From assembly GCA_965202805.1 (NCBI GenBank), contig OZ241869.1, positions 1,472,001 to 1,536,000 of the forward strand: 64,000 bases of DNA, in the 5' to 3' direction. The DNA is from Longimicrobiales bacterium (GTDB taxonomy: Bacteria > Gemmatimonadota > Gemmatimonadetes > Longimicrobiales > Gaopeijiaceae). Within the stretch, counting starts at the first letter, position 1; each line of letters starts with the position of its first letter. A program made the translations under genes and the position numbers. Below are positions 1-64,000 of the stretch, in pieces. A model generated the notes under the pieces. That model did no database searches. It saw only the letters and a list, made by a program, of their open reading frames with translations, and was not told the origin of the DNA.

Positions 1-727
1 CCGAACGGATGTAGCCGTTGGCTTCGGCGTCGAAGGAATGGCATCGGCCGTCGGGGCTGATGACACCCAGGGCATTGAATGAAGCGCTCAGCCTGGAGGT
101 GCCCAGGTAGTTCACGGACCCGACCAGGGCTTTTTCGCAGTCCCCGGAATGGAGCGCGGTCATCGCCCCGTGCAGTGCAGTGAGGCTCGCCGAGCACGCC
201 GTGCAACTGGTGATGGATGGCCCCATCAGGTTGAAGTGATAGGAGATGCGATTCGCCAGCATGGCAAGACTGATCGTCGTGACGTCGAACGGTCCCGCCC
301 CGTGCATCGGTCTCCAACTGGCTACCGCGGGCACCTGCGCTCCGATGAAGATGCCGGTGGGACTGTTGCGTAACGAAAGAAAGTCCCAGCCAACGCGCTC
401 GAAGGTCTCCCAGGAACAGGTCAGAAGCATCCTGACCTGGGGATCCATCGACAGCATCTCGTCCTGGGACAGGCCGAAGAGCTTGGGATCGATCCGCTTT
501 TCGCCGTCCTCGCGAATCAGGCCCTCGTAGGGGCTCGCGAAGCGGCCCGGACCCGAGAAGCGGCCGATGGGCTGGTAGCCCGGGCCGTACCGGTCCATTA
601 CGGGCTCCTGGACGATCTCGCGGTTGCTTAGCAGGCGCCAGAAGTCCGCATCCGTGCGGATCCCACCGGGCATCCGATAGCTGTACCCGACGATAGCAAC
701 CGGAAATCCGGGTGAAATTGCGCTCAC
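1..727 (-). CDS. Type I PKS, N-terminal KS domain; partial, runs off the window; paralogue of the 6185-13390 PKS
   Basis: Manual translation from GTG at 727 with GGAGG upstream: PVAIVGYSYRMPGG...MDPQVRMLL...LANRISYHFNLMGPS...CTACSASL...SPDGRCHSFDAEANGYIRS. Missing from the ORF track because it has no stop in the window. Confidence 0.93.
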   Translation of the reverse strand, partial: MSAISPGFPVAIVGYSYRMPGGIRTDADFWRLLSNREIVQEPVMDRYGPGYQPIGRFSGPGRFASPYEGLIREDGEKRIDPKLFGLSQDEMLSMDPQVRMLLTCSWETFERVGWDFLSLRNSPTGIFIGAQVPAVASWRPMHGAGPFDVTTISLAMLANRISYHFNLMGPSITSCTACSASLTALHGAMTALHSGDCEKALVGSVNYLGTSRLSASFNALGVISPDGRCHSFDAEANGYIRS

Positions 728-774
728 TCCATCCTCCCGTGCAGCCGGTGGAACGGCCGGCTGCATTCTACGAA

Positions 775-802
775 TGTCGCTTTCTCACCACAAACTGTCG
801 CA
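775..802 (-). promoter_or_regulatory. Direct-repeat site with 21-bp period upstream of the second PKS
   Basis: + strand TGTCGCt at 775 and TGTCGCA at 796. Same motif and spacing at three other promoters in this block. Confidence 0.7.
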
Positions 803-951
803 GCCGTGAGATGGGCGCAACAGAGCACTTCGTGTCCTGGATGCCGCGTAAGCCGGAGGTCTGTCGACGCTGTTGGCGCAGGGCGAAAAGCGTGGCTCCG
901 ATCGCTCCCGAAGTCGGATGCCGGGAGCCGCCGAAGGCCTGACGCAGAGAG

Positions 952-1224
952 TCAGCCCTCGTCCACCACTCGGTGCATGGTCTCGTCGGCGAGTTCGAAC
1001 ATGCCCGCCAGAATCTGTTTGCGCTTCAGCTTCAGCTCTTCGACTCGCCCCCAGAGGACCTTGCGGATCGCCGTGCTGGCGGCGTCGCGCACCTCGGCGG
1101 AGAGAGTGGTGTCGTTCCTGAACTCGTATTTCTCGATCGTGAAATCGGCGATATCCAGAATGTTGTCGCCGACGATGTTGAAATCGACCGAGCTCTTGAC
1201 CGTGATCATTCTATTGTCGCTCAT
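952..1224 (-). CDS. Hypothetical 90-aa protein (copy 1)
   Basis: A conserved paralogue at 14725-14997 keeps the frame (NIVGDNILDIADF, EKYEFRNDTTL, LKRKQILAGMFELADET); GGAGA RBS upstream. Confidence 0.85.
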   Translation of the reverse strand: MSDNRMITVKSSVDFNIVGDNILDIADFTIEKYEFRNDTTLSAEVRDAASTAIRKVLWGRVEELKLKRKQILAGMFELADETMHRVVDEG

Positions 1225-1282
1225 CGGTTTGGTTCTCCGTGAAACGTGTTATGCTCGCGTCCCGATGGTTTCGGACGCCAGG

Positions 1283-1618
1283 TCAGCTCATTGCCCGAAC
1301 CGCGCCGGCCTGGGATCTGTGTACGCCGATCAACTGGTCGAATCCGCTGATGGCAACGACCTCCCGATTCAATTCGGTGAGCGAGCAGAGGGCGAACCTC
1401 CCGCGCGTGAACCTCCTGGCCAGGATCAGGCACACCCGGAGGCCCGCACTACTTATGAATTCGACACGCTCCATGTCCAGAATGAGGGCATCGTCCCCGG
1501 CCCCCAGCCCGCCTTCCACAAGTCCCTGAAAGTCACTCGCGCTCGCGTTGTCTATTCGCCCCAGCACCGAAGCGATCGCGATGCCTCCCTCGCGTCGCCA
1601 CTTCACGTCAACTCTCAT
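1283..1618 (-). CDS. STAS-domain protein / anti-sigma-factor antagonist (copy 1)
   Basis: GRID...LILDMERVEFISSAGLRV...VVAISGFD, the SpoIIAA/RsbV-type signature with phospho-acceptor Ser; GGAGG upstream. Confidence 0.92.
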   Translation of the reverse strand: MRVDVKWRREGGIAIASVLGRIDNASASDFQGLVEGGLGAGDDALILDMERVEFISSAGLRVCLILARRFTRGRFALCSLTELNREVVAISGFDQLIGVHRSQAGAVRAMS

Positions 1619-1639
1619 CCTGTCCCTCCGTTTGGGATT
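1327..1639. repeat. 313-bp near-identical direct repeat (other copy 15104-15416), within a longer diverged duplication (~952-1780 vs ~14725-15550)
   Basis: By eye the two copies differ only at 1612/15389 (C/T). Confidence 0.9.
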
Positions 1640-1679
1640 TGGGGGAAACCCGTCACTCGCATGATCTCACCCGACACAC

Positions 1680-1707
1680 TGTCGCATGTTGCACATGAGA
1701 CGTCGTA
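1680..1707 (-). promoter_or_regulatory. Direct-repeat site with 21-bp period upstream of STAS copy 1
   Basis: TGTCGCA at 1680, CGTCGTA at 1701. Confidence 0.65.
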
Positions 1708-1884
1708 ACGCCTGGGAAGGATCGCGCCTCGAGCGCGACGGGACAACCACGGCCCACGCGCTCCGTGGGCGCCAGGCCGATCAATGTCCAGGACGTCGTT
1801 CCATTCCGCCTCCGGCGACGGTTTCCCGATCAATCGCCCCATCGACATTCCGCGAATGCCCGCGCGAGTGCTCCCGCGGGCTGC

Positions 1885-3666
1885 CTAACGCCTCTCAAAC
1901 ACCGGCAGCGCGCCGGATCGCGCACCGCGGACGCTCTCGGCAGGGGTCGTCGAATCGGTGTCCCTGACGGCGGACCGGAAGGACGCCACGGCATCGTCGA
2001 TACCATCGGCATCGAACCGAAAGTCGGCTGGTATCGACCGATAGCGTGAGTCCACGCGGGCCAGTACCGCCTTCCTGCGGCTGTCGACGACGTCCTCATT
2101 CGTCCCCGCACGCGATATCGCGTCGCGGAACCCCTTCAATTCGTCTTCCAGGAAGTCTTCGAACCCCTGGAGCGCAAGCTGCTGACGGGTGAACTTCTCG
2201 AAGTGATGGCCCAGCGCTGCCAGCCGGATGGCCTCCGGAAGCATGGAAGGATGGTCCTTCGACACCTTCGCGATGTACCTGCTGTAGGCGGGGATCTGGC
2301 TCGGCGAAAGCCGCCGGCGCACCGTCATCAGCCCCAGATAAAGCGCGCTCCTGCTCACGGCCGGGGTCACGTGGGGCAGCGGCTTCAGGTGCTTCAGCAA
2401 GGTCAGGCAGCGCTGGAAGTAGTTCTCGAGGGACGGGTCGTAAACCGTGGAGATCACGCGCAGGTAGCCCTTGAGCAATGTGTCGGCATCCATCTCCGGC
2501 ACGAAGTTCAGGGCCGTTGCGCTGGTGCCGACGGGGACGTCCAGGAGCCGGCCTTCCGACTGCAGCCGCGTGTAGAGATCCGTTCCCTTCAGCGCAGTCA
2601 GCAACCCGACCAGCGCCATGGGAATGCCGGCGTCCTGAATGAACTGGATCTGGGCGTCGAAGACCTGCTCATCGTCTCCGTCGAGCCCGAGGATGAACCC
2701 GCCCATCACCTGCATTCCCCTGCGCTGGATCTTTCGGACGGCGTTCAGCAGATAGTCCTGTTCGCGCCTGCTGATGTTCTGCGGTTTCTTCGTGATGGCG
2801 AGCGCCTTCGGGTTCGGAGTCTCGATGCCCAGGAAGACGCCGTTGAAGCCGGCCTCGATCATTGCGTCCATCACCGAGTCCATTCGGGCCAGGTTCACGC
2901 TCGCTTCGGTGAACAGCTGGAAGGGATACCGGTGCGCCCGCTGCCACTCCGCGATCGCCGGCAGCATGTTCAGGGCGTCGCGCTTGTTGCCGATGAAGTT
3001 GTCGTCGACCAGAAACACATAGCCTCGCCAGCCCAGCCGATAGAGAGCCTCGAATTCCTCGACCATCTGTTCCGGCGACTTGGTCCGGGGCACGCGGCCA
3101 TAGAGCTTGGTAATGTCACAGAACTCACAGTCGAACGGGCAGCCGCGCGAGAACTGCACGCACATCGCGTGATAGGCCCCGAGGTCGATGAGGTCGAAGC
3201 GCGGGACGGGCGTCCGCGTGACATCGGGCTTTCGCGGCTCGCGATAGATGGTTCGTGCCCTGCCTTCCTCGAGATCCCGCAGGAACCGGGGGAAGGTTTC
3301 CTCCGCTTCGTCGAGCACGAAGTAGTCGACTCCCGCGATCTCCTGATGGAATGATGTCGGATAGGGCCCTCCCGCGACCACGGGAACGCCGGCGCGGTTG
3401 CAGCGCTCGATCACCTTCCGCAGGGACTCCCTCTGCACGATCATGGTCGACGTAAACACCATGTCGGCCCAATCCAGATCGGAGTCCCCCAGGTCCGACA
3501 CATTCATGTCGACGACCCGAAGATCGTATTCCGGGGGAAACATCGACGCGACGGTCAGGAGTCCGAGCGGGGGAAAGGCCGCTTTCACGCCGAGCATCTC
3601 CAGGGCGTAGTTGATTCCCCAGTAGGAGGGCGGATAGTCGGGGTAGACCAGCAGGGCATTGCGCAT
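1885..3666 (-). CDS. swfC: B12-binding radical SAM protein with DUF4070-like C-terminus (SwfC-like)
   Basis: Start MRNALLVYP at 3666; PPLGLLTVA and VVAGGPY (cobalamin domain); SRGCPFDCEFC (CxxxCxxC); position directly after PKS and R-ST genes as in swf operons. Confidence 0.9.
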   Translation of the reverse strand: MRNALLVYPDYPPSYWGINYALEMLGVKAAFPPLGLLTVASMFPPEYDLRVVDMNVSDLGDSDLDWADMVFTSTMIVQRESLRKVIERCNRAGVPVVAGGPYPTSFHQEIAGVDYFVLDEAEETFPRFLRDLEEGRARTIYREPRKPDVTRTPVPRFDLIDLGAYHAMCVQFSRGCPFDCEFCDITKLYGRVPRTKSPEQMVEEFEALYRLGWRGYVFLVDDNFIGNKRDALNMLPAIAEWQRAHRYPFQLFTEASVNLARMDSVMDAMIEAGFNGVFLGIETPNPKALAITKKPQNISRREQDYLLNAVRKIQRRGMQVMGGFILGLDGDDEQVFDAQIQFIQDAGIPMALVGLLTALKGTDLYTRLQSEGRLLDVPVGTSATALNFVPEMDADTLLKGYLRVISTVYDPSLENYFQRCLTLLKHLKPLPHVTPAVSRSALYLGLMTVRRRLSPSQIPAYSRYIAKVSKDHPSMLPEAIRLAALGHHFEKFTRQQLALQGFEDFLEDELKGFRDAISRAGTNEDVVDSRRKAVLARVDSRYRSIPADFRFDADGIDDAVASFRSAVRDTDSTTPAESVRGARSGALPVFERR

Positions 3667-3668
3667 GA

Positions 3669-6188
3669 TCAAACCTCCGACTCCCGGAGTCCTCTCTCCG
3701 AGACGAAATCGCGATACCGGGCGAATGCGTCGTCGATCTGCTCGCGCGTCAGCCCGAAGTCCGCGATGTCGTACCGGTGACGCTTCTCGGTGCGGCGCCT
3801 CTCCGCCTGTTCCGCCAGCCAGACGTCCATCGCGGTCACGGCCGCGGGCTCGAGCGTCCATCCGAAATAGTCGTAGATGCGGCCCACGACCGCCAGCGGG
3901 TCCTGGACCAGATCGTAGTAGCTGACATCCATCCAGCGGTGCTCGAGCTCCGGGTGCGAGTTCCGAAAGCTCACCGCCCGATCGAGAAGGTGGCTCATCG
4001 CGCGCAGCTGCTCGGCCCCAAGTACCTCCGCCGGGCGCGGCTCGCTGATGTTGGCGCGGATCCGTTCGACCAGGCTGCACCAGGATCCCATGAACTGAAC
4101 GGGCTCCCGGTGCGTCTGGATGAAGAGGGCGTCCGGATAGGTCTCAAACAGAGCTTCGAGTTCCCTGAGATGAGTCGGCATCTTGAAAAGCCATTGGCCC
4201 TGCATGCCGGGATGGCTTTGCCTGCGCTGATAGTGGTAGTGCTGCATGACCCGGCGATGGTGCCGGTAGGCCTCCCGCGAGCCGTTTTCCTCCAGCCAGC
4301 TATCGTACTGCGGGATGTGATATCGGGCTCCGAACACCCTGGCTTTGAACGACAGCCGAAGGATCGGGATATCCTCCTCCGGCTCGTCGATAGAGATCTG
4401 GTGGACCCCGGAAAAGGAGTCGATGATGCCGGAGGCTTTGAACACGTCGGCAGCCAGCGCGCGCCGAGGATCTGCCGTCGTGCCCGCGACCCTCGCATAG
4501 TCGCCGCTGGGGATCACCGGTTCCACGTACTCGAAGGCTCGCAGCGCCCAGAATCTGCTGTGCCGGGCCATGAGGCGGTGGAGGTAGGTTGTCCCGGTGC
4601 GGTTGATTCCCACGATGAAAACAGGTTGAACGACGTTCTGTCGGCCGATCTCCGGGTACCGCTGCCGTTCGGCGGCCAGCTCGGCGTTGTTGCGCAGCAT
4701 CCGGCACATGTCGAAGGTGACGTGACCGATCCGGGTCTCGAGCAAACCCGCTTCCGGTGATTTCAATGCCTCCACAAGCCGCCGCAGTCCTTCGAGCATC
4801 CACTCCGGGTAGGTCGAATCGAAGCACAGGCCGCGATCGTCCGCGTAACGCCTTGCCTGCCTGAGCAGGTGCTCAAGCTTCAGGTGCCGGCGGGGAGTGG
4901 GGTGCGGCCATGCCTCTGGATGTTCCCTGACCCATCGGTTGTGACGAACGTACCTCGTGAGGGGACCGGGCCAATCGATGGTGACCGGACAGTCTTCACG
5001 AATCGCGCGGTCGCTCACGGGCAAGGAGGTGGCCGAGTCGCTGCCCCGCAACCAGTAGGGGCCGAATTGATCGAACAGTGCCCAGTATCGGGCGAGGGGC
5101 GAGGCGGCACCCCGAGCCTGGCAGGCCCGCTTGAAGGCCTGATAGGAAACCTCCGGATAGTCCAGACCGAGTTCTTCAACGCGAACGGTGGTGTACGACG
5201 GGGTTGGATTGCAGCAGTTGTAGATCGTGGAGCGACGCTCCGGGTTGAACGAGATCTCGGTGCAGATACGGCTCAGTGTGTCGACGGGGTCGCTGTTTGA
5301 CTGCAACGTGAATCCCCGTGGAATCATCCCCACATCCACCACCGCCGCGAAGAGGCGCTGGGTGATGTTGGCCGGCTCCGCGTACCCGGTCGAAGCCATG
5401 CTCGTCTGGGCCAATCGGAAGATCCCGACCGGCAGCCCGACGACATTCGCGAAGAGGATCGCCTGCTCGGCAACGAGCTTGCTCCATGGATATCCGAGGA
5501 GGCCCAGCGGGAATGTTCGCTTCATGCTGGACAGGTCCGGCTGCGTCTGGTCGTCGATGCGAGTGCCCCGATACTCGCGCGCGAATGCGCAGAAATACTC
5601 GGGGAAAATCCCCATCGTCGAAGCGTAGAAGAGATGCTTGTAGCGTGTATGCAGACACAGGTCCAGCACGCTTCGGATGCTGAACGCGTTTACGCGGCGA
5701 ATGGCGCGGTAGGACGAGGAAAGACTCAGGGTCGCTGCGAGATGGTATACGGCATCGATCTCTTCGCAGAGTACGCGAAACCGGGACTCGGACAGCCCGA
5801 AGCGCGGTTCGGCAACGTCCCCGGCGTGCACGCGAATTCGTGGAGCGAAGCCGTCGTCCCAGACCTCCGCGTGCTCCATGTTCGTCCGCAGCCGCTCGAA
5901 GCCCTGCTCGCGGTCGTCGCCGCGCACGATGCAGTGCACCGTGAGTCGCGAATCCCGGGTGAGCAGGTCCCGCACCAGGAAACGGCCGAGGAAGCCGGTC
6001 GCGCCGGTGACGAGGACGTGGCGGAAGTCGGTGGGGGAAACAGCCTCGGCGGGCGTCGCACGGGTGACTGCTTCGCGAACGAAGCTGCGCAACGCAGTAA
6101 GATCGATTTGGCAGTGGGGAGGCAGGCTTCCCGTCAGCGGCGGTATGCGCTGGCGGGTCGCCGCCGACAGAACGCCGCCGCGGTTCAA
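3669..6188 (-). CDS. swfB: Thioester reductase (R) - sulfotransferase fusion (SwfB-like)
   Basis: VLVTGATGFLG, YHLAA, GYPWSK (terminal-reductase SDR), then FIVGINRTGTTYLH (PAPS loop), WLFKMPTH, THREP. TTG start overlaps the PKS stop. Confidence 0.9.
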   Translation of the reverse strand: MNRGGVLSAATRQRIPPLTGSLPPHCQIDLTALRSFVREAVTRATPAEAVSPTDFRHVLVTGATGFLGRFLVRDLLTRDSRLTVHCIVRGDDREQGFERLRTNMEHAEVWDDGFAPRIRVHAGDVAEPRFGLSESRFRVLCEEIDAVYHLAATLSLSSSYRAIRRVNAFSIRSVLDLCLHTRYKHLFYASTMGIFPEYFCAFAREYRGTRIDDQTQPDLSSMKRTFPLGLLGYPWSKLVAEQAILFANVVGLPVGIFRLAQTSMASTGYAEPANITQRLFAAVVDVGMIPRGFTLQSNSDPVDTLSRICTEISFNPERRSTIYNCCNPTPSYTTVRVEELGLDYPEVSYQAFKRACQARGAASPLARYWALFDQFGPYWLRGSDSATSLPVSDRAIREDCPVTIDWPGPLTRYVRHNRWVREHPEAWPHPTPRRHLKLEHLLRQARRYADDRGLCFDSTYPEWMLEGLRRLVEALKSPEAGLLETRIGHVTFDMCRMLRNNAELAAERQRYPEIGRQNVVQPVFIVGINRTGTTYLHRLMARHSRFWALRAFEYVEPVIPSGDYARVAGTTADPRRALAADVFKASGIIDSFSGVHQISIDEPEEDIPILRLSFKARVFGARYHIPQYDSWLEENGSREAYRHHRRVMQHYHYQRRQSHPGMQGQWLFKMPTHLRELEALFETYPDALFIQTHREPVQFMGSWCSLVERIRANISEPRPAEVLGAEQLRAMSHLLDRAVSFRNSHPELEHRWMDVSYYDLVQDPLAVVGRIYDYFGWTLEPAAVTAMDVWLAEQAERRRTEKRHRYDIADFGLTREQIDDAFARYRDFVSERGLRESEV

Positions 6189-9100
6189 TGGCTCCGGGCG
6201 GGCGTGACTCCCGCCCCGTCGGCCGTCCGTGAAGCTCCTCTCCCGCTGGTCGAGGGCACCCCGGAACCGGCCATCCCGTCGCCGCCGGTCGGCGAGTGCC
6301 CGCCGCTGGGGAAGTGATCCTCGGGCGCATTCGCGAAGGGTGAGCGGCGCCTGCGCACTCGCTGCCGGAACTCTTCGTCTACGCCCGCTCTTTCCTCTCC
6401 CTCGCCTGCGACCTCGTCCTCGGTGTCCGAGTCGGTTCCGTGCACGATGGCCTGCGCGAGGGAGAGCGCGGAGGCCGTGGTCATCAGCTCGAGCGCGCTG
6501 ACCTGGTGGTTGAACTGCGTCTGAACGAACGCACCCAGTTCGGCGACCGAAATCGAGGTGAGCCCGAAGCTCGAGAGCGGTTCGGAAACATCGCCTTCGT
6601 CGTGACCGCACAACTCCGCGACCTTGGCGGAGATCTGCGCCACGACACCTTCCAGGGTCAGGTCGCCGCCGGCGTCCACCTCGAACGCCGCCTGATTCGT
6701 GAGCAGACGTCCGTTGCACATGTAGTCGGGAGAATGGACGGTCCACGGAGGGTTCGCGAACAGCGCGGTGACGAGATGGTCGTGGTCCGCCATGGTGCGC
6801 AGGGCGTAGTCGAGGTTCGCGATCGCGAAGTTGGCGCTGACGGTGGTCATGCCGGCAGCCCGCATCATGCGCATGACGTGGAGGCTCCGGGCCGCCATCC
6901 CGACCTCGGTGACCGGACCCAGGTTGTACGAGAAACCCGGGAGGCCGCGCTTGCGTCGCCACGCGGCCAGCCCGTCAAGGAAGCTGCTGGCGCCACTGTA
7001 GTTGATCTGCCCCAGGTTGCCGAAGGTCGAGGCAATCGAGGAGAACAGCACGAAGTAGTCGAGATCCCGGTCGATGGTGGCGTGATGAAGGTTGAGCGCG
7101 CCACTGGCCTTGGGCGCAAACACCCTTGCCAGCGAATCGGGCGACGTGTCCAGGAAAGACCGGTCCTCCAGCGTTCCGGCGAGGTGGAACACGCCCTTCA
7201 GGGGTCGCTCCAGGCCCGCGATACAGCGGTGCACATCCGCCGCGTTCCTCACGTCCCCCGGCACGATGTCGATCTCGTAGTCGTGCGCCATCTTGGACAG
7301 CGTCGTGATCTGGCGGATCCACTCGACGTCGCGGCGCCGCGCGGGATCGCGGTCCATCAGGGTCAGATGGCGCGCACCGGCGGCGATCAGGTAGGGCACG
7401 AAGCGGAGGCCGAACCCACCCAGGCCGCCAGTGACCAGATAGGTCGCGTCCGGATCCAGGAAGGGACGGGTGTCCGCGATGCCGAATCCGCGGTCTGCGG
7501 GATCGGTCGGAGCCTGAAGAACCAGCTTGCCCTGGTGCTGTCCGGTCGTCATCAGGCGAAGCGCCTTCGCGTAGTCGCGGTATGGAAAAGCCGTCAGCGC
7601 GGGGGGCGCGACCGCCCCCTCGTCCATGAGGTCGATGCAGGCCTGGGAGAGCACGTGCGACAATACCGGGTCGTCCAGCATCAGACGGTCCACATCGATC
7701 GCGGCGAAACGCAGATTCTTGCGGAAGACGCGCATGCTGAGAGAGTTGTCGGTGTAGATGTCGACCTTTCCGATCTCGCAGTGCCAGCCGGAAGGACGCA
7801 GCGACTCGAGGCAGAGCGCGATATGGTGGCCCGCGAGCGAATTCAATACGACATCGACGCCTTCGCCTCCCGTGGCCTCCATGAGATCGTCATACCACTG
7901 GTGACTGTGCGAATCGAACGCTCCGCGTACGCCCATCTCGAGCAGCCGGGCACGTTTGCTCTCGTTGCCGGCCGTGGCGAAAACCTCCGCACCGACATGC
8001 CTGGCCAGGGCGATCGCAGCCTGTCCGACACCTCCCATTGCCGAGTGAATGAGGACTCGCTGGCCCTTTCTCAGACGTGCGAGATGGATCAGCGAGTAGT
8101 ATGCGGTGACGTAGACGGAGAGCGCCGAGGCGGCCTCTTCCATGCTCAGCCCGGCTGGCTTCGGAAATGCGAGGTGCTCGTTTACCACCACGCGGTTCGC
8201 GATGCAGCCGCCCACCGTAAGCGCCACCTCGTCCCCGACCTTCAGGCGCTTGACCCCGGAGCCTGCGCGCCGAACCACCCCGCTGGCCTCGATGCCGACT
8301 TCCCGCCCCAGCGCCGATCGCTCGTAGGCGATGGCCGGCAGGAGCCCGAGCGTGACCATGACGTCGCGAAAGTTGAGCGCGGCCGCGCCGACCTCTACTT
8401 CCACATCCGACGGCTCCAGCGGCGGAAGCTCGTACGTGGTCATCCGGAGCCCGCTCACCTGGCCGGGATTGTCCAGGCGAAGCCGGTACGGCGGTTCGTC
8501 ACCATCGGGCACGAGCGGCGCGCGCTGCCGGACGCTGACGATGCGCGGGACCCATGTGCGCCCCTCTCTGATCGCCAGTTCGCGCTCGCGCAGATCGCAC
8601 CGGGTGAGACGGGCCAGGACCTCCAGGTCATCCTCGGAGCCGACGTCCACAAGCCTGAAGTCGATCCGGGTGTCTTCGGCGAGGAGTTCCAGGGCGATAC
8701 TGCGCACCGCTCCCCAGAGCGCGCTGCCGCGCGGATTGTCCACCCCGCAGACCGCGCCGCGCGTCACCACCGTCAGACGGCAGTCACGGGTCGCGCGCTC
8801 CAGCCGGAGCGGCGCCAGGGCCTGAAGAAACGCCACGAATTCCCAGACGGCACGCTCCCCCGTGGGGTCTGTCGGATCCGTACCGACAAAGAAGTCGATC
8901 GCTTCCGGATCGGCCGCCCCCGGCGATTCGTCCAGCCAGCTGGAATCGGTTGCCTCGATCGTCGACCAGGGGACGCGGTGCACCGCCGGCGAGTCGAGGA
9001 GGTCGAGCCAGCTCGCCGCGAGGCTGCCCGGTTCGCCGATCACCCAGCGGGAGCCCGGAGTGGCGGCCGCCACCGTGGCTTCGGGCGCGTCCGCCGCCTC

Positions 9101-12100
9101 ACCCTCGCCATCGGCACCGCTTCCGTCGGTCACGTCGAAGAGGTCGTGGGGGGCCTGCAGCAACGTCGCGCGTGACCCCGCGTGAATCGTAGACCAGCCG
9201 GCGCCGGCTTCGACTGCATCCCCTTCGCCATGGCAGACGAGCGCAAGACCGCCGGCGACCAGGAGCCGGTGAACGAGCGTCCACTGCGCGGGCCCGAAAG
9301 CGCAGGCTTCCGCGTGCAGGAGCACGAGTTCGGCGGCGGCGGGCCGCAACAGTCCCGAATCCATCTCGGGTTCGCGGGCCCCGGCGGAGCACGCATCGAG
9401 CGAGTCGAACCGAATCGCGGCGTCCTGGTGGTTGAAGGCGTCGTAGAGCGCGCGGGTGTGCTCCTCGTCCGCGCCGAGGAGCCAGTACTCGGTCTGGGCG
9501 TCCTGGCTCGACAGGCGTGACAGACACCGGTTCAGAATCGCCTCGGCGGGCTCGCGCCGCCCTGCGATCTCGATCACATGGCAGGCGTACCGGTGGCCGA
9601 AGGCGCCTTCCTCGAGCGCCACGATCAAGTCGGCGGGATCGACCTCTCCGCCTCGGAGCGCGTCCTCGAGCGGAGGACGTGCCGGCAGGAACCCGGGCTG
9701 CCAGCGGATGAGGTGCTTGCTGTCCGGGACATCGCTCCAGCGGGGGTTGCTGTTGAAGGAGTGGTATTCCCCGATGTGGGCGATCAATTGCCCGGTGGCT
9801 TGATCGTAGAAGCTGAGGCGGCCGATGTAGAGTTCGCCGAGCGGCTTGTTGTACTGGCCGCGCTCATCCACGTCGAACCAGTCGCCGGTGTCGACCAGGA
9901 AGCAGCTGATGCGCGGCCCCGTCGGCGGGCGCAGGAAGGTGATGTCGCACGCGCGCTGCGGCATGGAAAAGAAATCCGGCAGGCGCATCAGGTAACGCAG
10001 GAAGATCTGCAGCCCGCCGTCCGTCAACGGGGGGTACATGACATAGCCCTCTTCCCGGCCGGACGCCCACAACTCCTCGTCGACCTCGATCTCCAGCAAC
10101 AGATCGGTCGAAGCCGAGTCCATTTCGATCTGCCGGACGCTTCGGAAATGCGGTCCGAACTCGAAGGCGTCCCCCACGACTGCTTCGATCTGGTCGTAGA
10201 AGTCCTCCCCCGTCGCGAGCGGTGAAGGATCGAAGTCGGACGCAAGGACATCCTGCAGCGTCGGCAGCGTGTCGACGGCGTGGTCTTCATCTACCCGGCG
10301 AACCCTCCCGCGGCAGTGCAGCGTACCTTCGTCGTCGTTCTCGAAGGAGCGGGTGGAGATGGTGAAGGTGAACTGGTCCGGGGCGTCGGGGACCGGAAAA
10401 AGGGCCGTCTGCAGTCTCACCGGCGTCCGGCCGACGGGCGTGTGCTGCAGGAATTCCATCTCTTCGATGTGCACCGGACTGCCGGCGAAGGCCTGCAGAA
10501 TCAACTCGATGTAGCCGGCGGCCGGGATGATCGGCGCCCGGTGCACCCGGTGGTCGGTCAGCCACGGAAAATCCCGCTCGGAGAGCCGCGCCTCGAAGAG
10601 CATGTGGTCGCAGGCGACCCTGTGGCCTACGAGCGGGCCGTGGGAGTACTCGCCGCGGTGGACGAACATCTCGTCGTCAACCAGGTCGTCGTGAGTCGTC
10701 GTCTGTTCCTGAGGATGCCCGGGGAGAAGGTGGGGGACGGGTCTGGGACGCGGATACTGGGACGCGAAATCGAGCGCGACGCCTGCCTTGTAGAGCGCCC
10801 CGAGCGCCTTCTGGAAGCCCATGCAGACATCCTCGTCCTTCATCAGCGTCGGGATGCAGGCCGGGGCCGAGGCCGAGGCGCTCCCTTCCAGGCACTGCCG
10901 GATGAGCGGTTGCAGGGCGCCGTGAGGTGCGACTTCCAGAACCACGTCGGGACGGTGGTCCCGGCGAACCGTCTCCATGGCGGCAGCGAAGCGGACCGGC
11001 TCGCGGATGTTGGACCACCAGTATGCGGCGTCCAGGCATCCCGTCGCCCCGCCGGTGACCGAGGACACGAAGGGGACGTCGAAGTCGAACGCGCACTCGT
11101 CCAGGAAGGCAAGGGACGCCATGACATCGTCGTGGAGGGGGTCCATCGCCGGCGAATGGAAGGCGATGTTGCCGGGGATCAGGCGATTCTGCAGGCCGCG
11201 GCGGTCGAGTTCGGCCATGACGGGCTCGAGGGCAGGCTCCTTTCCGCAGATGACGGTGTTGGCGGGCGAGTTCTCGCAGGCGATTTGAACCCGGGCGGGT
11301 CGATGGTTGCCGGAACGGAACGAGACGCTGAGCTCCTTCAGAAGGTCCTCCACCCCCGGTCGGTCGAGTCCGATCGCCAGCATCCGGCCCGAGCCGGCCA
11401 CGCGCTGCTGCAGGGTGGCGCGGTGGTAGACCAGATGCGTGGCTTCGGCAAGGGAAAGCGCCCCGCTGGCGTAGGCGGCGGCCACCTCGCCCGAGCTGTG
11501 CCCGACGACACAGTCCGGCTGGATGCCCCAGGTCGACAACAGCTCCACGAGGGCGCATTGGAGCATGAAGATCGCGGGCTGGGCCAACCGGACTTCGTTC
11601 AATTCCTCCTGGCTTGCGAAGAAACAGGCATCGCGCAGGGAGCTGGCGGAGTGCTTCCGCCACTCTTCCTCGATGGCGTCGACCACCCGGCGAAAGACAG
11701 GGTCGGCGTGGTAGAGCGCGCGCCCGCATCCCGCCCACTGGGTGCCCTGCCCCGAGAAGACCATGGCAACCCGGCGGTCGCCTTCTTCCACGGTGGTGAC
11801 CGGAGGTGGGTCCTCCACAAAGGCGTCCAACGCCTCGGCAAGCTCGTCGCGGTTGCGAACGGCGAACGCGGTACGCGCGGCAAACCGGCTCCGGCGTCGT
11901 CCTAGATTGCCTGCCAGGGTGTAGAGATCGATTTCCGACTCGTCGAGGAGTTCGCGCATGCTGCGCGCGCTCTCCACCAGGGCGTTGGCCGTACGCGCGG
12001 ACAGGGGGATCATGTAGCCCGCGTCGGCAGCCAGGGGCGCCGACCACACGGCGGGCCGCATCCGCCGGTATTCCCTGACCACACAGTGTCCGTTGGCGCC

Positions 12101-13390
12101 GCCGAACCCGAAGGAATTGATCCCGACCACGACCGGACGGTCCGGGAATGGCTCGCACGCCGTCTGCACCTGCATCGGGCAGCTGTCGAAATCGATCTCC
12201 AGATTCGGCGCCAGGAAGTTCCGCGAAATAGGCGCAAAGGTGCGTCGCTGCATCATCAGGACCACCTTCAGCAGCGCGCAGCTGAACGCCGCGGCTTCAA
12301 GGTGCCCCACGTTGCTCTTCACGCTGGCGACACGCAGCGGAACCTCGCGTTCAACCCCGCCGAAGGCCTCGGCGATGGCGTTCCCCTCGATGCGGTCGCC
12401 CACCACGGTGCCGGTGGCGTGCGCTTCGATATAGTCGAAGTCCTCGGGACCCAACCCGGCGCGCTCACAGGCCGTGCGCATCAACTCGACCTGCGAATGG
12501 CGGGTCGGCGCGGTGATGTAGCGCCCCTGGGCCAGACCGACCGCATCGTCCGCGGTCCCTGCGGTGTTGACCGCCGTGGCCGCGACTACCGCAAAGACGT
12601 GGTCGCCGTCCCGTTCCGCCGCTTCCAATGGCTTGACCGCGAAGATGAACGCTCCTTCGGCGCGAATGTAGCCGTTGGCGTCGGCATCGAAGGAGTGACA
12701 CCTGCCGTCGGGACTGATGACGCCGAGCGCGTTGAACGAGGCACTGCAGCGGGCCGACCCCAGGTAGGTCGCGGCTCCCACCAGAGCCTGGTCGCAATCT
12801 CCCTGCCGAATCGCGTTCATCGCGGTGTGCAACGCGGTCAGGGACGCCGAGCAGGCCGTGGAACACGCCACGGAAGGTCCCATGAGGTTGAGGTGGTAGG
12901 AGATGCGGTTCGCGAGCATCGAAGCGTCGATGCTCAGAATGGAGAACTCGTTGGTGCCGTACAGCGCGCGCCAGTTGGCCGTTGACGCCACCTGGGCACC
13001 GATGAAGACACCCGTGGAGCTGTTGCGCAGTCCCCTCAGATCCCATCCGGCATGCTCGCAACTCTCCCAGGCGCAACCAAGCAACATCCGGATCTGAGGA
13101 TCCATGTAGGCCATTTCATTGCGCGACACTCCGAAGAGGCTGCGATCCATCCGCTGCTCCCCCTGGTCGCGTATCAGACCCTCGTACGCGCTCCCGAAAC
13201 GGCCCGGGCCCGAGAATCCGCCGATCGGCTGGTAGCCCCTGCCATAACGGTCGGCGACCGGCTCCCGCACGATCTCGCGCCTGACGAGGAGATCCCAGAA
13301 ATCGTCGTCCGTGCGGATGCCCCCCGGCATCCGATAGGCGTATCCGACGATGGCGACGGGTTCCTTCGAGCTGTCCCTGCCTGAGTTCAT
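6185..13390 (-). CDS. swfA: Mono-modular reducing type I PKS/FAS, KS-AT-DH-(pseudo-MT)-ER-KR-ACP (SwfA-like)
   Basis: KS: TACSAS, EAHATGT, KSNVGHLE. AT: GHSSG, IAFHS. DH: HRVHRAPIIP. ER: LIHSAMGGVG. KR: GGLGGFG, NYSGA. ACP: FGLTSIS. Start MNSGRDS at 13390. Confidence 0.95.
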   Translation of the reverse strand: MNSGRDSSKEPVAIVGYAYRMPGGIRTDDDFWDLLVRREIVREPVADRYGRGYQPIGGFSGPGRFGSAYEGLIRDQGEQRMDRSLFGVSRNEMAYMDPQIRMLLGCAWESCEHAGWDLRGLRNSSTGVFIGAQVASTANWRALYGTNEFSILSIDASMLANRISYHLNLMGPSVACSTACSASLTALHTAMNAIRQGDCDQALVGAATYLGSARCSASFNALGVISPDGRCHSFDADANGYIRAEGAFIFAVKPLEAAERDGDHVFAVVAATAVNTAGTADDAVGLAQGRYITAPTRHSQVELMRTACERAGLGPEDFDYIEAHATGTVVGDRIEGNAIAEAFGGVEREVPLRVASVKSNVGHLEAAAFSCALLKVVLMMQRRTFAPISRNFLAPNLEIDFDSCPMQVQTACEPFPDRPVVVGINSFGFGGANGHCVVREYRRMRPAVWSAPLAADAGYMIPLSARTANALVESARSMRELLDESEIDLYTLAGNLGRRRSRFAARTAFAVRNRDELAEALDAFVEDPPPVTTVEEGDRRVAMVFSGQGTQWAGCGRALYHADPVFRRVVDAIEEEWRKHSASSLRDACFFASQEELNEVRLAQPAIFMLQCALVELLSTWGIQPDCVVGHSSGEVAAAYASGALSLAEATHLVYHRATLQQRVAGSGRMLAIGLDRPGVEDLLKELSVSFRSGNHRPARVQIACENSPANTVICGKEPALEPVMAELDRRGLQNRLIPGNIAFHSPAMDPLHDDVMASLAFLDECAFDFDVPFVSSVTGGATGCLDAAYWWSNIREPVRFAAAMETVRRDHRPDVVLEVAPHGALQPLIRQCLEGSASASAPACIPTLMKDEDVCMGFQKALGALYKAGVALDFASQYPRPRPVPHLLPGHPQEQTTTHDDLVDDEMFVHRGEYSHGPLVGHRVACDHMLFEARLSERDFPWLTDHRVHRAPIIPAAGYIELILQAFAGSPVHIEEMEFLQHTPVGRTPVRLQTALFPVPDAPDQFTFTISTRSFENDDEGTLHCRGRVRRVDEDHAVDTLPTLQDVLASDFDPSPLATGEDFYDQIEAVVGDAFEFGPHFRSVRQIEMDSASTDLLLEIEVDEELWASGREEGYVMYPPLTDGGLQIFLRYLMRLPDFFSMPQRACDITFLRPPTGPRISCFLVDTGDWFDVDERGQYNKPLGELYIGRLSFYDQATGQLIAHIGEYHSFNSNPRWSDVPDSKHLIRWQPGFLPARPPLEDALRGGEVDPADLIVALEEGAFGHRYACHVIEIAGRREPAEAILNRCLSRLSSQDAQTEYWLLGADEEHTRALYDAFNHQDAAIRFDSLDACSAGAREPEMDSGLLRPAAAELVLLHAEACAFGPAQWTLVHRLLVAGGLALVCHGEGDAVEAGAGWSTIHAGSRATLLQAPHDLFDVTDGSGADGEGEAADAPEATVAAATPGSRWVIGEPGSLAASWLDLLDSPAVHRVPWSTIEATDSSWLDESPGAADPEAIDFFVGTDPTDPTGERAVWEFVAFLQALAPLRLERATRDCRLTVVTRGAVCGVDNPRGSALWGAVRSIALELLAEDTRIDFRLVDVGSEDDLEVLARLTRCDLRERELAIREGRTWVPRIVSVRQRAPLVPDGDEPPYRLRLDNPGQVSGLRMTTYELPPLEPSDVEVEVGAAALNFRDVMVTLGLLPAIAYERSALGREVGIEASGVVRRAGSGVKRLKVGDEVALTVGGCIANRVVVNEHLAFPKPAGLSMEEAASALSVYVTAYYSLIHLARLRKGQRVLIHSAMGGVGQAAIALARHVGAEVFATAGNESKRARLLEMGVRGAFDSHSHQWYDDLMEATGGEGVDVVLNSLAGHHIALCLESLRPSGWHCEIGKVDIYTDNSLSMRVFRKNLRFAAIDVDRLMLDDPVLSHVLSQACIDLMDEGAVAPPALTAFPYRDYAKALRLMTTGQHQGKLVLQAPTDPADRGFGIADTRPFLDPDATYLVTGGLGGFGLRFVPYLIAAGARHLTLMDRDPARRRDVEWIRQITTLSKMAHDYEIDIVPGDVRNAADVHRCIAGLERPLKGVFHLAGTLEDRSFLDTSPDSLARVFAPKASGALNLHHATIDRDLDYFVLFSSIASTFGNLGQINYSGASSFLDGLAAWRRKRGLPGFSYNLGPVTEVGMAARSLHVMRMMRAAGMTTVSANFAIANLDYALRTMADHDHLVTALFANPPWTVHSPDYMCNGRLLTNQAAFEVDAGGDLTLEGVVAQISAKVAELCGHDEGDVSEPLSSFGLTSISVAELGAFVQTQFNHQVSALELMTTASALSLAQAIVHGTDSDTEDEVAGEGEERAGVDEEFRQRVRRRRSPFANAPEDHFPSGGHSPTGGDGMAGSGVPSTSGRGASRTADGAGVTPARSH

Positions 13391-13502
13391 TGTGGCTCCC
13401 GCCTCCCGCGATGCCTCGCGCGTCTCGCTGGCTCCGCAGCTTGACCCCTTCGGGCTCGCCCGTCGTTGACGTCCACAAACATCGATGTCAAAATCGCTGG
13501 AA

Positions 13503-13530
13503 TGTCGCAAAACTACAAGATAATGTCGCA
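13503..13530 (-). promoter_or_regulatory. Direct-repeat site with 21-bp period in the divergent swfA/SDR promoter region
   Basis: Perfect TGTCGCA at 13503 and 13524 in an AT-richer intergenic region. Confidence 0.72.
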
Positions 13531-13617
13531 GATCCGGTGCACAACCGACAGGCGACCGGGCTCATCGACAGCAACCGATTCCTGCCCCTCGTCAGGCCTG
13601 GTCCGTATGTTGCGAGT

Positions 13618-14724
13618 ATGTCTACCCAGGTAACGGCCGGGCCTCCCGGCCCGGTTCTCGTGACGGGCGGGAACGGCTACATCGCGTCCTGGCTGGTCAG
13701 GCGACTGCTCGAACGCGGTTTCGACGTCCACGCGACGGTGCGCGACACCGGTGATCCCACCAGGACCGACCACCTGACCGCGGTCGCGAGGGGTCATCCC
13801 GCAACGCTGACCCTGTTTGACGCGGACCTCCTGGAGGCCGGCGGGTTCGATCGCGCGATGGCGGGGTGCCATATCGTCTTCCACACGGCTTCGCCGCTGA
13901 TCGTGCGGGACGTGGTGGATGCCGAGGGCGACCTTGTGCAGCCGGCTGTCCGCGGCACCCGCCACGTCCTGGAAGCCGCGAACCGGACTCCCTCCGTGCG
14001 GCGCGTGGTGCTTACCTCAAGTATCGTGGCCGTCTACGGCGACGCCGCGGATCTCGAGGGAATCGAGGCGGACCGATTCGACGAGAGCCATTGGAACTCG
14101 ACCAGCAATGCGCACCACCAGCCGTATTCCTACTCCAAGACCCTGGCGGAGCGGCTGGCGTGGGAGATGGCGGACGGACAGCACCGGTGGGATCTGGTCG
14201 CCGTGAACCCCGGCCTCGTTCTCGGACCGGGCCTTGGCCGGCACACGAGCGCCGAGGGTGTCCTGATCATGCGCGATCTCGGGAACGGCTATTATCGTTT
14301 CGGCGCCCCCGAGCTCGAATTCGCCATCGTGGATGTCCGCGATGTCGCGGAGGGTCACCTGCGCGCCGGGTTGATCCCGGAGGCCCGAGGCCGGCACATT
14401 CTGGTCGGTGAGACGCTGGGCCTGATCGAAGTCGCTTCGATTCTGCGGAATCACTTCGGCGACGGCTATCCGTTTCCGCGTCAAACCGTGTCGAAGGTGG
14501 TTGCCCTCATGCTCGCGCCCCGGCGGCGAATCCCGCAGGCCGTGGCGCGGCGCAACATCGGCTATCCACTCAGGTTCGACAACCGATACGCGAGAGACGC
14601 TCTCGGAATCACCTTCCGCCCCGCGGCGGAGTCGATTGTCGACCACTTCCGGCAACTACTGGACGACGGCCTGGTTTCGCGCGCAAGGCGAGACTCCCGA
14701 GACGCGCGGCGCCGTTTGCGTTAG
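13618..14724 (+). CDS. Extended SDR, NAD-dependent epimerase/dihydroflavonol-reductase-like
   Basis: VLVTGGNGYIA, FHTASP, LTSS, YSYSK (YxxxK), VDVRDVA. Confidence 0.9.
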   Translation: MSTQVTAGPPGPVLVTGGNGYIASWLVRRLLERGFDVHATVRDTGDPTRTDHLTAVARGHPATLTLFDADLLEAGGFDRAMAGCHIVFHTASPLIVRDVVDAEGDLVQPAVRGTRHVLEAANRTPSVRRVVLTSSIVAVYGDAADLEGIEADRFDESHWNSTSNAHHQPYSYSKTLAERLAWEMADGQHRWDLVAVNPGLVLGPGLGRHTSAEGVLIMRDLGNGYYRFGAPELEFAIVDVRDVAEGHLRAGLIPEARGRHILVGETLGLIEVASILRNHFGDGYPFPRQTVSKVVALMLAPRRRIPQAVARRNIGYPLRFDNRYARDALGITFRPAAESIVDHFRQLLDDGLVSRARRDSRDARRRLR

Positions 14725-14997
14725 TTAACCGTCCTCCACGACGCGCTTCGCGGTTTCGTCGGCCAACTCGAACATGCCGGCCAGAATCTGCTTGCGCTTC
14801 AACCTCAGTTCCTCGACTCGTGCCCAGAGAGCCTGGCGGATCGCCGTAGTCGCGGCCTCGCGCACCTCGGGGGCCAGAGTGGTGTCGTTCCGGAACTCAT
14901 ATTTCTCGACCGCGAAATCCGCGATGTCCAGAATGTTATCTCCCACGATGTTCAAGTCGACGGAACGCTTGATGGTAATCGTCTTCTCTTCGCTCAT
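14725..14997 (-). CDS. Hypothetical 90-aa protein (copy 2)
   Basis: MSEEKTITIKRSVDLNIVGDNILDIADF...; paralogue of 952-1224; GGAGA RBS. Confidence 0.85.
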   Translation of the reverse strand: MSEEKTITIKRSVDLNIVGDNILDIADFAVEKYEFRNDTTLAPEVREAATTAIRQALWARVEELRLKRKQILAGMFELADETAKRVVEDG

Positions 14998-15053
14998 TGC
15001 TTGGTTCTCCCTGGAACGTGAAGTAAATCCATCGGGTTGGTTCAGACGCGCTT

Positions 15054-15395
15054 TCAGGACCCGCCGATGGCCTCGATGGCAGCGGCCCCCGAGACGTGCA
15101 CGTCGATCAACTGGTCGAATCCGCTGATGGCAACGACCTCCCGATTCAATTCGGTGAGCGAGCAGAGGGCGAACCTCCCGCGCGTGAACCTCCTGGCCAG
15201 GATCAGGCACACCCGGAGGCCCGCACTACTTATGAATTCGACACGCTCCATGTCCAGAATGAGGGCATCGTCCCCGGCCCCCAGCCCGCCTTCCACAAGT
15301 CCCTGAAAGTCACTCGCGCTCGCGTTGTCTATTCGCCCCAGCACCGAAGCGATCGCGATGCCTCCCTCGCGTCGCCACTTCACGTCAATTCTCAT
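15054..15395 (-). CDS. STAS-domain protein / anti-sigma-factor antagonist (copy 2)
   Basis: Nearly identical to 1283-1618 except the C-terminus. Confidence 0.92.
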   Translation of the reverse strand: MRIDVKWRREGGIAIASVLGRIDNASASDFQGLVEGGLGAGDDALILDMERVEFISSAGLRVCLILARRFTRGRFALCSLTELNREVVAISGFDQLIDVHVSGAAAIEAIGGS

Positions 15396-15465
15396 CCTGT
15401 CCCTCCGTTTGGGATTCTGGGATTAAGGGGAAACCCGTCACTCGCTATGACCTCACCTGACACGC

Positions 15466-15493
15466 CGTCGCATGTTGCATACGAAATGTCGCA
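15466..15493 (-). promoter_or_regulatory. Direct-repeat site with 21-bp period upstream of STAS copy 2
   Basis: CGTCGCA at 15466, TGTCGCA at 15487. Confidence 0.68.
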
Positions 15494-15582
15494 AACCCGC
15501 GAAAGATGGCGCTCCGAGCGCAACGGGACAACCGCGAACTCACGCGCTCGCCCCGCTGACTCCCGCTGGCAGGGGTTATGCC

Positions 15583-16296
15583 TCAGGCTCCCCGCGTCGG
15601 CACGTCGCGGAACGGCAGCGACGGCGAACCGAAGGTGATCTCCTGCACCGCCTTCACGCTGCGGCCGCCGTACCGGAAGGGGATCACGAGACGGAACGGG
15701 GCGCCGTTCACGGGAGGGAGCGGCTCGTCGTTGAGCATCCACACGAGCATCGTCTGGGGATGACGCATGGTGGGGACTTCCTCGTCCGTGTAGTAGCCGT
15801 CGTGGGAGATGACGCGGCAGTAGTGCGCCGTGGGCGCCAGGCCGATCATGTCCAGGACGTCGTTGAAGCGGACGCCGGTCCACTTGACGATGCCTGTGGG
15901 CCGGGGCGCTCCGCACTGGAGCAGGGTCACCATGGAGTGCCGGGGGAGGTCCGCCAGGTCCTCGTAGCGCAGGGTGCCATGCAGGCGGGTGAGCCTGCTT
16001 GCGGCGATGCGGATGCTCGCGGTGCGGTAGTCGAGGTCGGTGTCGGGAGCCTCGCCCCCGGTGTATCGGTAGATGACGCCATCGATGGGCCCCGCGGAGC
16101 CCGGGGGATGCTCGGGCGCCGAGCCGTCGGCGTTCAGCGGCAGATCGGCGCGCGTCCGGATCTCGCCCTCCACCAGCCGATCCGGGAACTCCTGGGCTTC
16201 CTGCGCCAGCACCCGGTCCGGCTTCACCACCCCCATGGAAAGGCCGGCCACAGCCGTCCCCGATACCTTGATCGCGTCGCGTCGTGTGAGCTTCAT
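15583..16296 (-). CDS. Tat-exported molybdopterin-dependent oxidoreductase (sulfite oxidase/MsrP-like catalytic domain)
   Basis: TRRDAIK twin-arginine signal; LQC (Mo-ligand Cys), WTGVRF, LNDEPLPPVNGAPFRLVIPFRYG, VK. Confidence 0.85.
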   Translation of the reverse strand: MKLTRRDAIKVSGTAVAGLSMGVVKPDRVLAQEAQEFPDRLVEGEIRTRADLPLNADGSAPEHPPGSAGPIDGVIYRYTGGEAPDTDLDYRTASIRIAASRLTRLHGTLRYEDLADLPRHSMVTLLQCGAPRPTGIVKWTGVRFNDVLDMIGLAPTAHYCRVISHDGYYTDEEVPTMRHPQTMLVWMLNDEPLPPVNGAPFRLVIPFRYGGRSVKAVQEITFGSPSLPFRDVPTRGA

Positions 16297-16512
16297 GGCG
16301 TGCCTCCCGGGCGTGGTGTTATGAGCCTGTCAACGGGGGTCAAGGTAGGATGAGGGGAGGGGGACGGCAAACGCGACGGCGGGTGGGATCGGGCTGCACT
16401 TCTGACCGGGAATCAGTGCGCAGTCTCTCGGTCCGGGTGGGACATCGTCAGGAGGCCGTACGCCTCCGCGGAGGGTGGCGGGTCCCCAGAGGTTGGACGA
16501 GCTGGCTCGTGT

Positions 16513-16542
16513 TACCATATGCCATATACCATATGAAGCAGC
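16513..16542. repeat. Left island-boundary repeat, (CCATATR)x3
   Basis: TACCATATGCCATAT at 16513-16527 is identical to 31454-31468. Confidence 0.75.
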
Positions 16543-16656
16543 TGGCGTTCGGCGGTACACCGGGGCCAACGCGCTCACGTCATGGCAAGCGCGGGCCGAA
16601 GTAAGGCACCGGACGCCTGGAAGGATCAGGAGCTGTCTGGTCGAAGCTGTCTCCGA

Positions 16657-19419
16657 CTACGATCGCTCCACGTTGACGTGGCCGCCCAAGCCCATCTCTT
16701 CGAGAATCTGCCGAAGCTCCGCTTCCATTTCGCGCGCGCGTTCCGAGTCGACGGTCACCGACAGCTCGATGCGCGCTCTGAGGTCGCTTCCAGACCTCAT
16801 CTTCGGCAACACCTTGATCCCGATCCGATTCCATGTCTCGGGCGGCACGGTTCCGACCAGCCGGAGTGTCGCCTCTCGCGCGGTCGGCTGCGTCTCCGTA
16901 GTCGGGTCAGTCTCCGACGTCAGAACGAGTGGCGGCCCAACAGGCGGCTCTGGCCGATCGGGCTCGGGGGCCGGGGACCGGAGCTCCTTGGCCTTGGCCC
17001 TGGTGAGCAGAAACATGCCGGCCTCGAAGACGACATCGTCCGGCGCAACCACCTCGTCGTGCCACACCCGATGGTACTCGCCACCGCTGCCGCTACCGGA
17101 GGCCAAGCCGAAGGTTCCATTCCCCACAAACTCCACGATCTTCCCGCGAAGCACGGCGTCTGGATCCACGAGGCGGGTAAGCGAGCCGTCGAGAAAGCTC
17201 TGGCGAAGCCCGGTCAGCGGCCAGGCGCCAGCTTCCTTCAGAGCAGGCGGCCAATGCCGCTCGATGTACCCGGCGCCCACGGACTCATTGAGGATGGCCT
17301 CCGACTTCAAAGCGCCAACGATCCGGCCACACAGGCTTTCGCTCGCACTGGCGTGACCGGCGCCAAGATCGATTACCCTCAGTCCCGTCCTGGACTTTGC
17401 ATCGCTGAATGCCACGAAGCGATAGCCTGCCCATACCTCGTCCCTCGCTTCTTCCTCGGCGCTCCTCACCTTCCTCCGGATATCGGCCCGTTCGGCGTGA
17501 TCGAACTCCGTTCCCAGAACCCCCTCTCTCACCTCGCGCTCGACCCGCTGCCAAGCGAGCCACAGTTCCACGCGTTCATGCAGTTCGCGGCCCGGTTTTT
17601 TCACGCACCATACCAGCGAACCCGGATACAACCGGGGAGACCTACCTCTTTCCTGTGTCCAGCCCGCGATATGCTCCGGTGCCTGACCATCGGCTCCCCA
17701 TTCCGTATCTGGATTCGCGATGACAAGCTTGAGGTGTGGCGAGTCCTGAATCTCCGTACTCTCCTCGGGGAACGAGACGACCCGCAGACTAGCACCCCGC
17801 GCGAACTCGTCTCGGACCAGCGTGCGGATGGCCGGATTGACCTCCTTCTCCCTGTCCAGTGACGCGCGGCGGTCGCTTACAACCTTCCTGAGCGTGGCCT
17901 GATGGTGGATCTTGAAACCGTCCGTCCCCACCTTGTGGATGAAGAAGCCCGATCCCTCTAGCGCCGCAGCGGCGTTGTCTATGGTCGTTGTCTCGACGTC
18001 CGGCTCGCCCAGCGCGAACCTCAACTCGGGCAAGTGAGCCACCTTGTCGACTTGTCCGCCGGACGATTCGAAGAGGATGGCTGCGCCAACACGGCGATGG
18101 ATGTCGCGGAGCGGACCCTTGGTATCCGCGTCCAATGCTCTGGCATGCGCCTCGCTTCCCGCGATATCCGCGATGATGGCAGCGTCGAGCCTCGATTCTC
18201 CCAACTGACCAAGGATGGTGCTTCGGAACCCTGAATCGTGGAGGGGCGCCGAACCCAGCGTGATCAACTGTTCCGTTCTCGCTTCCCTGAAGTGAGTTCG
18301 CGACGCCCAAGAAACCCATTGAGCCAGCATGGCCAAGGCTCCCCGGGTTTGCTGGAATTGCGGAAGCGCTCGCCATTTCCGCTGAAACACCGAAAGGGTT
18401 GCGGGATGGAACGGATAGCAGGCCTGGAACCGACTTCGGAGAGCATCCCTCGCTCTGGCCTCGGTTGTCGCCGTATCCACGGCCGTCCATTGGGGGGGAA
18501 GGCGGTTGCTCCTCTCGAAGCACCAGTCCGCATAGCTCCTGGCGATCCGGTTGCGGATTCTCGGGCTTCCCAGATCATCGAACAGCCTTCGGCGCACGAC
18601 CTCCCCGATCTCCGCCTCGTCATTGGCGATCAGATCACGCGCCACTCGACGCACAACCTTGGTGATGCGCTCCTGCCACTGCTGATCCCAGTCGGTCATT
18701 TCGACTTGGCTGCGGGGCAGACTGATGACCGCCGCCGCTTGCGTCCTACCCGTAACAGCAACGGTGAGGTTCTGGATGAAGGCGTGGAAGCCGTCTGCCA
18801 TGCCTCGGTGCCTGTTGACGAAGTTCAGGACTTCGTCGAACAACAACAGCACGGGCGCATCCGCGAGTGCGAATACCCTTCCGATGGCCTCCGTGCCCGG
18901 GGGAGTCGTGCTTGCGGCAGATCCGAGCGCCGCAACCCCCTGCTCTCCCGCCAGCTGACGGGCCATGTCGATCCACAAGGTCTCACGGCCTTCAGCCGGA
19001 TCCCATGCGTTGCCGACGAACACCGCAACCCGCGCTGCGGGAACTTGCCCGACACCCGTCTCGCGAAGGAGTGCCGGCACTCCTGGGAACCGCGCCGCGC
19101 CCAGTCCCGCGCTCGCCAGATGATACAACCCTGTCAGCGTATGGGTCTTGCCTCCCCCGAACTGGGTGATGAGGGTCAGCACCGGAGCGGTGTTCTCGCT
19201 CCGCCCCGAAAGGCGTCGTAGCACCATTCCGGAGTGCTCCTTCAACGCCCTCGTGAAGCAGGTTCGGGAGAAAAACTGACCGGGTTCCCGGTAGTCTTCC
19301 GGCGCGGTCCCGGCGACGACCTGCTCCAGCGCGATGGCGAACTCGTCGGGGCTGAAGGACCGCCCCTCGCGGACTTCCTTCCGGAGGGTGGCGACTTTGT
19401 ACCAGGGGTTACGGGTCAT
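16657..19419 (-). CDS. DUF499-family AAA+ ATPase
   Basis: PWYKVATLRKEV...EFAIAL, FFSRTCFT, TQFGGGKTH (Walker A), LLFDE (Walker B), YPFHP, FQQTRGAL. Confidence 0.88.
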   Translation of the reverse strand: MTRNPWYKVATLRKEVREGRSFSPDEFAIALEQVVAGTAPEDYREPGQFFSRTCFTRALKEHSGMVLRRLSGRSENTAPVLTLITQFGGGKTHTLTGLYHLASAGLGAARFPGVPALLRETGVGQVPAARVAVFVGNAWDPAEGRETLWIDMARQLAGEQGVAALGSAASTTPPGTEAIGRVFALADAPVLLLFDEVLNFVNRHRGMADGFHAFIQNLTVAVTGRTQAAAVISLPRSQVEMTDWDQQWQERITKVVRRVARDLIANDEAEIGEVVRRRLFDDLGSPRIRNRIARSYADWCFERSNRLPPQWTAVDTATTEARARDALRSRFQACYPFHPATLSVFQRKWRALPQFQQTRGALAMLAQWVSWASRTHFREARTEQLITLGSAPLHDSGFRSTILGQLGESRLDAAIIADIAGSEAHARALDADTKGPLRDIHRRVGAAILFESSGGQVDKVAHLPELRFALGEPDVETTTIDNAAAALEGSGFFIHKVGTDGFKIHHQATLRKVVSDRRASLDREKEVNPAIRTLVRDEFARGASLRVVSFPEESTEIQDSPHLKLVIANPDTEWGADGQAPEHIAGWTQERGRSPRLYPGSLVWCVKKPGRELHERVELWLAWQRVEREVREGVLGTEFDHAERADIRRKVRSAEEEARDEVWAGYRFVAFSDAKSRTGLRVIDLGAGHASASESLCGRIVGALKSEAILNESVGAGYIERHWPPALKEAGAWPLTGLRQSFLDGSLTRLVDPDAVLRGKIVEFVGNGTFGLASGSGSGGEYHRVWHDEVVAPDDVVFEAGMFLLTRAKAKELRSPAPEPDRPEPPVGPPLVLTSETDPTTETQPTAREATLRLVGTVPPETWNRIGIKVLPKMRSGSDLRARIELSVTVDSERAREMEAELRQILEEMGLGGHVNVERS

Positions 19420-19455
19420 GGCGAATTCCCATCCTCCCACGTTGACTCACATTGC

Positions 19456-20742
19456 TCATTCAAGTGTCAGCTTGTTGAAATAGTGATCCAGGTCATTCAG
19501 ATTGGCACACAGTTGGACATCGGACGTGAGCAAGAGCTTCAGCACGGTGTTTTTCGCAAGCATCCGAATCTCGTCTCGCTCTCCTTTCGTCACCTCGTAG
19601 TGTCCGTCATGGACGATCTTAGAACGAATACGGTACAACTCCTTCGTTCGCTTGGCTATCCTTGCACGTTCCTCAACATTCCTTCCGAGCACCCTTGCTA
19701 CCCGTTGCGACAAACGGAAACTAAGTTCCTGTTTTTGAATCGGTAGCAAGACACACTCCAGAGAGATGGCGAACTGCAGAAACGATTCTTCCAACGTGGC
19801 CGCCACGCTGGCTCGGCCTCCCCAGCGGACTGAGTTTAGTAATATCTTTTCTGTCTTGTTGGGGTGTTTCTGGCATAACATATTCTCCACATGTTCCACC
19901 GCCTTCGCGATGGGCTCCGCACCTTCTCGGAGTTTGGTTAGGGACACGTGACCGAGCGGCCTTACTCGCGGCGGATCGTCGCCTTGTATGGATCCATCGG
20001 GTGCCACGGCCAAACGTAGAACAGGATGGCTCGCGGCAGCGTCGGGTGGGGGAATGAACAGCCAAGCCAAACAATACGGGATAAGATCTGAAAAAAAGTT
20101 CACGCATTCTATCGCAGCCCTTACTTGTCGCTCTCCAAGTACGACGGCAGCCCTCCCGTCTCGGGCCTCCGCAGTAACGATTGCGATCGGACGATCTAGT
20201 AGCGACTCAGACACTATGTCTTCAAAGTATGCGATGCTGGCTGACTCATCGGTGCCAAGCTCAACGTTCCGATGAGAAGTCAGAGCCGAAATCCGCTCTT
20301 CGTCACACTTCAAAAAACGGACCGGTCCAAAACGCGCTGGCAGAGATTCCGCGTCGAGCCCCCCAACAGGCACCCAGCACTTGTACTCTTTGGGTGAACT
20401 CTTCAGAACAGTCCTAAGCGTTGTGAGCGCATTGTTGATCCGAACATTCGGATCGCGGCTCCGTTGTTTTGGTATATCGACGGATTCGAAGACGGCATCC
20501 CTCAGAGCTGAATCGACGGCATATTCGGACAGGTCTTCTTGGCGAGCGAATTTGGTCAGAATCTCTTGAACGACCCGTCGATACTCTCTACTCAATTCAG
20601 CATCCAAGAACAGCATTCCCTCGCCATCCTTGGACCAAAAGGCGCCGGTGGGTGGGGGAAGGGTTCCAGGAACGGACCGAGCTGCCACCCCGACCCGCTC
20701 AAGAAAACTGCGCACGAATCGGAGACCCTTGGAGTGGCTCAC
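19456..20742 (-). CDS. ApeA-like HEPN-domain protein (putative RNase effector)
   Basis: C-terminal FAISLECVL...ELSFRLSQRVA...LYRIRSKIVHDG (RxxxxH). GTG start overlaps the upstream stop. Confidence 0.8.
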   Translation of the reverse strand: MSHSKGLRFVRSFLERVGVAARSVPGTLPPPTGAFWSKDGEGMLFLDAELSREYRRVVQEILTKFARQEDLSEYAVDSALRDAVFESVDIPKQRSRDPNVRINNALTTLRTVLKSSPKEYKCWVPVGGLDAESLPARFGPVRFLKCDEERISALTSHRNVELGTDESASIAYFEDIVSESLLDRPIAIVTAEARDGRAAVVLGERQVRAAIECVNFFSDLIPYCLAWLFIPPPDAAASHPVLRLAVAPDGSIQGDDPPRVRPLGHVSLTKLREGAEPIAKAVEHVENMLCQKHPNKTEKILLNSVRWGGRASVAATLEESFLQFAISLECVLLPIQKQELSFRLSQRVARVLGRNVEERARIAKRTKELYRIRSKIVHDGHYEVTKGERDEIRMLAKNTVLKLLLTSDVQLCANLNDLDHYFNKLTLE

Positions 20743-22856
20743 GCTGCCCTCCCCCAACGCCGCTGGACGTACCTGACCGTATCCTTCACCGACAATGGCC
20801 GAGTCGCATTTCCGGTCCGAAGGTAGAATGTGGCGATGTTGCGCTCCTCCACGTAGACGGGTTCATCGCTGGACTCAACGGTAATCTGGCAGATGTCCGC
20901 CCCGTCGATCTCGTGGAATGTTATCGTCAGATAGGTCGACGATACGGGTCCTAGGTCGCGGGCGATGATCTGCTGCAGGTGGAGTTCGAAACCGTCCCTG
21001 TCGCTCTTCCTCAGGGTGGCGTAGTCGTCATCGATCCCGACCGCCGCACCCGAATCGTCTACACCGATGAGGAGCGTTCCGCCCCTGGCGTTCAGGAATC
21101 CGGCCAAGGTCTTGGCTACGACCTTTTCGAGGCCCTTGTTCACTCCCTCTAGCCGCCGGTCCCAGCGGAGACTCGACTTGAACTCAACGGCTTCGCTTTC
21201 TCCGGCAACCATCATCTGCCGAACGCTATGCTCATCGGTGCGTCCCTCTTCGCCTCTGGGGATCCAGCCAGCGATGAACTCGTTGATCGCACGGGCCAAC
21301 AGGGCACGGCGTGCGGCGAGAAAGTCGAGGTAGTTGTCGGGATCCCAGAGTTCGCGGTCCAGTGGGATGGACTGCGCCCGCAGGACACCGGGCTGGTTCT
21401 CGTTGACTTCGGGAAGGTACTCGGCGGGCGCCGAAGAACGGACCTCCCTCGGTGCCTTCTGCGTTAGGAACACCCGGTTGGCCAGCTCGTTGTTGGTCTT
21501 CCGGTCTCGATTGGAGTCGAAACCGGCCTTCTTTAGCACGGGAAGCGAGAAGACGTGGTGGCGGTCCAACACGTTGCTTCGCCCCATCGCTCTGTCGTAA
21601 ATGCGAATCCCCGTGAACCAATCTCGGGAACCTCTTGCCTGTGCCACAATCTGGGCCAGGGGTGCAGCAGTGGAACGCACGCCCGCTTCGACCAAGTCCG
21701 ACGTTTCAAGCGTCACTCGCCCGCGCTCGCGGAGAATCGCGGCCTCCAACTCCGGCGTGGGATCCGGGTCACTGCCCGTCACTAGGGCGACATCCTGTTG
21801 GAGCTTGGTCTCGGTGGCGCCGGAGTAGCGGGCCCACAGACCCGCCAGATAGATCCAGCGAATGAACCGCCGCTTGAGACTCTCGTTCGGAAAGCTCCCA
21901 CCCTGGCGCGCAAGAAAAATCGTGGCGGGCATGAGCATGTAGGTGGTGGGAAGGTCCTTGGCGTTGCCAACGAACGCTTCGTGTCGCAGCACGGCCACCA
22001 AGTGCTCGAACGCGGGCTGCATATCCCTCCATCCGGCTTGCAGCACCTCTGCGGGGGTCCGCAAGAAGGAACCCTCGAGCCGGATCGAGTCCGTCGCAAC
22101 ACCGGCCAGACACCTCAGGAAAAAAGCGAAGTCCATGGCAAAGCCCCGATCCGCCATCTTCGCCTGAAACTCCCGCATCTCCGCCCTGGCTTCCGGCCAG
22201 ATGCTGCAAACGTGCGCCAGCGCGAGGTCCGCAGCCTTCAGCGGCGTCCCCTTGCTGTTGATCCGATTAAAGATCTCGACGACTTCCGACACCCCGAACT
22301 CATCACCCGACACTTGGTCGATGGTGTATCGGTAGTCCCGGATCTGGTCGAGGCGACTGAGGTTGGCGAGATTCTGCTGAAACACGTCCCGCTCTTCCTC
22401 GTCGAGTTTCGGCATCCTCCTGAGCAGACCGTGCAGGGTCTCGCTCAGGAAATTGTGGACTCCGATCCATGCCGGGTTTTTCTGCATCCGGGTTTTCTGC
22501 CAGAAACGGAACTCCTCCGTTTGCACGTTGAAGTACAAGTCGAAGAACAGGCTCTCGCCTTCGTAGAACCGGGGAGGCCTTCCCCTGAACAACACGTAGA
22601 GCGTCGTCAAGCGCTGCTGTCCGTCCAGGAGGAGCAAGGACTTTCCGTCATCCGACGGGTCTGCGCCACGAACCACCGAAGGCTTGTAGGTGCTCCAGAT
22701 CAGCAGATGTCCCGTGGGATGTCCGCGGTAGAGAGACTGCATCAATCCCCGCACCTGTTTGCGGGTCCAGACGTATCCCCGCTGGAATTCGGGGAGCAGG
22801 ATTTCGTTCCGGCTGATCTGGTTCAGCAAGTACTCGATCGATCTCACCTCATGCAT
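20739..22856 (-). CDS. GmrSD-like (DUF262 + HNH-like) protein fused to a C-terminal Schlafen/AlbA_2 domain
   Basis: LPEFQRGYVW, LLDGQQRLTT, FNRINSKG (DUF262); HHVF...NELAN (His-Me finger-like); ESEAVEFKSS...AGFLNARGGTLLIGVDD (AlbA_2). Confidence 0.87.
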   Translation of the reverse strand: MHEVRSIEYLLNQISRNEILLPEFQRGYVWTRKQVRGLMQSLYRGHPTGHLLIWSTYKPSVVRGADPSDDGKSLLLLDGQQRLTTLYVLFRGRPPRFYEGESLFFDLYFNVQTEEFRFWQKTRMQKNPAWIGVHNFLSETLHGLLRRMPKLDEEERDVFQQNLANLSRLDQIRDYRYTIDQVSGDEFGVSEVVEIFNRINSKGTPLKAADLALAHVCSIWPEARAEMREFQAKMADRGFAMDFAFFLRCLAGVATDSIRLEGSFLRTPAEVLQAGWRDMQPAFEHLVAVLRHEAFVGNAKDLPTTYMLMPATIFLARQGGSFPNESLKRRFIRWIYLAGLWARYSGATETKLQQDVALVTGSDPDPTPELEAAILRERGRVTLETSDLVEAGVRSTAAPLAQIVAQARGSRDWFTGIRIYDRAMGRSNVLDRHHVFSLPVLKKAGFDSNRDRKTNNELANRVFLTQKAPREVRSSAPAEYLPEVNENQPGVLRAQSIPLDRELWDPDNYLDFLAARRALLARAINEFIAGWIPRGEEGRTDEHSVRQMMVAGESEAVEFKSSLRWDRRLEGVNKGLEKVVAKTLAGFLNARGGTLLIGVDDSGAAVGIDDDYATLRKSDRDGFELHLQQIIARDLGPVSSTYLTITFHEIDGADICQITVESSDEPVYVEERNIATFYLRTGNATRPLSVKDTVRYVQRRWGRAA

Positions 22857-22960
22857 ATGCCATCCTCGGTACTGCGGCGCTCGATGGGCTCAGTAGTCTC
22901 GACGGACGGTAACATATGTGCCGACGCAAGGCTCGCCCATGCCGCAGCATCGGACCAGCG

Positions 22961-23563
22961 CTACCCGGAAGACTCCACAAGCCGCTGGATGCACCGGATC
23001 GCCCGCTTCAGGCTGTCCGACCGCTCGGAAGCGATCGGCGGACGCCACTTGGTGCTGGCGAACTCGGCCAACCGGGACGTGTAGGCGGGTCCAACGGCTC
23101 GGCCGCTGCCGCTACGCGGCACCATATCTTCGCGGATGTCTCGGCGACGTGAGCGGCGTGCGAGGTTGGCGACGAATTCCTTTGGGTTGGTCACACTCTC
23201 GGGGTCTTGAGGGATCCGGCTTTTCGCCACACTCAGAAAGCGCGCTGCCGCCTCGCGATCCGCCAATAACCAGGTCTCCACTTCGCGCAGGGCGATGCGA
23301 AAGCAAAGATGCGGAGCAGGATTCGGCAGCCATTCCGCGCGGAGGACCGCCGCGCAATCGGCGTCGTTATCGAGGTCCACAAGGATAACCCAGGGCGCGT
23401 GGCGGGCGGCCTGATTGAACCCTCCGATTCTCTGCTTGAGATAGGGCTTTCCACGGCGTCCATAGACGGTGCCGGTATCGCCGCCGGCATGCCTGATCAG
23501 CCTGCGCACGACGGCTTCGTCCACGACTCCTTCGACTGCCGCACTGAAGACGGATAGGGGCAA
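22961..23563 (-). CDS. DUF4276-like/TOPRIM-like partner of the ABC ATPase
   Basis: VEGVVDE (TOPRIM Glu), LVDLD (DxD), REVETWLLAD, SDSLKR. TTG start 4 nt after the ATPase stop. Confidence 0.75.
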   Translation of the reverse strand: MPLSVFSAAVEGVVDEAVVRRLIRHAGGDTGTVYGRRGKPYLKQRIGGFNQAARHAPWVILVDLDNDADCAAVLRAEWLPNPAPHLCFRIALREVETWLLADREAAARFLSVAKSRIPQDPESVTNPKEFVANLARRSRRRDIREDMVPRSGSGRAVGPAYTSRLAEFASTKWRPPIASERSDSLKRAIRCIQRLVESSG

Positions 23564-23567
23564 TGGC

Positions 23568-24707
23568 CTACGCGTCCGCAAAAAGTGCGAGTTGGCCGGG
23601 ATTGGTCGGACGAGTCCTAGGGATGACCACGTCGGCCAGCGAAAGGCCAGCATCAAGGAGCTGCTTCACGTCCGAGAGCGAGGTCGTGGGGAAAACCTTG
23701 GCGCCTTCCTTCTGCGGCACGAACAACAGGGTCTCGTCAAGGCCGATCCCGCTGTCCGCCAGGAGATCCGGCGAATGGGTACTCAAGAAGACCTGCCTCC
23801 TGGTGTGTCGTTGCACCCGTGCCAGCATCTGAGGTAACACGCGCACGATCTCTGGATGCAGCGAGAGCTCCGGCTCTTCCAGCAGCAGCGGTCCCTTACC
23901 ATCCATCGTCGCCCACAACACTCCCATCAGGCGAAGGGTGCCGTCCGACAGCTGCCCTTCGCTTTGCCAGGCACCGTGCGGTCGCCAGTGCTGGTATCTG
24001 GCGCGCAGGTGAGGAACACCCCGGACATCCCGCGTCAACTCGATCTCCTCCAGTTGAGGGACGGCGACACGGAGAGCCGTCTGGATCTTGCGCATGCGCG
24101 CGTTCCGCGTTCGCTCGTTCGTTCGGGCGACCTGTTCCAGGAAGTCTCCGCCGTAGGGGTCGTTGGATCTTCCTACCGAGCGATCCGGCTCGCGGACGAG
24201 CTGAGGCACGATGTGGAGGTAGCGGATGGAAGCGAAGAACGTGGACAGGGCGCGGAATTCCAGGTTCACGTTCACCTGTTCAAGATGGGTCTGCGTCAGG
24301 CGAGCTGCGTCGTCACGGTCATCCTGGTCGGGGCGTTCAAGAATCGTCTGGCCATCTCGAATGACTCGCTCGCTCCGCACCAACGGCCTGCGCTGATTGT
24401 CCTGGTTGAAGGCCAGTTGGTAGTCCCAGGAGTGGCCTTCGCCGTTCTCGAGTTCCACATCGATCTCGATGTCGGAGTATCGGCGGGCCGCGAGACAGCG
24501 AATCGTGCTCACGCCGTCCCGCCGACGGACGGCTTCGCCGAAGCCGCCCCCCACCGAAGCAAGATCCCGAAGGAAGCGAAGCGCATCCAGAAGATTGGAC
24601 TTCCCGGAGGCGTTGGGACCCACCAGAAACATCCGATCCTGGAGGTCGACCTCAACGCTCTCGAAGTTCTTCCAGTTCTTCAGGCGGAGCTTGCGGAATC
24701 GAAGCAT
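23568..24707 (-). CDS. ABC-type (AAA_21/OLD-like) ATPase
   Basis: LRLKNWKNF, GPNASGKS (Walker A), LSDGT (signature), LLLEEPE (Walker B), STHS (H-loop). Confidence 0.9.
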   Translation of the reverse strand: MLRFRKLRLKNWKNFESVEVDLQDRMFLVGPNASGKSNLLDALRFLRDLASVGGGFGEAVRRRDGVSTIRCLAARRYSDIEIDVELENGEGHSWDYQLAFNQDNQRRPLVRSERVIRDGQTILERPDQDDRDDAARLTQTHLEQVNVNLEFRALSTFFASIRYLHIVPQLVREPDRSVGRSNDPYGGDFLEQVARTNERTRNARMRKIQTALRVAVPQLEEIELTRDVRGVPHLRARYQHWRPHGAWQSEGQLSDGTLRLMGVLWATMDGKGPLLLEEPELSLHPEIVRVLPQMLARVQRHTRRQVFLSTHSPDLLADSGIGLDETLLFVPQKEGAKVFPTTSLSDVKQLLDAGLSLADVVIPRTRPTNPGQLALFADA

Positions 24708-24747
24708 GGCAGTGGGTTCGCGAGTTGTCAGCCCTACACGTCGCAGG

Positions 24748-27699
24748 TCACCTTGGAACCGCCAGCAACATGGCGTCCAAGAGGCGTTTTTCCTGGCTAC
24801 CACGAGGATACAGGGCGGAGAGCGCGTTGGCGAGACGCAGGAACTCCGGTCCCCGATCCTGTTCCTCGCTGATCAGCCTCCGAAGGGCGTTCGTGTGGCC
24901 GCTCCGCTGGAGTAGCATGGCCGCGTGAACGCGATCAAGGGTGGTTGCGTCGGGTTCCCGGAGTTCAGCATCACTGCCGAGGATCTTGCCCTTGCGACCA
25001 CGAACGGCTCGTGGTGCCCCAGTTGGTTCCCAGTCGGGGAAGAGGGTCGCTTGAAGATCGGCGTCCTTCTCGAGCTTCCCCGCCGCGACGGAAGCACCTT
25101 CTTCACCGAAGAGTTCCTTAGCCCGCTTGGCCACGGGTAGGAGACGCACAATCCCCTTCTTTTGCTCGATTATTCGATTCGTCCATCGGTCGAGGTTGAT
25201 GCCCATCGGCTGTGCGAAGCGCCGGACAACGTCGAACGGCAGGCTGAGACCCTTGGCAACCGCCTTCGCGATGGCTTCCTCGTCCCTCCTAGCCTTGTTC
25301 TTCTCTTCGGGCTGTTCAGTGCTCTGAAGTGTCCAAAGGAAAAGCGCGGTCAGCCGCGAGTCTTCCTCAAGAGCCCCAATCTGGCCTCCAAAATCTGTCG
25401 ATCTCGCTGTCCCCAATACTCGTTGAAGCGCTGTCCGGCCAACAACCTCCCAGATCTTCTCTAGGTATTCCGGCAGCTTGACCCTTCGCCCCGCGGGTGT
25501 TTCGACAGCACGGTAGCGACTGAAGATTTCCAAGGCGGGCCCGATACACGCAAATACCAAGTCCGCACCACGGATGCCTTCGGCCTGCAAGCGCTCAATC
25601 CAGTCGGCGACACGGCCCGGCAACTCCTGCAGGACTTCGCTCCAATCCCCAATTGGAGCTTCGTTAGCACGTGGTCGACAGACTAAATGGACGCTGGTAG
25701 CGAGCGCAGCAGAATCCCGAGCACGGAGACGCGCACTCCTCTCGGTCGCGATTGGCCATGATGCAGTAATCGTCCATCCGCCTCGGATCATTCCGGCAAG
25801 CAGTGCTTCCCATCCTTCCGTGGTCTTGTGCGCAAAAACAACGCAACCTATTCCCTCGCTATTCAGCACCCGGCAGCCTTCCGCGAAGGTTTTGGACATC
25901 ATCTCTTCGAACCACTCACGGTCCTTTGGGCGACCTTGCACTTGTTTAGTCTTGTCCTGGACGATCTCGGATCGTTTCGGCGATAGAGGGTTGTCAGGAT
26001 CAAAGGGATCTCGTAGTACCGCGTGATCGGGCAGCGCTCGTTTCAGCCACACCAAGAAGAAATCCGACAGATCGGAGTATGGTATCGCATCGTAGTAGGG
26101 CGGATCCGTGAACCATACATCACTGGTCTCATCAGGCAGAGGATGTTGAATCGAATCTGCGAGCTCAGTCTGTCCCACGTGCGTTAGGTCGCGAACGCTC
26201 TTCTCAATGCAGTCAGCAACGTCTTTGAAACAGTTTTTTAGTCCACCTGCATAGGACACATCGGGATACATTTCCGGGAAATCCCAAGACATCGGTAGCG
26301 TTTGCATTCCAAACGCTCCGGCAACAGTCTCGCTCTTCCTGTGCCATTTGCTAAGCACGTTGCAATGCCGAAGGAGTTTCCCCAATGACAACGCTACCAG
26401 ACGCTGAAGTGCTTGTGTTTCCATTACTGCACTGTTTGCCAATCGCGACAAGAGCAATATAATGGCCATTTTTTGGCGGGCTGTGAACAAGTCTTGCCAT
26501 TCAAGTATCCCATATCGTTGAACACGAAAACCAAGAGTGCCGACCGGTGGCAATCGTTCGTCCGGCACGGGACAAGCGCCCTTCCTTCCGAGTCGCTCCC
26601 ATTTCTGGAGGATGTCCGCAAGCCGGTCTTGCGAGCGGCGCACAGCCTCATAGTCGGCCTCACATGGTGACCTGTAATACCGCCTCTTCGCGCCCGGTGG
26701 TACGGTCGCCACTGCCATCATCCGTGCTCCACCAATGCGACAACCCTCTTCGTCAAAGACAACATCGGTACCGCCGCGTTGGATCGCAATCTGATGTCGT
26801 ACTCGCTCACGGGACAGCACCGAGCCACAGCAAAGGCAGGTTGCTTTGGCTCCGGACACAGTCGCACCACCTACCTCGCTGGCCGAAATCGGCTTGAACA
26901 ACTCAAACGCAAGTCTCGGCTGACTTCCAGCAGCCCGGATTATCCGATGCCGAAGTGCCCGCCTGCGCTTTGGCTTTTGACACAACCAAAAGGAACGCAT
27001 CAGCGGAATTTCTGCGCCGCAAGCTGGCGCTTCACAGCGCACTGTACGCGCCCAGAGAAAGGCAAACGGAGTCGCTCCGTCGGGGTCAGCAGGAAATAGC
27101 TCAGCCAGATCTTGTTCCGCCTGCCGTCGAGTATCGTTGGCGACGCGACGAAACTCGTCAATCAACGGTCCCCCACCCCGTGGGATGTCGTCTAGGAGTG
27201 CCTTAAGTATGAGGCACGCCACAGGATTCAGATCGCTAGCAAAGGTGTCACAACCCAACCGGAGAGCTTCGAATGGAATTGATCCACCACCCGCGAATGG
27301 GTCTACCACTAAGGGAGATGCCGGGCCGTGGGCAGCACTGACCAGGGCCCGTGCCACCCGAAGGTATATGGGATGGCCAGCCATCTCCCAACTAGAAAAG
27401 ACACCAATGAACCAGAGCAATGCCTTTCGCAGTTCCATGTCGTTCGCCGGGCGACGACGAATTTCTTGCAGGATTTGCCGGGCTTGTTTCTTGAAACCGC
27501 TTGGACAATGGTCGTCGCATGGGTCTGGTAGCAGCAATGCGATTAGCAATCCCCGACAGGAAGCCAACGGCCTCCGAGCCCACCAAAGATGAAGCTTAGA
27601 CGGGTGGCCCAGAGTTGTATTCTGTCGGACAGCATGCCGGGATACTTCGGCTATCGGAAAATCTACCTCAGCAAGGCGTTTGCAACTCCTAGGAATCAT
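24748..27699 (-). CDS. DUF1156-family adenine-specific DNA methyltransferase
   Basis: LHLWWARRPLASCR (DUF1156), DPFAGGGSIP (motif I), TDPPYYD (motif IV), CxxC Zn motifs. Start MIPRSCKRL at 27699. Confidence 0.9.
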   Translation of the reverse strand: MIPRSCKRLAEVDFPIAEVSRHAVRQNTTLGHPSKLHLWWARRPLASCRGLLIALLLPDPCDDHCPSGFKKQARQILQEIRRRPANDMELRKALLWFIGVFSSWEMAGHPIYLRVARALVSAAHGPASPLVVDPFAGGGSIPFEALRLGCDTFASDLNPVACLILKALLDDIPRGGGPLIDEFRRVANDTRRQAEQDLAELFPADPDGATPFAFLWARTVRCEAPACGAEIPLMRSFWLCQKPKRRRALRHRIIRAAGSQPRLAFELFKPISASEVGGATVSGAKATCLCCGSVLSRERVRHQIAIQRGGTDVVFDEEGCRIGGARMMAVATVPPGAKRRYYRSPCEADYEAVRRSQDRLADILQKWERLGRKGACPVPDERLPPVGTLGFRVQRYGILEWQDLFTARQKMAIILLLSRLANSAVMETQALQRLVALSLGKLLRHCNVLSKWHRKSETVAGAFGMQTLPMSWDFPEMYPDVSYAGGLKNCFKDVADCIEKSVRDLTHVGQTELADSIQHPLPDETSDVWFTDPPYYDAIPYSDLSDFFLVWLKRALPDHAVLRDPFDPDNPLSPKRSEIVQDKTKQVQGRPKDREWFEEMMSKTFAEGCRVLNSEGIGCVVFAHKTTEGWEALLAGMIRGGWTITASWPIATERSARLRARDSAALATSVHLVCRPRANEAPIGDWSEVLQELPGRVADWIERLQAEGIRGADLVFACIGPALEIFSRYRAVETPAGRRVKLPEYLEKIWEVVGRTALQRVLGTARSTDFGGQIGALEEDSRLTALFLWTLQSTEQPEEKNKARRDEEAIAKAVAKGLSLPFDVVRRFAQPMGINLDRWTNRIIEQKKGIVRLLPVAKRAKELFGEEGASVAAGKLEKDADLQATLFPDWEPTGAPRAVRGRKGKILGSDAELREPDATTLDRVHAAMLLQRSGHTNALRRLISEEQDRGPEFLRLANALSALYPRGSQEKRLLDAMLLAVPR

Positions 27700-27885
27700 G
27701 CGGACTTCTGGTCCTTTTCGTAAGGTAATCCAAGGGTTCCCGAAATGCTGAAGAGTTGATGCTGGAAGTGCGTACAATAGTTGCGGATGTGGTCACGATC
27801 ATCGATCCGTGCCCTAGAGACTTGATCCCCACAACTACGGAGCAGCCAATGGACCGGCGGTCGTGGGCCAGCGACGGAGCGCCCA

Positions 27886-30800
27886 TCATGATCTATCCCT
27901 TCTTGAGATTTCGTACGATCCCTCATCTTCTCTAATCTTCATAGGTTGGATGATTGCATCAACCTCCAGCCAGTAATGTTGCACCTTCGTGACTTCACGC
28001 CAAGGACTGCGCGCAGGATCCGGCACGGGCTCCTGGAGCTGCGGTTCGCCCGCACAATTCGTAACCACATAAAGCCAGTAGCAGTCTGGACGATCCTCCG
28101 CTACTCGTCGCTCGTTGGGGGTGAGCAGTATCGTTCCCTTGGCCCCGGCCAGACCCTTGATCTCGATTAGCCGAAGTTCGCCAGAGCGGAGGTCAAGACT
28201 GGTGATGTCGTAGCCCAAGTTCTTCTCGTGAACGTCCGTGACCTGACACCCCCGCGACTCTTCGTAGTCCATGACGACGCACATGGCGGTCATCTCGGTC
28301 TCAGGATTGGGTCGCAACCGGCGGACATCCGGTGATCCGCGCTCGGGATGCGGCAGGACCAACACGCTAGCCAGCCGCTCGACCCCTTGGAGCGTTACCG
28401 CACGCTGACGGGTTAGCTCCTCCCGACGTTGATTGCGGCGCGCCATGACGTCGTCGTGTCTGGCTTCAGCCTGAGCAAGTCGTCCCTGGGAGCCCGTGAC
28501 TCCCCTTGTAACCTCGTCGGCAGCGCGACCGATTTCATCGTCGATCCGCTGCAGGACTTCGGTCAAAGACAGTTCGACATGCCTTGCGATACGGTCGGAC
28601 TCGGCCAGACGATCCTCCCGAACCTCCTTGATGAAGGGCATCAGCGCATGCTGGCTGAGCCACGAGGTCGGGTCGGGCAGAGCGGCGGCGGGCGGTAGTT
28701 CATGAGGCACAGGAGCGGGGATGAGGTTACCCAGGGCATCTGCTTCCCTCAGTGTCGGCGTCCCGTCGCATGCCAATTCGACCGTGAAGAGCCGCTCGTG
28801 GATCACCTTGCCGAGCCCATCCACGACACGAGCACGGTAGAAGTCGAGGCGAGAAGGCTCATCCTGCGCGATCGAATAGAAGCAGGCACCTGCGGAAAAG
28901 GCCTCCTGTGCCCGGTCGCGGGCATGCCGCCGGAGCGCCTCGAAGAGCGGATGTCCCGGAGTGACCCACTCAAGATGATGTTTCTCAGCGACCTTGCGAT
29001 CCGTTGAGAGACGGGGATAGCGCACGGCAAGGTCCTGGAGTTTCCAATCTGCTTCGCGCTCATATCTCCTCAGGGACAGCGGCGTCCGTCCCGGGGCAAA
29101 GGTGTGTGCGGGGCGGCGGAGCGGCTTCAGGGGCAGGCGAGCATCCCGGGCGCACTCGTTGATGAATCGCGCGATCGTCTCCGGCACCATGCGGCGTTCC
29201 TGGGCCCGCGCCTTGCGCTCGACCAGCATATCGAGGTTCAACTTCCTCGCGGCCAATCCCTCCAGTGCATTCTGGCAGATGCTGCGGAAGTGGCCCTCAT
29301 CGACATTCTTCAGGAGCCGTTCCTCAAGATCCTGGTGGCCTAGCCTGCCGGCGTAGTAGTCCCGAAGGACGCGTTCGACCTGTGCCGAAGGGAGCACTTC
29401 GCCCACCACGTTGAACACCGCGTCATCGTCCAAAGCGTCCCGGATCTCCTGAAGCTTCTGGTGCAGCCGCCCCAGCACCCGTCCTTCGATGGTGTTGGTG
29501 GCGACAAAGTTGAAGATCAGGCAGTCCTCCTGCTGTCCGTAGCGGTGAATCCGGCCCATGCGTTGCTCGAGCCGGTTCGGGTTCCAGGGGATGTCGTAGT
29601 TGAACAGGATGTGGCAGCACTGGAGGTTGATGCCTTCGCCGGCCGCCTCGGTGGCCACGAGAACCTGGATGGCGCCCTCGCGGAATTGCTGCTCCACGTA
29701 GAGCCGTGTTCCGGGTTCGTCCCGCGATCCCGGCTTCATTCCCCCGTGGATGCACCCGACTACAAAGCCCCAGGCTTCAAGCCTTTGCATCAGGTAGGAG
29801 AGGGTGTCCTTGAACTCCGTGAAGATCAGGAGACGCTGGTCGGGTCTGTCGAAGAACCCCTCCTCCTGCATGATCTGGTGGAGATGCGCGAGCTTCGCCT
29901 CGTTTCCGGAGTCCTCGACTGCCCTCGCCTCTTCCGCCAACTCTTTGAGTTCCGCGATTTCCGCCCGTACCTGCTCCGCGTTGCCGGCAAGCGTAATCGC
30001 TTCCAGCATCCGCTCCAGGCGCTCGCGCTCCACGTCTTCGTACTCCTCCAACTCCTCGAGGTCGGGCAGGTCCGGCGGTGCCGTACGGGCCAGACGTTCG
30101 GCCTGTCGCAGTCCATCATCGAGACGCTTGGCCCGGTTCTCCAGCGACCGGCGCAGGGAGTGCGTACTGGAAGCAAGCCGTCTCTGGTAGAGCGACATCA
30201 GGAAACCGACGGCGCGGGCGCGCGGATCATTGCTTCGCTCGGCCGCCCGGCGGCTTTGCCGCTTCACAAATCGCGTCACACGCGTGTAGAGGTCGAATTC
30301 CGCCCCATCGATCCTGAAGTCGGCCGTGCGGGGGATGCGCTTCGTGAAGACCGGTTGCGCGGCCCAGGTACCGTCCGATTGCCGTGTCGGGAAGTAGACC
30401 ATCGCTTCCTTTGTACGACGCAGGTAGAACGGCGCCCTCTGTCGTTCCATGGCCTCGTTGATGGAACGCACGTCGGCGTATGCATCGCGGTCCAGCAACT
30501 GAAGGAAGAGCGTGAAGTTCTTCGCATCACCCTTATGCGGCGTGGCTGTCAGCAGCAGGATGTGGTCCGCCGCGTCGCGCAGGATCTCTCCCAGCTTGTA
30601 GCGCAGGCTCTTGTGGCCTTCGTCGCGCGCCGACATTCGATGCGCCTCGTCGACGATGACGAGGTCCCAGCCTGCCTGCTGTAGTCCGGGAAGGATATCC
30701 TGGCGCTTGGCGAGATCAAGCGAAGTGATGACCTGGTTCTGCTCAAGCCACTGGTTGACGCCGAACTGGTCGCGGATGTCGCTCCCCTTCAACACGATGA

Positions 30801-31338
30801 ACTTCTCGTCGAACTTCTCCCTCAGCTCCCGCTGCCACTGGAAGGAGAGGTTGGCGGGACAGACCACGAGAACGCGTTCGATGAGGCCTCGTAGCTTGAG
30901 TTCGCGGACGAGCAGGCCCGCCATGATGGTCTTGCCGGCACCCGCGTCGTCGGCCAAGAGGAACCGCACGCTGGGAAGCTTGAGGAGGTGTTCGTAGACG
31001 GCCTCCAACTGATGCGGAAGCGGGTCGACGCGCGAGATGGACAGCCCGAAGTACGGATCGAACTCGTAGGCGATGCCGAGCGAGTAAGCCTGGAGTCCAA
31101 GGCGGAGAAGCCGGCCATCGCCATCGTAGGACAGAGCGGCGTCGGCGATGGTTAGGCTGGCTACGTCACTGGATGTGAGGGTTACCCGACGGAATCGCTC
31201 GGACCGCATGCCGACCAAGCCTACCATCCAGATGTCGGAACCGCTCGCTCGCACGGTCTCCACCTGCATCGGCTCGCTGAACAAGGGGCCGGTGACGATC
31301 TGGCCTTCCTGCAGCGTGGTTGGGTCGGATGTCGTCAT
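27886..31338 (-). CDS. SNF2-family helicase with C-terminal DUF3883 (PD-(D/E)xK) nuclease
   Basis: LADDAGAGKT, VDEAH, TATPH, EGINLQ, WNPNRLEQRMGRIHRYGQ; C-terminal GYDITS...IEIKG. Confidence 0.92.
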   Translation of the reverse strand: MTTSDPTTLQEGQIVTGPLFSEPMQVETVRASGSDIWMVGLVGMRSERFRRVTLTSSDVASLTIADAALSYDGDGRLLRLGLQAYSLGIAYEFDPYFGLSISRVDPLPHQLEAVYEHLLKLPSVRFLLADDAGAGKTIMAGLLVRELKLRGLIERVLVVCPANLSFQWQRELREKFDEKFIVLKGSDIRDQFGVNQWLEQNQVITSLDLAKRQDILPGLQQAGWDLVIVDEAHRMSARDEGHKSLRYKLGEILRDAADHILLLTATPHKGDAKNFTLFLQLLDRDAYADVRSINEAMERQRAPFYLRRTKEAMVYFPTRQSDGTWAAQPVFTKRIPRTADFRIDGAEFDLYTRVTRFVKRQSRRAAERSNDPRARAVGFLMSLYQRRLASSTHSLRRSLENRAKRLDDGLRQAERLARTAPPDLPDLEELEEYEDVERERLERMLEAITLAGNAEQVRAEIAELKELAEEARAVEDSGNEAKLAHLHQIMQEEGFFDRPDQRLLIFTEFKDTLSYLMQRLEAWGFVVGCIHGGMKPGSRDEPGTRLYVEQQFREGAIQVLVATEAAGEGINLQCCHILFNYDIPWNPNRLEQRMGRIHRYGQQEDCLIFNFVATNTIEGRVLGRLHQKLQEIRDALDDDAVFNVVGEVLPSAQVERVLRDYYAGRLGHQDLEERLLKNVDEGHFRSICQNALEGLAARKLNLDMLVERKARAQERRMVPETIARFINECARDARLPLKPLRRPAHTFAPGRTPLSLRRYEREADWKLQDLAVRYPRLSTDRKVAEKHHLEWVTPGHPLFEALRRHARDRAQEAFSAGACFYSIAQDEPSRLDFYRARVVDGLGKVIHERLFTVELACDGTPTLREADALGNLIPAPVPHELPPAAALPDPTSWLSQHALMPFIKEVREDRLAESDRIARHVELSLTEVLQRIDDEIGRAADEVTRGVTGSQGRLAQAEARHDDVMARRNQRREELTRQRAVTLQGVERLASVLVLPHPERGSPDVRRLRPNPETEMTAMCVVMDYEESRGCQVTDVHEKNLGYDITSLDLRSGELRLIEIKGLAGAKGTILLTPNERRVAEDRPDCYWLYVVTNCAGEPQLQEPVPDPARSPWREVTKVQHYWLEVDAIIQPMKIREDEGSYEISRRDRS

Positions 31339-31453
31339 GGAGGCAGGATCAACGGTCGCGTCAAATCACCAAGGCGACCGGAATATGTCATAATCGGGCC
31401 AGTCTTGCCTATCTCGCCGGTGCGGAAACGTTGGCGAGCAGTCCGCAGAGGTG

Positions 31454-31476
31454 TACCATATGCCATATGTAGCAAC
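31454..31476. repeat. Right island-boundary repeat, (CCATATG)x2
   Basis: TACCATATGCCATATGTAGCAAC; matches the left repeat. Confidence 0.75.
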
Positions 31477-31477
31477 C

Positions 31478-32860
31478 TCACCCCTGGTGGAGGTCGATGC
31501 CGGCCGCCAACGCTCTCGCCCTCGCGAACCGACCCGCCAGACCCGGACGGCTCTCCCAGTTGGCGGTGATGTGCAGGCCAGCCGGCAGCCGGAGCCCCCG
31601 GAGTGCCGACCACGAGGTGTCCCATGCGGGCATTGCGGGGTGGGCGATGGCGATTGGCTCCGCGTCGTATCCGGTGCAACGGTGGAATTCGGAAGCGGCG
31701 ATTGCACCGAGCGCGGCACCACTGCTCGCGCTGGCGACCTCGGGCCGCGCGTTGTCGGGACAGGTGCGAAACTCGCGTGTGTCGGAGAGGGCTTCGGCCC
31801 ACCCTGATCCGCCGCCGACCCCGTGGCCACCTCGGCGGGCGCCTTCCTGGTGACCGGCGCGCAAATAGGCCGTGTACACCCCGGTACGGTCCCGGTGGCC
31901 CCCTTCCCCGCCGAACAGGCAGTGGCTGAAGGTCACGCCACGCAGGGGGCACGACTCCGCCAGCGACATCTGGAAACCGATCCCGCGAAGGTCGGTGTCG
32001 GCACGCAGGTGCACGACCGCGAGCGGGTTGTAGCGGAGGCCGCCGATGCGGGAGGACGCGTCCGGCGCGACTTCGCCGAGCAGCCGGGCCGCCACCGGAG
32101 CCGGGACGGCGAGCACCACCTGCTGCGCCGACAACGTCTCGTCGTCCAGCACGACCGACCAGCCGCCCGGTCGTGGTTCGATCGAGCGCACCGGGGTGTT
32201 CAGGCGCACCCCTTCGCCCAAGGCGCGCGCCAGCGCGCGGGGAAGGCTCTCCATGCCGTCCGCGAAGGAGCAAGCGGCGGGCGGGCGGGCGTTGCGACGG
32301 CGCAGGCGGGCGAGCACGAGGCTCCGACCGACTCCCACATCGCGCAACAGACCGCCCAGCGACAGTCCTACAATCATGTCGCCGGGGTCGGTCCCGTAGA
32401 GCCCTCCGTAAAGGGGGCCCACCACGTGCTCGTAGAGTTCGCGCCCCAGCTTGCGGGAGAAGAAATCGGCCACCCGCTCCTCTTCGCGGGCTTCGGGTGT
32501 GAGGGGCTCGAGCATGGCGCGAAGCTTGCCGCGCCAGCTCACGACATCGGATGCCAGCAGACCGGGCACGGAAAGGGGTACCCGGCGAAGCCTTCCGTCA
32601 CGGTAGATGAAGAAGTCGAGGTCTTCGGGCCCGAGGATGAGCGATTCGCGCAGTCCCAACTCGTCCACCAGGGCAGCGAATGGCACGGTGAGGCGGGCGC
32701 GCTGGGGACCGTTCTCAAGGAGCAGCCCGTGGGCGCGCTCGCTCCTCACGACGCCGCCGGGGCGTTCGTCGGCTTCCAGGACGAGACATTCGCGTCCCCT
32801 CCGGACCAGTTCCCGGCCCAGCGCGAGGCCGCTCATGCCGCCTCCGACGATGGCGATCAA
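31478..32860 (-). CDS. hemY: HemY-type coproporphyrinogen/protoporphyrinogen oxidase
   Basis: IVGGGMSGL, LEADERPGG, ENGP, PLYGGLYG. TTG start overlaps the hemH stop. Confidence 0.9.
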   Translation of the reverse strand: MIAIVGGGMSGLALGRELVRRGRECLVLEADERPGGVVRSERAHGLLLENGPQRARLTVPFAALVDELGLRESLILGPEDLDFFIYRDGRLRRVPLSVPGLLASDVVSWRGKLRAMLEPLTPEAREEERVADFFSRKLGRELYEHVVGPLYGGLYGTDPGDMIVGLSLGGLLRDVGVGRSLVLARLRRRNARPPAACSFADGMESLPRALARALGEGVRLNTPVRSIEPRPGGWSVVLDDETLSAQQVVLAVPAPVAARLLGEVAPDASSRIGGLRYNPLAVVHLRADTDLRGIGFQMSLAESCPLRGVTFSHCLFGGEGGHRDRTGVYTAYLRAGHQEGARRGGHGVGGGSGWAEALSDTREFRTCPDNARPEVASASSGAALGAIAASEFHRCTGYDAEPIAIAHPAMPAWDTSWSALRGLRLPAGLHITANWESRPGLAGRFARARALAAGIDLHQG

Positions 32861-34026
32861 GGGGAGAGCTCGGAGTTCGGCTCGCGGTCGGGGCTCGGCT
32901 TGATGTAGGGGCTGGGCGGGAGGTCGCGCGCGCCATTGGTGCACCAGGTGCCGGGCACCGGGCGGCAGCGGCAGGAGGTCAGCGAGAAGTCGCCGACCCA
33001 CGCCTGGCCCAGCGCCTGCCCGACAAGGTCCGCCAGGACGCCGGCGAAAAGGGGATCGTCGTGAGGGACCGGAACCCGGTGCATCTCCTTGCCCATGGCG
33101 TCGATTTCGGCCCGCAGCTCGCGGTCGAGCTCATCGAGGGTTTCGGACTGCTCGTGCATGAAGCTGACGGCGTCGACCACCAGGAGCCGTTCGGTCAGGG
33201 TGCGGATGCGCTCCTCGTTGTCTGGCCAGATCCAGGCGATACGCCGGTTGGTGTGGTTCTGGAACCCCACGGCGAAACGGTCCCCGACTCCGAGCGCTCC
33301 GGCGATCTCCCGGCAGTGCTCCTCGACGTAGCGGTCGTAGCGGTTGCCCTCGGTAATGTACTTCACGGGCGTGCCGTGGGCGGAGAAATAGAGGATCGTG
33401 TCGGGGTCCCCGAGGTCGAGACCCTGCTCTTCAACGAACGCGCGGATGTGCTGCGCGCGCAGCCCCCTGTAGTCCGGATGCCGGTGCCAGCCGGCCACGG
33501 CGACGAAGGGCACGTCCCACTCCAGGTCGTCGAGCGCGCTGCGCACCGAGTCGAGTGCGGCCACCGTCGTGGAATGACCGCACATCGGGTAGACCGGCAG
33601 TCCCACCAGCACATCAGCACGCCCCTCGCGCGCCCGGGCTACCCCGTCGGACACGAAGGGGGGCGTGAACTGGAAGACAGTCTGGACCTGGGCATCCACA
33701 TCGCGCGAGGCGAACTCCTGCTCCAGCGCTTCCGCCTGTGCGCGGGCCTGTCGGTCCAGGGGCGAACCGCCGATGACCCGGTACGCTTCCACGAGGTCGG
33801 GGGCGCGGGCAGCGGCGAGCTGGGATGCGCGGGCACGGGCGGCCCGGTCGGCTTCCAGGTCGGCGTTCTGAAGGAAGATCCGCTCCAGAAAGGACGTGAC
33901 CTGCTCCAGCGCGGGCTCGGCCGGCTCGCCGAAGTTGATGAGAAGGACCGCGATCCTCAGCGCATCATCTCCTGCGGAGTCCACGGGCAACCGACCAGGC
34001 TGCGTCAGGGGCGCGACGCTCTTCAC
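32857..34026 (-). CDS. hemH: Ferrochelatase (probably coproporphyrin ferrochelatase CpfC)
   Basis: VLLINFGEP, IGGSPL, FSAHGTP, EQSETLDELD. Confidence 0.9.
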   Translation of the reverse strand: MKSVAPLTQPGRLPVDSAGDDALRIAVLLINFGEPAEPALEQVTSFLERIFLQNADLEADRAARARASQLAAARAPDLVEAYRVIGGSPLDRQARAQAEALEQEFASRDVDAQVQTVFQFTPPFVSDGVARAREGRADVLVGLPVYPMCGHSTTVAALDSVRSALDDLEWDVPFVAVAGWHRHPDYRGLRAQHIRAFVEEQGLDLGDPDTILYFSAHGTPVKYITEGNRYDRYVEEHCREIAGALGVGDRFAVGFQNHTNRRIAWIWPDNEERIRTLTERLLVVDAVSFMHEQSETLDELDRELRAEIDAMGKEMHRVPVPHDDPLFAGVLADLVGQALGQAWVGDFSLTSCRCRPVPGTWCTNGARDLPPSPYIKPSPDREPNSELSP

Positions 34027-34098
34027 GAACGTATCCCGCCGGGCGCCCGGATGTTCTCCCGGGACTATTCGCGCGGTCGGAGCGGGTTCGCGGCGGCA

Positions 34099-35145
34099 TC
34101 AGCCCGCGCCGGCCGTGCGTTCGTGCACGTGGTCGACCAGGCGGGCGACCTGGTCGGGGTCGGTGCGCCGATCGATGCCGTGACCCAGGCTGAAGATGTG
34201 CCCGGCCAACCCCGCTGCCTCCGCGAGCACGGCGTCCGCCGCGCCCCTGAGCGCATCCGGGGGCCCGAACAGTTCGGCGGGATCGAGGTTGCCCTGAAGG
34301 ATGCGCCCACGGCCCAGCAGGGCGTCGGCCCTGGAGAGCGGAAGCGTCCAGTCGATGGCGGCGACATCGACATCGAGGCCGCGCATCGAGCGAAGCAGCG
34401 GCCCGCCACGGTTGGGGAAATAGATGATAGGGCAGTCCGTCGCGCGCCGGACGGCCGCGAACGCCCGGGTCAGCACGGGGTGGATGAAGCGCTGGTAGGT
34501 GTCCGGGCCGAGCATGCCGATCCAGGAGTCGAAGAGCATGACCGCGTTCGCGCCGGCTTCCGCCTGGGCTGCCAGGTAGCGGGCCATCGAGCGACCCAGC
34601 GTGTCGAGGAGGGCCCGGGAGGCCTCCGGTTCGCGGCGCAGGAAGCTGCGGGCGGTCATGAAGTCCTTGGAGCCGCCTCCCTCGACCAGATAGCAGAAGA
34701 GCGTGAAGGGCGCGCCGGCGAAGCCGATGAGCGCGGACTCCGGGCGGAGTTGGGAGCGGACCGCGCGGATCGCCTCCAGCACGAAGGGAACGCCTTCCTC
34801 GGGAACCAGCTCGCGCACGGCGCGCGCGGCCTCGGGCGTGCGCACAGGCTCGGGAAGCACCGGCCCGGGGGCGAACTCGACCTCCACCCCCATCGGGTCC
34901 AGGGGCGTCATGATGTCGCTGAACAGGATGGCGGCGTCCATGTCGAAGCGCTGCATCGGCTGCAGCGTGATGCGCGCCGCGATTTCCGGGGTGCGGGTCG
35001 CGGTCAGGAAGTCGACGTTGCGGCGCAGCTTCCGGTACTCCGGGAGGTATCGCCCCGCCTGGCGCATGATCCAGATGGGCGTATGCGGCACCGGCCGGCC
35101 GCGGGCGGCACGCTCGAAGACCGTGGCGTTGTCGGATCCGTTCAT
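34099..35145 (-). CDS. hemE: Uroporphyrinogen decarboxylase
   Basis: PIWIMRQAGRYLPEY, AILFSDI, GFAGAPFTL, QGNLDP, LGHGI. Confidence 0.96.
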   Translation of the reverse strand: MNGSDNATVFERAARGRPVPHTPIWIMRQAGRYLPEYRKLRRNVDFLTATRTPEIAARITLQPMQRFDMDAAILFSDIMTPLDPMGVEVEFAPGPVLPEPVRTPEAARAVRELVPEEGVPFVLEAIRAVRSQLRPESALIGFAGAPFTLFCYLVEGGGSKDFMTARSFLRREPEASRALLDTLGRSMARYLAAQAEAGANAVMLFDSWIGMLGPDTYQRFIHPVLTRAFAAVRRATDCPIIYFPNRGGPLLRSMRGLDVDVAAIDWTLPLSRADALLGRGRILQGNLDPAELFGPPDALRGAADAVLAEAAGLAGHIFSLGHGIDRRTDPDQVARLVDHVHERTAGAG

Positions 35146-35218
35146 GTCGTCGCCCACCGGGCGGATTCGGCGATCACGATGTGCGACCTTTTCCCGCATG
35201 CGCGCGCCCGGCCACCGC

Positions 35219-36531
<1,313 letters not shown>

Positions 36532-36535
<4 letters not shown>

Positions 36536-37794
36536 GGGCGGTCTCCCGTTTGGCGGCCGGCGATGACGGTGGTGGCAGAGAGCGCGTGCGGGCGCGAGGA
36601 ACCAGGGGGGCGGTCGCCGACCCCTGCGGCGCGTCCCAAATCCGCATGCCGGCGCCCGGGTAGGCCAATTGGGATCCGCGCCCCCGAGGAACCGCATCCC
36701 AAATCCGCATCCGGGCGCCCGCGCGGTCCGGTAGCCCCATCCGGGTGCCCGCGCGGCCCGGTAGCCCCATCGGAACGCCCGGCGGTCTCGGCCGCTGCGT
36801 GCCGCGACCCGCCGAGCGCCGCGACCACCGCCTCGATCATGGCTTCCAGCGTGGCGGTAGCCGCCACCCGCACATCACTGATTCCCAGCCGCTTCAGCGC
36901 CGCACCGGTGGTGGGACCGATGCACACCACGGCGGTCCCGGCAAGCACCCGGGCGAGCCCGCGAGTCCCGTCGGCGGTCGGCGCGTCACCCTTCGGCGCG
37001 TCACCCGCCGCTTCATCACCCGTCACCCCATCGCCGGTCGCCCCGTCACCCGTCGCCCGATCGCCGGTCACCCCATCGCCGGCGGCCCGACCACGGGTCG
37101 CCTCATCGCCAGCCGCTCCAACGCGGGTCGCCCCCTCACAAGTCGCCGAGGCCACCTTCCCACCAAGCGCGCGGTCCACCGCCTCCACCGCCGAAGGGCT
37201 GGCGAAGGTCACCGCGTCCACGCCGGCGGCCAGGTCGGCGCGCACCCGCTCGGCCGGGGGTGGCGTCACCACCGTGCGGTAGGCCTCGACCCGGGTGACG
37301 CGGGCCCCCAGTGCCGTGAACTCCTCCTCCAGGGTGGGGGCGGCCCCCGAGGCGGCCGGAAAGAGCACGCGCGCGCCCGCTACCGGGAAGGTCGCGGCCA
37401 CCTGGGCAGCCAGGCCGCGCGCGCCCGGCCCGCGCCCCTCCACCGCGACCGTCCAACCCGCCCCGGTGGCGGCGCGGGCGGTGGCAGGACCCACCACGGC
37501 GACCCGCAGGGCGGGGGCAGAGCCCCCGGTCGCCCGCGCGGCCGGTCCCTCCCCCACCGCCGCCACCGCGCGCGCGCTCGTGAACACCACCCAGTCGAAC
37601 CGGTCGAGGCGCGCGAGCGCGGCCTCCAGCGGCCCGGGATCGCGGGGCGGCGGGTACTCGGAGGTCGGCCACGCCAGCACGCGCGCCCCCGCCATCTCCA
37701 GCAAAGCGCGCAGCCGGTCCTCGTGCGCAGCGCCGCGCGTCGTCACCACCCGCACGCCCGCGAGCGGCGCCGCGACGGGAACCGGATTCCCCAT
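36532..37794 (-). CDS. hemD: Uroporphyrinogen-III synthase with repeat insertion and C-terminal extension
   Basis: VVTTR, WVVFTSARAV, VGPATA, VEAYRT, FASPSAV, IGPTT. Confidence 0.88.
36634..36780. repeat. 30-bp tandem repeat (36708-36767) plus a duplicated TCCCAAATCCGCAT motif in the hemD 3' extension
   Basis: CATCCGGG(C/T)GCCCGCGCGG(T/C)CCGGTAGCCC x2. Confidence 0.8.
36965..37150. repeat. Degenerate 15-bp in-frame tandem repeat (~12 units) inside hemD
   Basis: Encodes TCEGA-TRVGA-AGDEA-TRGRA-AGDGV-TGDRA-TGDGA-TGDGV-TGDEA-AGDAP-KGDAP-TADGT. Confidence 0.85.
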
Positions 37795-37830
37795 GCGCCC
37801 TATCGCCCTTGCCCCAAGTGTCGAGTCACC

Positions 37831-38538
37831 CTACCCCAGCGTCTCAAGCCACTCTTCGGGACTCGCGAAGATCCCGGTGTGCAGCGGCGCGTCGCTCAGG
37901 GTGTAGCGTCGTCCCTCGGTGCTCCGCAGCTCGTGCACGAGCCGCGAAAACAGCCGCAGATCGTCCATCTCATACACGACGACGAACTCCTGGTCCTGGA
38001 GCCCGAACGAATACAGGAGCAGCTGTTTGATCTTGCGGAACTGCTTCCCGATGCGGATGTGCTCGTTCATCATCCCCTGGCGCGTCTCACGCCCGAACAG
38101 ATACCAGTCCGCCGTCTTCGTGAACGGGTAGACCACCAGGTATCGCCTGCGCTCCTCCGCGAAGGAATCGACTTCCTGGGCCGAACGCGCCTTGCTGTAT
38201 TCGGAAGGACGCGTATAGCCCCAGAGCGTCGTCACCGGCTCGACGATGTCCCGGTGCCGGCCCTCCGCCGCCGCCCGGCGCAGGAAGTAGCGAGCCCCTG
38301 CCTCATCCTCTTCCGCGAGCACCGAACTCCACACCAGCACGTCGGCCCCGGCCTCGAGGCCCTGCAGCAGATAAGGATGGGCCAGGTCCGCGGCCCCCCG
38401 CACATCCTCGAGCCAGGCCCGGGCGCGCGCGCGCCGTTTCGCGCCGTCCATCTCCCAGAACCGCGCGGTAAACCGGTAGTTGGCGAAGTGTCCGAGCACG
38501 GTCGGGCGCATCTTGCCGGTCCCCTTGCTGTCGCTCAC
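37831..38538 (-). CDS. hemQ: Coproheme decarboxylase (chlorite dismutase family, ChdC/HemQ)
   Basis: YLVVYPFTKTADWY, MMNEHIRIG (proximal His), YSFGLQDQEFVV; first gene of the hem operon. Confidence 0.85.
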   Translation of the reverse strand: MSDSKGTGKMRPTVLGHFANYRFTARFWEMDGAKRRARARAWLEDVRGAADLAHPYLLQGLEAGADVLVWSSVLAEEDEAGARYFLRRAAAEGRHRDIVEPVTTLWGYTRPSEYSKARSAQEVDSFAEERRRYLVVYPFTKTADWYLFGRETRQGMMNEHIRIGKQFRKIKQLLLYSFGLQDQEFVVVYEMDDLRLFSRLVHELRSTEGRRYTLSDAPLHTGIFASPEEWLETLG

Positions 38539-38592
38539 GCCTCTTCCTCGCTGATGCTCGTGTCGGACGCCGCTCCAACGTACTGATATCTC

Positions 38593-38611
38593 ATGACAAT
38601 ATCACTGTCAT
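38593..38611. promoter_or_regulatory. Palindromic operator ATGACA-N7-TGTCAT upstream of the heme operon
   Basis: Perfect 6-bp inverted repeat in an AT-rich patch about 55 bp upstream of hemQ. Confidence 0.6.
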
Positions 38612-38661
38612 TTACTGATGAGTTGTTCCGGATGCGCGCCGGCATGTTCGTCCACGGGCCG

Positions 38662-39810
38662 CTACGACTTGGGAATCTGCTTGCCGGGATCCACGAAGGG
38701 CTTGCGCACGACGGTGGCGTCGCGCTCGCCGTCCGGGGTGGCGACGCCGAGGTGCGTGCCCAGCTTCCCGAATGCCGCCGGCACCATCGCGTAGCCGATG
38801 TTCCGGTCGAGGCGCGGCGAATACACCGCGGACGTCACGGAGCCGATCTCCCGCCCGTCCCGATGCACGGGCCAGCGGGTCATGTTCAGGTCGAGCGGGG
38901 CGCCCGCGATCTCGACCCCGGCCAGCAGCCGCCCGGGCCCCTCCGCTGCGATTCGGGCCAGCGCGTCGCGGCCGATGAAGTCGCCCTCCTGATCCTGGTC
39001 CACCTGCCATCCCAGGCCGACTTCGTAGGGGTTGTTCTCCAGCGTCATGTCGATGCCGTAGTTGAGGATGCCGGCCTCGATGCGGCGGATGTCCGATGGC
39101 CCCGTGGGCGAAATGCCGAGGTCGCGTCCTGCTTCCATCACGCGGTCCCAGAGTTCCATCCCCCGGCTGCCGTCCCGCAGGTAGATTTCGTAGCCGACCT
39201 CGCCGCTCCAGCCGGTGCGCGTCACGACCACCGGAATGCCGTCGAGGTCGGTGTCGGCGAACCAATAGTAACGCAACCCGCTCACTTCGTCGCCGAAGAG
39301 CCTGCGGATGACCTCCTTCGATTTCGGACCCTGCACCTGCATGGGCGAGACGTCCGGCTCGCACAGTTCGACGTCGAGCCCGGAGTTGAGGGCGACGCCT
39401 TTCGCCCACAGCAGGACATCGCTGTCCGCCAGCGCCAGCCAGAAGTGGTTTTCGCCCAGCCGCAGGAGCACCGGATCGTTCACGATGCCGCCGTCCTCGG
39501 CGGTGATCAGGACGTACTTGCCCTGGCCGACCGCGCACCTGGACAGGTCGCGCGGGGTGAGCAGGTTGGTGAACTCGAAGGCGTCCGGCCCGGTGATCTC
39601 CACCTGCCGCTCGACGCTCACGTCCCACACCGTGACCCCGGTCAGCAGCTTTTCGTACTCCGCATGCAGATCGTCGTAGCGGGTCGGGAGGAACATGTGG
39701 TTGTACACCGTATAGCTCCGGCAGCCCGCGCGCAGGGTGGACTCGAAGTAGGGCGATCTGCGCAGCCGGGCGCCGCGCTGGATGAGGGCCATGTCGAAGG
39801 TCGGGGACAC
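38662..39810 (-). CDS. GcvT-family THF-dependent demethylase, DmdA-like
   Basis: RLRRSPYF...YTVYNHMFLP...WDVSVERQVEITGPDA, TRTGWSGEVGYEI, RIEAGIL; GAGGAG RBS before the GTG. Confidence 0.82.
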   Translation of the reverse strand: MSPTFDMALIQRGARLRRSPYFESTLRAGCRSYTVYNHMFLPTRYDDLHAEYEKLLTGVTVWDVSVERQVEITGPDAFEFTNLLTPRDLSRCAVGQGKYVLITAEDGGIVNDPVLLRLGENHFWLALADSDVLLWAKGVALNSGLDVELCEPDVSPMQVQGPKSKEVIRRLFGDEVSGLRYYWFADTDLDGIPVVVTRTGWSGEVGYEIYLRDGSRGMELWDRVMEAGRDLGISPTGPSDIRRIEAGILNYGIDMTLENNPYEVGLGWQVDQDQEGDFIGRDALARIAAEGPGRLLAGVEIAGAPLDLNMTRWPVHRDGREIGSVTSAVYSPRLDRNIGYAMVPAAFGKLGTHLGVATPDGERDATVVRKPFVDPGKQIPKS

Positions 39811-39865
39811 GAGTCTGCTCCTCGGATTGAGTCGGTTCAGGTGCATGCGGCTGCGCGGACCATGG

Positions 39866-41470
39866 CTAGTCCCGTCCGCCGAAACGCGCAACCCGCCCCG
39901 CGTCGCGCAGGATCTCGCGCGCTGCGAGCCGGCCCGGCCCCCCGGTGACTCCGCCCCCGGGGTGGGTGCCCGAGCCGCACAGGAACAGGCGCTCCACCGG
40001 CGTCCGGTACCGGCCCCATCCGGGGACCGGGCGCATGAACAGAAGCTGGTCGAGGCCCATCTGCCCGTGGTATTCGTCGCCGCCCGAGAGGCCGAGTTCG
40101 GTTTCGAGGTCGAGCGGGGTGAGCAGGCGGTGGTCCACGATGCGATCGCGCAGGCCGGGAAGGAACTCGTCGAGCACGTCGAGCACGCCCGAGAGCAGCC
40201 CTTCGCGGGTCGCACCGTCCTCCCAGCTGCCGGACCGCAGCCGGTAGGGCGCGTATCGGATCTGGATGGACGCGAGGTGGCGACCCTTAGGTGCGAGGGC
40301 GGGGTTGTGCAGCGTCGGAACCACCATGTCCAGATGCGGGCGCGCCGAGCAGCGGCCGTACTTGGCGTCGTCGGCGGCTCGCTCCAGGTACTCGAGGTCC
40401 GGAGCCACCAAGGTGTGGCCGGACAGGCGTTCGGCCGCGTCCGGGAGGGGCGGAAGCCCGTCGAGCAGCAGGTGCAGCGTGGCGGTGGTTCCGCGCAGCT
40501 GGATGTTCGTCACCCTGCGGTTGAACTCCGGGCCCAGCCGGGGCGCTCCCACCAGCCCGAAGAAGGTGCGGCGCGGATCGACGCCGGAGATCACGCGGCG
40601 CGCGGGTATCTCCTCTCCGCCGGCCAGCAGCACCCCGCTCGCGACGCCGTCCTCCATGAGGATGCTCTCCACTTCGGCCCCGGTGCGAACCTCCGCCCCG
40701 TGCCCGCGCGCGGCCGCCTCCAGCGCCCCGGAGAGCGCACCCACGCCGCCCTCGACGAAGAGGGAGGAACGAAAGCCGCAGGGTTCGCTCCCGGCGGCGT
40801 GGTAGAACAGGCGGAACGCGCCGCCCATGGCGCTCGGACCCTGGCAGGCTCCCGGCAGCGCGCTGGTCGCCAGCATCCCCTTGAGGGCGTCGCCGGTGAA
40901 CCAGTCGTCGAGGAGATCGCGCGCCGACAGCGGGATCGCGCGCAGCAGTTCCACCACGGTGCGCTTGCCGAGCCGGCCGGCGCGAAGCAGGGGACGCAGC
41001 AGGCGCAGCCGTTCCCTGGCCGACGCGTCGTGAAGGTCCGGGGGGGCGTGCTCCAGGGCGACCCGCAGCACGCGCGCCATCGAGCGCAGGTAGTCGGCCC
41101 AGTCGGGGAAGCGCGCCGCGTCCGCCCGGCCGTGGCGTTCGATCTCGTCGCGTGTCCGCCCGGGATTGCGCCAGAGGGTCAGCGCCTCTCCGCCGCCCGT
41201 GAGCGAGGTGGCCACCGCGGGAGGATGCACCCACCGGAGCCCGCGCGCGTCGAGGCCGAGGTCGGAGACGATCTCCCGCCGGAAGAGGCCCGCGTCCTGG
41301 GCGGCCAGGTTCACCCGGCAGCCGGGGAAGACTTCCTCGGTCGAGGCCGCGCCCCCGACGACCCCTCGGCGCTCGAGAACCAGCACCTGCCACCCCTCGC
41401 GGGCGAGCATCGCAGCGGTAACCAGGGCGTTGTGCCCCGCGCCCACCACGACCGCGTCGCAGACCTTCAC
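39866..41470 (-). CDS. Phytoene-dehydrogenase-like FAD oxidoreductase
   Basis: VVGAGHNAL, LERRGVVGGAA, YRTPVERLFLCGSGTHPGGGVTGGPG. Confidence 0.88.
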   Translation of the reverse strand: MKVCDAVVVGAGHNALVTAAMLAREGWQVLVLERRGVVGGAASTEEVFPGCRVNLAAQDAGLFRREIVSDLGLDARGLRWVHPPAVATSLTGGGEALTLWRNPGRTRDEIERHGRADAARFPDWADYLRSMARVLRVALEHAPPDLHDASARERLRLLRPLLRAGRLGKRTVVELLRAIPLSARDLLDDWFTGDALKGMLATSALPGACQGPSAMGGAFRLFYHAAGSEPCGFRSSLFVEGGVGALSGALEAAARGHGAEVRTGAEVESILMEDGVASGVLLAGGEEIPARRVISGVDPRRTFFGLVGAPRLGPEFNRRVTNIQLRGTTATLHLLLDGLPPLPDAAERLSGHTLVAPDLEYLERAADDAKYGRCSARPHLDMVVPTLHNPALAPKGRHLASIQIRYAPYRLRSGSWEDGATREGLLSGVLDVLDEFLPGLRDRIVDHRLLTPLDLETELGLSGGDEYHGQMGLDQLLFMRPVPGWGRYRTPVERLFLCGSGTHPGGGVTGGPGRLAAREILRDAGRVARFGGRD

Positions 41471-41519
41471 GCCCCGGGCTCCCTGCGCGTTGCCTCGGCG
41501 TGCCGGCGTATGCCTGCCG

Positions 41520-43124
41520 TCATCCCCGCCTCCCGCGGCGCCCGCGTCCCAGGTCGGCGAGCACCGTCCCGGCCGCGAGCTTCCCGGGCGCGCCCATGAT
41601 GCCGCCGCCCGGGTGGGTGCCCGACCCGCACTGGTAGTAGCCCCGCACCGGCGTGCGGTACTTCGCATAGCCGGCGACCGGACGGAGGAAGAAGAGCTGC
41701 GACGGGCTCAGCTCGCCCTGGAAGATGTTGCCCTGCGAGAGCCCCGTGGTGCGCTCGATGTCCAGCGGCGTGAGCACCTGACGGTGCAGGATGATGTCCT
41801 TCAGGTTCGGGGCGTAGCGGGCCAGGGTGTCGACCACGGCGTCGCCGAATGCCTCGCGCCTGTCGTCCCAGTTGCCCTCGCGCAGCTCGTAGGGCGCGTA
41901 CTGGACGAAGCACGACATGACGTGCTTGCCGGGAGGGGCCATCCCGGGATCGATCGCCGAGGGGATGACGATGTCGATGTAGGGCTCCCTCGAGAAGTCC
42001 CCGTACTTCGCGTCGTCGTAGGCGCGTTCCAGGTAGTCGAGGGACGGGCTGATGGAGACGGCGCCCCGCAGATGGGGGCCCCAGCCGGGCATGGAGGTGA
42101 AGTCGGGCGCGGCGTCGAGCGCGAGGTTGACCTTGCCGGAGGAGCCGCGAAAGCGGAAGGCGCGGACGGCGTCGACCAGTTCGCCGGGCAGTTCATCCTC
42201 TTCGACCAGGTCGAGGAAGGTGCGGCGCGGGTCGAGACTGGAGGAGACGACCTTCCCGTGCACCTCGTCGCCGTTAGCGAGCGCCACCCCCGTGACGCGT
42301 CCGTTCCGGATCAGCACCCGGGCGACCGGAGCGTCGGTGCGGATCTCCGCCCCCGCCTCGCGCGCGGCCGAAGCGATCGCCTCCGCCACCGCCCCGGTCC
42401 CGCCCCTGGCGAAGCCCCACGCGCGGAAGTGTCCGTCGATCTCCCCCATGTAGTGGTGGAGCAGGACGTAGGCGGTGCCCGGCGAGCGCGGGCCCAGGAA
42501 AGTGCCGATGATGCCGCTGGCCGACAGGGTAGCCTTGAGCACGTCGGTCTCGAACCACTCGTCGAGGAAATCCGCCGCACTCATCGTCATGAGCTTCACC
42601 AGCAGGTGCAACTGATCGGGGTCCAGCCCCAGGAAGTGCCGGGCCAGCCCGAGCAGGCCGGAGATGTCGCGGGGGCCGAGCCGGGCGGGATCGGGCGGGA
42701 CGATGTCGAGCAGATACTTCACCGCGCGCGCCATGAAGAAGAGCGAACGCCCGTAGTCGTCGTAGGCCTCGGCGTCGCGCACCGAAAAGCGCGCGATCTC
42801 GCGCCAGCTGCGGTAATGATCGCCGTCGCGGTAGAGGCGGTCGCCGTCCGGGAGCGGTGTGAGCGTGCTCTCGAGGGGCAGAATTGCGAGCCCGTGGCGG
42901 GGCAGATCCAGCTCGCGGATGATCTCCGGGCGCATCAGGCTGACCACGTAGGAGAAGACGCTGTAGCGGAAGCCCGGGAAGATCTCCTCGGTGACGGTGG
43001 CGCCCCCCACCATCGGACGCGCTTCGAGCACGGACACGTCCAGCCCCGCGCGCGCCAGATAGGCCGCGTGCACCAGGCCGTTGTGCCCGCCGCCGATCAC
43101 GATCGCGTCGTAGCTGCGCGCCAT
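41520..43124 (-). CDS. Phytoene-dehydrogenase-like FAD oxidoreductase (PYROXD2/CrtO-like)
   Basis: IGGGHNGL, GGATVTEE, GNIFQGEL, CGSGTHPGGGIMGAPG. Confidence 0.9.
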   Translation of the reverse strand: MARSYDAIVIGGGHNGLVHAAYLARAGLDVSVLEARPMVGGATVTEEIFPGFRYSVFSYVVSLMRPEIIRELDLPRHGLAILPLESTLTPLPDGDRLYRDGDHYRSWREIARFSVRDAEAYDDYGRSLFFMARAVKYLLDIVPPDPARLGPRDISGLLGLARHFLGLDPDQLHLLVKLMTMSAADFLDEWFETDVLKATLSASGIIGTFLGPRSPGTAYVLLHHYMGEIDGHFRAWGFARGGTGAVAEAIASAAREAGAEIRTDAPVARVLIRNGRVTGVALANGDEVHGKVVSSSLDPRRTFLDLVEEDELPGELVDAVRAFRFRGSSGKVNLALDAAPDFTSMPGWGPHLRGAVSISPSLDYLERAYDDAKYGDFSREPYIDIVIPSAIDPGMAPPGKHVMSCFVQYAPYELREGNWDDRREAFGDAVVDTLARYAPNLKDIILHRQVLTPLDIERTTGLSQGNIFQGELSPSQLFFLRPVAGYAKYRTPVRGYYQCGSGTHPGGGIMGAPGKLAAGTVLADLGRGRRGRRG

Positions 43125-43191
43125 CGAGTTCAGCTCCGGGCCGGGGAGCGTGCGAAGGTAGGAGTTACGACGGGGGCGATGCTCACTGTCT

Positions 43192-44385
43192 TCATGCGCG
43201 CTTGCGCGCGGGATCGAAGAAAGGGGTCTTCACCACCGTGGCCGGCACCTCGTGGCGCACGAACTCCACGGTGAGTTCGTAGTCCACCCGGCCGCCGGGC
43301 CGGGCGAAGTCGCGCTGCAGGGTCGCGAGCGCGATGTACTTCTTGAGGATGGGCGAGAAGGTGGCGCTGGTGACGAAGCCGACCTGGGTGCCGGCGGCGT
43401 AGATCGGTACCGGTTCGCGCGACGCCCGGCCCGCCACCAGCGGAGGCAGCCCCACCGAGGCGAAGCGCCGCTCGATGCGCGGCCAGTCGACCTCGAGCCC
43501 CGCGAAGGCCCACCTGGAGGGCCGGGCGGCCTCCCGTTCGAGCGCCCTCCTGCCCACGAAGTCGCGCCCGGGCCGCGGCTCGACCGCCCATCCCAGACCG
43601 GCCTCGTAGGGAGAGGACTTGCGCGACTCGATGAGCGCCGTCCACGCGGATACGTAATCCACCTCCTTGAGCAGGAGCCCCGCCTCGATGCGGGCCACGT
43701 CGAGGGCGTCGAGGCCGGCTGGGGCGATGCCGTATCCCCTGCCCGTCTCCATGAGCGCGTCCCAGAGGGCGAGCGCGTGTTCGGGGCGCACCCAGACCTC
43801 GTATCCGAGATCACCGGTGTAGCCGGTCCGCGTGATCGTGACCGGAACCGTTCCCACCCTGCCCTCGGCCAACCCGAAGTAAGGGACCGCAGCGACGTCC
43901 GCGCCGGTCACCAGCACGGCCAGGATGTCGCGCGAGGTGGGACCCTGCAGGGCGAGCGCCGCCAGCTCGAGCGAGATGTCGCGCACGCGGGCGTCCATGC
44001 CCAGCGCGCAATCCTGAAACCAGCGCAGGCACGGATCCGCGGCCGTGATGCGGAAGGTGTCCGCGCCCAGGCACTGCACGGTGCCGTCGTCGATCAGCTT
44101 GCCTGCCTCGTCGCACCAAGGGCTGTAGAGCACGCGCCCCTCCGGGCAATCGGCCGCGTCGCGCGTGACGATGCGGTCCACCAGCACGGCCGCCTCGGAG
44201 CCCGTGATCTCGTACTTGCGCAGGGGCGAGATGTCGAAGAGCGCGGCTCCGCTGCGAACCGCGTAGTACTCGTATTCGTGGCTCGGCTCGTAGCTGAGGG
44301 CGATGGCGTACCCGGACCAGTTGCGCCAGCGGCGGTGGTGACAGAGCGCGGCGGTGCGCCGGTGGAAGGGGGTTTCGAGGAGCAT
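43192..44385 (-). CDS. GcvT-family aminomethyltransferase
   Basis: TPFH, LFDISPL, DDG, TRTGYTGDLGYE, RIEAG, PFFDP. Confidence 0.9.
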   Translation of the reverse strand: MLLETPFHRRTAALCHHRRWRNWSGYAIALSYEPSHEYEYYAVRSGAALFDISPLRKYEITGSEAAVLVDRIVTRDAADCPEGRVLYSPWCDEAGKLIDDGTVQCLGADTFRITAADPCLRWFQDCALGMDARVRDISLELAALALQGPTSRDILAVLVTGADVAAVPYFGLAEGRVGTVPVTITRTGYTGDLGYEVWVRPEHALALWDALMETGRGYGIAPAGLDALDVARIEAGLLLKEVDYVSAWTALIESRKSSPYEAGLGWAVEPRPGRDFVGRRALEREAARPSRWAFAGLEVDWPRIERRFASVGLPPLVAGRASREPVPIYAAGTQVGFVTSATFSPILKKYIALATLQRDFARPGGRVDYELTVEFVRHEVPATVVKTPFFDPARKRA

Positions 44386-44404
44386 GCGGCAAGCTGGCTG
44401 CGAT

Positions 44405-44959
44405 TCAGAAGCGCAGCAAGGTGGTGACCGCGGGTTGGCCCGGCTGGATGACGATGATGTAGAGCCGGTCGTACTCCATGTGGTCTATGGGACCGTGGGG
44501 CTCGCCCCCGAGCGCCTCCGCCAGCCGAGGCGTGGTGTCGCTGTGGCCCGAAACCAGATGACGCCCGGGCGTCGCACGGATCGTCTCCGCGAACTCCTCC
44601 AGCTCCCCTGGGCTGTAGATGCCGATCTCCACCCCGTCGTCCTCGGCGATGGGACCGGCGGTATCGAGGGTACGCGTGAGGTTGGTGGAGTGGACGTGGG
44701 TGAAGTCCACGTCCGCCACGAGCGCGCGCAGTTTCTCGACGCGTTCCCGCCCAACGTCGTTCAAGGGCGAGTTGGGGCTGTCGTCGAGCCGCTCGGCGTG
44801 CCGGACCAGGAAGACGGTCACGGCGTCGTCCGCAACCGGGGCGGCGACCTGCGCCCCCAGGTGGAAGGGCGCCGCGACCGCCGCCAGGCAGGCCGCGAAG
44901 GCAACCAGCGCGCTTGCGTCCGCGCGCCTGCGGAATCGGGGAATTCGCGATCGAGTCAT
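44405..44959 (-). CDS. Secreted histidine phosphatase (SixA/PGM family)
   Basis: Signal peptide; FLVRHAE, RTLDT, VSGHS. Confidence 0.82.
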   Translation of the reverse strand: MTRSRIPRFRRRADASALVAFAACLAAVAAPFHLGAQVAAPVADDAVTVFLVRHAERLDDSPNSPLNDVGRERVEKLRALVADVDFTHVHSTNLTRTLDTAGPIAEDDGVEIGIYSPGELEEFAETIRATPGRHLVSGHSDTTPRLAEALGGEPHGPIDHMEYDRLYIIVIQPGQPAVTTLLRF

Positions 44960-44967
44960 GGAACCCG

Positions 44968-45483
44968 CTACTTGAGGGCGACCAGCTGGTCGGGATCCAC
45001 CCGAACCACGATGTAGGTGATCGCCTCGGTGATCTCGCTGAAGCCGTGCGGCGAGTTGGTCGGGATGATCACCATGTCCCCGGGCCCGATGTCGCGGCTC
45101 TGTCCACCGGCGATGCCGCCCAGCGCACTCGGGCCGGTCAGCGTGCGGACCGTATTGCCGTCCGGATCGAGCGGACGCGCGTCGGTGAGCTCGCCCCCGG
45201 TCACCAGCGTGCCCCGCCCCGACACAACATAGTAGACCTCGGTCTGGTTGTGGTGCTGGATCGCCCCCAGCGAGGTGGTGGGCGGCCGGTGTACCAGCCC
45301 GACCCCGACATTGTGGCCGCCCGCATCAATGTGGCGGATCTGCTGGTCGCTCACCCGGTCCTCGGGGGCGTTCGCGATGGTGGCGAGAATGTCGTCCGCG
45401 GTGATGTGGGTGGCGGCCTGATTCTCCTGGGCCACGGCCCAGATCATACCGACGGCCAGCGCGGCGGCGAGCAGCTTCGACAT
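44968..45483 (-). CDS. Secreted cupin-domain protein
   Basis: Signal peptide; QHHNQTEVYYV...GDMVIIPTNSPHGF. Confidence 0.85.
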   Translation of the reverse strand: MSKLLAAALAVGMIWAVAQENQAATHITADDILATIANAPEDRVSDQQIRHIDAGGHNVGVGLVHRPPTTSLGAIQHHNQTEVYYVVSGRGTLVTGGELTDARPLDPDGNTVRTLTGPSALGGIAGGQSRDIGPGDMVIIPTNSPHGFSEITEAITYIVVRVDPDQLVALK

Positions 45484-45600
45484 GGGTGCCTCCGGTCTTC
45501 AGTGTGGTCTTGTCTGGGCGGGCCAATACTAGGACATGGCGTGTGGGCCGGTCCACCGGATGCGGGAAGCCGGGCCGAGGAACTCGCAGGATTGGCCAGG

Positions 45601-46101
45601 CTAGGGCCCGGCGTTCCGCAGGGGTGCCAGGGCGGCGTCCTCGACCCGTATTCGCAGGAGCACGGCGAGTGTGACGAGGAACCCCATGATTGCCGCGATG
45701 CGCCATGCCCCGAAGATCATGGGAACCGACACGACCTCGCCCACGACGAGTGCGTAGTTCGGGTGCCGCATGAAGCGGTAGGGCCCCCGCACCACCAGCG
45801 GCGCGCCGGGAACCGTGATGACGCGCACGGTCCAGTACTCGCCCAGGCTCAGCATGACCCAGGCCCGGAATGCCTGCAGCAGCAGATAGACCCCGATCCA
45901 CAACAGGCTCGGGGGCGTGCCGGGGTCGATGAACGCGGCCATCGCCGCGAACCAGGCAACGTACACCGCGACGAAGAGGGGGAGGTGCCAGCGCCCGAAC
46001 TCTTCGCCACCCCGGGCCAGGAGCCGGGCCGCGTTGCGCCGGGAAAGCGCCATGTAGCCCAGGTGCTGAAGGGCCACGATGAGCAGGATCAGATGGGTCA
46101 T
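45601..46101 (-). CDS. Isoprenylcysteine carboxyl methyltransferase family (SrsB/BpsB-like)
   Basis: LGEYWTVRV, GPYRFMRHPNY, RIRVED; overlaps the type III PKS stop. Confidence 0.88.
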   Translation of the reverse strand: MTHLILLIVALQHLGYMALSRRNAARLLARGGEEFGRWHLPLFVAVYVAWFAAMAAFIDPGTPPSLLWIGVYLLLQAFRAWVMLSLGEYWTVRVITVPGAPLVVRGPYRFMRHPNYALVVGEVVSVPMIFGAWRIAAIMGFLVTLAVLLRIRVEDAALAPLRNAGP

Positions 46102-47156
46102 GCCTCGATCAGCATCATCGCGGCGGTGAATCCCGGGCCGAGCGAAGTGAGCAGGATGCGGCCCGTGGCGCCCGCTTGCAGGGCGCGTTCCAGGACGAAC
46201 AAGGCCGTGGGCGCGGACATGTTTCCGTGACGGCGAAGGGTCTCCCGGGAATGGATCAGGGCATCCGGGGGCAGGTCGAGCGCCTCCTCCAGGGCGTCGA
46301 GAACCCGCGCTCCGCCGGGGTGCGCGGCGTACACGTCGATCTGGTCCAGCGAGAGGTCGCGGGACTGGAGGAAACCCTCGACCGCGCCGCGAAAGCGCCG
46401 CCGGACGATGTCCGGGATGCTGCGCGAGAACAGGACGCCGAACTCACCCGCTTCGCCGAAGTCCCAACCCATGACATCCAGGGAGCCGGGCCAGGTGTAC
46501 TCGCCCCAGTTCCGGACCGCCGGCCCCCGGCCCGACGTGCTCAGCACCGCGCCCGCGGCCCCGTCTCCGAAGAGCGCGGCCGCGACGACGTTGCCCTTCG
46601 ACGCGTCGTCCTTCTGGAATGTGAGCGTGCACAGTTCGACGGTGAGGAACAGGACGTTCAGTTCGGGTTCGGCCCGGCACATCGCGCCGGCACGGGCCAG
46701 CCCCAGCACTCCGCCCGCGCAGCCGAGACCGAAGATCGGCAGGCGCCGGATGTCCGGCGGCAGGCGCAGGCGATCGATGAGCAATGCGTCCAGGGTGGGG
46801 GTCGCCAGCCCCGTGCTGGACACCACGACCAGTCCGCCCACCTCCCCCGGCTCCAGCCCGGCCTGGTCGAGACATCGTGCGGCGACCTCTTCCAGGATCG
46901 CCAGCGAACACTCGATGTAGGCGTCGTTGCGTTCGGAGAAGGTGCGCGGCTGGCGATACCAGTCCAGCGGCATGGAGATCTGGCGGGAATCGATTCCGGC
47001 GTTCGCGTACACCCGCGCCATGCGGTCGAAGTTGGCAAACGAGTGCGAAAAGAACTCATAGCCGAGGGGCACCAGGTCTTCCTGCCGGTACCGGTGCGGC
47101 GCGTGTCCGCTGGCCAGGGAGTTGAGGCGAACGGCGTCGTCGTGTGGCGGCATCAC
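46098..47156 (-). CDS. Type III polyketide synthase (SrsA/BpsA-like)
   Basis: Cys-His-Asn triad: GLGCAGG, AHPGG, HGNMS; ALFGDGA, GPGF. Confidence 0.93.
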   Translation of the reverse strand: MMPPHDDAVRLNSLASGHAPHRYRQEDLVPLGYEFFSHSFANFDRMARVYANAGIDSRQISMPLDWYRQPRTFSERNDAYIECSLAILEEVAARCLDQAGLEPGEVGGLVVVSSTGLATPTLDALLIDRLRLPPDIRRLPIFGLGCAGGVLGLARAGAMCRAEPELNVLFLTVELCTLTFQKDDASKGNVVAAALFGDGAAGAVLSTSGRGPAVRNWGEYTWPGSLDVMGWDFGEAGEFGVLFSRSIPDIVRRRFRGAVEGFLQSRDLSLDQIDVYAAHPGGARVLDALEEALDLPPDALIHSRETLRRHGNMSAPTALFVLERALQAGATGRILLTSLGPGFTAAMMLIEA

Positions 47157-47163
47157 TCTCCCC

Positions 47164-48132
47164 TCACCCGCCCGGCCTTCGAACCCGCCGCTTGATCTCC
47201 GGGTCCACCCGCGTGCCGTACATGGTGATGCCGGACAGGCGCGAGAAGTAGTCGTAGGCCACCGCCGAAACCGCCTCCACCACCGCGCCGCCGTTGCCGC
47301 CGTAGTTGGACATCACCGAGATCACGTAGGGGCGGTCGGGCACGTCCACGAGGCCCCACACCGTCGACACGCCGGTGATCCCGCCCGGCTTGAACGCGAT
47401 GGGCACCTCGCGTGGAACCGGATTGCGGATGGGTCCGCCCTTGAAGATCTCGAGGATCCCCCGCACCCGCGCGCATCCCGCCTCGCCCATCGGCAGGTCG
47501 CAGCTCGCGATCCGCTCCATGATCAGCGCGGCGTCCCGCGGCGTGGACAGGTTCTCGTTGCCGCGCGCGGACTCCTCCGGCCGGATCATCTTGCGCTGAA
47601 GGCGCGTGTGCTCGGCCCCGAGCGAGGCCGAGAGCGCGTTCACCTCGTCCATTCCCATCTCGTCGATGAGGACGTTTGTGGCGGTGTTGTCGGAGTAGAC
47701 GATCATGTAGATCGCGTAGTCCTCCAGGGACAGGGACGCGCCCCCGTCGGTCAGGTGAAGCAGCACGCCGCTACCGCCGGTGCGCACCTCGTCGGTCATG
47801 TCGATGCGGCGGCCGGGCAACCCGGGCTCCTCCTCCGCCCGCCGGAAGAGCTCCAGCAGAATCGGGATCTTGATGGCGCTGGCCTGCGGGAAGAGGAGCT
47901 CGTCGTTCACCCGGAAGCGGTCCCCCGATGTCAGGTCGAGGAGATGCACGCCGGCGACGCCCTCGTAGCCATCGACGATGCTCTCCAGCTCCGCCTGCAG
48001 CTTGCCGCGCAGGAGGGCAAGATGCTCCTCCTGGGCGGAGACGGAGGACGCGAGGGAGAGGAAGAGCGCGGAGACGGCAAGGCCGAGGACCATGCCGCAG
48101 GTGGGGATACGGTGCGGCGGCAAAGGCGTCAT
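47164..48132 (-). CDS. Class A beta-lactamase-like serine hydrolase, secreted
   Basis: ASAIK (SxxK), SDN, KPG; signal peptide. Confidence 0.85.
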   Translation of the reverse strand: MTPLPPHRIPTCGMVLGLAVSALFLSLASSVSAQEEHLALLRGKLQAELESIVDGYEGVAGVHLLDLTSGDRFRVNDELLFPQASAIKIPILLELFRRAEEEPGLPGRRIDMTDEVRTGGSGVLLHLTDGGASLSLEDYAIYMIVYSDNTATNVLIDEMGMDEVNALSASLGAEHTRLQRKMIRPEESARGNENLSTPRDAALIMERIASCDLPMGEAGCARVRGILEIFKGGPIRNPVPREVPIAFKPGGITGVSTVWGLVDVPDRPYVISVMSNYGGNGGAVVEAVSAVAYDYFSRLSGITMYGTRVDPEIKRRVRRPGG

Positions 48133-48227
48133 GGTCCCTCCTGATGATGTGCTTCTGTCTGATGAAGACGCGGCGATGGCGACCCCCGGCAGCATCGGGT
48201 GACGACCAGGACCCGGCTCTGCCTGTC

Positions 48228-49379
48228 TCAGGCGCGCATCGCCGAGAAGACGGCCCGGTGCGCCGCCACGATGCGCTCCAGCGCCTCCCGGTTGGGTTCG
48301 AGCGACCACTCCCCGCGTTCGGAAGTGCCGCCGAGCACGATGCCGTCGCTGCGCGGCTGCATGTGGATGCCCAGGCCGCCGCCGGCAACGGGGGCGCCCC
48401 CGAAGGTGCCGTAGGTCACGTCCGGCTGGGGAATGAGCACGGTCAGCTGCCCCTTGAGCGGGACCATGGTGCGGTCGTCGAAGAGGTCTCGCGCCCCGAG
48501 TCCGGTGCAGTTCACGACGATCGACTCGTCCAGTTCCACCAGCTCGCGAGGCTCCGCGAACGTGCGGATGACGATGCGCCCTCCGAAGTCGACGAAGTCC
48601 CGGACCAGGGCGTCGAGGTAGACCGTAGGCTCGATGCGCATCTGGGTGCGCTGGTTCGCATAACGGGTCGCAAACGGATGTTCCCCCGGCCCGAGCAGCC
48701 TCGTGCCCGTGCGCAGATGAGCCGGAAGCAGCGGCTCGCGGTCTCCTCCGCCACCGCCGCGTGGGCGCGGCTCGTTGTCTCCGAGCGCGTAGCTGTGAAT
48801 CCAGGACACGCCGTATCCCCGGCCAACGAGCAACTGCAGCTGCCGATAGGAAATCTCCGCAGCCTCGCGGAACTGCGCGTCCCAGGCGGGCGTGCGCAGG
48901 TCATTGTCGATGAGCCCCGAGGTGGGGGTGAACCCCGCGAAGGACATGTTCGAGGTGGTGTTGGGGGGCACGTCCATCGTGTAGATGGTCACGTCGAAGC
49001 CCCGCCGCTGCAGCTGGCGCGCGGCGGTGAGCCCCACGGCCCCGCAACCAATGACGGCGGCCCGGCGGCTCTCGTGCTCCAGGGCCATCTCGGCGGCCAT
49101 CGCTCCCGTGCCCCACGAGAGCGACATCCCCGCCCCGCCGTGCCCGTAGTTGTGGATCACGGTGGTCTCGTCGAGCCGGTCGGCGCGCAGCAGAAACCCC
49201 GCCGGACGGTGGGGCCGGAGCCCCACGGTGGTGCGGATGATGCGGTCCGGGTCCACGCGCACCGGCGCGAGCCGCAGCGGTGGCTGACCCGGTGTCGAGG
49301 AGCGCGCCGCGCACGCCCCCAGCCCGCTCCCGAGCAGGCCCAGGCCACCGATCTTCAGCAGCGTTCGTCGGTCCATCAT
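48228..49379 (-). CDS. Tat-exported FAD-dependent D-amino acid oxidase-like protein, permuted domain order
   Basis: DRRTLLK...LGAC; GLRP and HNYGHGGAG come before VIGCGAVG; VVNCTGLGA, PLKGQ. Confidence 0.85.
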   Translation of the reverse strand: MMDRRTLLKIGGLGLLGSGLGACAARSSTPGQPPLRLAPVRVDPDRIIRTTVGLRPHRPAGFLLRADRLDETTVIHNYGHGGAGMSLSWGTGAMAAEMALEHESRRAAVIGCGAVGLTAARQLQRRGFDVTIYTMDVPPNTTSNMSFAGFTPTSGLIDNDLRTPAWDAQFREAAEISYRQLQLLVGRGYGVSWIHSYALGDNEPRPRGGGGGDREPLLPAHLRTGTRLLGPGEHPFATRYANQRTQMRIEPTVYLDALVRDFVDFGGRIVIRTFAEPRELVELDESIVVNCTGLGARDLFDDRTMVPLKGQLTVLIPQPDVTYGTFGGAPVAGGGLGIHMQPRSDGIVLGGTSERGEWSLEPNREALERIVAAHRAVFSAMRA

Positions 49380-49475
49380 CGCTCCGTCCCATTCCTCCAT
49401 GGCAGACGTCATCGCCGGTTCCCCATCTTGGATTCGACACCGTTGAAGGGCAACCGTCGGCAAGGAGGTTGATAT

Positions 49476-49489
49476 GTGTACCTGTACAC
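49476..49489. promoter_or_regulatory. Palindromic higBA autoregulatory operator
   Basis: GTGTAC-CT-GTACAC immediately upstream of higB. Confidence 0.55.
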
Positions 49490-49499
49490 GATACACTTC

Positions 49500-49778
49500 T
49501 TGATTCGTACGTTCCGGCACCGGGGCCTGAGGCGGTTGTACGGTCGTGGGGATGCGAGAAGAGTCCCGCCCGATCAACGAGAGCGAATCGAGATCGCGAT
49601 CGGCTATCTGGATGTGGCGAGCATCCCATCCGACCTCGACCTACCAGGCTACCGGCTGCATCCGTTGAAGGGCACACTCGCGGGATTCTGGAGCATCTCC
49701 ATCACCCGAAATTGGAGAATCGTTTTCCGGATGCATGACGGTGACGCATACGATGTTGACCTCGTCGACTACCATTGA
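49500..49778 (+). CDS. higB: HigB/RelE-family toxin
   Basis: IRTFRHRGLRRLY...PGYRLHPLKG...WSISITRNWRIVF...VDLVDYH. Confidence 0.92.
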   Translation: MIRTFRHRGLRRLYGRGDARRVPPDQRERIEIAIGYLDVASIPSDLDLPGYRLHPLKGTLAGFWSISITRNWRIVFRMHDGDAYDVDLVDYH

Positions 49779-49802
49779 CGCAACGCCGGGAGACCAGATC
49801 CG

Positions 49803-50120
49803 ATGCCGATGAGAAGCCCTCCCCATCCGGGCCGTAGCATCAGGATTACCTGTCTCGATCCGCTGGACCTGAGCGTCACCGACGCGGCGAGAGTTCTGGG
49901 CGTAGCGCGGCACACACTCTCACGCCTGTTGAATGGCCACGCGGGGATATCCGCGGAGATGGCGATTCGGCTGGAAAAGGCAGGGTGGTCCAACGCGGAG
50001 TTCTGGATGCGCCTTCAAGCGGCCTATGACCTCGCCAGGGCGCGGGAGCGCGAAGACCGGATCCGGGTCGACCTCGAACCTCTGCGCCCGCGCCTCGACG
50101 AGCAGCAGGCGGTCGGCTGA
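49803..50120 (+). CDS. higA: HigA antitoxin (XRE HTH)
   Basis: [37 protein letters not shown]. Confidence 0.93.
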
Positions 50121-50132
50121 CTTCGGAGCGAC

Positions 50133-50735
50133 TCAGCCGGGCAGCACGAAGCTCACCGCGCGGTCCACATCGCGGATGTCCACCACCGCGCCGTCGGTGA
50201 AGTCGATCACGATGCGCCACGGCTGCATCCCGCGCTCGGCCGCGATCGGCTCCAGCCACACGCGCTCGATCCAGCGTACCCGCAGCAGGGCATCCTCGAG
50301 GGCGGCGAACTGAAGATTGGTTTCGGGCCCCGCGTCGATGTAGTAGTTGACGGTCTCCACATCGAAGGGGTGGTTGATGCGCCAGCGGTTGAGCGCCTGG
50401 TTGACCGTCACCCAGTCCGCGCCCGTGTCGATGAGGTGCTGGGCGTGGAAGCGAAGCAGCATGTCGTTGTGCTTGGGGTTCCGCGCCAGCGCCTCCTCCA
50501 GGAAGCGCTCGTAGGCTTCGACATCCCCGGCTGCCAGCGACTGCATCCCCTGCAGGAGCTCGGTGTCGGCCTCATCGGGCGTGGCCCGCACCAGCACCTC
50601 CGTGAGCGCCCGTCCCTCCTCGGTAAACCAGCCGGGTGGCTCGGAGCCGCGCGAGAGCCACCACTCGCGCCCGCCCACGACGAGGCACAACCCGTAGATG
50701 ACCAGCAGAATCCGGTACTTCTGATACCAGGGCAT
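50133..50735 (-). CDS. Hypothetical membrane-anchored helical (TPR-like) protein
   Basis: N-terminal TM helix; starts 1 nt after the upstream stop. Confidence 0.65.
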   Translation of the reverse strand: MPWYQKYRILLVIYGLCLVVGGREWWLSRGSEPPGWFTEEGRALTEVLVRATPDEADTELLQGMQSLAAGDVEAYERFLEEALARNPKHNDMLLRFHAQHLIDTGADWVTVNQALNRWRINHPFDVETVNYYIDAGPETNLQFAALEDALLRVRWIERVWLEPIAAERGMQPWRIVIDFTDGAVVDIRDVDRAVSFVLPG

Positions 50736-50736
50736 C

Positions 50737-51852
50737 CTACAACCCCTTCTGCACGCTCTTGTCGCGCACCTTCCAGATAAACGAATCCACGTAGTAGTGG
50801 GTGAGCGCATACGCGGCAATGAGCGTCTCCGCGAACAGCGCATAACTCGCCGCGTAATCGAGTCCCGCGATGTTGAAGTTCTGGATCGCGGCGTAGGGCG
50901 CAAAGTTGACCACCCCGAACCCGAACTCGTCGAGCGGCCGGTTGATCATCAGCTGCACCACGATGGCGTAGGCGCCCCCGCCCAGCAGGAACCACTTCAG
51001 CTTGCCCTTGCCCGCCAGACGGCTCCAGAAGCCCGGCTTCGACACCTTCAGGTCGGCTTTGCGCCGCATGAAGACGTAGACCATCACCATGTACTGGACC
51101 CCGTGCATGATCCGGTGGGCCACGTTGTAGATGAGGATGGAGTTCGTGTGCCAGGCCGCGAAGTACCACAGGAAATAGCTCGCGGCGATGAACACGTACT
51201 TGATGGGGTTGATGCGTCCGCCGTTCTGCACCAGACGCCACAGGTGCACAGTGTAGCACGCCAGGTAGATGCCGAGGGCAAGCCAGGCGACCTGCTGCAG
51301 GGTCTCGACGAAGCCCGCCGAGATGGGAATCTGCATGCGGTGCAGCTCGCGGATCCACAGGTGCCTGAACATGGGCGCCTGGATGAACATGTTCAGGTAC
51401 AGCGTCCAGTGCAGCGCCAGGTCCCAGCGGCCGGTGGAGGGCGTGCCCGCGCCCGCCTTGAAGTCGTAGATGCGGCTGAAGCCGTGCTGCTGCATGATGC
51501 TGTGCTGATGGTCCCAAGCCGTGACCATGAGCAGCAGGGTGATCGGCGCCCAGGTGAGCCCCGCGGCGGTGAGCCCGAAGATGACGATGGGCCCGAGGAC
51601 GAGCCGGTCCTTGAAGCGCGCCCACTCCTCCGGCATCCCGTAGCTGCGCACCCAGCCCGCGTAGTGGTGGGGCACCGTGATCCAGAGGTTGACGGAGGCC
51701 ACCACGACGTAGGGCAGCCACATCTGGAAGCCCAGCGCGATCGCCACCGCCAGGAAGGGCAGCCCCAGAAACCACACCAGGTCGAGGCGCGGGTTCAGGA
51801 TGTAGCCGGTGCGGAAGGGCGACTCGCCCGACCGATTGCCATGTGTGGTCAT
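50737..51852 (-). CDS. His-rich integral membrane protein of unknown function
   Basis: Several TM segments with PHH, DHQH, AHxxxH and THYYVDSFIWK motifs. Confidence 0.75.
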   Translation of the reverse strand: MTTHGNRSGESPFRTGYILNPRLDLVWFLGLPFLAVAIALGFQMWLPYVVVASVNLWITVPHHYAGWVRSYGMPEEWARFKDRLVLGPIVIFGLTAAGLTWAPITLLLMVTAWDHQHSIMQQHGFSRIYDFKAGAGTPSTGRWDLALHWTLYLNMFIQAPMFRHLWIRELHRMQIPISAGFVETLQQVAWLALGIYLACYTVHLWRLVQNGGRINPIKYVFIAASYFLWYFAAWHTNSILIYNVAHRIMHGVQYMVMVYVFMRRKADLKVSKPGFWSRLAGKGKLKWFLLGGGAYAIVVQLMINRPLDEFGFGVVNFAPYAAIQNFNIAGLDYAASYALFAETLIAAYALTHYYVDSFIWKVRDKSVQKGL

Positions 51853-52310
51853 ACCTGATCCGTCCGGCGAGTGTCCGGGAGACGAGGTGGCCGCGCACAC
51901 CTGCCAGCCGACCTCGCGGGCCAAAGCTCGCCAGCCTGCGGGACGGAGGTCAAGACGCTTCCGGCCGTCCCCGGACCTGTTCCGCAATCGGCGCTGGAAG
52001 GACGCGTCCGTGATGACCCGAGATCCCGGGGGGCGTGCGCGGTCGAGGTCACGGACCGGGCCGATGTGAACGTGGACCTGCTTTAACGCTCGGCCTCATC
52101 CCCGTCGGAGGCGGAGACCGGTACTGGAGCGGACCAAGGCACCGTGTTCTGACTCTTCGGGCCGGTGTGGCGCTTCCGGTCGGGTAGCAGGCAACTCTCC
52201 CGGATGGCATGGTCGGGAACCAGTTCCACTTGCACACCCCACTAATTACTAATCATTTAGTTTGGCACGCCGGCTCCCGGCATACTACTGACTTGAGGGC
52301 ACAGACCAGG

Positions 52311-53411
52311 ATGGCTGGCGCCAACACGGCATCGCGATCGATCTTGCCCAGCTCCGCTGGGAGCCTGACCGTCTTCCTTGTTGCGGCCTGTGGGGGCGCG
52401 GAGAGTCCTGCCGCAGCTCCCGTCACCGGCACCCTCGACGAGGTATTCACCGTCGAGGAAGTCCTGCACCTCGGCGAAGACCCCGCCGACTCGATTGCCG
52501 AGATCGGAGCCTTCGTCGAGCGCCGGGACGGCGGCCATGTGATCGGTGACCGCTTCCTGCCGCGGGTGCGGACCTACGACGAAGAGGGGCGGCTGGAGGG
52601 GGCCTTCGGGAGATTCGGAGACGGTCCCTTCGAGTTTCGGCGGATCACGGCGGTGGCGGAGATGCCTTCCGGGGAGGTCGTGGCAGTAGATGCCGCGCGG
52701 GGCCGGGCGACGTACATGAGCGGGTCCCTGGTCCCCGACACGTTCGCAACGTTCCCCTCGGTTCCCCTGGATGCTCGCGCGCTCGGGCCTGACCTGCTCG
52801 TGCGGATGTACGCGACAGGCCGAGACCGCTTCGGTCATCCACCACTCCTTCACCGCGTAACGCCTACGGAAGTGGTGTGGAGCAGCTACGAACTCCCGTT
52901 CTCCCTCGCCGAGAGGCCGTACTGGAGTTCGTTCGCGCCATTCCCGATCGCGGTCAGCGGGGACACGACCTTTGCAATGTCCGGGGTCAGATACCCGGTA
53001 ACGGTCATCGATGGATCGGGAGAGACCCTGGGCACCCTTGGAACTCCGTCTGCCTCATTCAGGCCGATTCGCGTATTGGAAAGCGGCGCGCTGGCCAATC
53101 TCGCGAGCTACGGCACGACGCTGCCGGAGCTCCTGGCGAGCTTCGACGTCGTCGACCGCATCGACGCGGTCGATGCGCATCTTGTCCTGACACGAGGCCG
53201 GTACAATCCCGAGCGCCCAATGCCTCCCCTCGAGGTTCTGCACACGTCGCTCGAAGTCTACGACCGGGGCACCGGCACCAAGCTCTATGAGGATGTGCCG
53301 CTTCCAGACGGATCCAGGGTGCTGGGTGGCGGACGGTTTCTGTACCTGCTCCTGGACATGCACGCTCCACCCTGGCGGATCGCGAAGCTCCGGTTCCGGG
53401 TGCAGGATTGA
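52311..53411 (+). CDS. Putative lipoprotein, 6-bladed beta-propeller-like
   Basis: LVAAC lipobox; GRFGDGPFEF (NHL/6-blade-type motif). Confidence 0.7.
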   Translation: MAGANTASRSILPSSAGSLTVFLVAACGGAESPAAAPVTGTLDEVFTVEEVLHLGEDPADSIAEIGAFVERRDGGHVIGDRFLPRVRTYDEEGRLEGAFGRFGDGPFEFRRITAVAEMPSGEVVAVDAARGRATYMSGSLVPDTFATFPSVPLDARALGPDLLVRMYATGRDRFGHPPLLHRVTPTEVVWSSYELPFSLAERPYWSSFAPFPIAVSGDTTFAMSGVRYPVTVIDGSGETLGTLGTPSASFRPIRVLESGALANLASYGTTLPELLASFDVVDRIDAVDAHLVLTRGRYNPERPMPPLEVLHTSLEVYDRGTGTKLYEDVPLPDGSRVLGGGRFLYLLLDMHAPPWRIAKLRFRVQD

Positions 53412-53538
53412 GGGGAGTCCGGGCTCCCGACGGGCGTTGGTCGCGCCCGCGGCCAGTTGGTTCGCGGATTCATGGCGGGTAGCTCACGCAGCTGGATCCC
53501 TCCCATGGTGGACTTCCTGGGCTGAGTTACTCCTCTGG

Positions 53539-53579
53539 ATGTAAGGTGTCCATTACATAATGTAACTTGTGCATTACAT
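53539..53579. promoter_or_regulatory. Tandem palindromic operators, 2x ATGTAA-N8-TTACAT
   Basis: 53539-53558 and 53560-53579, upstream of the regulator-modABC operon. Confidence 0.8.
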
Positions 53580-53670
53580 TTTCTGGGCGTATCCTTCCCG
53601 GTGTGGGGCTGCGCAATGCGCCCTCGTCCCGGTTGGACGAGGAGGAGACGGCGCGACGCTTGATCGGGAG

Positions 53671-54822
53671 ATGCACATGCCGGAGACTCAACTCCACAAC
53701 GCCGTCCGGCGATACCGCCGCGATCTGGGCCTGTCGCAGGAGGCCCTTGGGGACCGGGTCGGAGTGAGCCGGCACGCCATCATGGCGATCGAAGCGGGGC
53801 GGCAGGTCCCGTCCACCACGCTGGCGTTGCGGCTGGCAGACACGTTCGACTGTGCCGTGAAGGACCTCTTCCGCCTCGATCCGGTCACCGAACTGGAGGT
53901 GCGCCTCCCTCCCCCCCGCCCCGCCGCGACCGCCTCCCCGCCCATCCCCTCCTCCCGGGTGGCCGTCGGCCGCGTGGGTGGCGGGTGGACGGCCCATCCC
54001 CTCCCCGCGCACGCGACCGGGGCGGCCGACGCGATCGTGGTGGAGGAAGGAGCGGCGGGGTTCCATTCCGCCCGCGTCCGCCCCGTGCGCGACATGCGGC
54101 AGCTTGAGCGCAACGTCCTGGTCGCCGGATGCGCCCCCCTGCTCGCCAACCTGGCCCACCGGGTCGGGGAGGGGTCCGAGGACGCGCGCGCCACCTGGAT
54201 TCCCGCCAGCAGCCACCGCGCCCTGGACCTGCTGGCCGCGGGGATGGTGCACATTGCCGGGCTCCATCTGTCGGGTGGCGCGTCGCGCGAGGCCAACGCA
54301 GATGCGGTGCGGCGGCTCTTCCCGGGCAGGCGCATGCTGGTAGTCAACCTGACTCGCTGGCGCCAGGGCTTCGTGGTGGCCGCGCGCAACCCGCTGGACA
54401 TCCGCGACGCCGCCGACCTGCTCCGCCCGGGTGTGCGGGTGGTGGGGCGCGAGCCAGGCACCGGGGCCGACGAGCTGTTCGCTCGCCTGCTCGCCGACGA
54501 GCCCGGCGGACGGCCCGATTTCTCCGGTCCGGTGGCGGAGGGGCACCTCGACGTGGCCCGGCGGGTCCACTGCGGCGCGGCGGACGCCGGCGTCGCCATC
54601 GAGAGCGCGGCGCTCGCCTGGGGGCTGGGGTTCGTGCCGCTGGTGGAGGAGCGCTTCGACCTGGTCATTCCGGCCTCCATTGCCGAGGCCCCGCCGGTGT
54701 CCCGCTTCGTCGAAACCCTGGACGACCCCGGCTTCCGCGCCGAGGCGGCCTCCCTGCCGGGCTACGACACCTCCATCAGCGGGCACGCGAGCACGCTCGA
54801 GGCGGGGAGCGCGGGGTCGTGA
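53671..54822 (+). CDS. XRE-HTH + PBP (molybdate-binding-like) transcriptional regulator
   Basis: LSQEALGDRVGVSRHAIMAIEAG (HTH); SSHRAL, HIAGLHL, REPGTGA, ADAGV, ERFDLV (PBP_like). Confidence 0.88.
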   Translation: MHMPETQLHNAVRRYRRDLGLSQEALGDRVGVSRHAIMAIEAGRQVPSTTLALRLADTFDCAVKDLFRLDPVTELEVRLPPPRPAATASPPIPSSRVAVGRVGGGWTAHPLPAHATGAADAIVVEEGAAGFHSARVRPVRDMRQLERNVLVAGCAPLLANLAHRVGEGSEDARATWIPASSHRALDLLAAGMVHIAGLHLSGGASREANADAVRRLFPGRRMLVVNLTRWRQGFVVAARNPLDIRDAADLLRPGVRVVGREPGTGADELFARLLADEPGGRPDFSGPVAEGHLDVARRVHCGAADAGVAIESAALAWGLGFVPLVEERFDLVIPASIAEAPPVSRFVETLDDPGFRAEAASLPGYDTSISGHASTLEAGSAGS

Positions 54823-55613
54823 GGGGCGGGCGGCACCAGGGTGCGGCCCCGTCGGCCACGCTGGCGTGCATCGCGCTGGTCACCGCACTGCTTCAGGGCT
54901 GCGCCCCGGCCGACTCCTCCCGAACCCTCCACGTCTACGCTGCCTCCTCCCTCGCCGAGAGCTTTTTCGCGATGGAGGAGGCGTTCGAGGTCGCCCATCC
55001 CGGCACCGACGTGGTGCTCGCGTTCGCGGGCAGCCAGGTGCTCCGCCTCCAGATCGAGCAGGGCGCTCCCGCCGACGTGTTCGCCTCCGCCGATCCGGCG
55101 CACATGCAGGCCCTGGTGGAGCGCGGCCGAGTCCGCGACGGGCGCGTCTTCGCGCACAACCAGCTGGTGCTCATCGTTCCGCCCGGGAACCCCGCGCGCA
55201 TCGAGTCCTTCCGCGACCTGCCGCGCGCCAGCCGGTTGGTGATCGGAACCGAGAACGTCCCCGTGGGCAGTTACGCGCGCCGGGTGCTGCGGCGCGCCGA
55301 GGCCGCGGGAGACGGCGGCTTCGCGGCTTCGGTACTCGCGCGGGTTGCCTCCGAGGAAAGCAACGTGCGCCTGGTGCGGGCCAAGGTGGAGCTCGGCGAA
55401 GCCGATGCCGCCATCGTCTACCGGAGCGACACCGTGGCGGCCGGCGGCGTGCGCGCCATCGAAATCCCGCCTGCCCTGAACGTCAACGCCGACTACTCCA
55501 TCGGCATCGTGGAGGGCAGCGCGAACGGGGCTCTCGCCGAGGCGTGGCTCGCCTTCGTTCTGTCCGGGGAAGGCCGCCGACTCCTGGCCCGGCACGGGTT
55601 CGCAGCGGAGTAG
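54819..55613 (+). CDS. modA: Molybdate ABC transporter substrate-binding lipoprotein
   Basis: LQGC lipobox; VYAASSL, FAGSQ, GAPADVFASA, VPVGSYA, ADAAIVYRSD. Confidence 0.92.
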   Translation: MRGGRHQGAAPSATLACIALVTALLQGCAPADSSRTLHVYAASSLAESFFAMEEAFEVAHPGTDVVLAFAGSQVLRLQIEQGAPADVFASADPAHMQALVERGRVRDGRVFAHNQLVLIVPPGNPARIESFRDLPRASRLVIGTENVPVGSYARRVLRRAEAAGDGGFAASVLARVASEESNVRLVRAKVELGEADAAIVYRSDTVAAGGVRAIEIPPALNVNADYSIGIVEGSANGALAEAWLAFVLSGEGRRLLARHGFAAE

Positions 55614-55619
55614 CAACGG

Positions 55620-56468
55620 GTGAACCGGCGGGCGAACCTTCCCGACGCCCTCGGCGCCGGACGCTGGCCGTCGCTGGCGGCGGCGGTGCCGATGCTGGTG
55701 CTGCTCGCCCTTCCGGTCGTCGCGCTCGCGTTGGCCTCCTCACCGGCCGAGCTGGCCGCGGGTGCACGCCACCCGCTCTTTCTTCCGGCGCTCGGGCTGA
55801 CGGCGCGCACCACGGTGGTGAGCCTGGTGGTCGTGGTGGCGGCGGGCACCCCGCTGGCATGGTGGCTCGCGGCCTCCTCCGGCCGCTGGGCGCGCGGTGT
55901 CGAGCAACTGGTGGACCTGCCCATCGTGCTGCCGCCCGCCGTGCTCGGCATCGCGCTGCTCCAGACCTTCGGCCGCAACGGCCTGCTGGGCGGCCCGCTC
56001 GAGGTGCTCGGGCTGCAGGTGCCCTTCACCACGGCCGCCGTGGTGCTCACCCAGGTGGTGGTCGCCTCGCCGTTCTATGTCCAGTCGGCCGCGGCCGCGT
56101 TCCGCCGGGTCGACCGCGACCTGCTCATCGTCGCGCGCACACTGGGACGGTCGCCGGCGGGGGCATTTTTCGGGGTGGCGGTGCCGGTGGCGCTCCCCGG
56201 GCTGGTCAGCGGGGCCGCGCTGGCGTGGGCGCGCGCGATCGGGGAGTTCGGGGCGACCCTGCTCTTTGCGGGCAACCTGCCGGGACGGACGCAGACCGCC
56301 CCGCTGGCCATCTATACGGCGCTCGAGTCGGACGTGCAGGCCGCGGTCGCGCTCTCCCTGGTGCTCGCGGCGGTCGCGGTCCTCCTGCTCCTGGGCCTGC
56401 GCGCGCTTCCAGGCGGCCGCCTGGGAAGGGTGGTGGCGGTGGTGGCCGCGGGGGCGGGGCGGCGGTGA
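55620..56468 (+). CDS. modB: Molybdate ABC transporter permease
   Basis: [28 protein letters not shown]. Confidence 0.93.
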
Positions 56469-56580
56469 GCGGCGCTGGCGGACCTCCGGCCGACCGCAGG
56501 CCGCGTGGTTGCAGGGCGGCGGGGCGCGGAACCGGGGCGGCGCACACGGTCATCGGCGACGATGAGCGCGGGGGGCGGCG

Positions 56581-57333
56581 GTGAGAGCGATCTGGCACGC
56601 GGAAGTGTCCCTGCAGGTCGGCGCGCTCGACCTGGACGTGCGCCTGGACGGCGGCGTGCGCCCGGTCGCCCTGGTGGGCCCCAACGGGTCCGGCAAGACC
56701 ACCCTGCTGCGCACCATCGCGGGGGCCTACCGCCCCTCCGCCGGGGTCATCGCCATCGGCGACCGCGTCCTCTTCGACTCCGACCGGGGCATCGACCTCC
56801 CTCCCGAGGAACGAAGGGTGGGCTACGTGCCCCAGGGCTACGGGCTCTTCCCGCACCTGCGCGTGCTCGACAACGTGAGGTTCGGGCTGGCGGGCTCAAC
56901 GCGGCGCGACAACGGTGCAAGGGCCTCCGCCCTCGCCGTGCTCGAACAACTGGGGGCCGGTCATCTCGCCGAGCGCTGGCCGGACACGCTTTCGGGCGGC
57001 GAGCGCCAGCGGATCGCGCTGGCTCGCGCGCTGGTCATCGAGCCTCACATTCTCCTTCTCGACGAGCCGCTCGCCGCGCTGGACGCCGCCGCGCGCCGGA
57101 TCATGCGCCGCCGGCTCGCGGAGCGGCTCGAGGAGAGCGCCGTGCCGGCCCTGGTGATCACCCACGACGTGCACGACATCGTGGCGCTGAACGCCGACGT
57201 CCACGTGATGGAGGAGGGGAGGATCGTCCAGCGGGGCCCGGCCGACGCGCTCGCCACGCACCCCGCCACCGAGTTCGTGGCGGAGGTCTTCGGGTCACCG
57301 CTGGCTACTCGCGGGAGCCGCCTTCGGCGCTAG
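56581..57333 (+). CDS. modC: Molybdate ABC transporter ATPase
   Basis: GPNGSGKT, LPPEERRVGYVPQ, LSGGERQR, LLLDEP. Confidence 0.92.
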   Translation: MRAIWHAEVSLQVGALDLDVRLDGGVRPVALVGPNGSGKTTLLRTIAGAYRPSAGVIAIGDRVLFDSDRGIDLPPEERRVGYVPQGYGLFPHLRVLDNVRFGLAGSTRRDNGARASALAVLEQLGAGHLAERWPDTLSGGERQRIALARALVIEPHILLLDEPLAALDAAARRIMRRRLAERLEESAVPALVITHDVHDIVALNADVHVMEEGRIVQRGPADALATHPATEFVAEVFGSPLATRGSRLRR

Positions 57334-57646
57334 CATCGTCCTCCGAGGAATGGCCTTCGCCCGGCTCGGCATCGGCCCGGACACAGAGCGCGCCCAACTC
57401 CCCCGCGGTGATGGTGCACGCACCGAAGCGCAGTACATCCCCCGGATCGAGCAGCGCCTGACGGATCGGGTGCCACTCGTCGCCTCGGCGTACGAAGGTG
57501 CCGCTCCCCGTCGCCCGATCGGCGACGTGGATCCGACCCTCCGGGAGGCAGACGACCTCGGCGTGGCACCGCGACACGCTGCCATCGCGCAGCACCACAT
57601 CGCACGTGCCTTTGCGGCCCACGGTTCGAGCGACGATCCGGGACAA
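57305..57646 (-). CDS. Stand-alone FHA-domain protein
   Basis: VGR...SVSRCHA...SGTFV...GDVLRFG. Confidence 0.8.
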   Translation of the reverse strand: MSRIVARTVGRKGTCDVVLRDGSVSRCHAEVVCLPEGRIHVADRATGSGTFVRRGDEWHPIRQALLDPGDVLRFGACTITAGELGALCVRADAEPGEGHSSEDDASAEGGSRE

Positions 57647-57658
57647 ATCGGGTTCCTC

Positions 57659-59203
57659 TCAGTTGCCGGTTTTGCGGACGGGTTCCGACTGAAGGGCGAG
57701 ACGCGGCCCGTCACCGAACTGGACGACGGCATCGCGCCCGAGTTTCCGGGGCGTGAACGGAGCCAGCCTTTCACCGTCGACCCAGGTGCCTTCGCGCGAA
57801 TTGAGATCCTCGATGAAGAAACGCCCTCCCCTGCGGATCACGCGGGCGTGACGCATGGAGACGGTCGGATCCTGGATGGCTTCATCGACCAGGTCCGGCT
57901 GGCGGCCGATGACCAGCCCACCTTCGGCACGCCGGAGCCTGTGGCCCTCAAACCGGATGTCGATGGGTGCATCGGCGTAGTCCGAAGCATCCGCGACGAA
58001 CCGAAGGCCCGGAAGCGCGGCTTCGTGCGGAGCGGGTCTCGCGCCTCCTGGTCGGCGAGCAGCTCCCGCCATGGCCCCTCGACCGGGCCGGAAGTACCTG
58101 AGCGGCAGGTAGAGTCCGGAACCGCCGGCACGCCCGGACCCGCCGGGGATCCCCGGACCGCGCCCCCCGTACGACGCCCCCTGAACCACCCGGACAACCT
58201 CCCGGCGCGGCGCGCGCATGGTCAGAAACATCAGGGTCGGAAACATGACTGCGGCCATCCCAAGGGTGATCCACAGCCCCAGGGCGATCCGTTCGTCGGT
58301 CGCATCCATGCGTCGCTCGGTGGCCTCCACCGCCGATCCCACGGCCTCCGCCGCAGCGCTGGCCGCCGCCTCGGCGGCTTCGTTCGCCGCGCTGGACGCC
58401 GCCTCCACAGCCAGTTCCGCCGCTCTGGCCGCCGCTTCCGCAGCCTCTCTCGCGGCGCCGGCTTCGTCATCGGTGCAACGGGCGTCGCTCGTGCTGACGG
58501 CGATACCGAGTGTCCGCAGTTCCCGCACCGCCTCCGTGATCCGTGAAGCGACGAATACACCCTGCGATGCGAGGGCACTTCGGGTGTTCACGCCAACCAC
58601 CATGCCGCAGTCGGAGATCAGAGGCCCCCCGCTGTTGCCCGGATTTATCGCCGCATCGTGCTGAATCAGGTCCAACTGCGGTCCCCCCGCCCTCACATCC
58701 CAGGGGGCGCGGTACAGCCGGCCGATCACGCCCCGCGTCAATGTCGTCTGAAGCGACATGTCCCCGGTAATCGCGTCCGCGATGCCGGGAAATCCCACGG
58801 CCCATACGGCTTCGCCCGTCTGCAGCGGCATGGCTCCGAGCAGGACCTGCGGCAACGCCAGACCGTCGACCTCGAGCACGGCCAGGTCCAGTTCGGGGGA
58901 TTCCCAGCGTACGCGGGCCTGTTGCATGCCGCCGGTGTGCGCCGAGATCACCTGGTGCCCTGCGCCGCCGTCCACGACGTGATGGTTGGTCAGGACGATG
59001 CCGGGAGCCACCACCGCACCGCTGCCCGTGCCGAACCCGGTGGGAAGAAGGGTGACGACCCGCACGACGCTGCGATCGGCCTCCCGGATTCGGTCGACCG
59101 CGGTCCTCGACTGGGCGGCGACCGCGTCCGGGCACACGAAGAGAACGGACCAGAGAGTCCATGCTGCGACCACCCCTACGCCTGCGATGCCTCCGCTGGA
59201 CAT
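57659..59203 (-). CDS. Trypsin-like serine protease - coiled linker - TM - FHA
   Basis: Signal peptide; TNHHVV, DLAVL, GNSGGP triad; TM segment; IGR...VSMRHA...DLNSREGT (FHA). Confidence 0.88.
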   Translation of the reverse strand: MSSGGIAGVGVVAAWTLWSVLFVCPDAVAAQSRTAVDRIREADRSVVRVVTLLPTGFGTGSGAVVAPGIVLTNHHVVDGGAGHQVISAHTGGMQQARVRWESPELDLAVLEVDGLALPQVLLGAMPLQTGEAVWAVGFPGIADAITGDMSLQTTLTRGVIGRLYRAPWDVRAGGPQLDLIQHDAAINPGNSGGPLISDCGMVVGVNTRSALASQGVFVASRITEAVRELRTLGIAVSTSDARCTDDEAGAAREAAEAAARAAELAVEAASSAANEAAEAAASAAAEAVGSAVEATERRMDATDERIALGLWITLGMAAVMFPTLMFLTMRAPRREVVRVVQGASYGGRGPGIPGGSGRAGGSGLYLPLRYFRPGRGAMAGAARRPGGARPAPHEAALPGLRFVADASDYADAPIDIRFEGHRLRRAEGGLVIGRQPDLVDEAIQDPTVSMRHARVIRRGGRFFIEDLNSREGTWVDGERLAPFTPRKLGRDAVVQFGDGPRLALQSEPVRKTGN

Positions 59204-59448
59204 CGACGCTCTTCTCCTTCCGCCGGGCAAGCCTGCGTCTGGGTACACCCCGCCGTGAGGGAGGTACCGGCGGGCGCGGCCTGGTCGGGTCGTCGGGTTC
59301 GCAGAATGGGCTCGAGCAGGTAACCTGGCCCCGTGGCCGGGGTACATCACCTGATCACCGTATGGCATGTATTTTGCGGGCAGGGCGTGGCGAACCGGCT
59401 CGTCACGCGGGCCTTCCCACCTCCACCCACCGGAAGGGGATGACAGCC

Positions 59449-59946
59449 ATGAAGAAGAGCATCCTGTTCGCAGCTGCGGCGATGTCCGCCTGTTCCTCCG
59501 CCCCGATCTCCTTTTACGGCGTGGCGCCGCCCGGCAGAGAGACGGCCTATCAGTGCGCCGTCGCTCAGCTGAACATTCTGGGCTACACGATCGAGGACGG
59601 AAACAGCGATACCGGCTTTGTCCGGGGCCGCAAGCAGACCTCCGGCCTGGGGACCCAGATCTTCACCGGCAACACGTACCACGACGTGCTCACCGCAACC
59701 GCCTTCGACAACCCCGCCACCGGCGAGACCAACCTGAGGGTCGTGGCGACCCGCGTCGCGGAACATGATACGGGCCTGCTCGGGGCGCTCAGCGACGAGC
59801 CGGAGGAGGGAGAGGACATCATCGCCCCCTCGGACAGCGGGAAGGGCGACGCCCAGGTGCTGCTGGCCAACTGTGGCGTGTCCAGCGTGACCACTTCCGG
59901 GGGGCCGGACAGCTATCTGCTGGAGGGAGCGGCCGGCCCGCGCTGA
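59449..59946 (+). CDS. Hypothetical lipoprotein
   Basis: MKKSILFAAAAMSAC lipobox. Confidence 0.75.
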   Translation: MKKSILFAAAAMSACSSAPISFYGVAPPGRETAYQCAVAQLNILGYTIEDGNSDTGFVRGRKQTSGLGTQIFTGNTYHDVLTATAFDNPATGETNLRVVATRVAEHDTGLLGALSDEPEEGEDIIAPSDSGKGDAQVLLANCGVSSVTTSGGPDSYLLEGAAGPR

Positions 59947-60001
59947 CCCCCGGCGCTCTCTCCGCCCTCGACTCTCCCCCACCAGGGGCTTTCGCTTGTT
60001 C

Positions 60002-61741
60002 CTACCTCCCCAGCGGAGGCGTGAACGGCGGCGGCCGGCGGTGTTGCGTGGCCTGCTCGTAGGCGTAGCTGACGCGGATCAGGGTGGGCTCGTCGAAGGG
60101 GCGCCCCAGCAACTGCAACCCGGCGGGTAGGCGACCGAAGGAGTATCCCATCGGCACGTTGAAGGCCGGGAAGCCGGTCGGGGGCGAGATGATCGAGCTG
60201 TTCGCGCCGTAGGTGGTGTTCTCGTCGCCGATCAGGCGCGCCGGGTAGTTGTAGGTCGGATAAACGAGAACGTCCACCTCGTGCTCGTCCATCACGGCGA
60301 GCACCGCGTCCTGCAGCCTCTTCTGCGTCTCCAGGTACTCGGGATAGTCCTCGTGCTCCTCGGGCACGTAGTCCACCTCCCGGTTGCGCTCCAGGCTGGC
60401 GCGCAGGAAGGGATGGTAGTCGCCCGACTCGACCACCTCGTCCAGCGTCTTGAACTTCAGCTCGGGCCGCGTGGCCAGATAGTTCTCGAAGTCGTACTTG
60501 AGGCGGCTGATGCTCGGGAAGTCGCCGCGGATGTCGTCCAGGTCGGGGATCTCGACGGGATCCACGATGACGGCGCCGGCGGCACGCATATCCTCGAGCG
60601 CCTGCTCCATCACCCGCAGCACCTCGGGATGGATGGTGGTGGGTTCATCCTCCTGCTGCTGATCGTCCTCCTGCTGCTCCCCGCCCTGCCCTTGCCCCGA
60701 ATCCTGCGTTTGCTCGGGCGGCCCCTGCCCTTCGGGCTGGTCGGACTCCTCGTCTCCCTCGGCTTCCGGCCCCGCCGACGGCATCTCCTCCCCCGGCGCC
60801 AGCACGCCGCTTCCCAGTGAGCGCGGATCGTCATAATCCCGCGCCTCCTCGAACAGCTGGCGCAGCACGCCGATGCGCGCGCCTTGGAGTCCGTCGGCAT
60901 CGAGGAACTGGCGGTAGTTGTCCGGCACCCGTCCCTCGCTCTCGAGCGTAACGGGGTCCGCCGGGTCCTGCCCCACGATCACCTCCAGCACGGCGACCGC
61001 GTCGGCCACGGTGCGGGTCATGGGACCACCCACGTCGCGGGCGGCGCTCAGCGGGGCGATGCCGTCGCGGCTGGTGAGCCCCATGGTGGTGCGGAACCCC
61101 ACCAGCGCCTGGTGGGAGGAGGGACCACGGATCGAACTGCCCGTGTCCGAGCCGAGCCCCACGGCGCCGAAGTTGGCGGCCACCGCGGCACCTGTGCCCC
61201 CGCTCGAGCCCGCCGTCACCCGGGTGGGGTCGTAGGGGTTGCGGGAGAAGCCCGGCAGCACCGAGCTGAGCGTGAACGCCCCGCTGGACGCGAACTCGGC
61301 CAGGTTCGACTTGGCCAGAACGATCGCGCCCGCCTCGCGCAGCTTGCGCACCTGGTAGGCGTCGTCGGGCGGAATCGCCCCGCGGAAGGCGAGGGTCCCG
61401 TTGGTGGTGGGCAGATCGTAGGTGTCGTAGTTGTCCTTCACGATCACCGGGATGCCGTGCAGCGGCCCGGTGAACCCGGACTCCGCGAAGGCCGCGTCCA
61501 GCTCGCGCGCCCGCTCCAGCGCGTGCTCGCTCACGGTGATGATGGAGTTCAGGTACGGGCCCTGCCGGTCGTACGCCTCGATGCGGTCGAGGTAGCTCCG
61601 GACCAGCTCCTCCGCCGTGATCCGGCCCTCCTCCATCGCCTGGTGGATGTCGGCGATGGTGGTCTCCTCGACCTGGAAGGAAGGGGTGCACGCGAGCGCG
61701 GGCAGGAGCAGCAGAAGGATCGATGCGCGCCAGATCGTCAT
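60002..61741 (-). CDS. Amidase-signature family lipoprotein with acidic low-complexity insertion
   Basis: LAC lipobox; VKDN, GSSGGTG, GSDTGSSIR. Confidence 0.92.
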   Translation of the reverse strand: MTIWRASILLLLLPALACTPSFQVEETTIADIHQAMEEGRITAEELVRSYLDRIEAYDRQGPYLNSIITVSEHALERARELDAAFAESGFTGPLHGIPVIVKDNYDTYDLPTTNGTLAFRGAIPPDDAYQVRKLREAGAIVLAKSNLAEFASSGAFTLSSVLPGFSRNPYDPTRVTAGSSGGTGAAVAANFGAVGLGSDTGSSIRGPSSHQALVGFRTTMGLTSRDGIAPLSAARDVGGPMTRTVADAVAVLEVIVGQDPADPVTLESEGRVPDNYRQFLDADGLQGARIGVLRQLFEEARDYDDPRSLGSGVLAPGEEMPSAGPEAEGDEESDQPEGQGPPEQTQDSGQGQGGEQQEDDQQQEDEPTTIHPEVLRVMEQALEDMRAAGAVIVDPVEIPDLDDIRGDFPSISRLKYDFENYLATRPELKFKTLDEVVESGDYHPFLRASLERNREVDYVPEEHEDYPEYLETQKRLQDAVLAVMDEHEVDVLVYPTYNYPARLIGDENTTYGANSSIISPPTGFPAFNVPMGYSFGRLPAGLQLLGRPFDEPTLIRVSYAYEQATQHRRPPPFTPPLGR

Positions 61742-61863
61742 GAGCCGAGACCTCGGGTTGCGCCGGGCCGGGCTACCCCATCCTCGACCGTCGGGCGGTC
61801 CGTCGATGAATCCGCGCAAGCACCGGGAGTGGCGAGGCGCCGGGGGAGTTCATCCACGGGCTG

Positions 61864-63711
61864 CTAGAACAGGTCGGAGGGATCGGGCTCCGCGCCCCGG
61901 TCCTCGTAGCGATTGGGGATGTGGTCCCCGGTGACCATGTCCTGGTAGGAGAGCCCCGGTCCGACCATCGGATACACGTGCGCCTCCGGATCGATGACGA
62001 CTTCCAGGAAGGCCGGGCCGGGGAAGTTCAGGAACTCCTTCACCACCCGGGGCACGTCCTCCTTGCGATCGAGGCGCTCCGCGTACTCGAAGCCGTCCGC
62101 CTGCGCCGCCAGCACGAAGTTCTTCTTGCGCAGCGATTTGTCGCTCGCCGACAGGCGCCCCTTGAAGAAGAGGCGCTGCCACTGCATCACCATGCCGTCG
62201 CCGAAGTTGTTCAGCACCATGACCTTGACGGGCAGGTCGTAGGAGGTGGCGGTCTCGAACTCCCCCAGGTTCATGCGGATGCTGGCGTCTCCGTCGACGT
62301 CGATGACCAGCTTGTCCGGGCGCGCGAACTGGGCCCCGATGGCGGCGGGCAACCCGAATCCCATCGTGCCCATGCTCCCCGAGGTCAGCCACAGCCGCGG
62401 CTCGCTGAAGTCGCAGTACTGGGCGGCCCACATCTGGTGCTGCCCCACGCCGGTGGAGATGATCGCGTTGCCGCGGGTGATGCGGTTCATGACCTCCATG
62501 ACGTAGTACGGCTGGATGAGCGAGCTCTCGCGGTCGTAGTCGAGGGCGTAGTCGCGCTTGAGCGCGGCGACCTCGGCGTGCCACTCGGAGAAGTCGGCAC
62601 GGAAGCCGATGGAGTGCCCGTATTCCACCAGGGCGTCGAGCGCCTCAGGGAGCATGCCGGTGTAGTGCCAGTCCGCCGGCTTGACCTTGTGGATCTCCGA
62701 CGGATCGATGTCGAAGTGGATGACGCGCCGGGCCTTGGCCGCGAACTTCGCCGGCACCCCGGCCACGCGATCGTCGAAGCGCGCTCCCATCGCGATGAGC
62801 AGGTCGCAGTCGTCCACCGCGTAGTTGGCGAACGCGGTGCCGTGCATCCCCAGCATGTGCAGGCAGAGCGGCGCGGTGGTGTCGAAGCTGCCCAGCCCCA
62901 TCAGCGTGGTCACGCCCGGGATGCCGAAGTCGTTGGCCAGCCGGCGCAGCGGCTCCGAGGCGTTCCCGTTGACCACCCCGCCGCCGGCGTAGATGAGCGG
63001 GCGGCGGCTCTCTCCCAGCATGTCGAAGAACTCGCCGCACCGATCGCGGCTCAGCCTGCGCGCGCGCAGGGCGTTCAGGCGACGCCGGTACCCGGTGATG
63101 GGCAGGCGCCCCTCCCCCTGGAAGGTCCCGGTCCAGTTCTGTATGTCCTTGGGCACGTCCACCACCACCGGACCGGGCCGGCCGGTGCGCGCGATCTCGA
63201 AGGCCGTGCGCATGGTGGCCTCGAGCTGCTCGGGCTTCGTCACCAGGAAGACGTGCTTGGCCACCGGGCCCATGACGGCGGTGACCGGGGCCTCCTGGAA
63301 GGCGTCGGTGCCGATGGCGGCCGTGGGGACCTGGCCGCAGATCACCACGATGGGGACCGAGTCGGCCATGCAGTCGCGCACCGGGGTCACGCAGTTGGTG
63401 GCGCCGGGCCCGGAGGTCACCAGCACGCATCCCACCTTGCCGCTCGCGCGCGCGTAGCCGGCCGCCATGAAGCCGGCGCCCTGTTCGTTGGCGGGCACGA
63501 TGAGCGGCATCGGCTCCACGCCATCGACGGCGTGGTCCTGGTTGTAGCGGAAGACCGCGTCGTAGGTGGGCAGGATCGCCCCTCCGCTGTAGCCGAAGAT
63601 GGTGTCGATTCCCTCGTCGGCCAGAACCTGGACGATCATGTCGGCTCCGCTCATGACCCGGCCCGCGAGCGGGTGCGCGGGCGCATCGCGAAGCGCGGTG
63701 CTGGTTGTCAT
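61864..63711 (-). CDS. ilvB: Acetolactate synthase large subunit
   Basis: FGYSGGAILP, EQGAGF, TSGPGATN, GTDAFQE, GVGQHQMW, GDAS...LNN. Confidence 0.96.
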   Translation of the reverse strand: MTTSTALRDAPAHPLAGRVMSGADMIVQVLADEGIDTIFGYSGGAILPTYDAVFRYNQDHAVDGVEPMPLIVPANEQGAGFMAAGYARASGKVGCVLVTSGPGATNCVTPVRDCMADSVPIVVICGQVPTAAIGTDAFQEAPVTAVMGPVAKHVFLVTKPEQLEATMRTAFEIARTGRPGPVVVDVPKDIQNWTGTFQGEGRLPITGYRRRLNALRARRLSRDRCGEFFDMLGESRRPLIYAGGGVVNGNASEPLRRLANDFGIPGVTTLMGLGSFDTTAPLCLHMLGMHGTAFANYAVDDCDLLIAMGARFDDRVAGVPAKFAAKARRVIHFDIDPSEIHKVKPADWHYTGMLPEALDALVEYGHSIGFRADFSEWHAEVAALKRDYALDYDRESSLIQPYYVMEVMNRITRGNAIISTGVGQHQMWAAQYCDFSEPRLWLTSGSMGTMGFGLPAAIGAQFARPDKLVIDVDGDASIRMNLGEFETATSYDLPVKVMVLNNFGDGMVMQWQRLFFKGRLSASDKSLRKKNFVLAAQADGFEYAERLDRKEDVPRVVKEFLNFPGPAFLEVVIDPEAHVYPMVGPGLSYQDMVTGDHIPNRYEDRGAEPDPSDLF

Positions 63712-63896
63712 GGAAACGCCTCTCGTGACGGGCACGGAATGGGTTGAGCGCCGGGGTGAAAGGTCGGACGAAGGCGCCCGCATGGCAAAACACGCGCAGG
63801 CACGCTGCATATCTTGCGATGCCCGCGCCATCCCGCAAGCTTGTACGGCCACGCGCGGCCCCCCTGGACCGCCATGCGCCGCATCCCCGGACCGCC

Positions 63897-64000
63897 ATGC
63901 GACACACCATATCCATATTGCTCCAGAACGAGGCGGGCGCGCTCTCGCGCGTCACCGACATGTTCTCGACCCGGGGCTTCAACATCGAGAGCCTCAACGT
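63897..64000 (+). CDS. ilvN: Acetolactate synthase small regulatory subunit, partial
   Basis: [35 protein letters not shown] (ACT domain N-terminus). Confidence 0.9.

What the first reader, a model, noticed from the sequence alone, without database searches (positions are those of the whole stretch)
16657..31338. Layered anti-phage system: restriction-like SNF2/DUF1156/DUF499 core with three nested putative RNA-targeting guard modules
Seen: one co-oriented run, SNF2-DUF3883 -> DUF1156 MTase -> [ABC ATPase -> TOPRIM-like] -> [GmrSD-Schlafen -> HEPN] -> DUF499 ATPase. Knowledge: DUF499+DUF1156+SNF2 (with DUF3780) form the restriction-like system of Gao et al. 2020; no DUF3780 gene is recognisable here. 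TOPRIM (PARIS AriB), Schlafen and HEPN (PrrC/RloC/ApeA) folds all include tRNA/RNA nucleases. Inference: the slot between methylase and ATPase is a cargo hotspot. It holds backup abortive effectors that fire when the core is inhibited or phage DNA is modified, like PrrC inside a type I R-M locus. This is the best candidate for an undescribed composite system in the window.
Basis: partly seen in the sequence, partly recalled or inferred. Interest (0 to 1): 0.85.

Follow-up and report, generated by a model that had tools for sequence, protein, structure and literature searches.

The report
Hma defence operon carrying passenger nucleases
This is a known three-gene anti-virus cluster (Hma) with four extra genes packed into a slot already known to collect such passengers, and those passengers likely act as separate backup defences rather than as one new system.

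Summary
All seven genes are real, intact and co-oriented. The core is Hma (Type-1 BREX-related: helicase-nuclease, methylase, DUF499 ATPase), not the DUF3780 system, so no DUF3780 gene is missing. Cargo between hma genes is published (Payne 2024: 62.7% of Hma loci; Liu 2024), as is the backup-effector idea with the PrrC analogy.

The cargo is three units. (1) HEC-01, an ABC ATPase plus TOPRIM-type pair; its substrate is unknown and it gave no protection in its one published test. (2) A BrxU-like GmrSD-Schlafen fusion. (3) A standalone HEPN protein with no library model. GmrSD-Schlafen plus HEPN is not a module (together in 1 of 95 loci). The slot varies across 14 Hma-selected loci. HEC-01 and the fusion each persist intact in a genome lacking the cognate core, which argues against PrrC-type restraint.

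What remains of interest: the fusion's close clade is tied to Hma (16 of 17 loci), keeps an invariant Schlafen motif (120 of 120) and has a relaxed HNH site (21 of 120 complete). That suggests a DNase-to-tRNase effector swap, untested. New member of a known kind; interest 0.27.

The parts
27886..31338 (-). hmaA: Swi2/Snf2 helicase with C-terminal NOV_C (DUF3883) PD-(D/E)xK nuclease, 1150 aa
   Evidence: PADLOC HmaA 1.1e-172; Pfam Helicase_C, SNF2-rel, NOV_C; Walker A, DEAH, GYDI and IEIKG motifs present
24748..27699 (-). hmaB: DUF1156 N6-adenine methyltransferase, 983 aa (longest ORF starts at 27777)
   Evidence: PADLOC HmaB 1.3e-91; DPFAGGGS and DPPYY motifs; GC3 0.575, lower than its neighbours
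23568..24707 (-). HEC-01A: ABC ATPase (AAA_21), 379 aa
   Evidence: PADLOC HEC-01A 7.4e-157 against AriA 4.7e-35; Walker A, LSDG, Walker B and H-loop present
22961..23563 (-). HEC-01B: DUF4276 TOPRIM-type putative nuclease, about 200 aa (TTG start predicted)
   Evidence: PADLOC HEC-01B 1.7e-66, no AriB hit; EG..DE and DxDxD motifs; Atlas neighbours unnamed or DUF4276 at 10%
20739..22856 (-). BrxU-like GmrSD (DUF262 NTPase + HNH-type domain with relaxed site) fused to a C-terminal Schlafen RNase domain, 705 aa
   Evidence: Pfam GmrSD_N and SLFN_AlbA_2; PADLOC HEC-05 2.6e-40; BrxU 7P9K by sequence 4e-13 and by fold 5.3e-9, with Schlafen structures below; motif counts
19456..20742 (-). Standalone HEPN-domain protein, 428 aa, start overlapping the upstream stop by 4 bp; family without a library model
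   Evidence: No Pfam, PADLOC or NCBIfam hit; HEPN fold at residues 292-412; RSKIVH, R-x4-H in 124 of 126; 1906 clusters at E<=0.001; GC3 0.566
16657..19419 (-). hmaC: DUF499 ATPase without a fused N-terminal HEPN domain, 920 aa
   Evidence: PADLOC HmaC 7e-92 against DUF499 model 4.3e-20; Pfam DUF499 only; Walker motifs
31454..31468 (-). 15-bp sequence shared with the other island end, just past the hemG-like stop
   Evidence: Exactly 2 copies in the 4.02-Mb genome, same orientation; role not established
16513..16527 (-). Second copy of the 15-bp sequence, inside a short tandem heptamer run

Best explanation
This is an Hma (Type-1 BREX-related) defence operon whose methylase-ATPase slot holds three separately acquired cargo units that likely defend on their own triggers rather than being held in check by the core. 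Core, inferred from published relatives: HmaB would methylate host adenines, HmaC would scaffold scanning, and the HmaA helicase-nickase would block phage replication (nickase and T4 defence were shown for a Halomonas HmaA). HEC-01 is predicted to be a self-contained ABC-sensor/TOPRIM-nuclease pair of unknown substrate. The GmrSD-Schlafen protein is predicted to use its BrxU-like NTP-driven body to sense foreign, probably cytosine-modified, DNA and to cut tRNA with its Schlafen head, its own DNase site being relaxed. The HEPN protein is predicted to be an independent abortive RNase. Shared orientation would give co-expression and linked transfer. Shown here: gene content, motifs, folds, slot variability, linkage counts. 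Inferred: all activities, triggers and substrates.
For: Best PADLOC hits are HmaA/B/C, HEC-01A/B and HEC-05. Embedding in Hma, HEC-01 and GmrSD cargo are published. In 14 loci selected by Hma genes the B-C slot is empty in 5, holds a DUF5615 PIN-type cassette in 5, HEC-01 + GmrSD-Schlafen in 2, another ABC+DUF4276 pair in 1 and an unknown gene in 1; none has the HEPN gene. The fusion gene lies between A and B, between B and C, or after C in different loci. G002 (100% complete, one contig) keeps intact HEC-01A/B with a deleted core and no other same-clade HmaA or whole HmaC found. L002/G553 keeps an intact 703-aa fusion beside only a hmaA remnant. Schlafen E-x4-E-x-K and DGQQR are 120 of 120, while both HNH-type residues H434 and N469 survive in 21 of 120.
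Against: No activity was measured. HEC-01 gave no protection in its published test. The fusion's close clade sits beside hma genes in 16 of 17 loci and its distances track HmaC (Mantel r 0.81, 13 related loci), which suggests more than chance passage. In both genus relatives that lost the core at this site, the fusion gene is also broken (2 of 2). An intact ORF without a core may be silent, G001 has a second (hmaB-split) Hma locus, and G553 has a distant Hma-like locus. 17 of 26 fused relatives in the locus set keep all three HNH-type residues, and the window's protein keeps H434 and N460, so loss of DNase activity is not shown. The tested EcoSlfn7 is a different, shorter protein (589 aa; pairwise E 0.004), so its defence phenotype does not transfer directly.
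Confidence: 0.62

Rival explanations
1. The GmrSD-Schlafen fusion is a dedicated Hma partner in the manner of PrrC: it binds or monitors the Hma complex and cuts tRNA when a phage inhibits the core; HEC-01 and the HEPN gene are ordinary passengers.
For: 16 of 17 close-clade loci lie beside hma genes, against HmaA+HmaB beside 2 of 68 relatives without a detected Schlafen domain (52 of those 68 have under 2 kb on one side). Co-divergence with HmaC, r 0.81. The fusion is broken in both genus relatives that lost the core. It stays inside the operon while changing slot.
Against: An intact fusion persists without a cognate core in L002/G553. 10 of 14 Hma-selected loci lack it. Linkage and co-divergence also follow from joint transfer. 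More distant fused relatives mostly show no hma gene nearby (4 of 10 have a hit).
Confidence: 0.18
2. One reading: one integrated, undescribed composite system in which all three cargo units are RNA-targeting guards that fire when the core is inhibited.
For: One co-oriented, tightly spaced run; the same cargo order occurs in a genus relative and in a contig of another study; TOPRIM nucleases such as AriB and HEPN proteins such as ApeA do cut tRNA.
Against: The seven-gene set was found only in this genome and, broken or partial, in close kin. HEPN co-occurs with the fusion in 1 of 95 loci and its profile matches 2 of 301 genomes of the phylum. HEC-01 survives intact without the core. HEC-01B's substrate is unknown. 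The concept is published.
Confidence: 0.06
3. The slot is a genomic sink: some cargo (above all HEC-01) is selfish, toxin-antitoxin-like or aimed at plasmids and adds little anti-phage protection.
For: HEC-01 gave no protection in E. coli. It is the only unit left intact in both large decayed copies at this site, as an addictive pair would be. No relative among 17 keeps the whole island at this site. The sink idea is discussed by Payne et al..
Against: Seven of nine tested Hma-embedded candidates protected. Catalytic motifs are strongly conserved. G005 has lost HEC-01 to fragments.
Confidence: 0.14

Closest known systems
Hma system (Payne 2021, cited in PMC12839542; Liu 2024, PMC11232893) = Type-1 BREX-related system (PMC12839542)
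   Same: Helicase with C-terminal NOV_C nuclease, DUF1156 methylase, DUF499 ATPase, order A-B-C, no DUF3780, cargo between the core genes.
   Different: Four genes in one slot, one more than the three-gene limit of the Payne 2024 census; HmaC lacks the fused N-terminal HEPN found in 1370 of 2446 Type-1 BR taxa.
HEC-01 (Payne 2024, 10.1101/2024.01.29.577857)
   Same: ABC ATPase plus TOPRIM-type protein embedded in Hma; PADLOC 7.4e-157 and 1.7e-66.
   Different: No difference found; function still unshown (no protection in the published test).
BrxU / HEC-05 (GmrSD-family type IV restriction enzyme, PDB 7P9K; PMC8565348)
   Same: DUF262 with DGQQR, linker and HNH-type domain; fold match E 5.3e-9; nested in a methylation-based system.
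   Different: About 20% identity; DHIYP reads HHVFS (HHIFP across the subfamily); the last Asn of the HNH-type site is Pro; a Schlafen domain is added.
pSlfn7, DUF262-Schlafen fusions (PMC13056530)
   Same: Same Pfam composition and intact E-x4-E-x-K motif; a full-length relative (NC_017457.1, 33% identity over 99%) is listed as pSlfn7 in the paper's table.
   Different: The tested EcoSlfn7 is 589 aa and barely alignable (E 0.004); the ~705-aa form with an HNH-type middle domain is not among the two tested pSlfn7 proteins (589 and about 591 aa).
ApeA-like HEPN effectors (10.64898/2026.01.26.701840)
   Same: Multi-domain protein with a C-terminal HEPN fold and R-x4-H; nearest named Atlas clusters carry HEPN_Apea (0.85-0.89, lead only).
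   Different: No HEPN_Apea or ApeA_NTD hit in 40 proteins scanned; oligomer and ligand pocket untested.
Type-2 BR system (DUF499 + DUF3780 + DUF1156 + HKD-helicase; taken by me, from recall, as the restriction-like system of Gao 2020)
   Same: Homologous methylase and ATPase.
   Different: No DUF3780, no HKD/PLD domain; scores far below NCBIfam cut-offs (113 vs 1200, 187 vs 1000, 164 vs 1100).
PARIS (AriA-AriB) and PrrC
   Same: ABC ATPase coupled to a nuclease; nesting in a restriction-like locus.
   Different: AriB is DUF4435, here DUF4276 with no AriB hit; cargo persists without the core, unlike the restraint described for PrrC.

Membership tests
Hma / Type-1 BR | Swi2/Snf2 helicase with C-terminal PD-(D/E)xK (NOV_C) nuclease | tested here: met
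Hma / Type-1 BR | DUF1156 N6-adenine methylase with SAM-binding and DPPY motifs | tested here: met
Hma / Type-1 BR | DUF499 ATPase, three core genes on one strand, no DUF3780 | tested here: met
Hma / Type-1 BR | Anti-phage activity and host methylation | not testable with these tools
   Shown only for a Halomonas HmaA
Type-2 BR / Gao restriction-like | Standalone DUF3780 gene | tested here: not met
   All seven ORFs are assigned, no Pfam DUF3780 hit, gaps at most 186 bp
Type-2 BR / Gao restriction-like | N-terminal HKD/PLD nuclease on the helicase | tested here: not met
   NOV_C at the C-terminus instead; NF042964 164 bits against a cut-off of 1100, matching the helicase part only
HEC-01 | ABC ATPase followed by TOPRIM-type gene, both matching HEC-01 models best | tested here: met
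   motifs
PARIS | AriB (DUF4435) TOPRIM effector | tested here: not met
   13 PADLOC hits, all HEC-01; Pfam DUF4276 only; AriB = DUF4435
PARIS | tRNA cleavage on sensing Ocr | not testable with these tools
   Needs experiment
BrxU/GmrSD type IV restriction enzyme | DUF262 with DGQQR nucleotide-hydrolysis motif | tested here: met
   120 of 120
BrxU/GmrSD type IV restriction enzyme | Intact HNH site (DHIYP and downstream Asn) | tested here: inconclusive
   HHVFS with N460 kept and N469 replaced by Pro; complete in 21 of 120 close and 50 of 54 unfused relatives; residues were not mapped on BrxU by superposition
pSlfn7 (DUF262.pSlfn) | GmrSD_N + SLFN_AlbA_2 composition with E-x4-(E/D)-x-K | tested here: met
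pSlfn7 (DUF262.pSlfn) | Sequence kinship with the tested EcoSlfn7 | tested here: not met
   BLASTP E 0.004, DUF262 motifs only
HEPN RNases | HEPN helical fold with R-x4-6-H | tested here: met
ApeA | HEPN_Apea / ApeA N-terminal domain profile match | tested here: inconclusive
   0 of 40 proteins hit any Pfam family; Atlas 0.85-0.89 lead; no ApeA row in the fold search
PrrC-type guard | Effector cannot persist without the surrounding system | tested here: inconclusive
   Intact HEC-01 in G002 and G001, intact fusion in G553 without cognate core; fusion broken in 2 of 2 core-deleted genus copies; expression unknown

The most novel reading that the evidence does not exclude
A clade of BrxU-like proteins has become a standing Hma partner and swapped its output: the DNase site has decayed and the modified-DNA-sensing NTPase body now gates a Schlafen tRNase, turning type IV restriction into abortive infection. 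The neighbouring HEPN protein is the first noted member of an unmodelled, widespread anti-phage RNase family that could be switched on by DNA breakdown products.
Probability: 0.25. Interest if true: 0.6.

Novelty: new member of a known kind. Interest (0 to 1): 0.27.

Why it matters
As a whole it matters little: it is a heavily loaded example of a published hotspot. Two parts are usable leads. The long GmrSD-Schlafen form offers a clean test of whether a modified-DNA sensor can drive a tRNase, and of whether any Hma cargo depends on the core, which the Payne 2024 discussion leaves open. The HEPN family has no profile in Pfam, PADLOC or NCBIfam and is a ready candidate by guilt-by-embedding. The genus also offers natural deletion series at one chromosomal site.

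Tried and rejected
Gao-type/Type-2 BR assignment: rejected. PARIS assignment for the ABC+TOPRIM pair: rejected at family level. GmrSD-Schlafen + HEPN as a module: rejected. Direct transfer of the EcoSlfn7 phenotype: rejected. 'DHIYP to HHxFP means a dead nuclease': rejected, as unfused relatives share HHIFP. An extended hemG-end duplication across this island: not above shuffles (104 of 200 reached the score); only 15 bp match. Repeat search gave no convincing long repeat; no tRNA in the window; promoter and terminator counts were at chance. Foldseek on the HEPN model gave no match at E<=0.001 and the PDB sequence searches for HEPN and HEC-01B gave nothing; the HEPN N-terminal and middle parts have no assigned fold, and were not folded alone. 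The C-terminal extensions of 48 unfused GmrSD relatives hit no Pfam family. No RNA holder was listed, which says nothing about expression. No complex prediction was run. Look-ups of earlier scan notes by relatives and by words were blank. Literature: 10 searches; none listed a paper on the long GmrSD-Schlafen form inside Hma, but subscription papers, Gao 2020, bioRxiv supplements (Payne's cassette tables) and the supplements of PMC12839542 were not seen and may list this fusion or the HEPN family.
Full report
OBSERVATION. The seven genes exist as described, on the minus strand, without internal stops. With my start picks they are 31338-27886, 27699-24748, 24707-23568, 23563-22961, 22856-20739, 20742-19456 and 19419-16657, with gaps of 186, 40, 4, 104, -4 and 36 bp. 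The block is GC-poor (0.605 against 0.684; 3 of 273 blocks as low), and hmaB and the HEPN gene have GC3 near 0.57 against 0.74-0.77 for the other five, which points to separate origins. Contigs of two runs match with no differences in the listed pieces (one study, possibly the source; no single piece spans the stretch). A contig from another study holds hmaC, part of the HEPN gene, the fusion and HEC-01 in the same order.

THE CORE. PADLOC's best models are HmaA (1.1e-172), HmaB (1.3e-91) and HmaC (7e-92); the DUF1156, DUF499 and PLD-helicase models score far lower, and the NCBIfam anti-phage DUF499, DUF1156 and PLD models are far under cut-off. PMC12839542 (section 29 whole, section 35 part 1 of 2, and passages) defines Type-1 BR, equal to Hma, as helicase-REase + DUF1156 methylase + DUF499, and keeps DUF3780 and the HKD helicase for Type-2. 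So DUF3780 is not missing. That Type-2 equals the Gao 2020 system is my recall and inference; I did not see that paper. Catalytic motifs are present in all three core proteins. A Halomonas HmaA is a nickase that blocks T4 (PMC11232893: abstract, section 18, section 17 part 1 of 2).

THE SLOT IS A PUBLISHED HOTSPOT. Payne et al. 2024 (main text parts 1-4 of 5) found embedded genes in 931 of 1,485 Hma systems, named HEC-01 (ABC ATPase + TOPRIM) and the GmrSD-like HEC-05/06, and discuss PrrC-type backup. HEC-01 gave no protection in their test. Liu et al. report insertions in about 66.5% of hma loci, including an AAA_21 pair between hmaB and hmaC and a GmrSD gene. Rakesh et al. list TOPRIM, HEPN and Schlafen backup effectors in BR loci. 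Payne's census allowed three genes per slot; this locus has four.

MY CENSUS. Searching with HmaC found 8 of 98 and 5 of 114 genomes in two groups centred on cargo-bearing genomes. Leaving out the two centres and adding three same-clade loci from the window's genus gives 14 loci. The B-C slot is empty in 5, has a DUF5615 PIN-type cassette in 5 (Pfam run on one PIN and one DUF433 representative), HEC-01 + fusion in 2, another ABC+DUF4276 pair in 1 and an unknown gene in 1. The fusion is present somewhere in 4 of 14, the HEPN gene in 0 of 14. Other cargo seen in related loci includes SIR2-HerA, a Ppl-like protein, Schlafen-HATPase, UvrD and YhcG genes.

CARGO 1, HEC-01. Both genes match HEC-01 models best (7.4e-157, 1.7e-66), with no AriB hit. 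AriB is DUF4435 (PMC11464382, passages), whereas this protein is DUF4276-like (below cut-off). RNA targeting is therefore not shown.

CARGO 2, GmrSD-SCHLAFEN. Sequence and fold searches place the first ~530 residues with BrxU and the tail with Schlafen domains (the model is poor over much of residues 19-130). In the best 120 homologues, the window's protein included, DGQQR and E553/E558/K560 are invariant, while H434 is kept in 71, N469 in 21 and both in 21. Among 80 of 95 loci with enough coverage, H434+N460+N469 are complete in 50 of 54 unfused and 17 of 26 fused proteins; kin are not independent. The window's protein has H434 and N460 but Pro at 469. Reading N469 as an HNH metal ligand is recalled consensus, not a superposition. 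In BrxU, D474A and H475A kill cleavage while N519A still cuts in vitro (PMC8565348, passages), so a dead DNase is plausible, not shown. DUF262-Schlafen fusions are published as pSlfn7, and EcoSlfn7 protects against T7 (PMC13056530: passages and rows of supplements 1, 9, 21, 22, 23). EcoSlfn7 is 589 aa and barely aligns with this protein (E 0.004). A full-length relative on NC_017457.1 is nonetheless in the pSlfn7 table. The close clade (>=60% identity) lies beside hma genes in 16 of 17 loci, two of them remnants; the exception is a 5-kb contig. Its distances track HmaC (r 0.81; 1 of 5000 permutations; 13 related loci), and it changes slot.

CARGO 3, HEPN. No Pfam, PADLOC or NCBIfam model matches it; 39 relatives were also blank in Pfam and 14 in NCBIfam. 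The model (pLDDT 82.5) matches HEPN domains at residues 292-412 (best Z 9.8, a level the tool warns can be reached by helical bundles), and R-x4-H is kept in 124 of 126 full-length relatives aligned, out of 149 considered. The family is wide (1906 clusters at E<=0.001) but rare nearby (2 of 301 genomes of the phylum). It neighbours the fusion in 1 of 95 loci. ApeA kinship is a lead only; ApeA cuts tRNA on binding deoxydinucleotides (abstract only).

NATURAL DELETIONS. The island sits between a hemG-like gene and a molybdopterin oxidoreductase gene, both found in 19 of 19 genus genomes. In the 17 relatives where they share a contig none has the whole island, 13 carry an alginate-export-family gene there (Pfam on one copy), and 4 show clear remnants. 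G002 and G001 keep intact HEC-01A/B with the core deleted. G002 has no other same-clade HmaA or whole HmaC; G001 has a second Hma locus with a split hmaB. In both the fusion is broken, and G001's HEPN gene has a stop about 15 codons before its end, after the motif. L002/G553 keeps an intact fusion with no cognate core found. So strict restraint by the core is unlikely for HEC-01 and open for the fusion.

MECHANISM AND VERDICT. Most likely (0.62): a methylate-and-restrict Hma core with three co-expressed but self-triggered passengers. Rivals: the fusion as a PrrC-like partner (0.18), a sink with selfish cargo (0.14), one integrated guard system (0.06). All activities are inferred. Four earlier scan notes on other genomes reach a similar reading of the fusion; they are AI notes and are not counted as support. 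New member of a known kind; interest 0.27.

Noticed in passing
window 16513-16527 and 31454-31468: A 15-bp sequence flanks the island in direct orientation and occurs only twice in the genome; it lies in a short heptamer run also seen at one end of the site in L017 and L025. It could be an insertion scar or a regulator site.
   Followed up: partly
L016 (G001:C1:480300-490800): A 147-bp, 96% identical direct repeat covering the hemG 3' end brackets the decayed island, as for an element that inserts into the end of hemG; no integrase gene was seen in the window's island.
   Followed up: partly
window 16300-16657; L016-L032: 13 of 17 genus relatives carry a ~455-aa alginate-export-family gene between hemG and the molybdopterin oxidoreductase gene; the window's genome lacks it at this site.
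   Followed up: partly
L039:6017-8359 (G000:C1 about 2.68 Mb): The same genome has a second, distant GmrSD-Schlafen fusion (780 aa, 28% identity), a further Schlafen-like segment near 3.21 Mb and a distant HEPN-family paralogue near 0.38 Mb.
   Followed up: partly
L055-L122: Relatives of the GmrSD part without Schlafen carry other C-terminal extensions of 125-449 aa that hit no Pfam family (0 of 48), suggesting a swappable tail.
   Followed up: partly
L004, L008, L045, L126, L132: Short duplicated pieces of the hmaA end or hmaB start (in L132 a near-whole second hmaB) flank cargo genes, a possible trace of cargo gain by recombination between Hma loci.
   Followed up: no
L033/L034 (G001:C3): A second Hma locus has hmaB split by about 16 kb of unrelated genes, with SIR2-HerA downstream of hmaC.
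   Followed up: no
window 6185-13510 (-) and 13390-14724 (+): A 2441-aa modular type I polyketide synthase (KS-AT-DH-ER-KR-ACP) with a divergent NAD-dependent epimerase gene lies just beyond the island.
   Followed up: no
window 24748-27699: hmaB is more diverged from relatives (55-65%) than hmaA (67-79%) and has low GC3, as expected for a swapped specificity gene.
   Followed up: no
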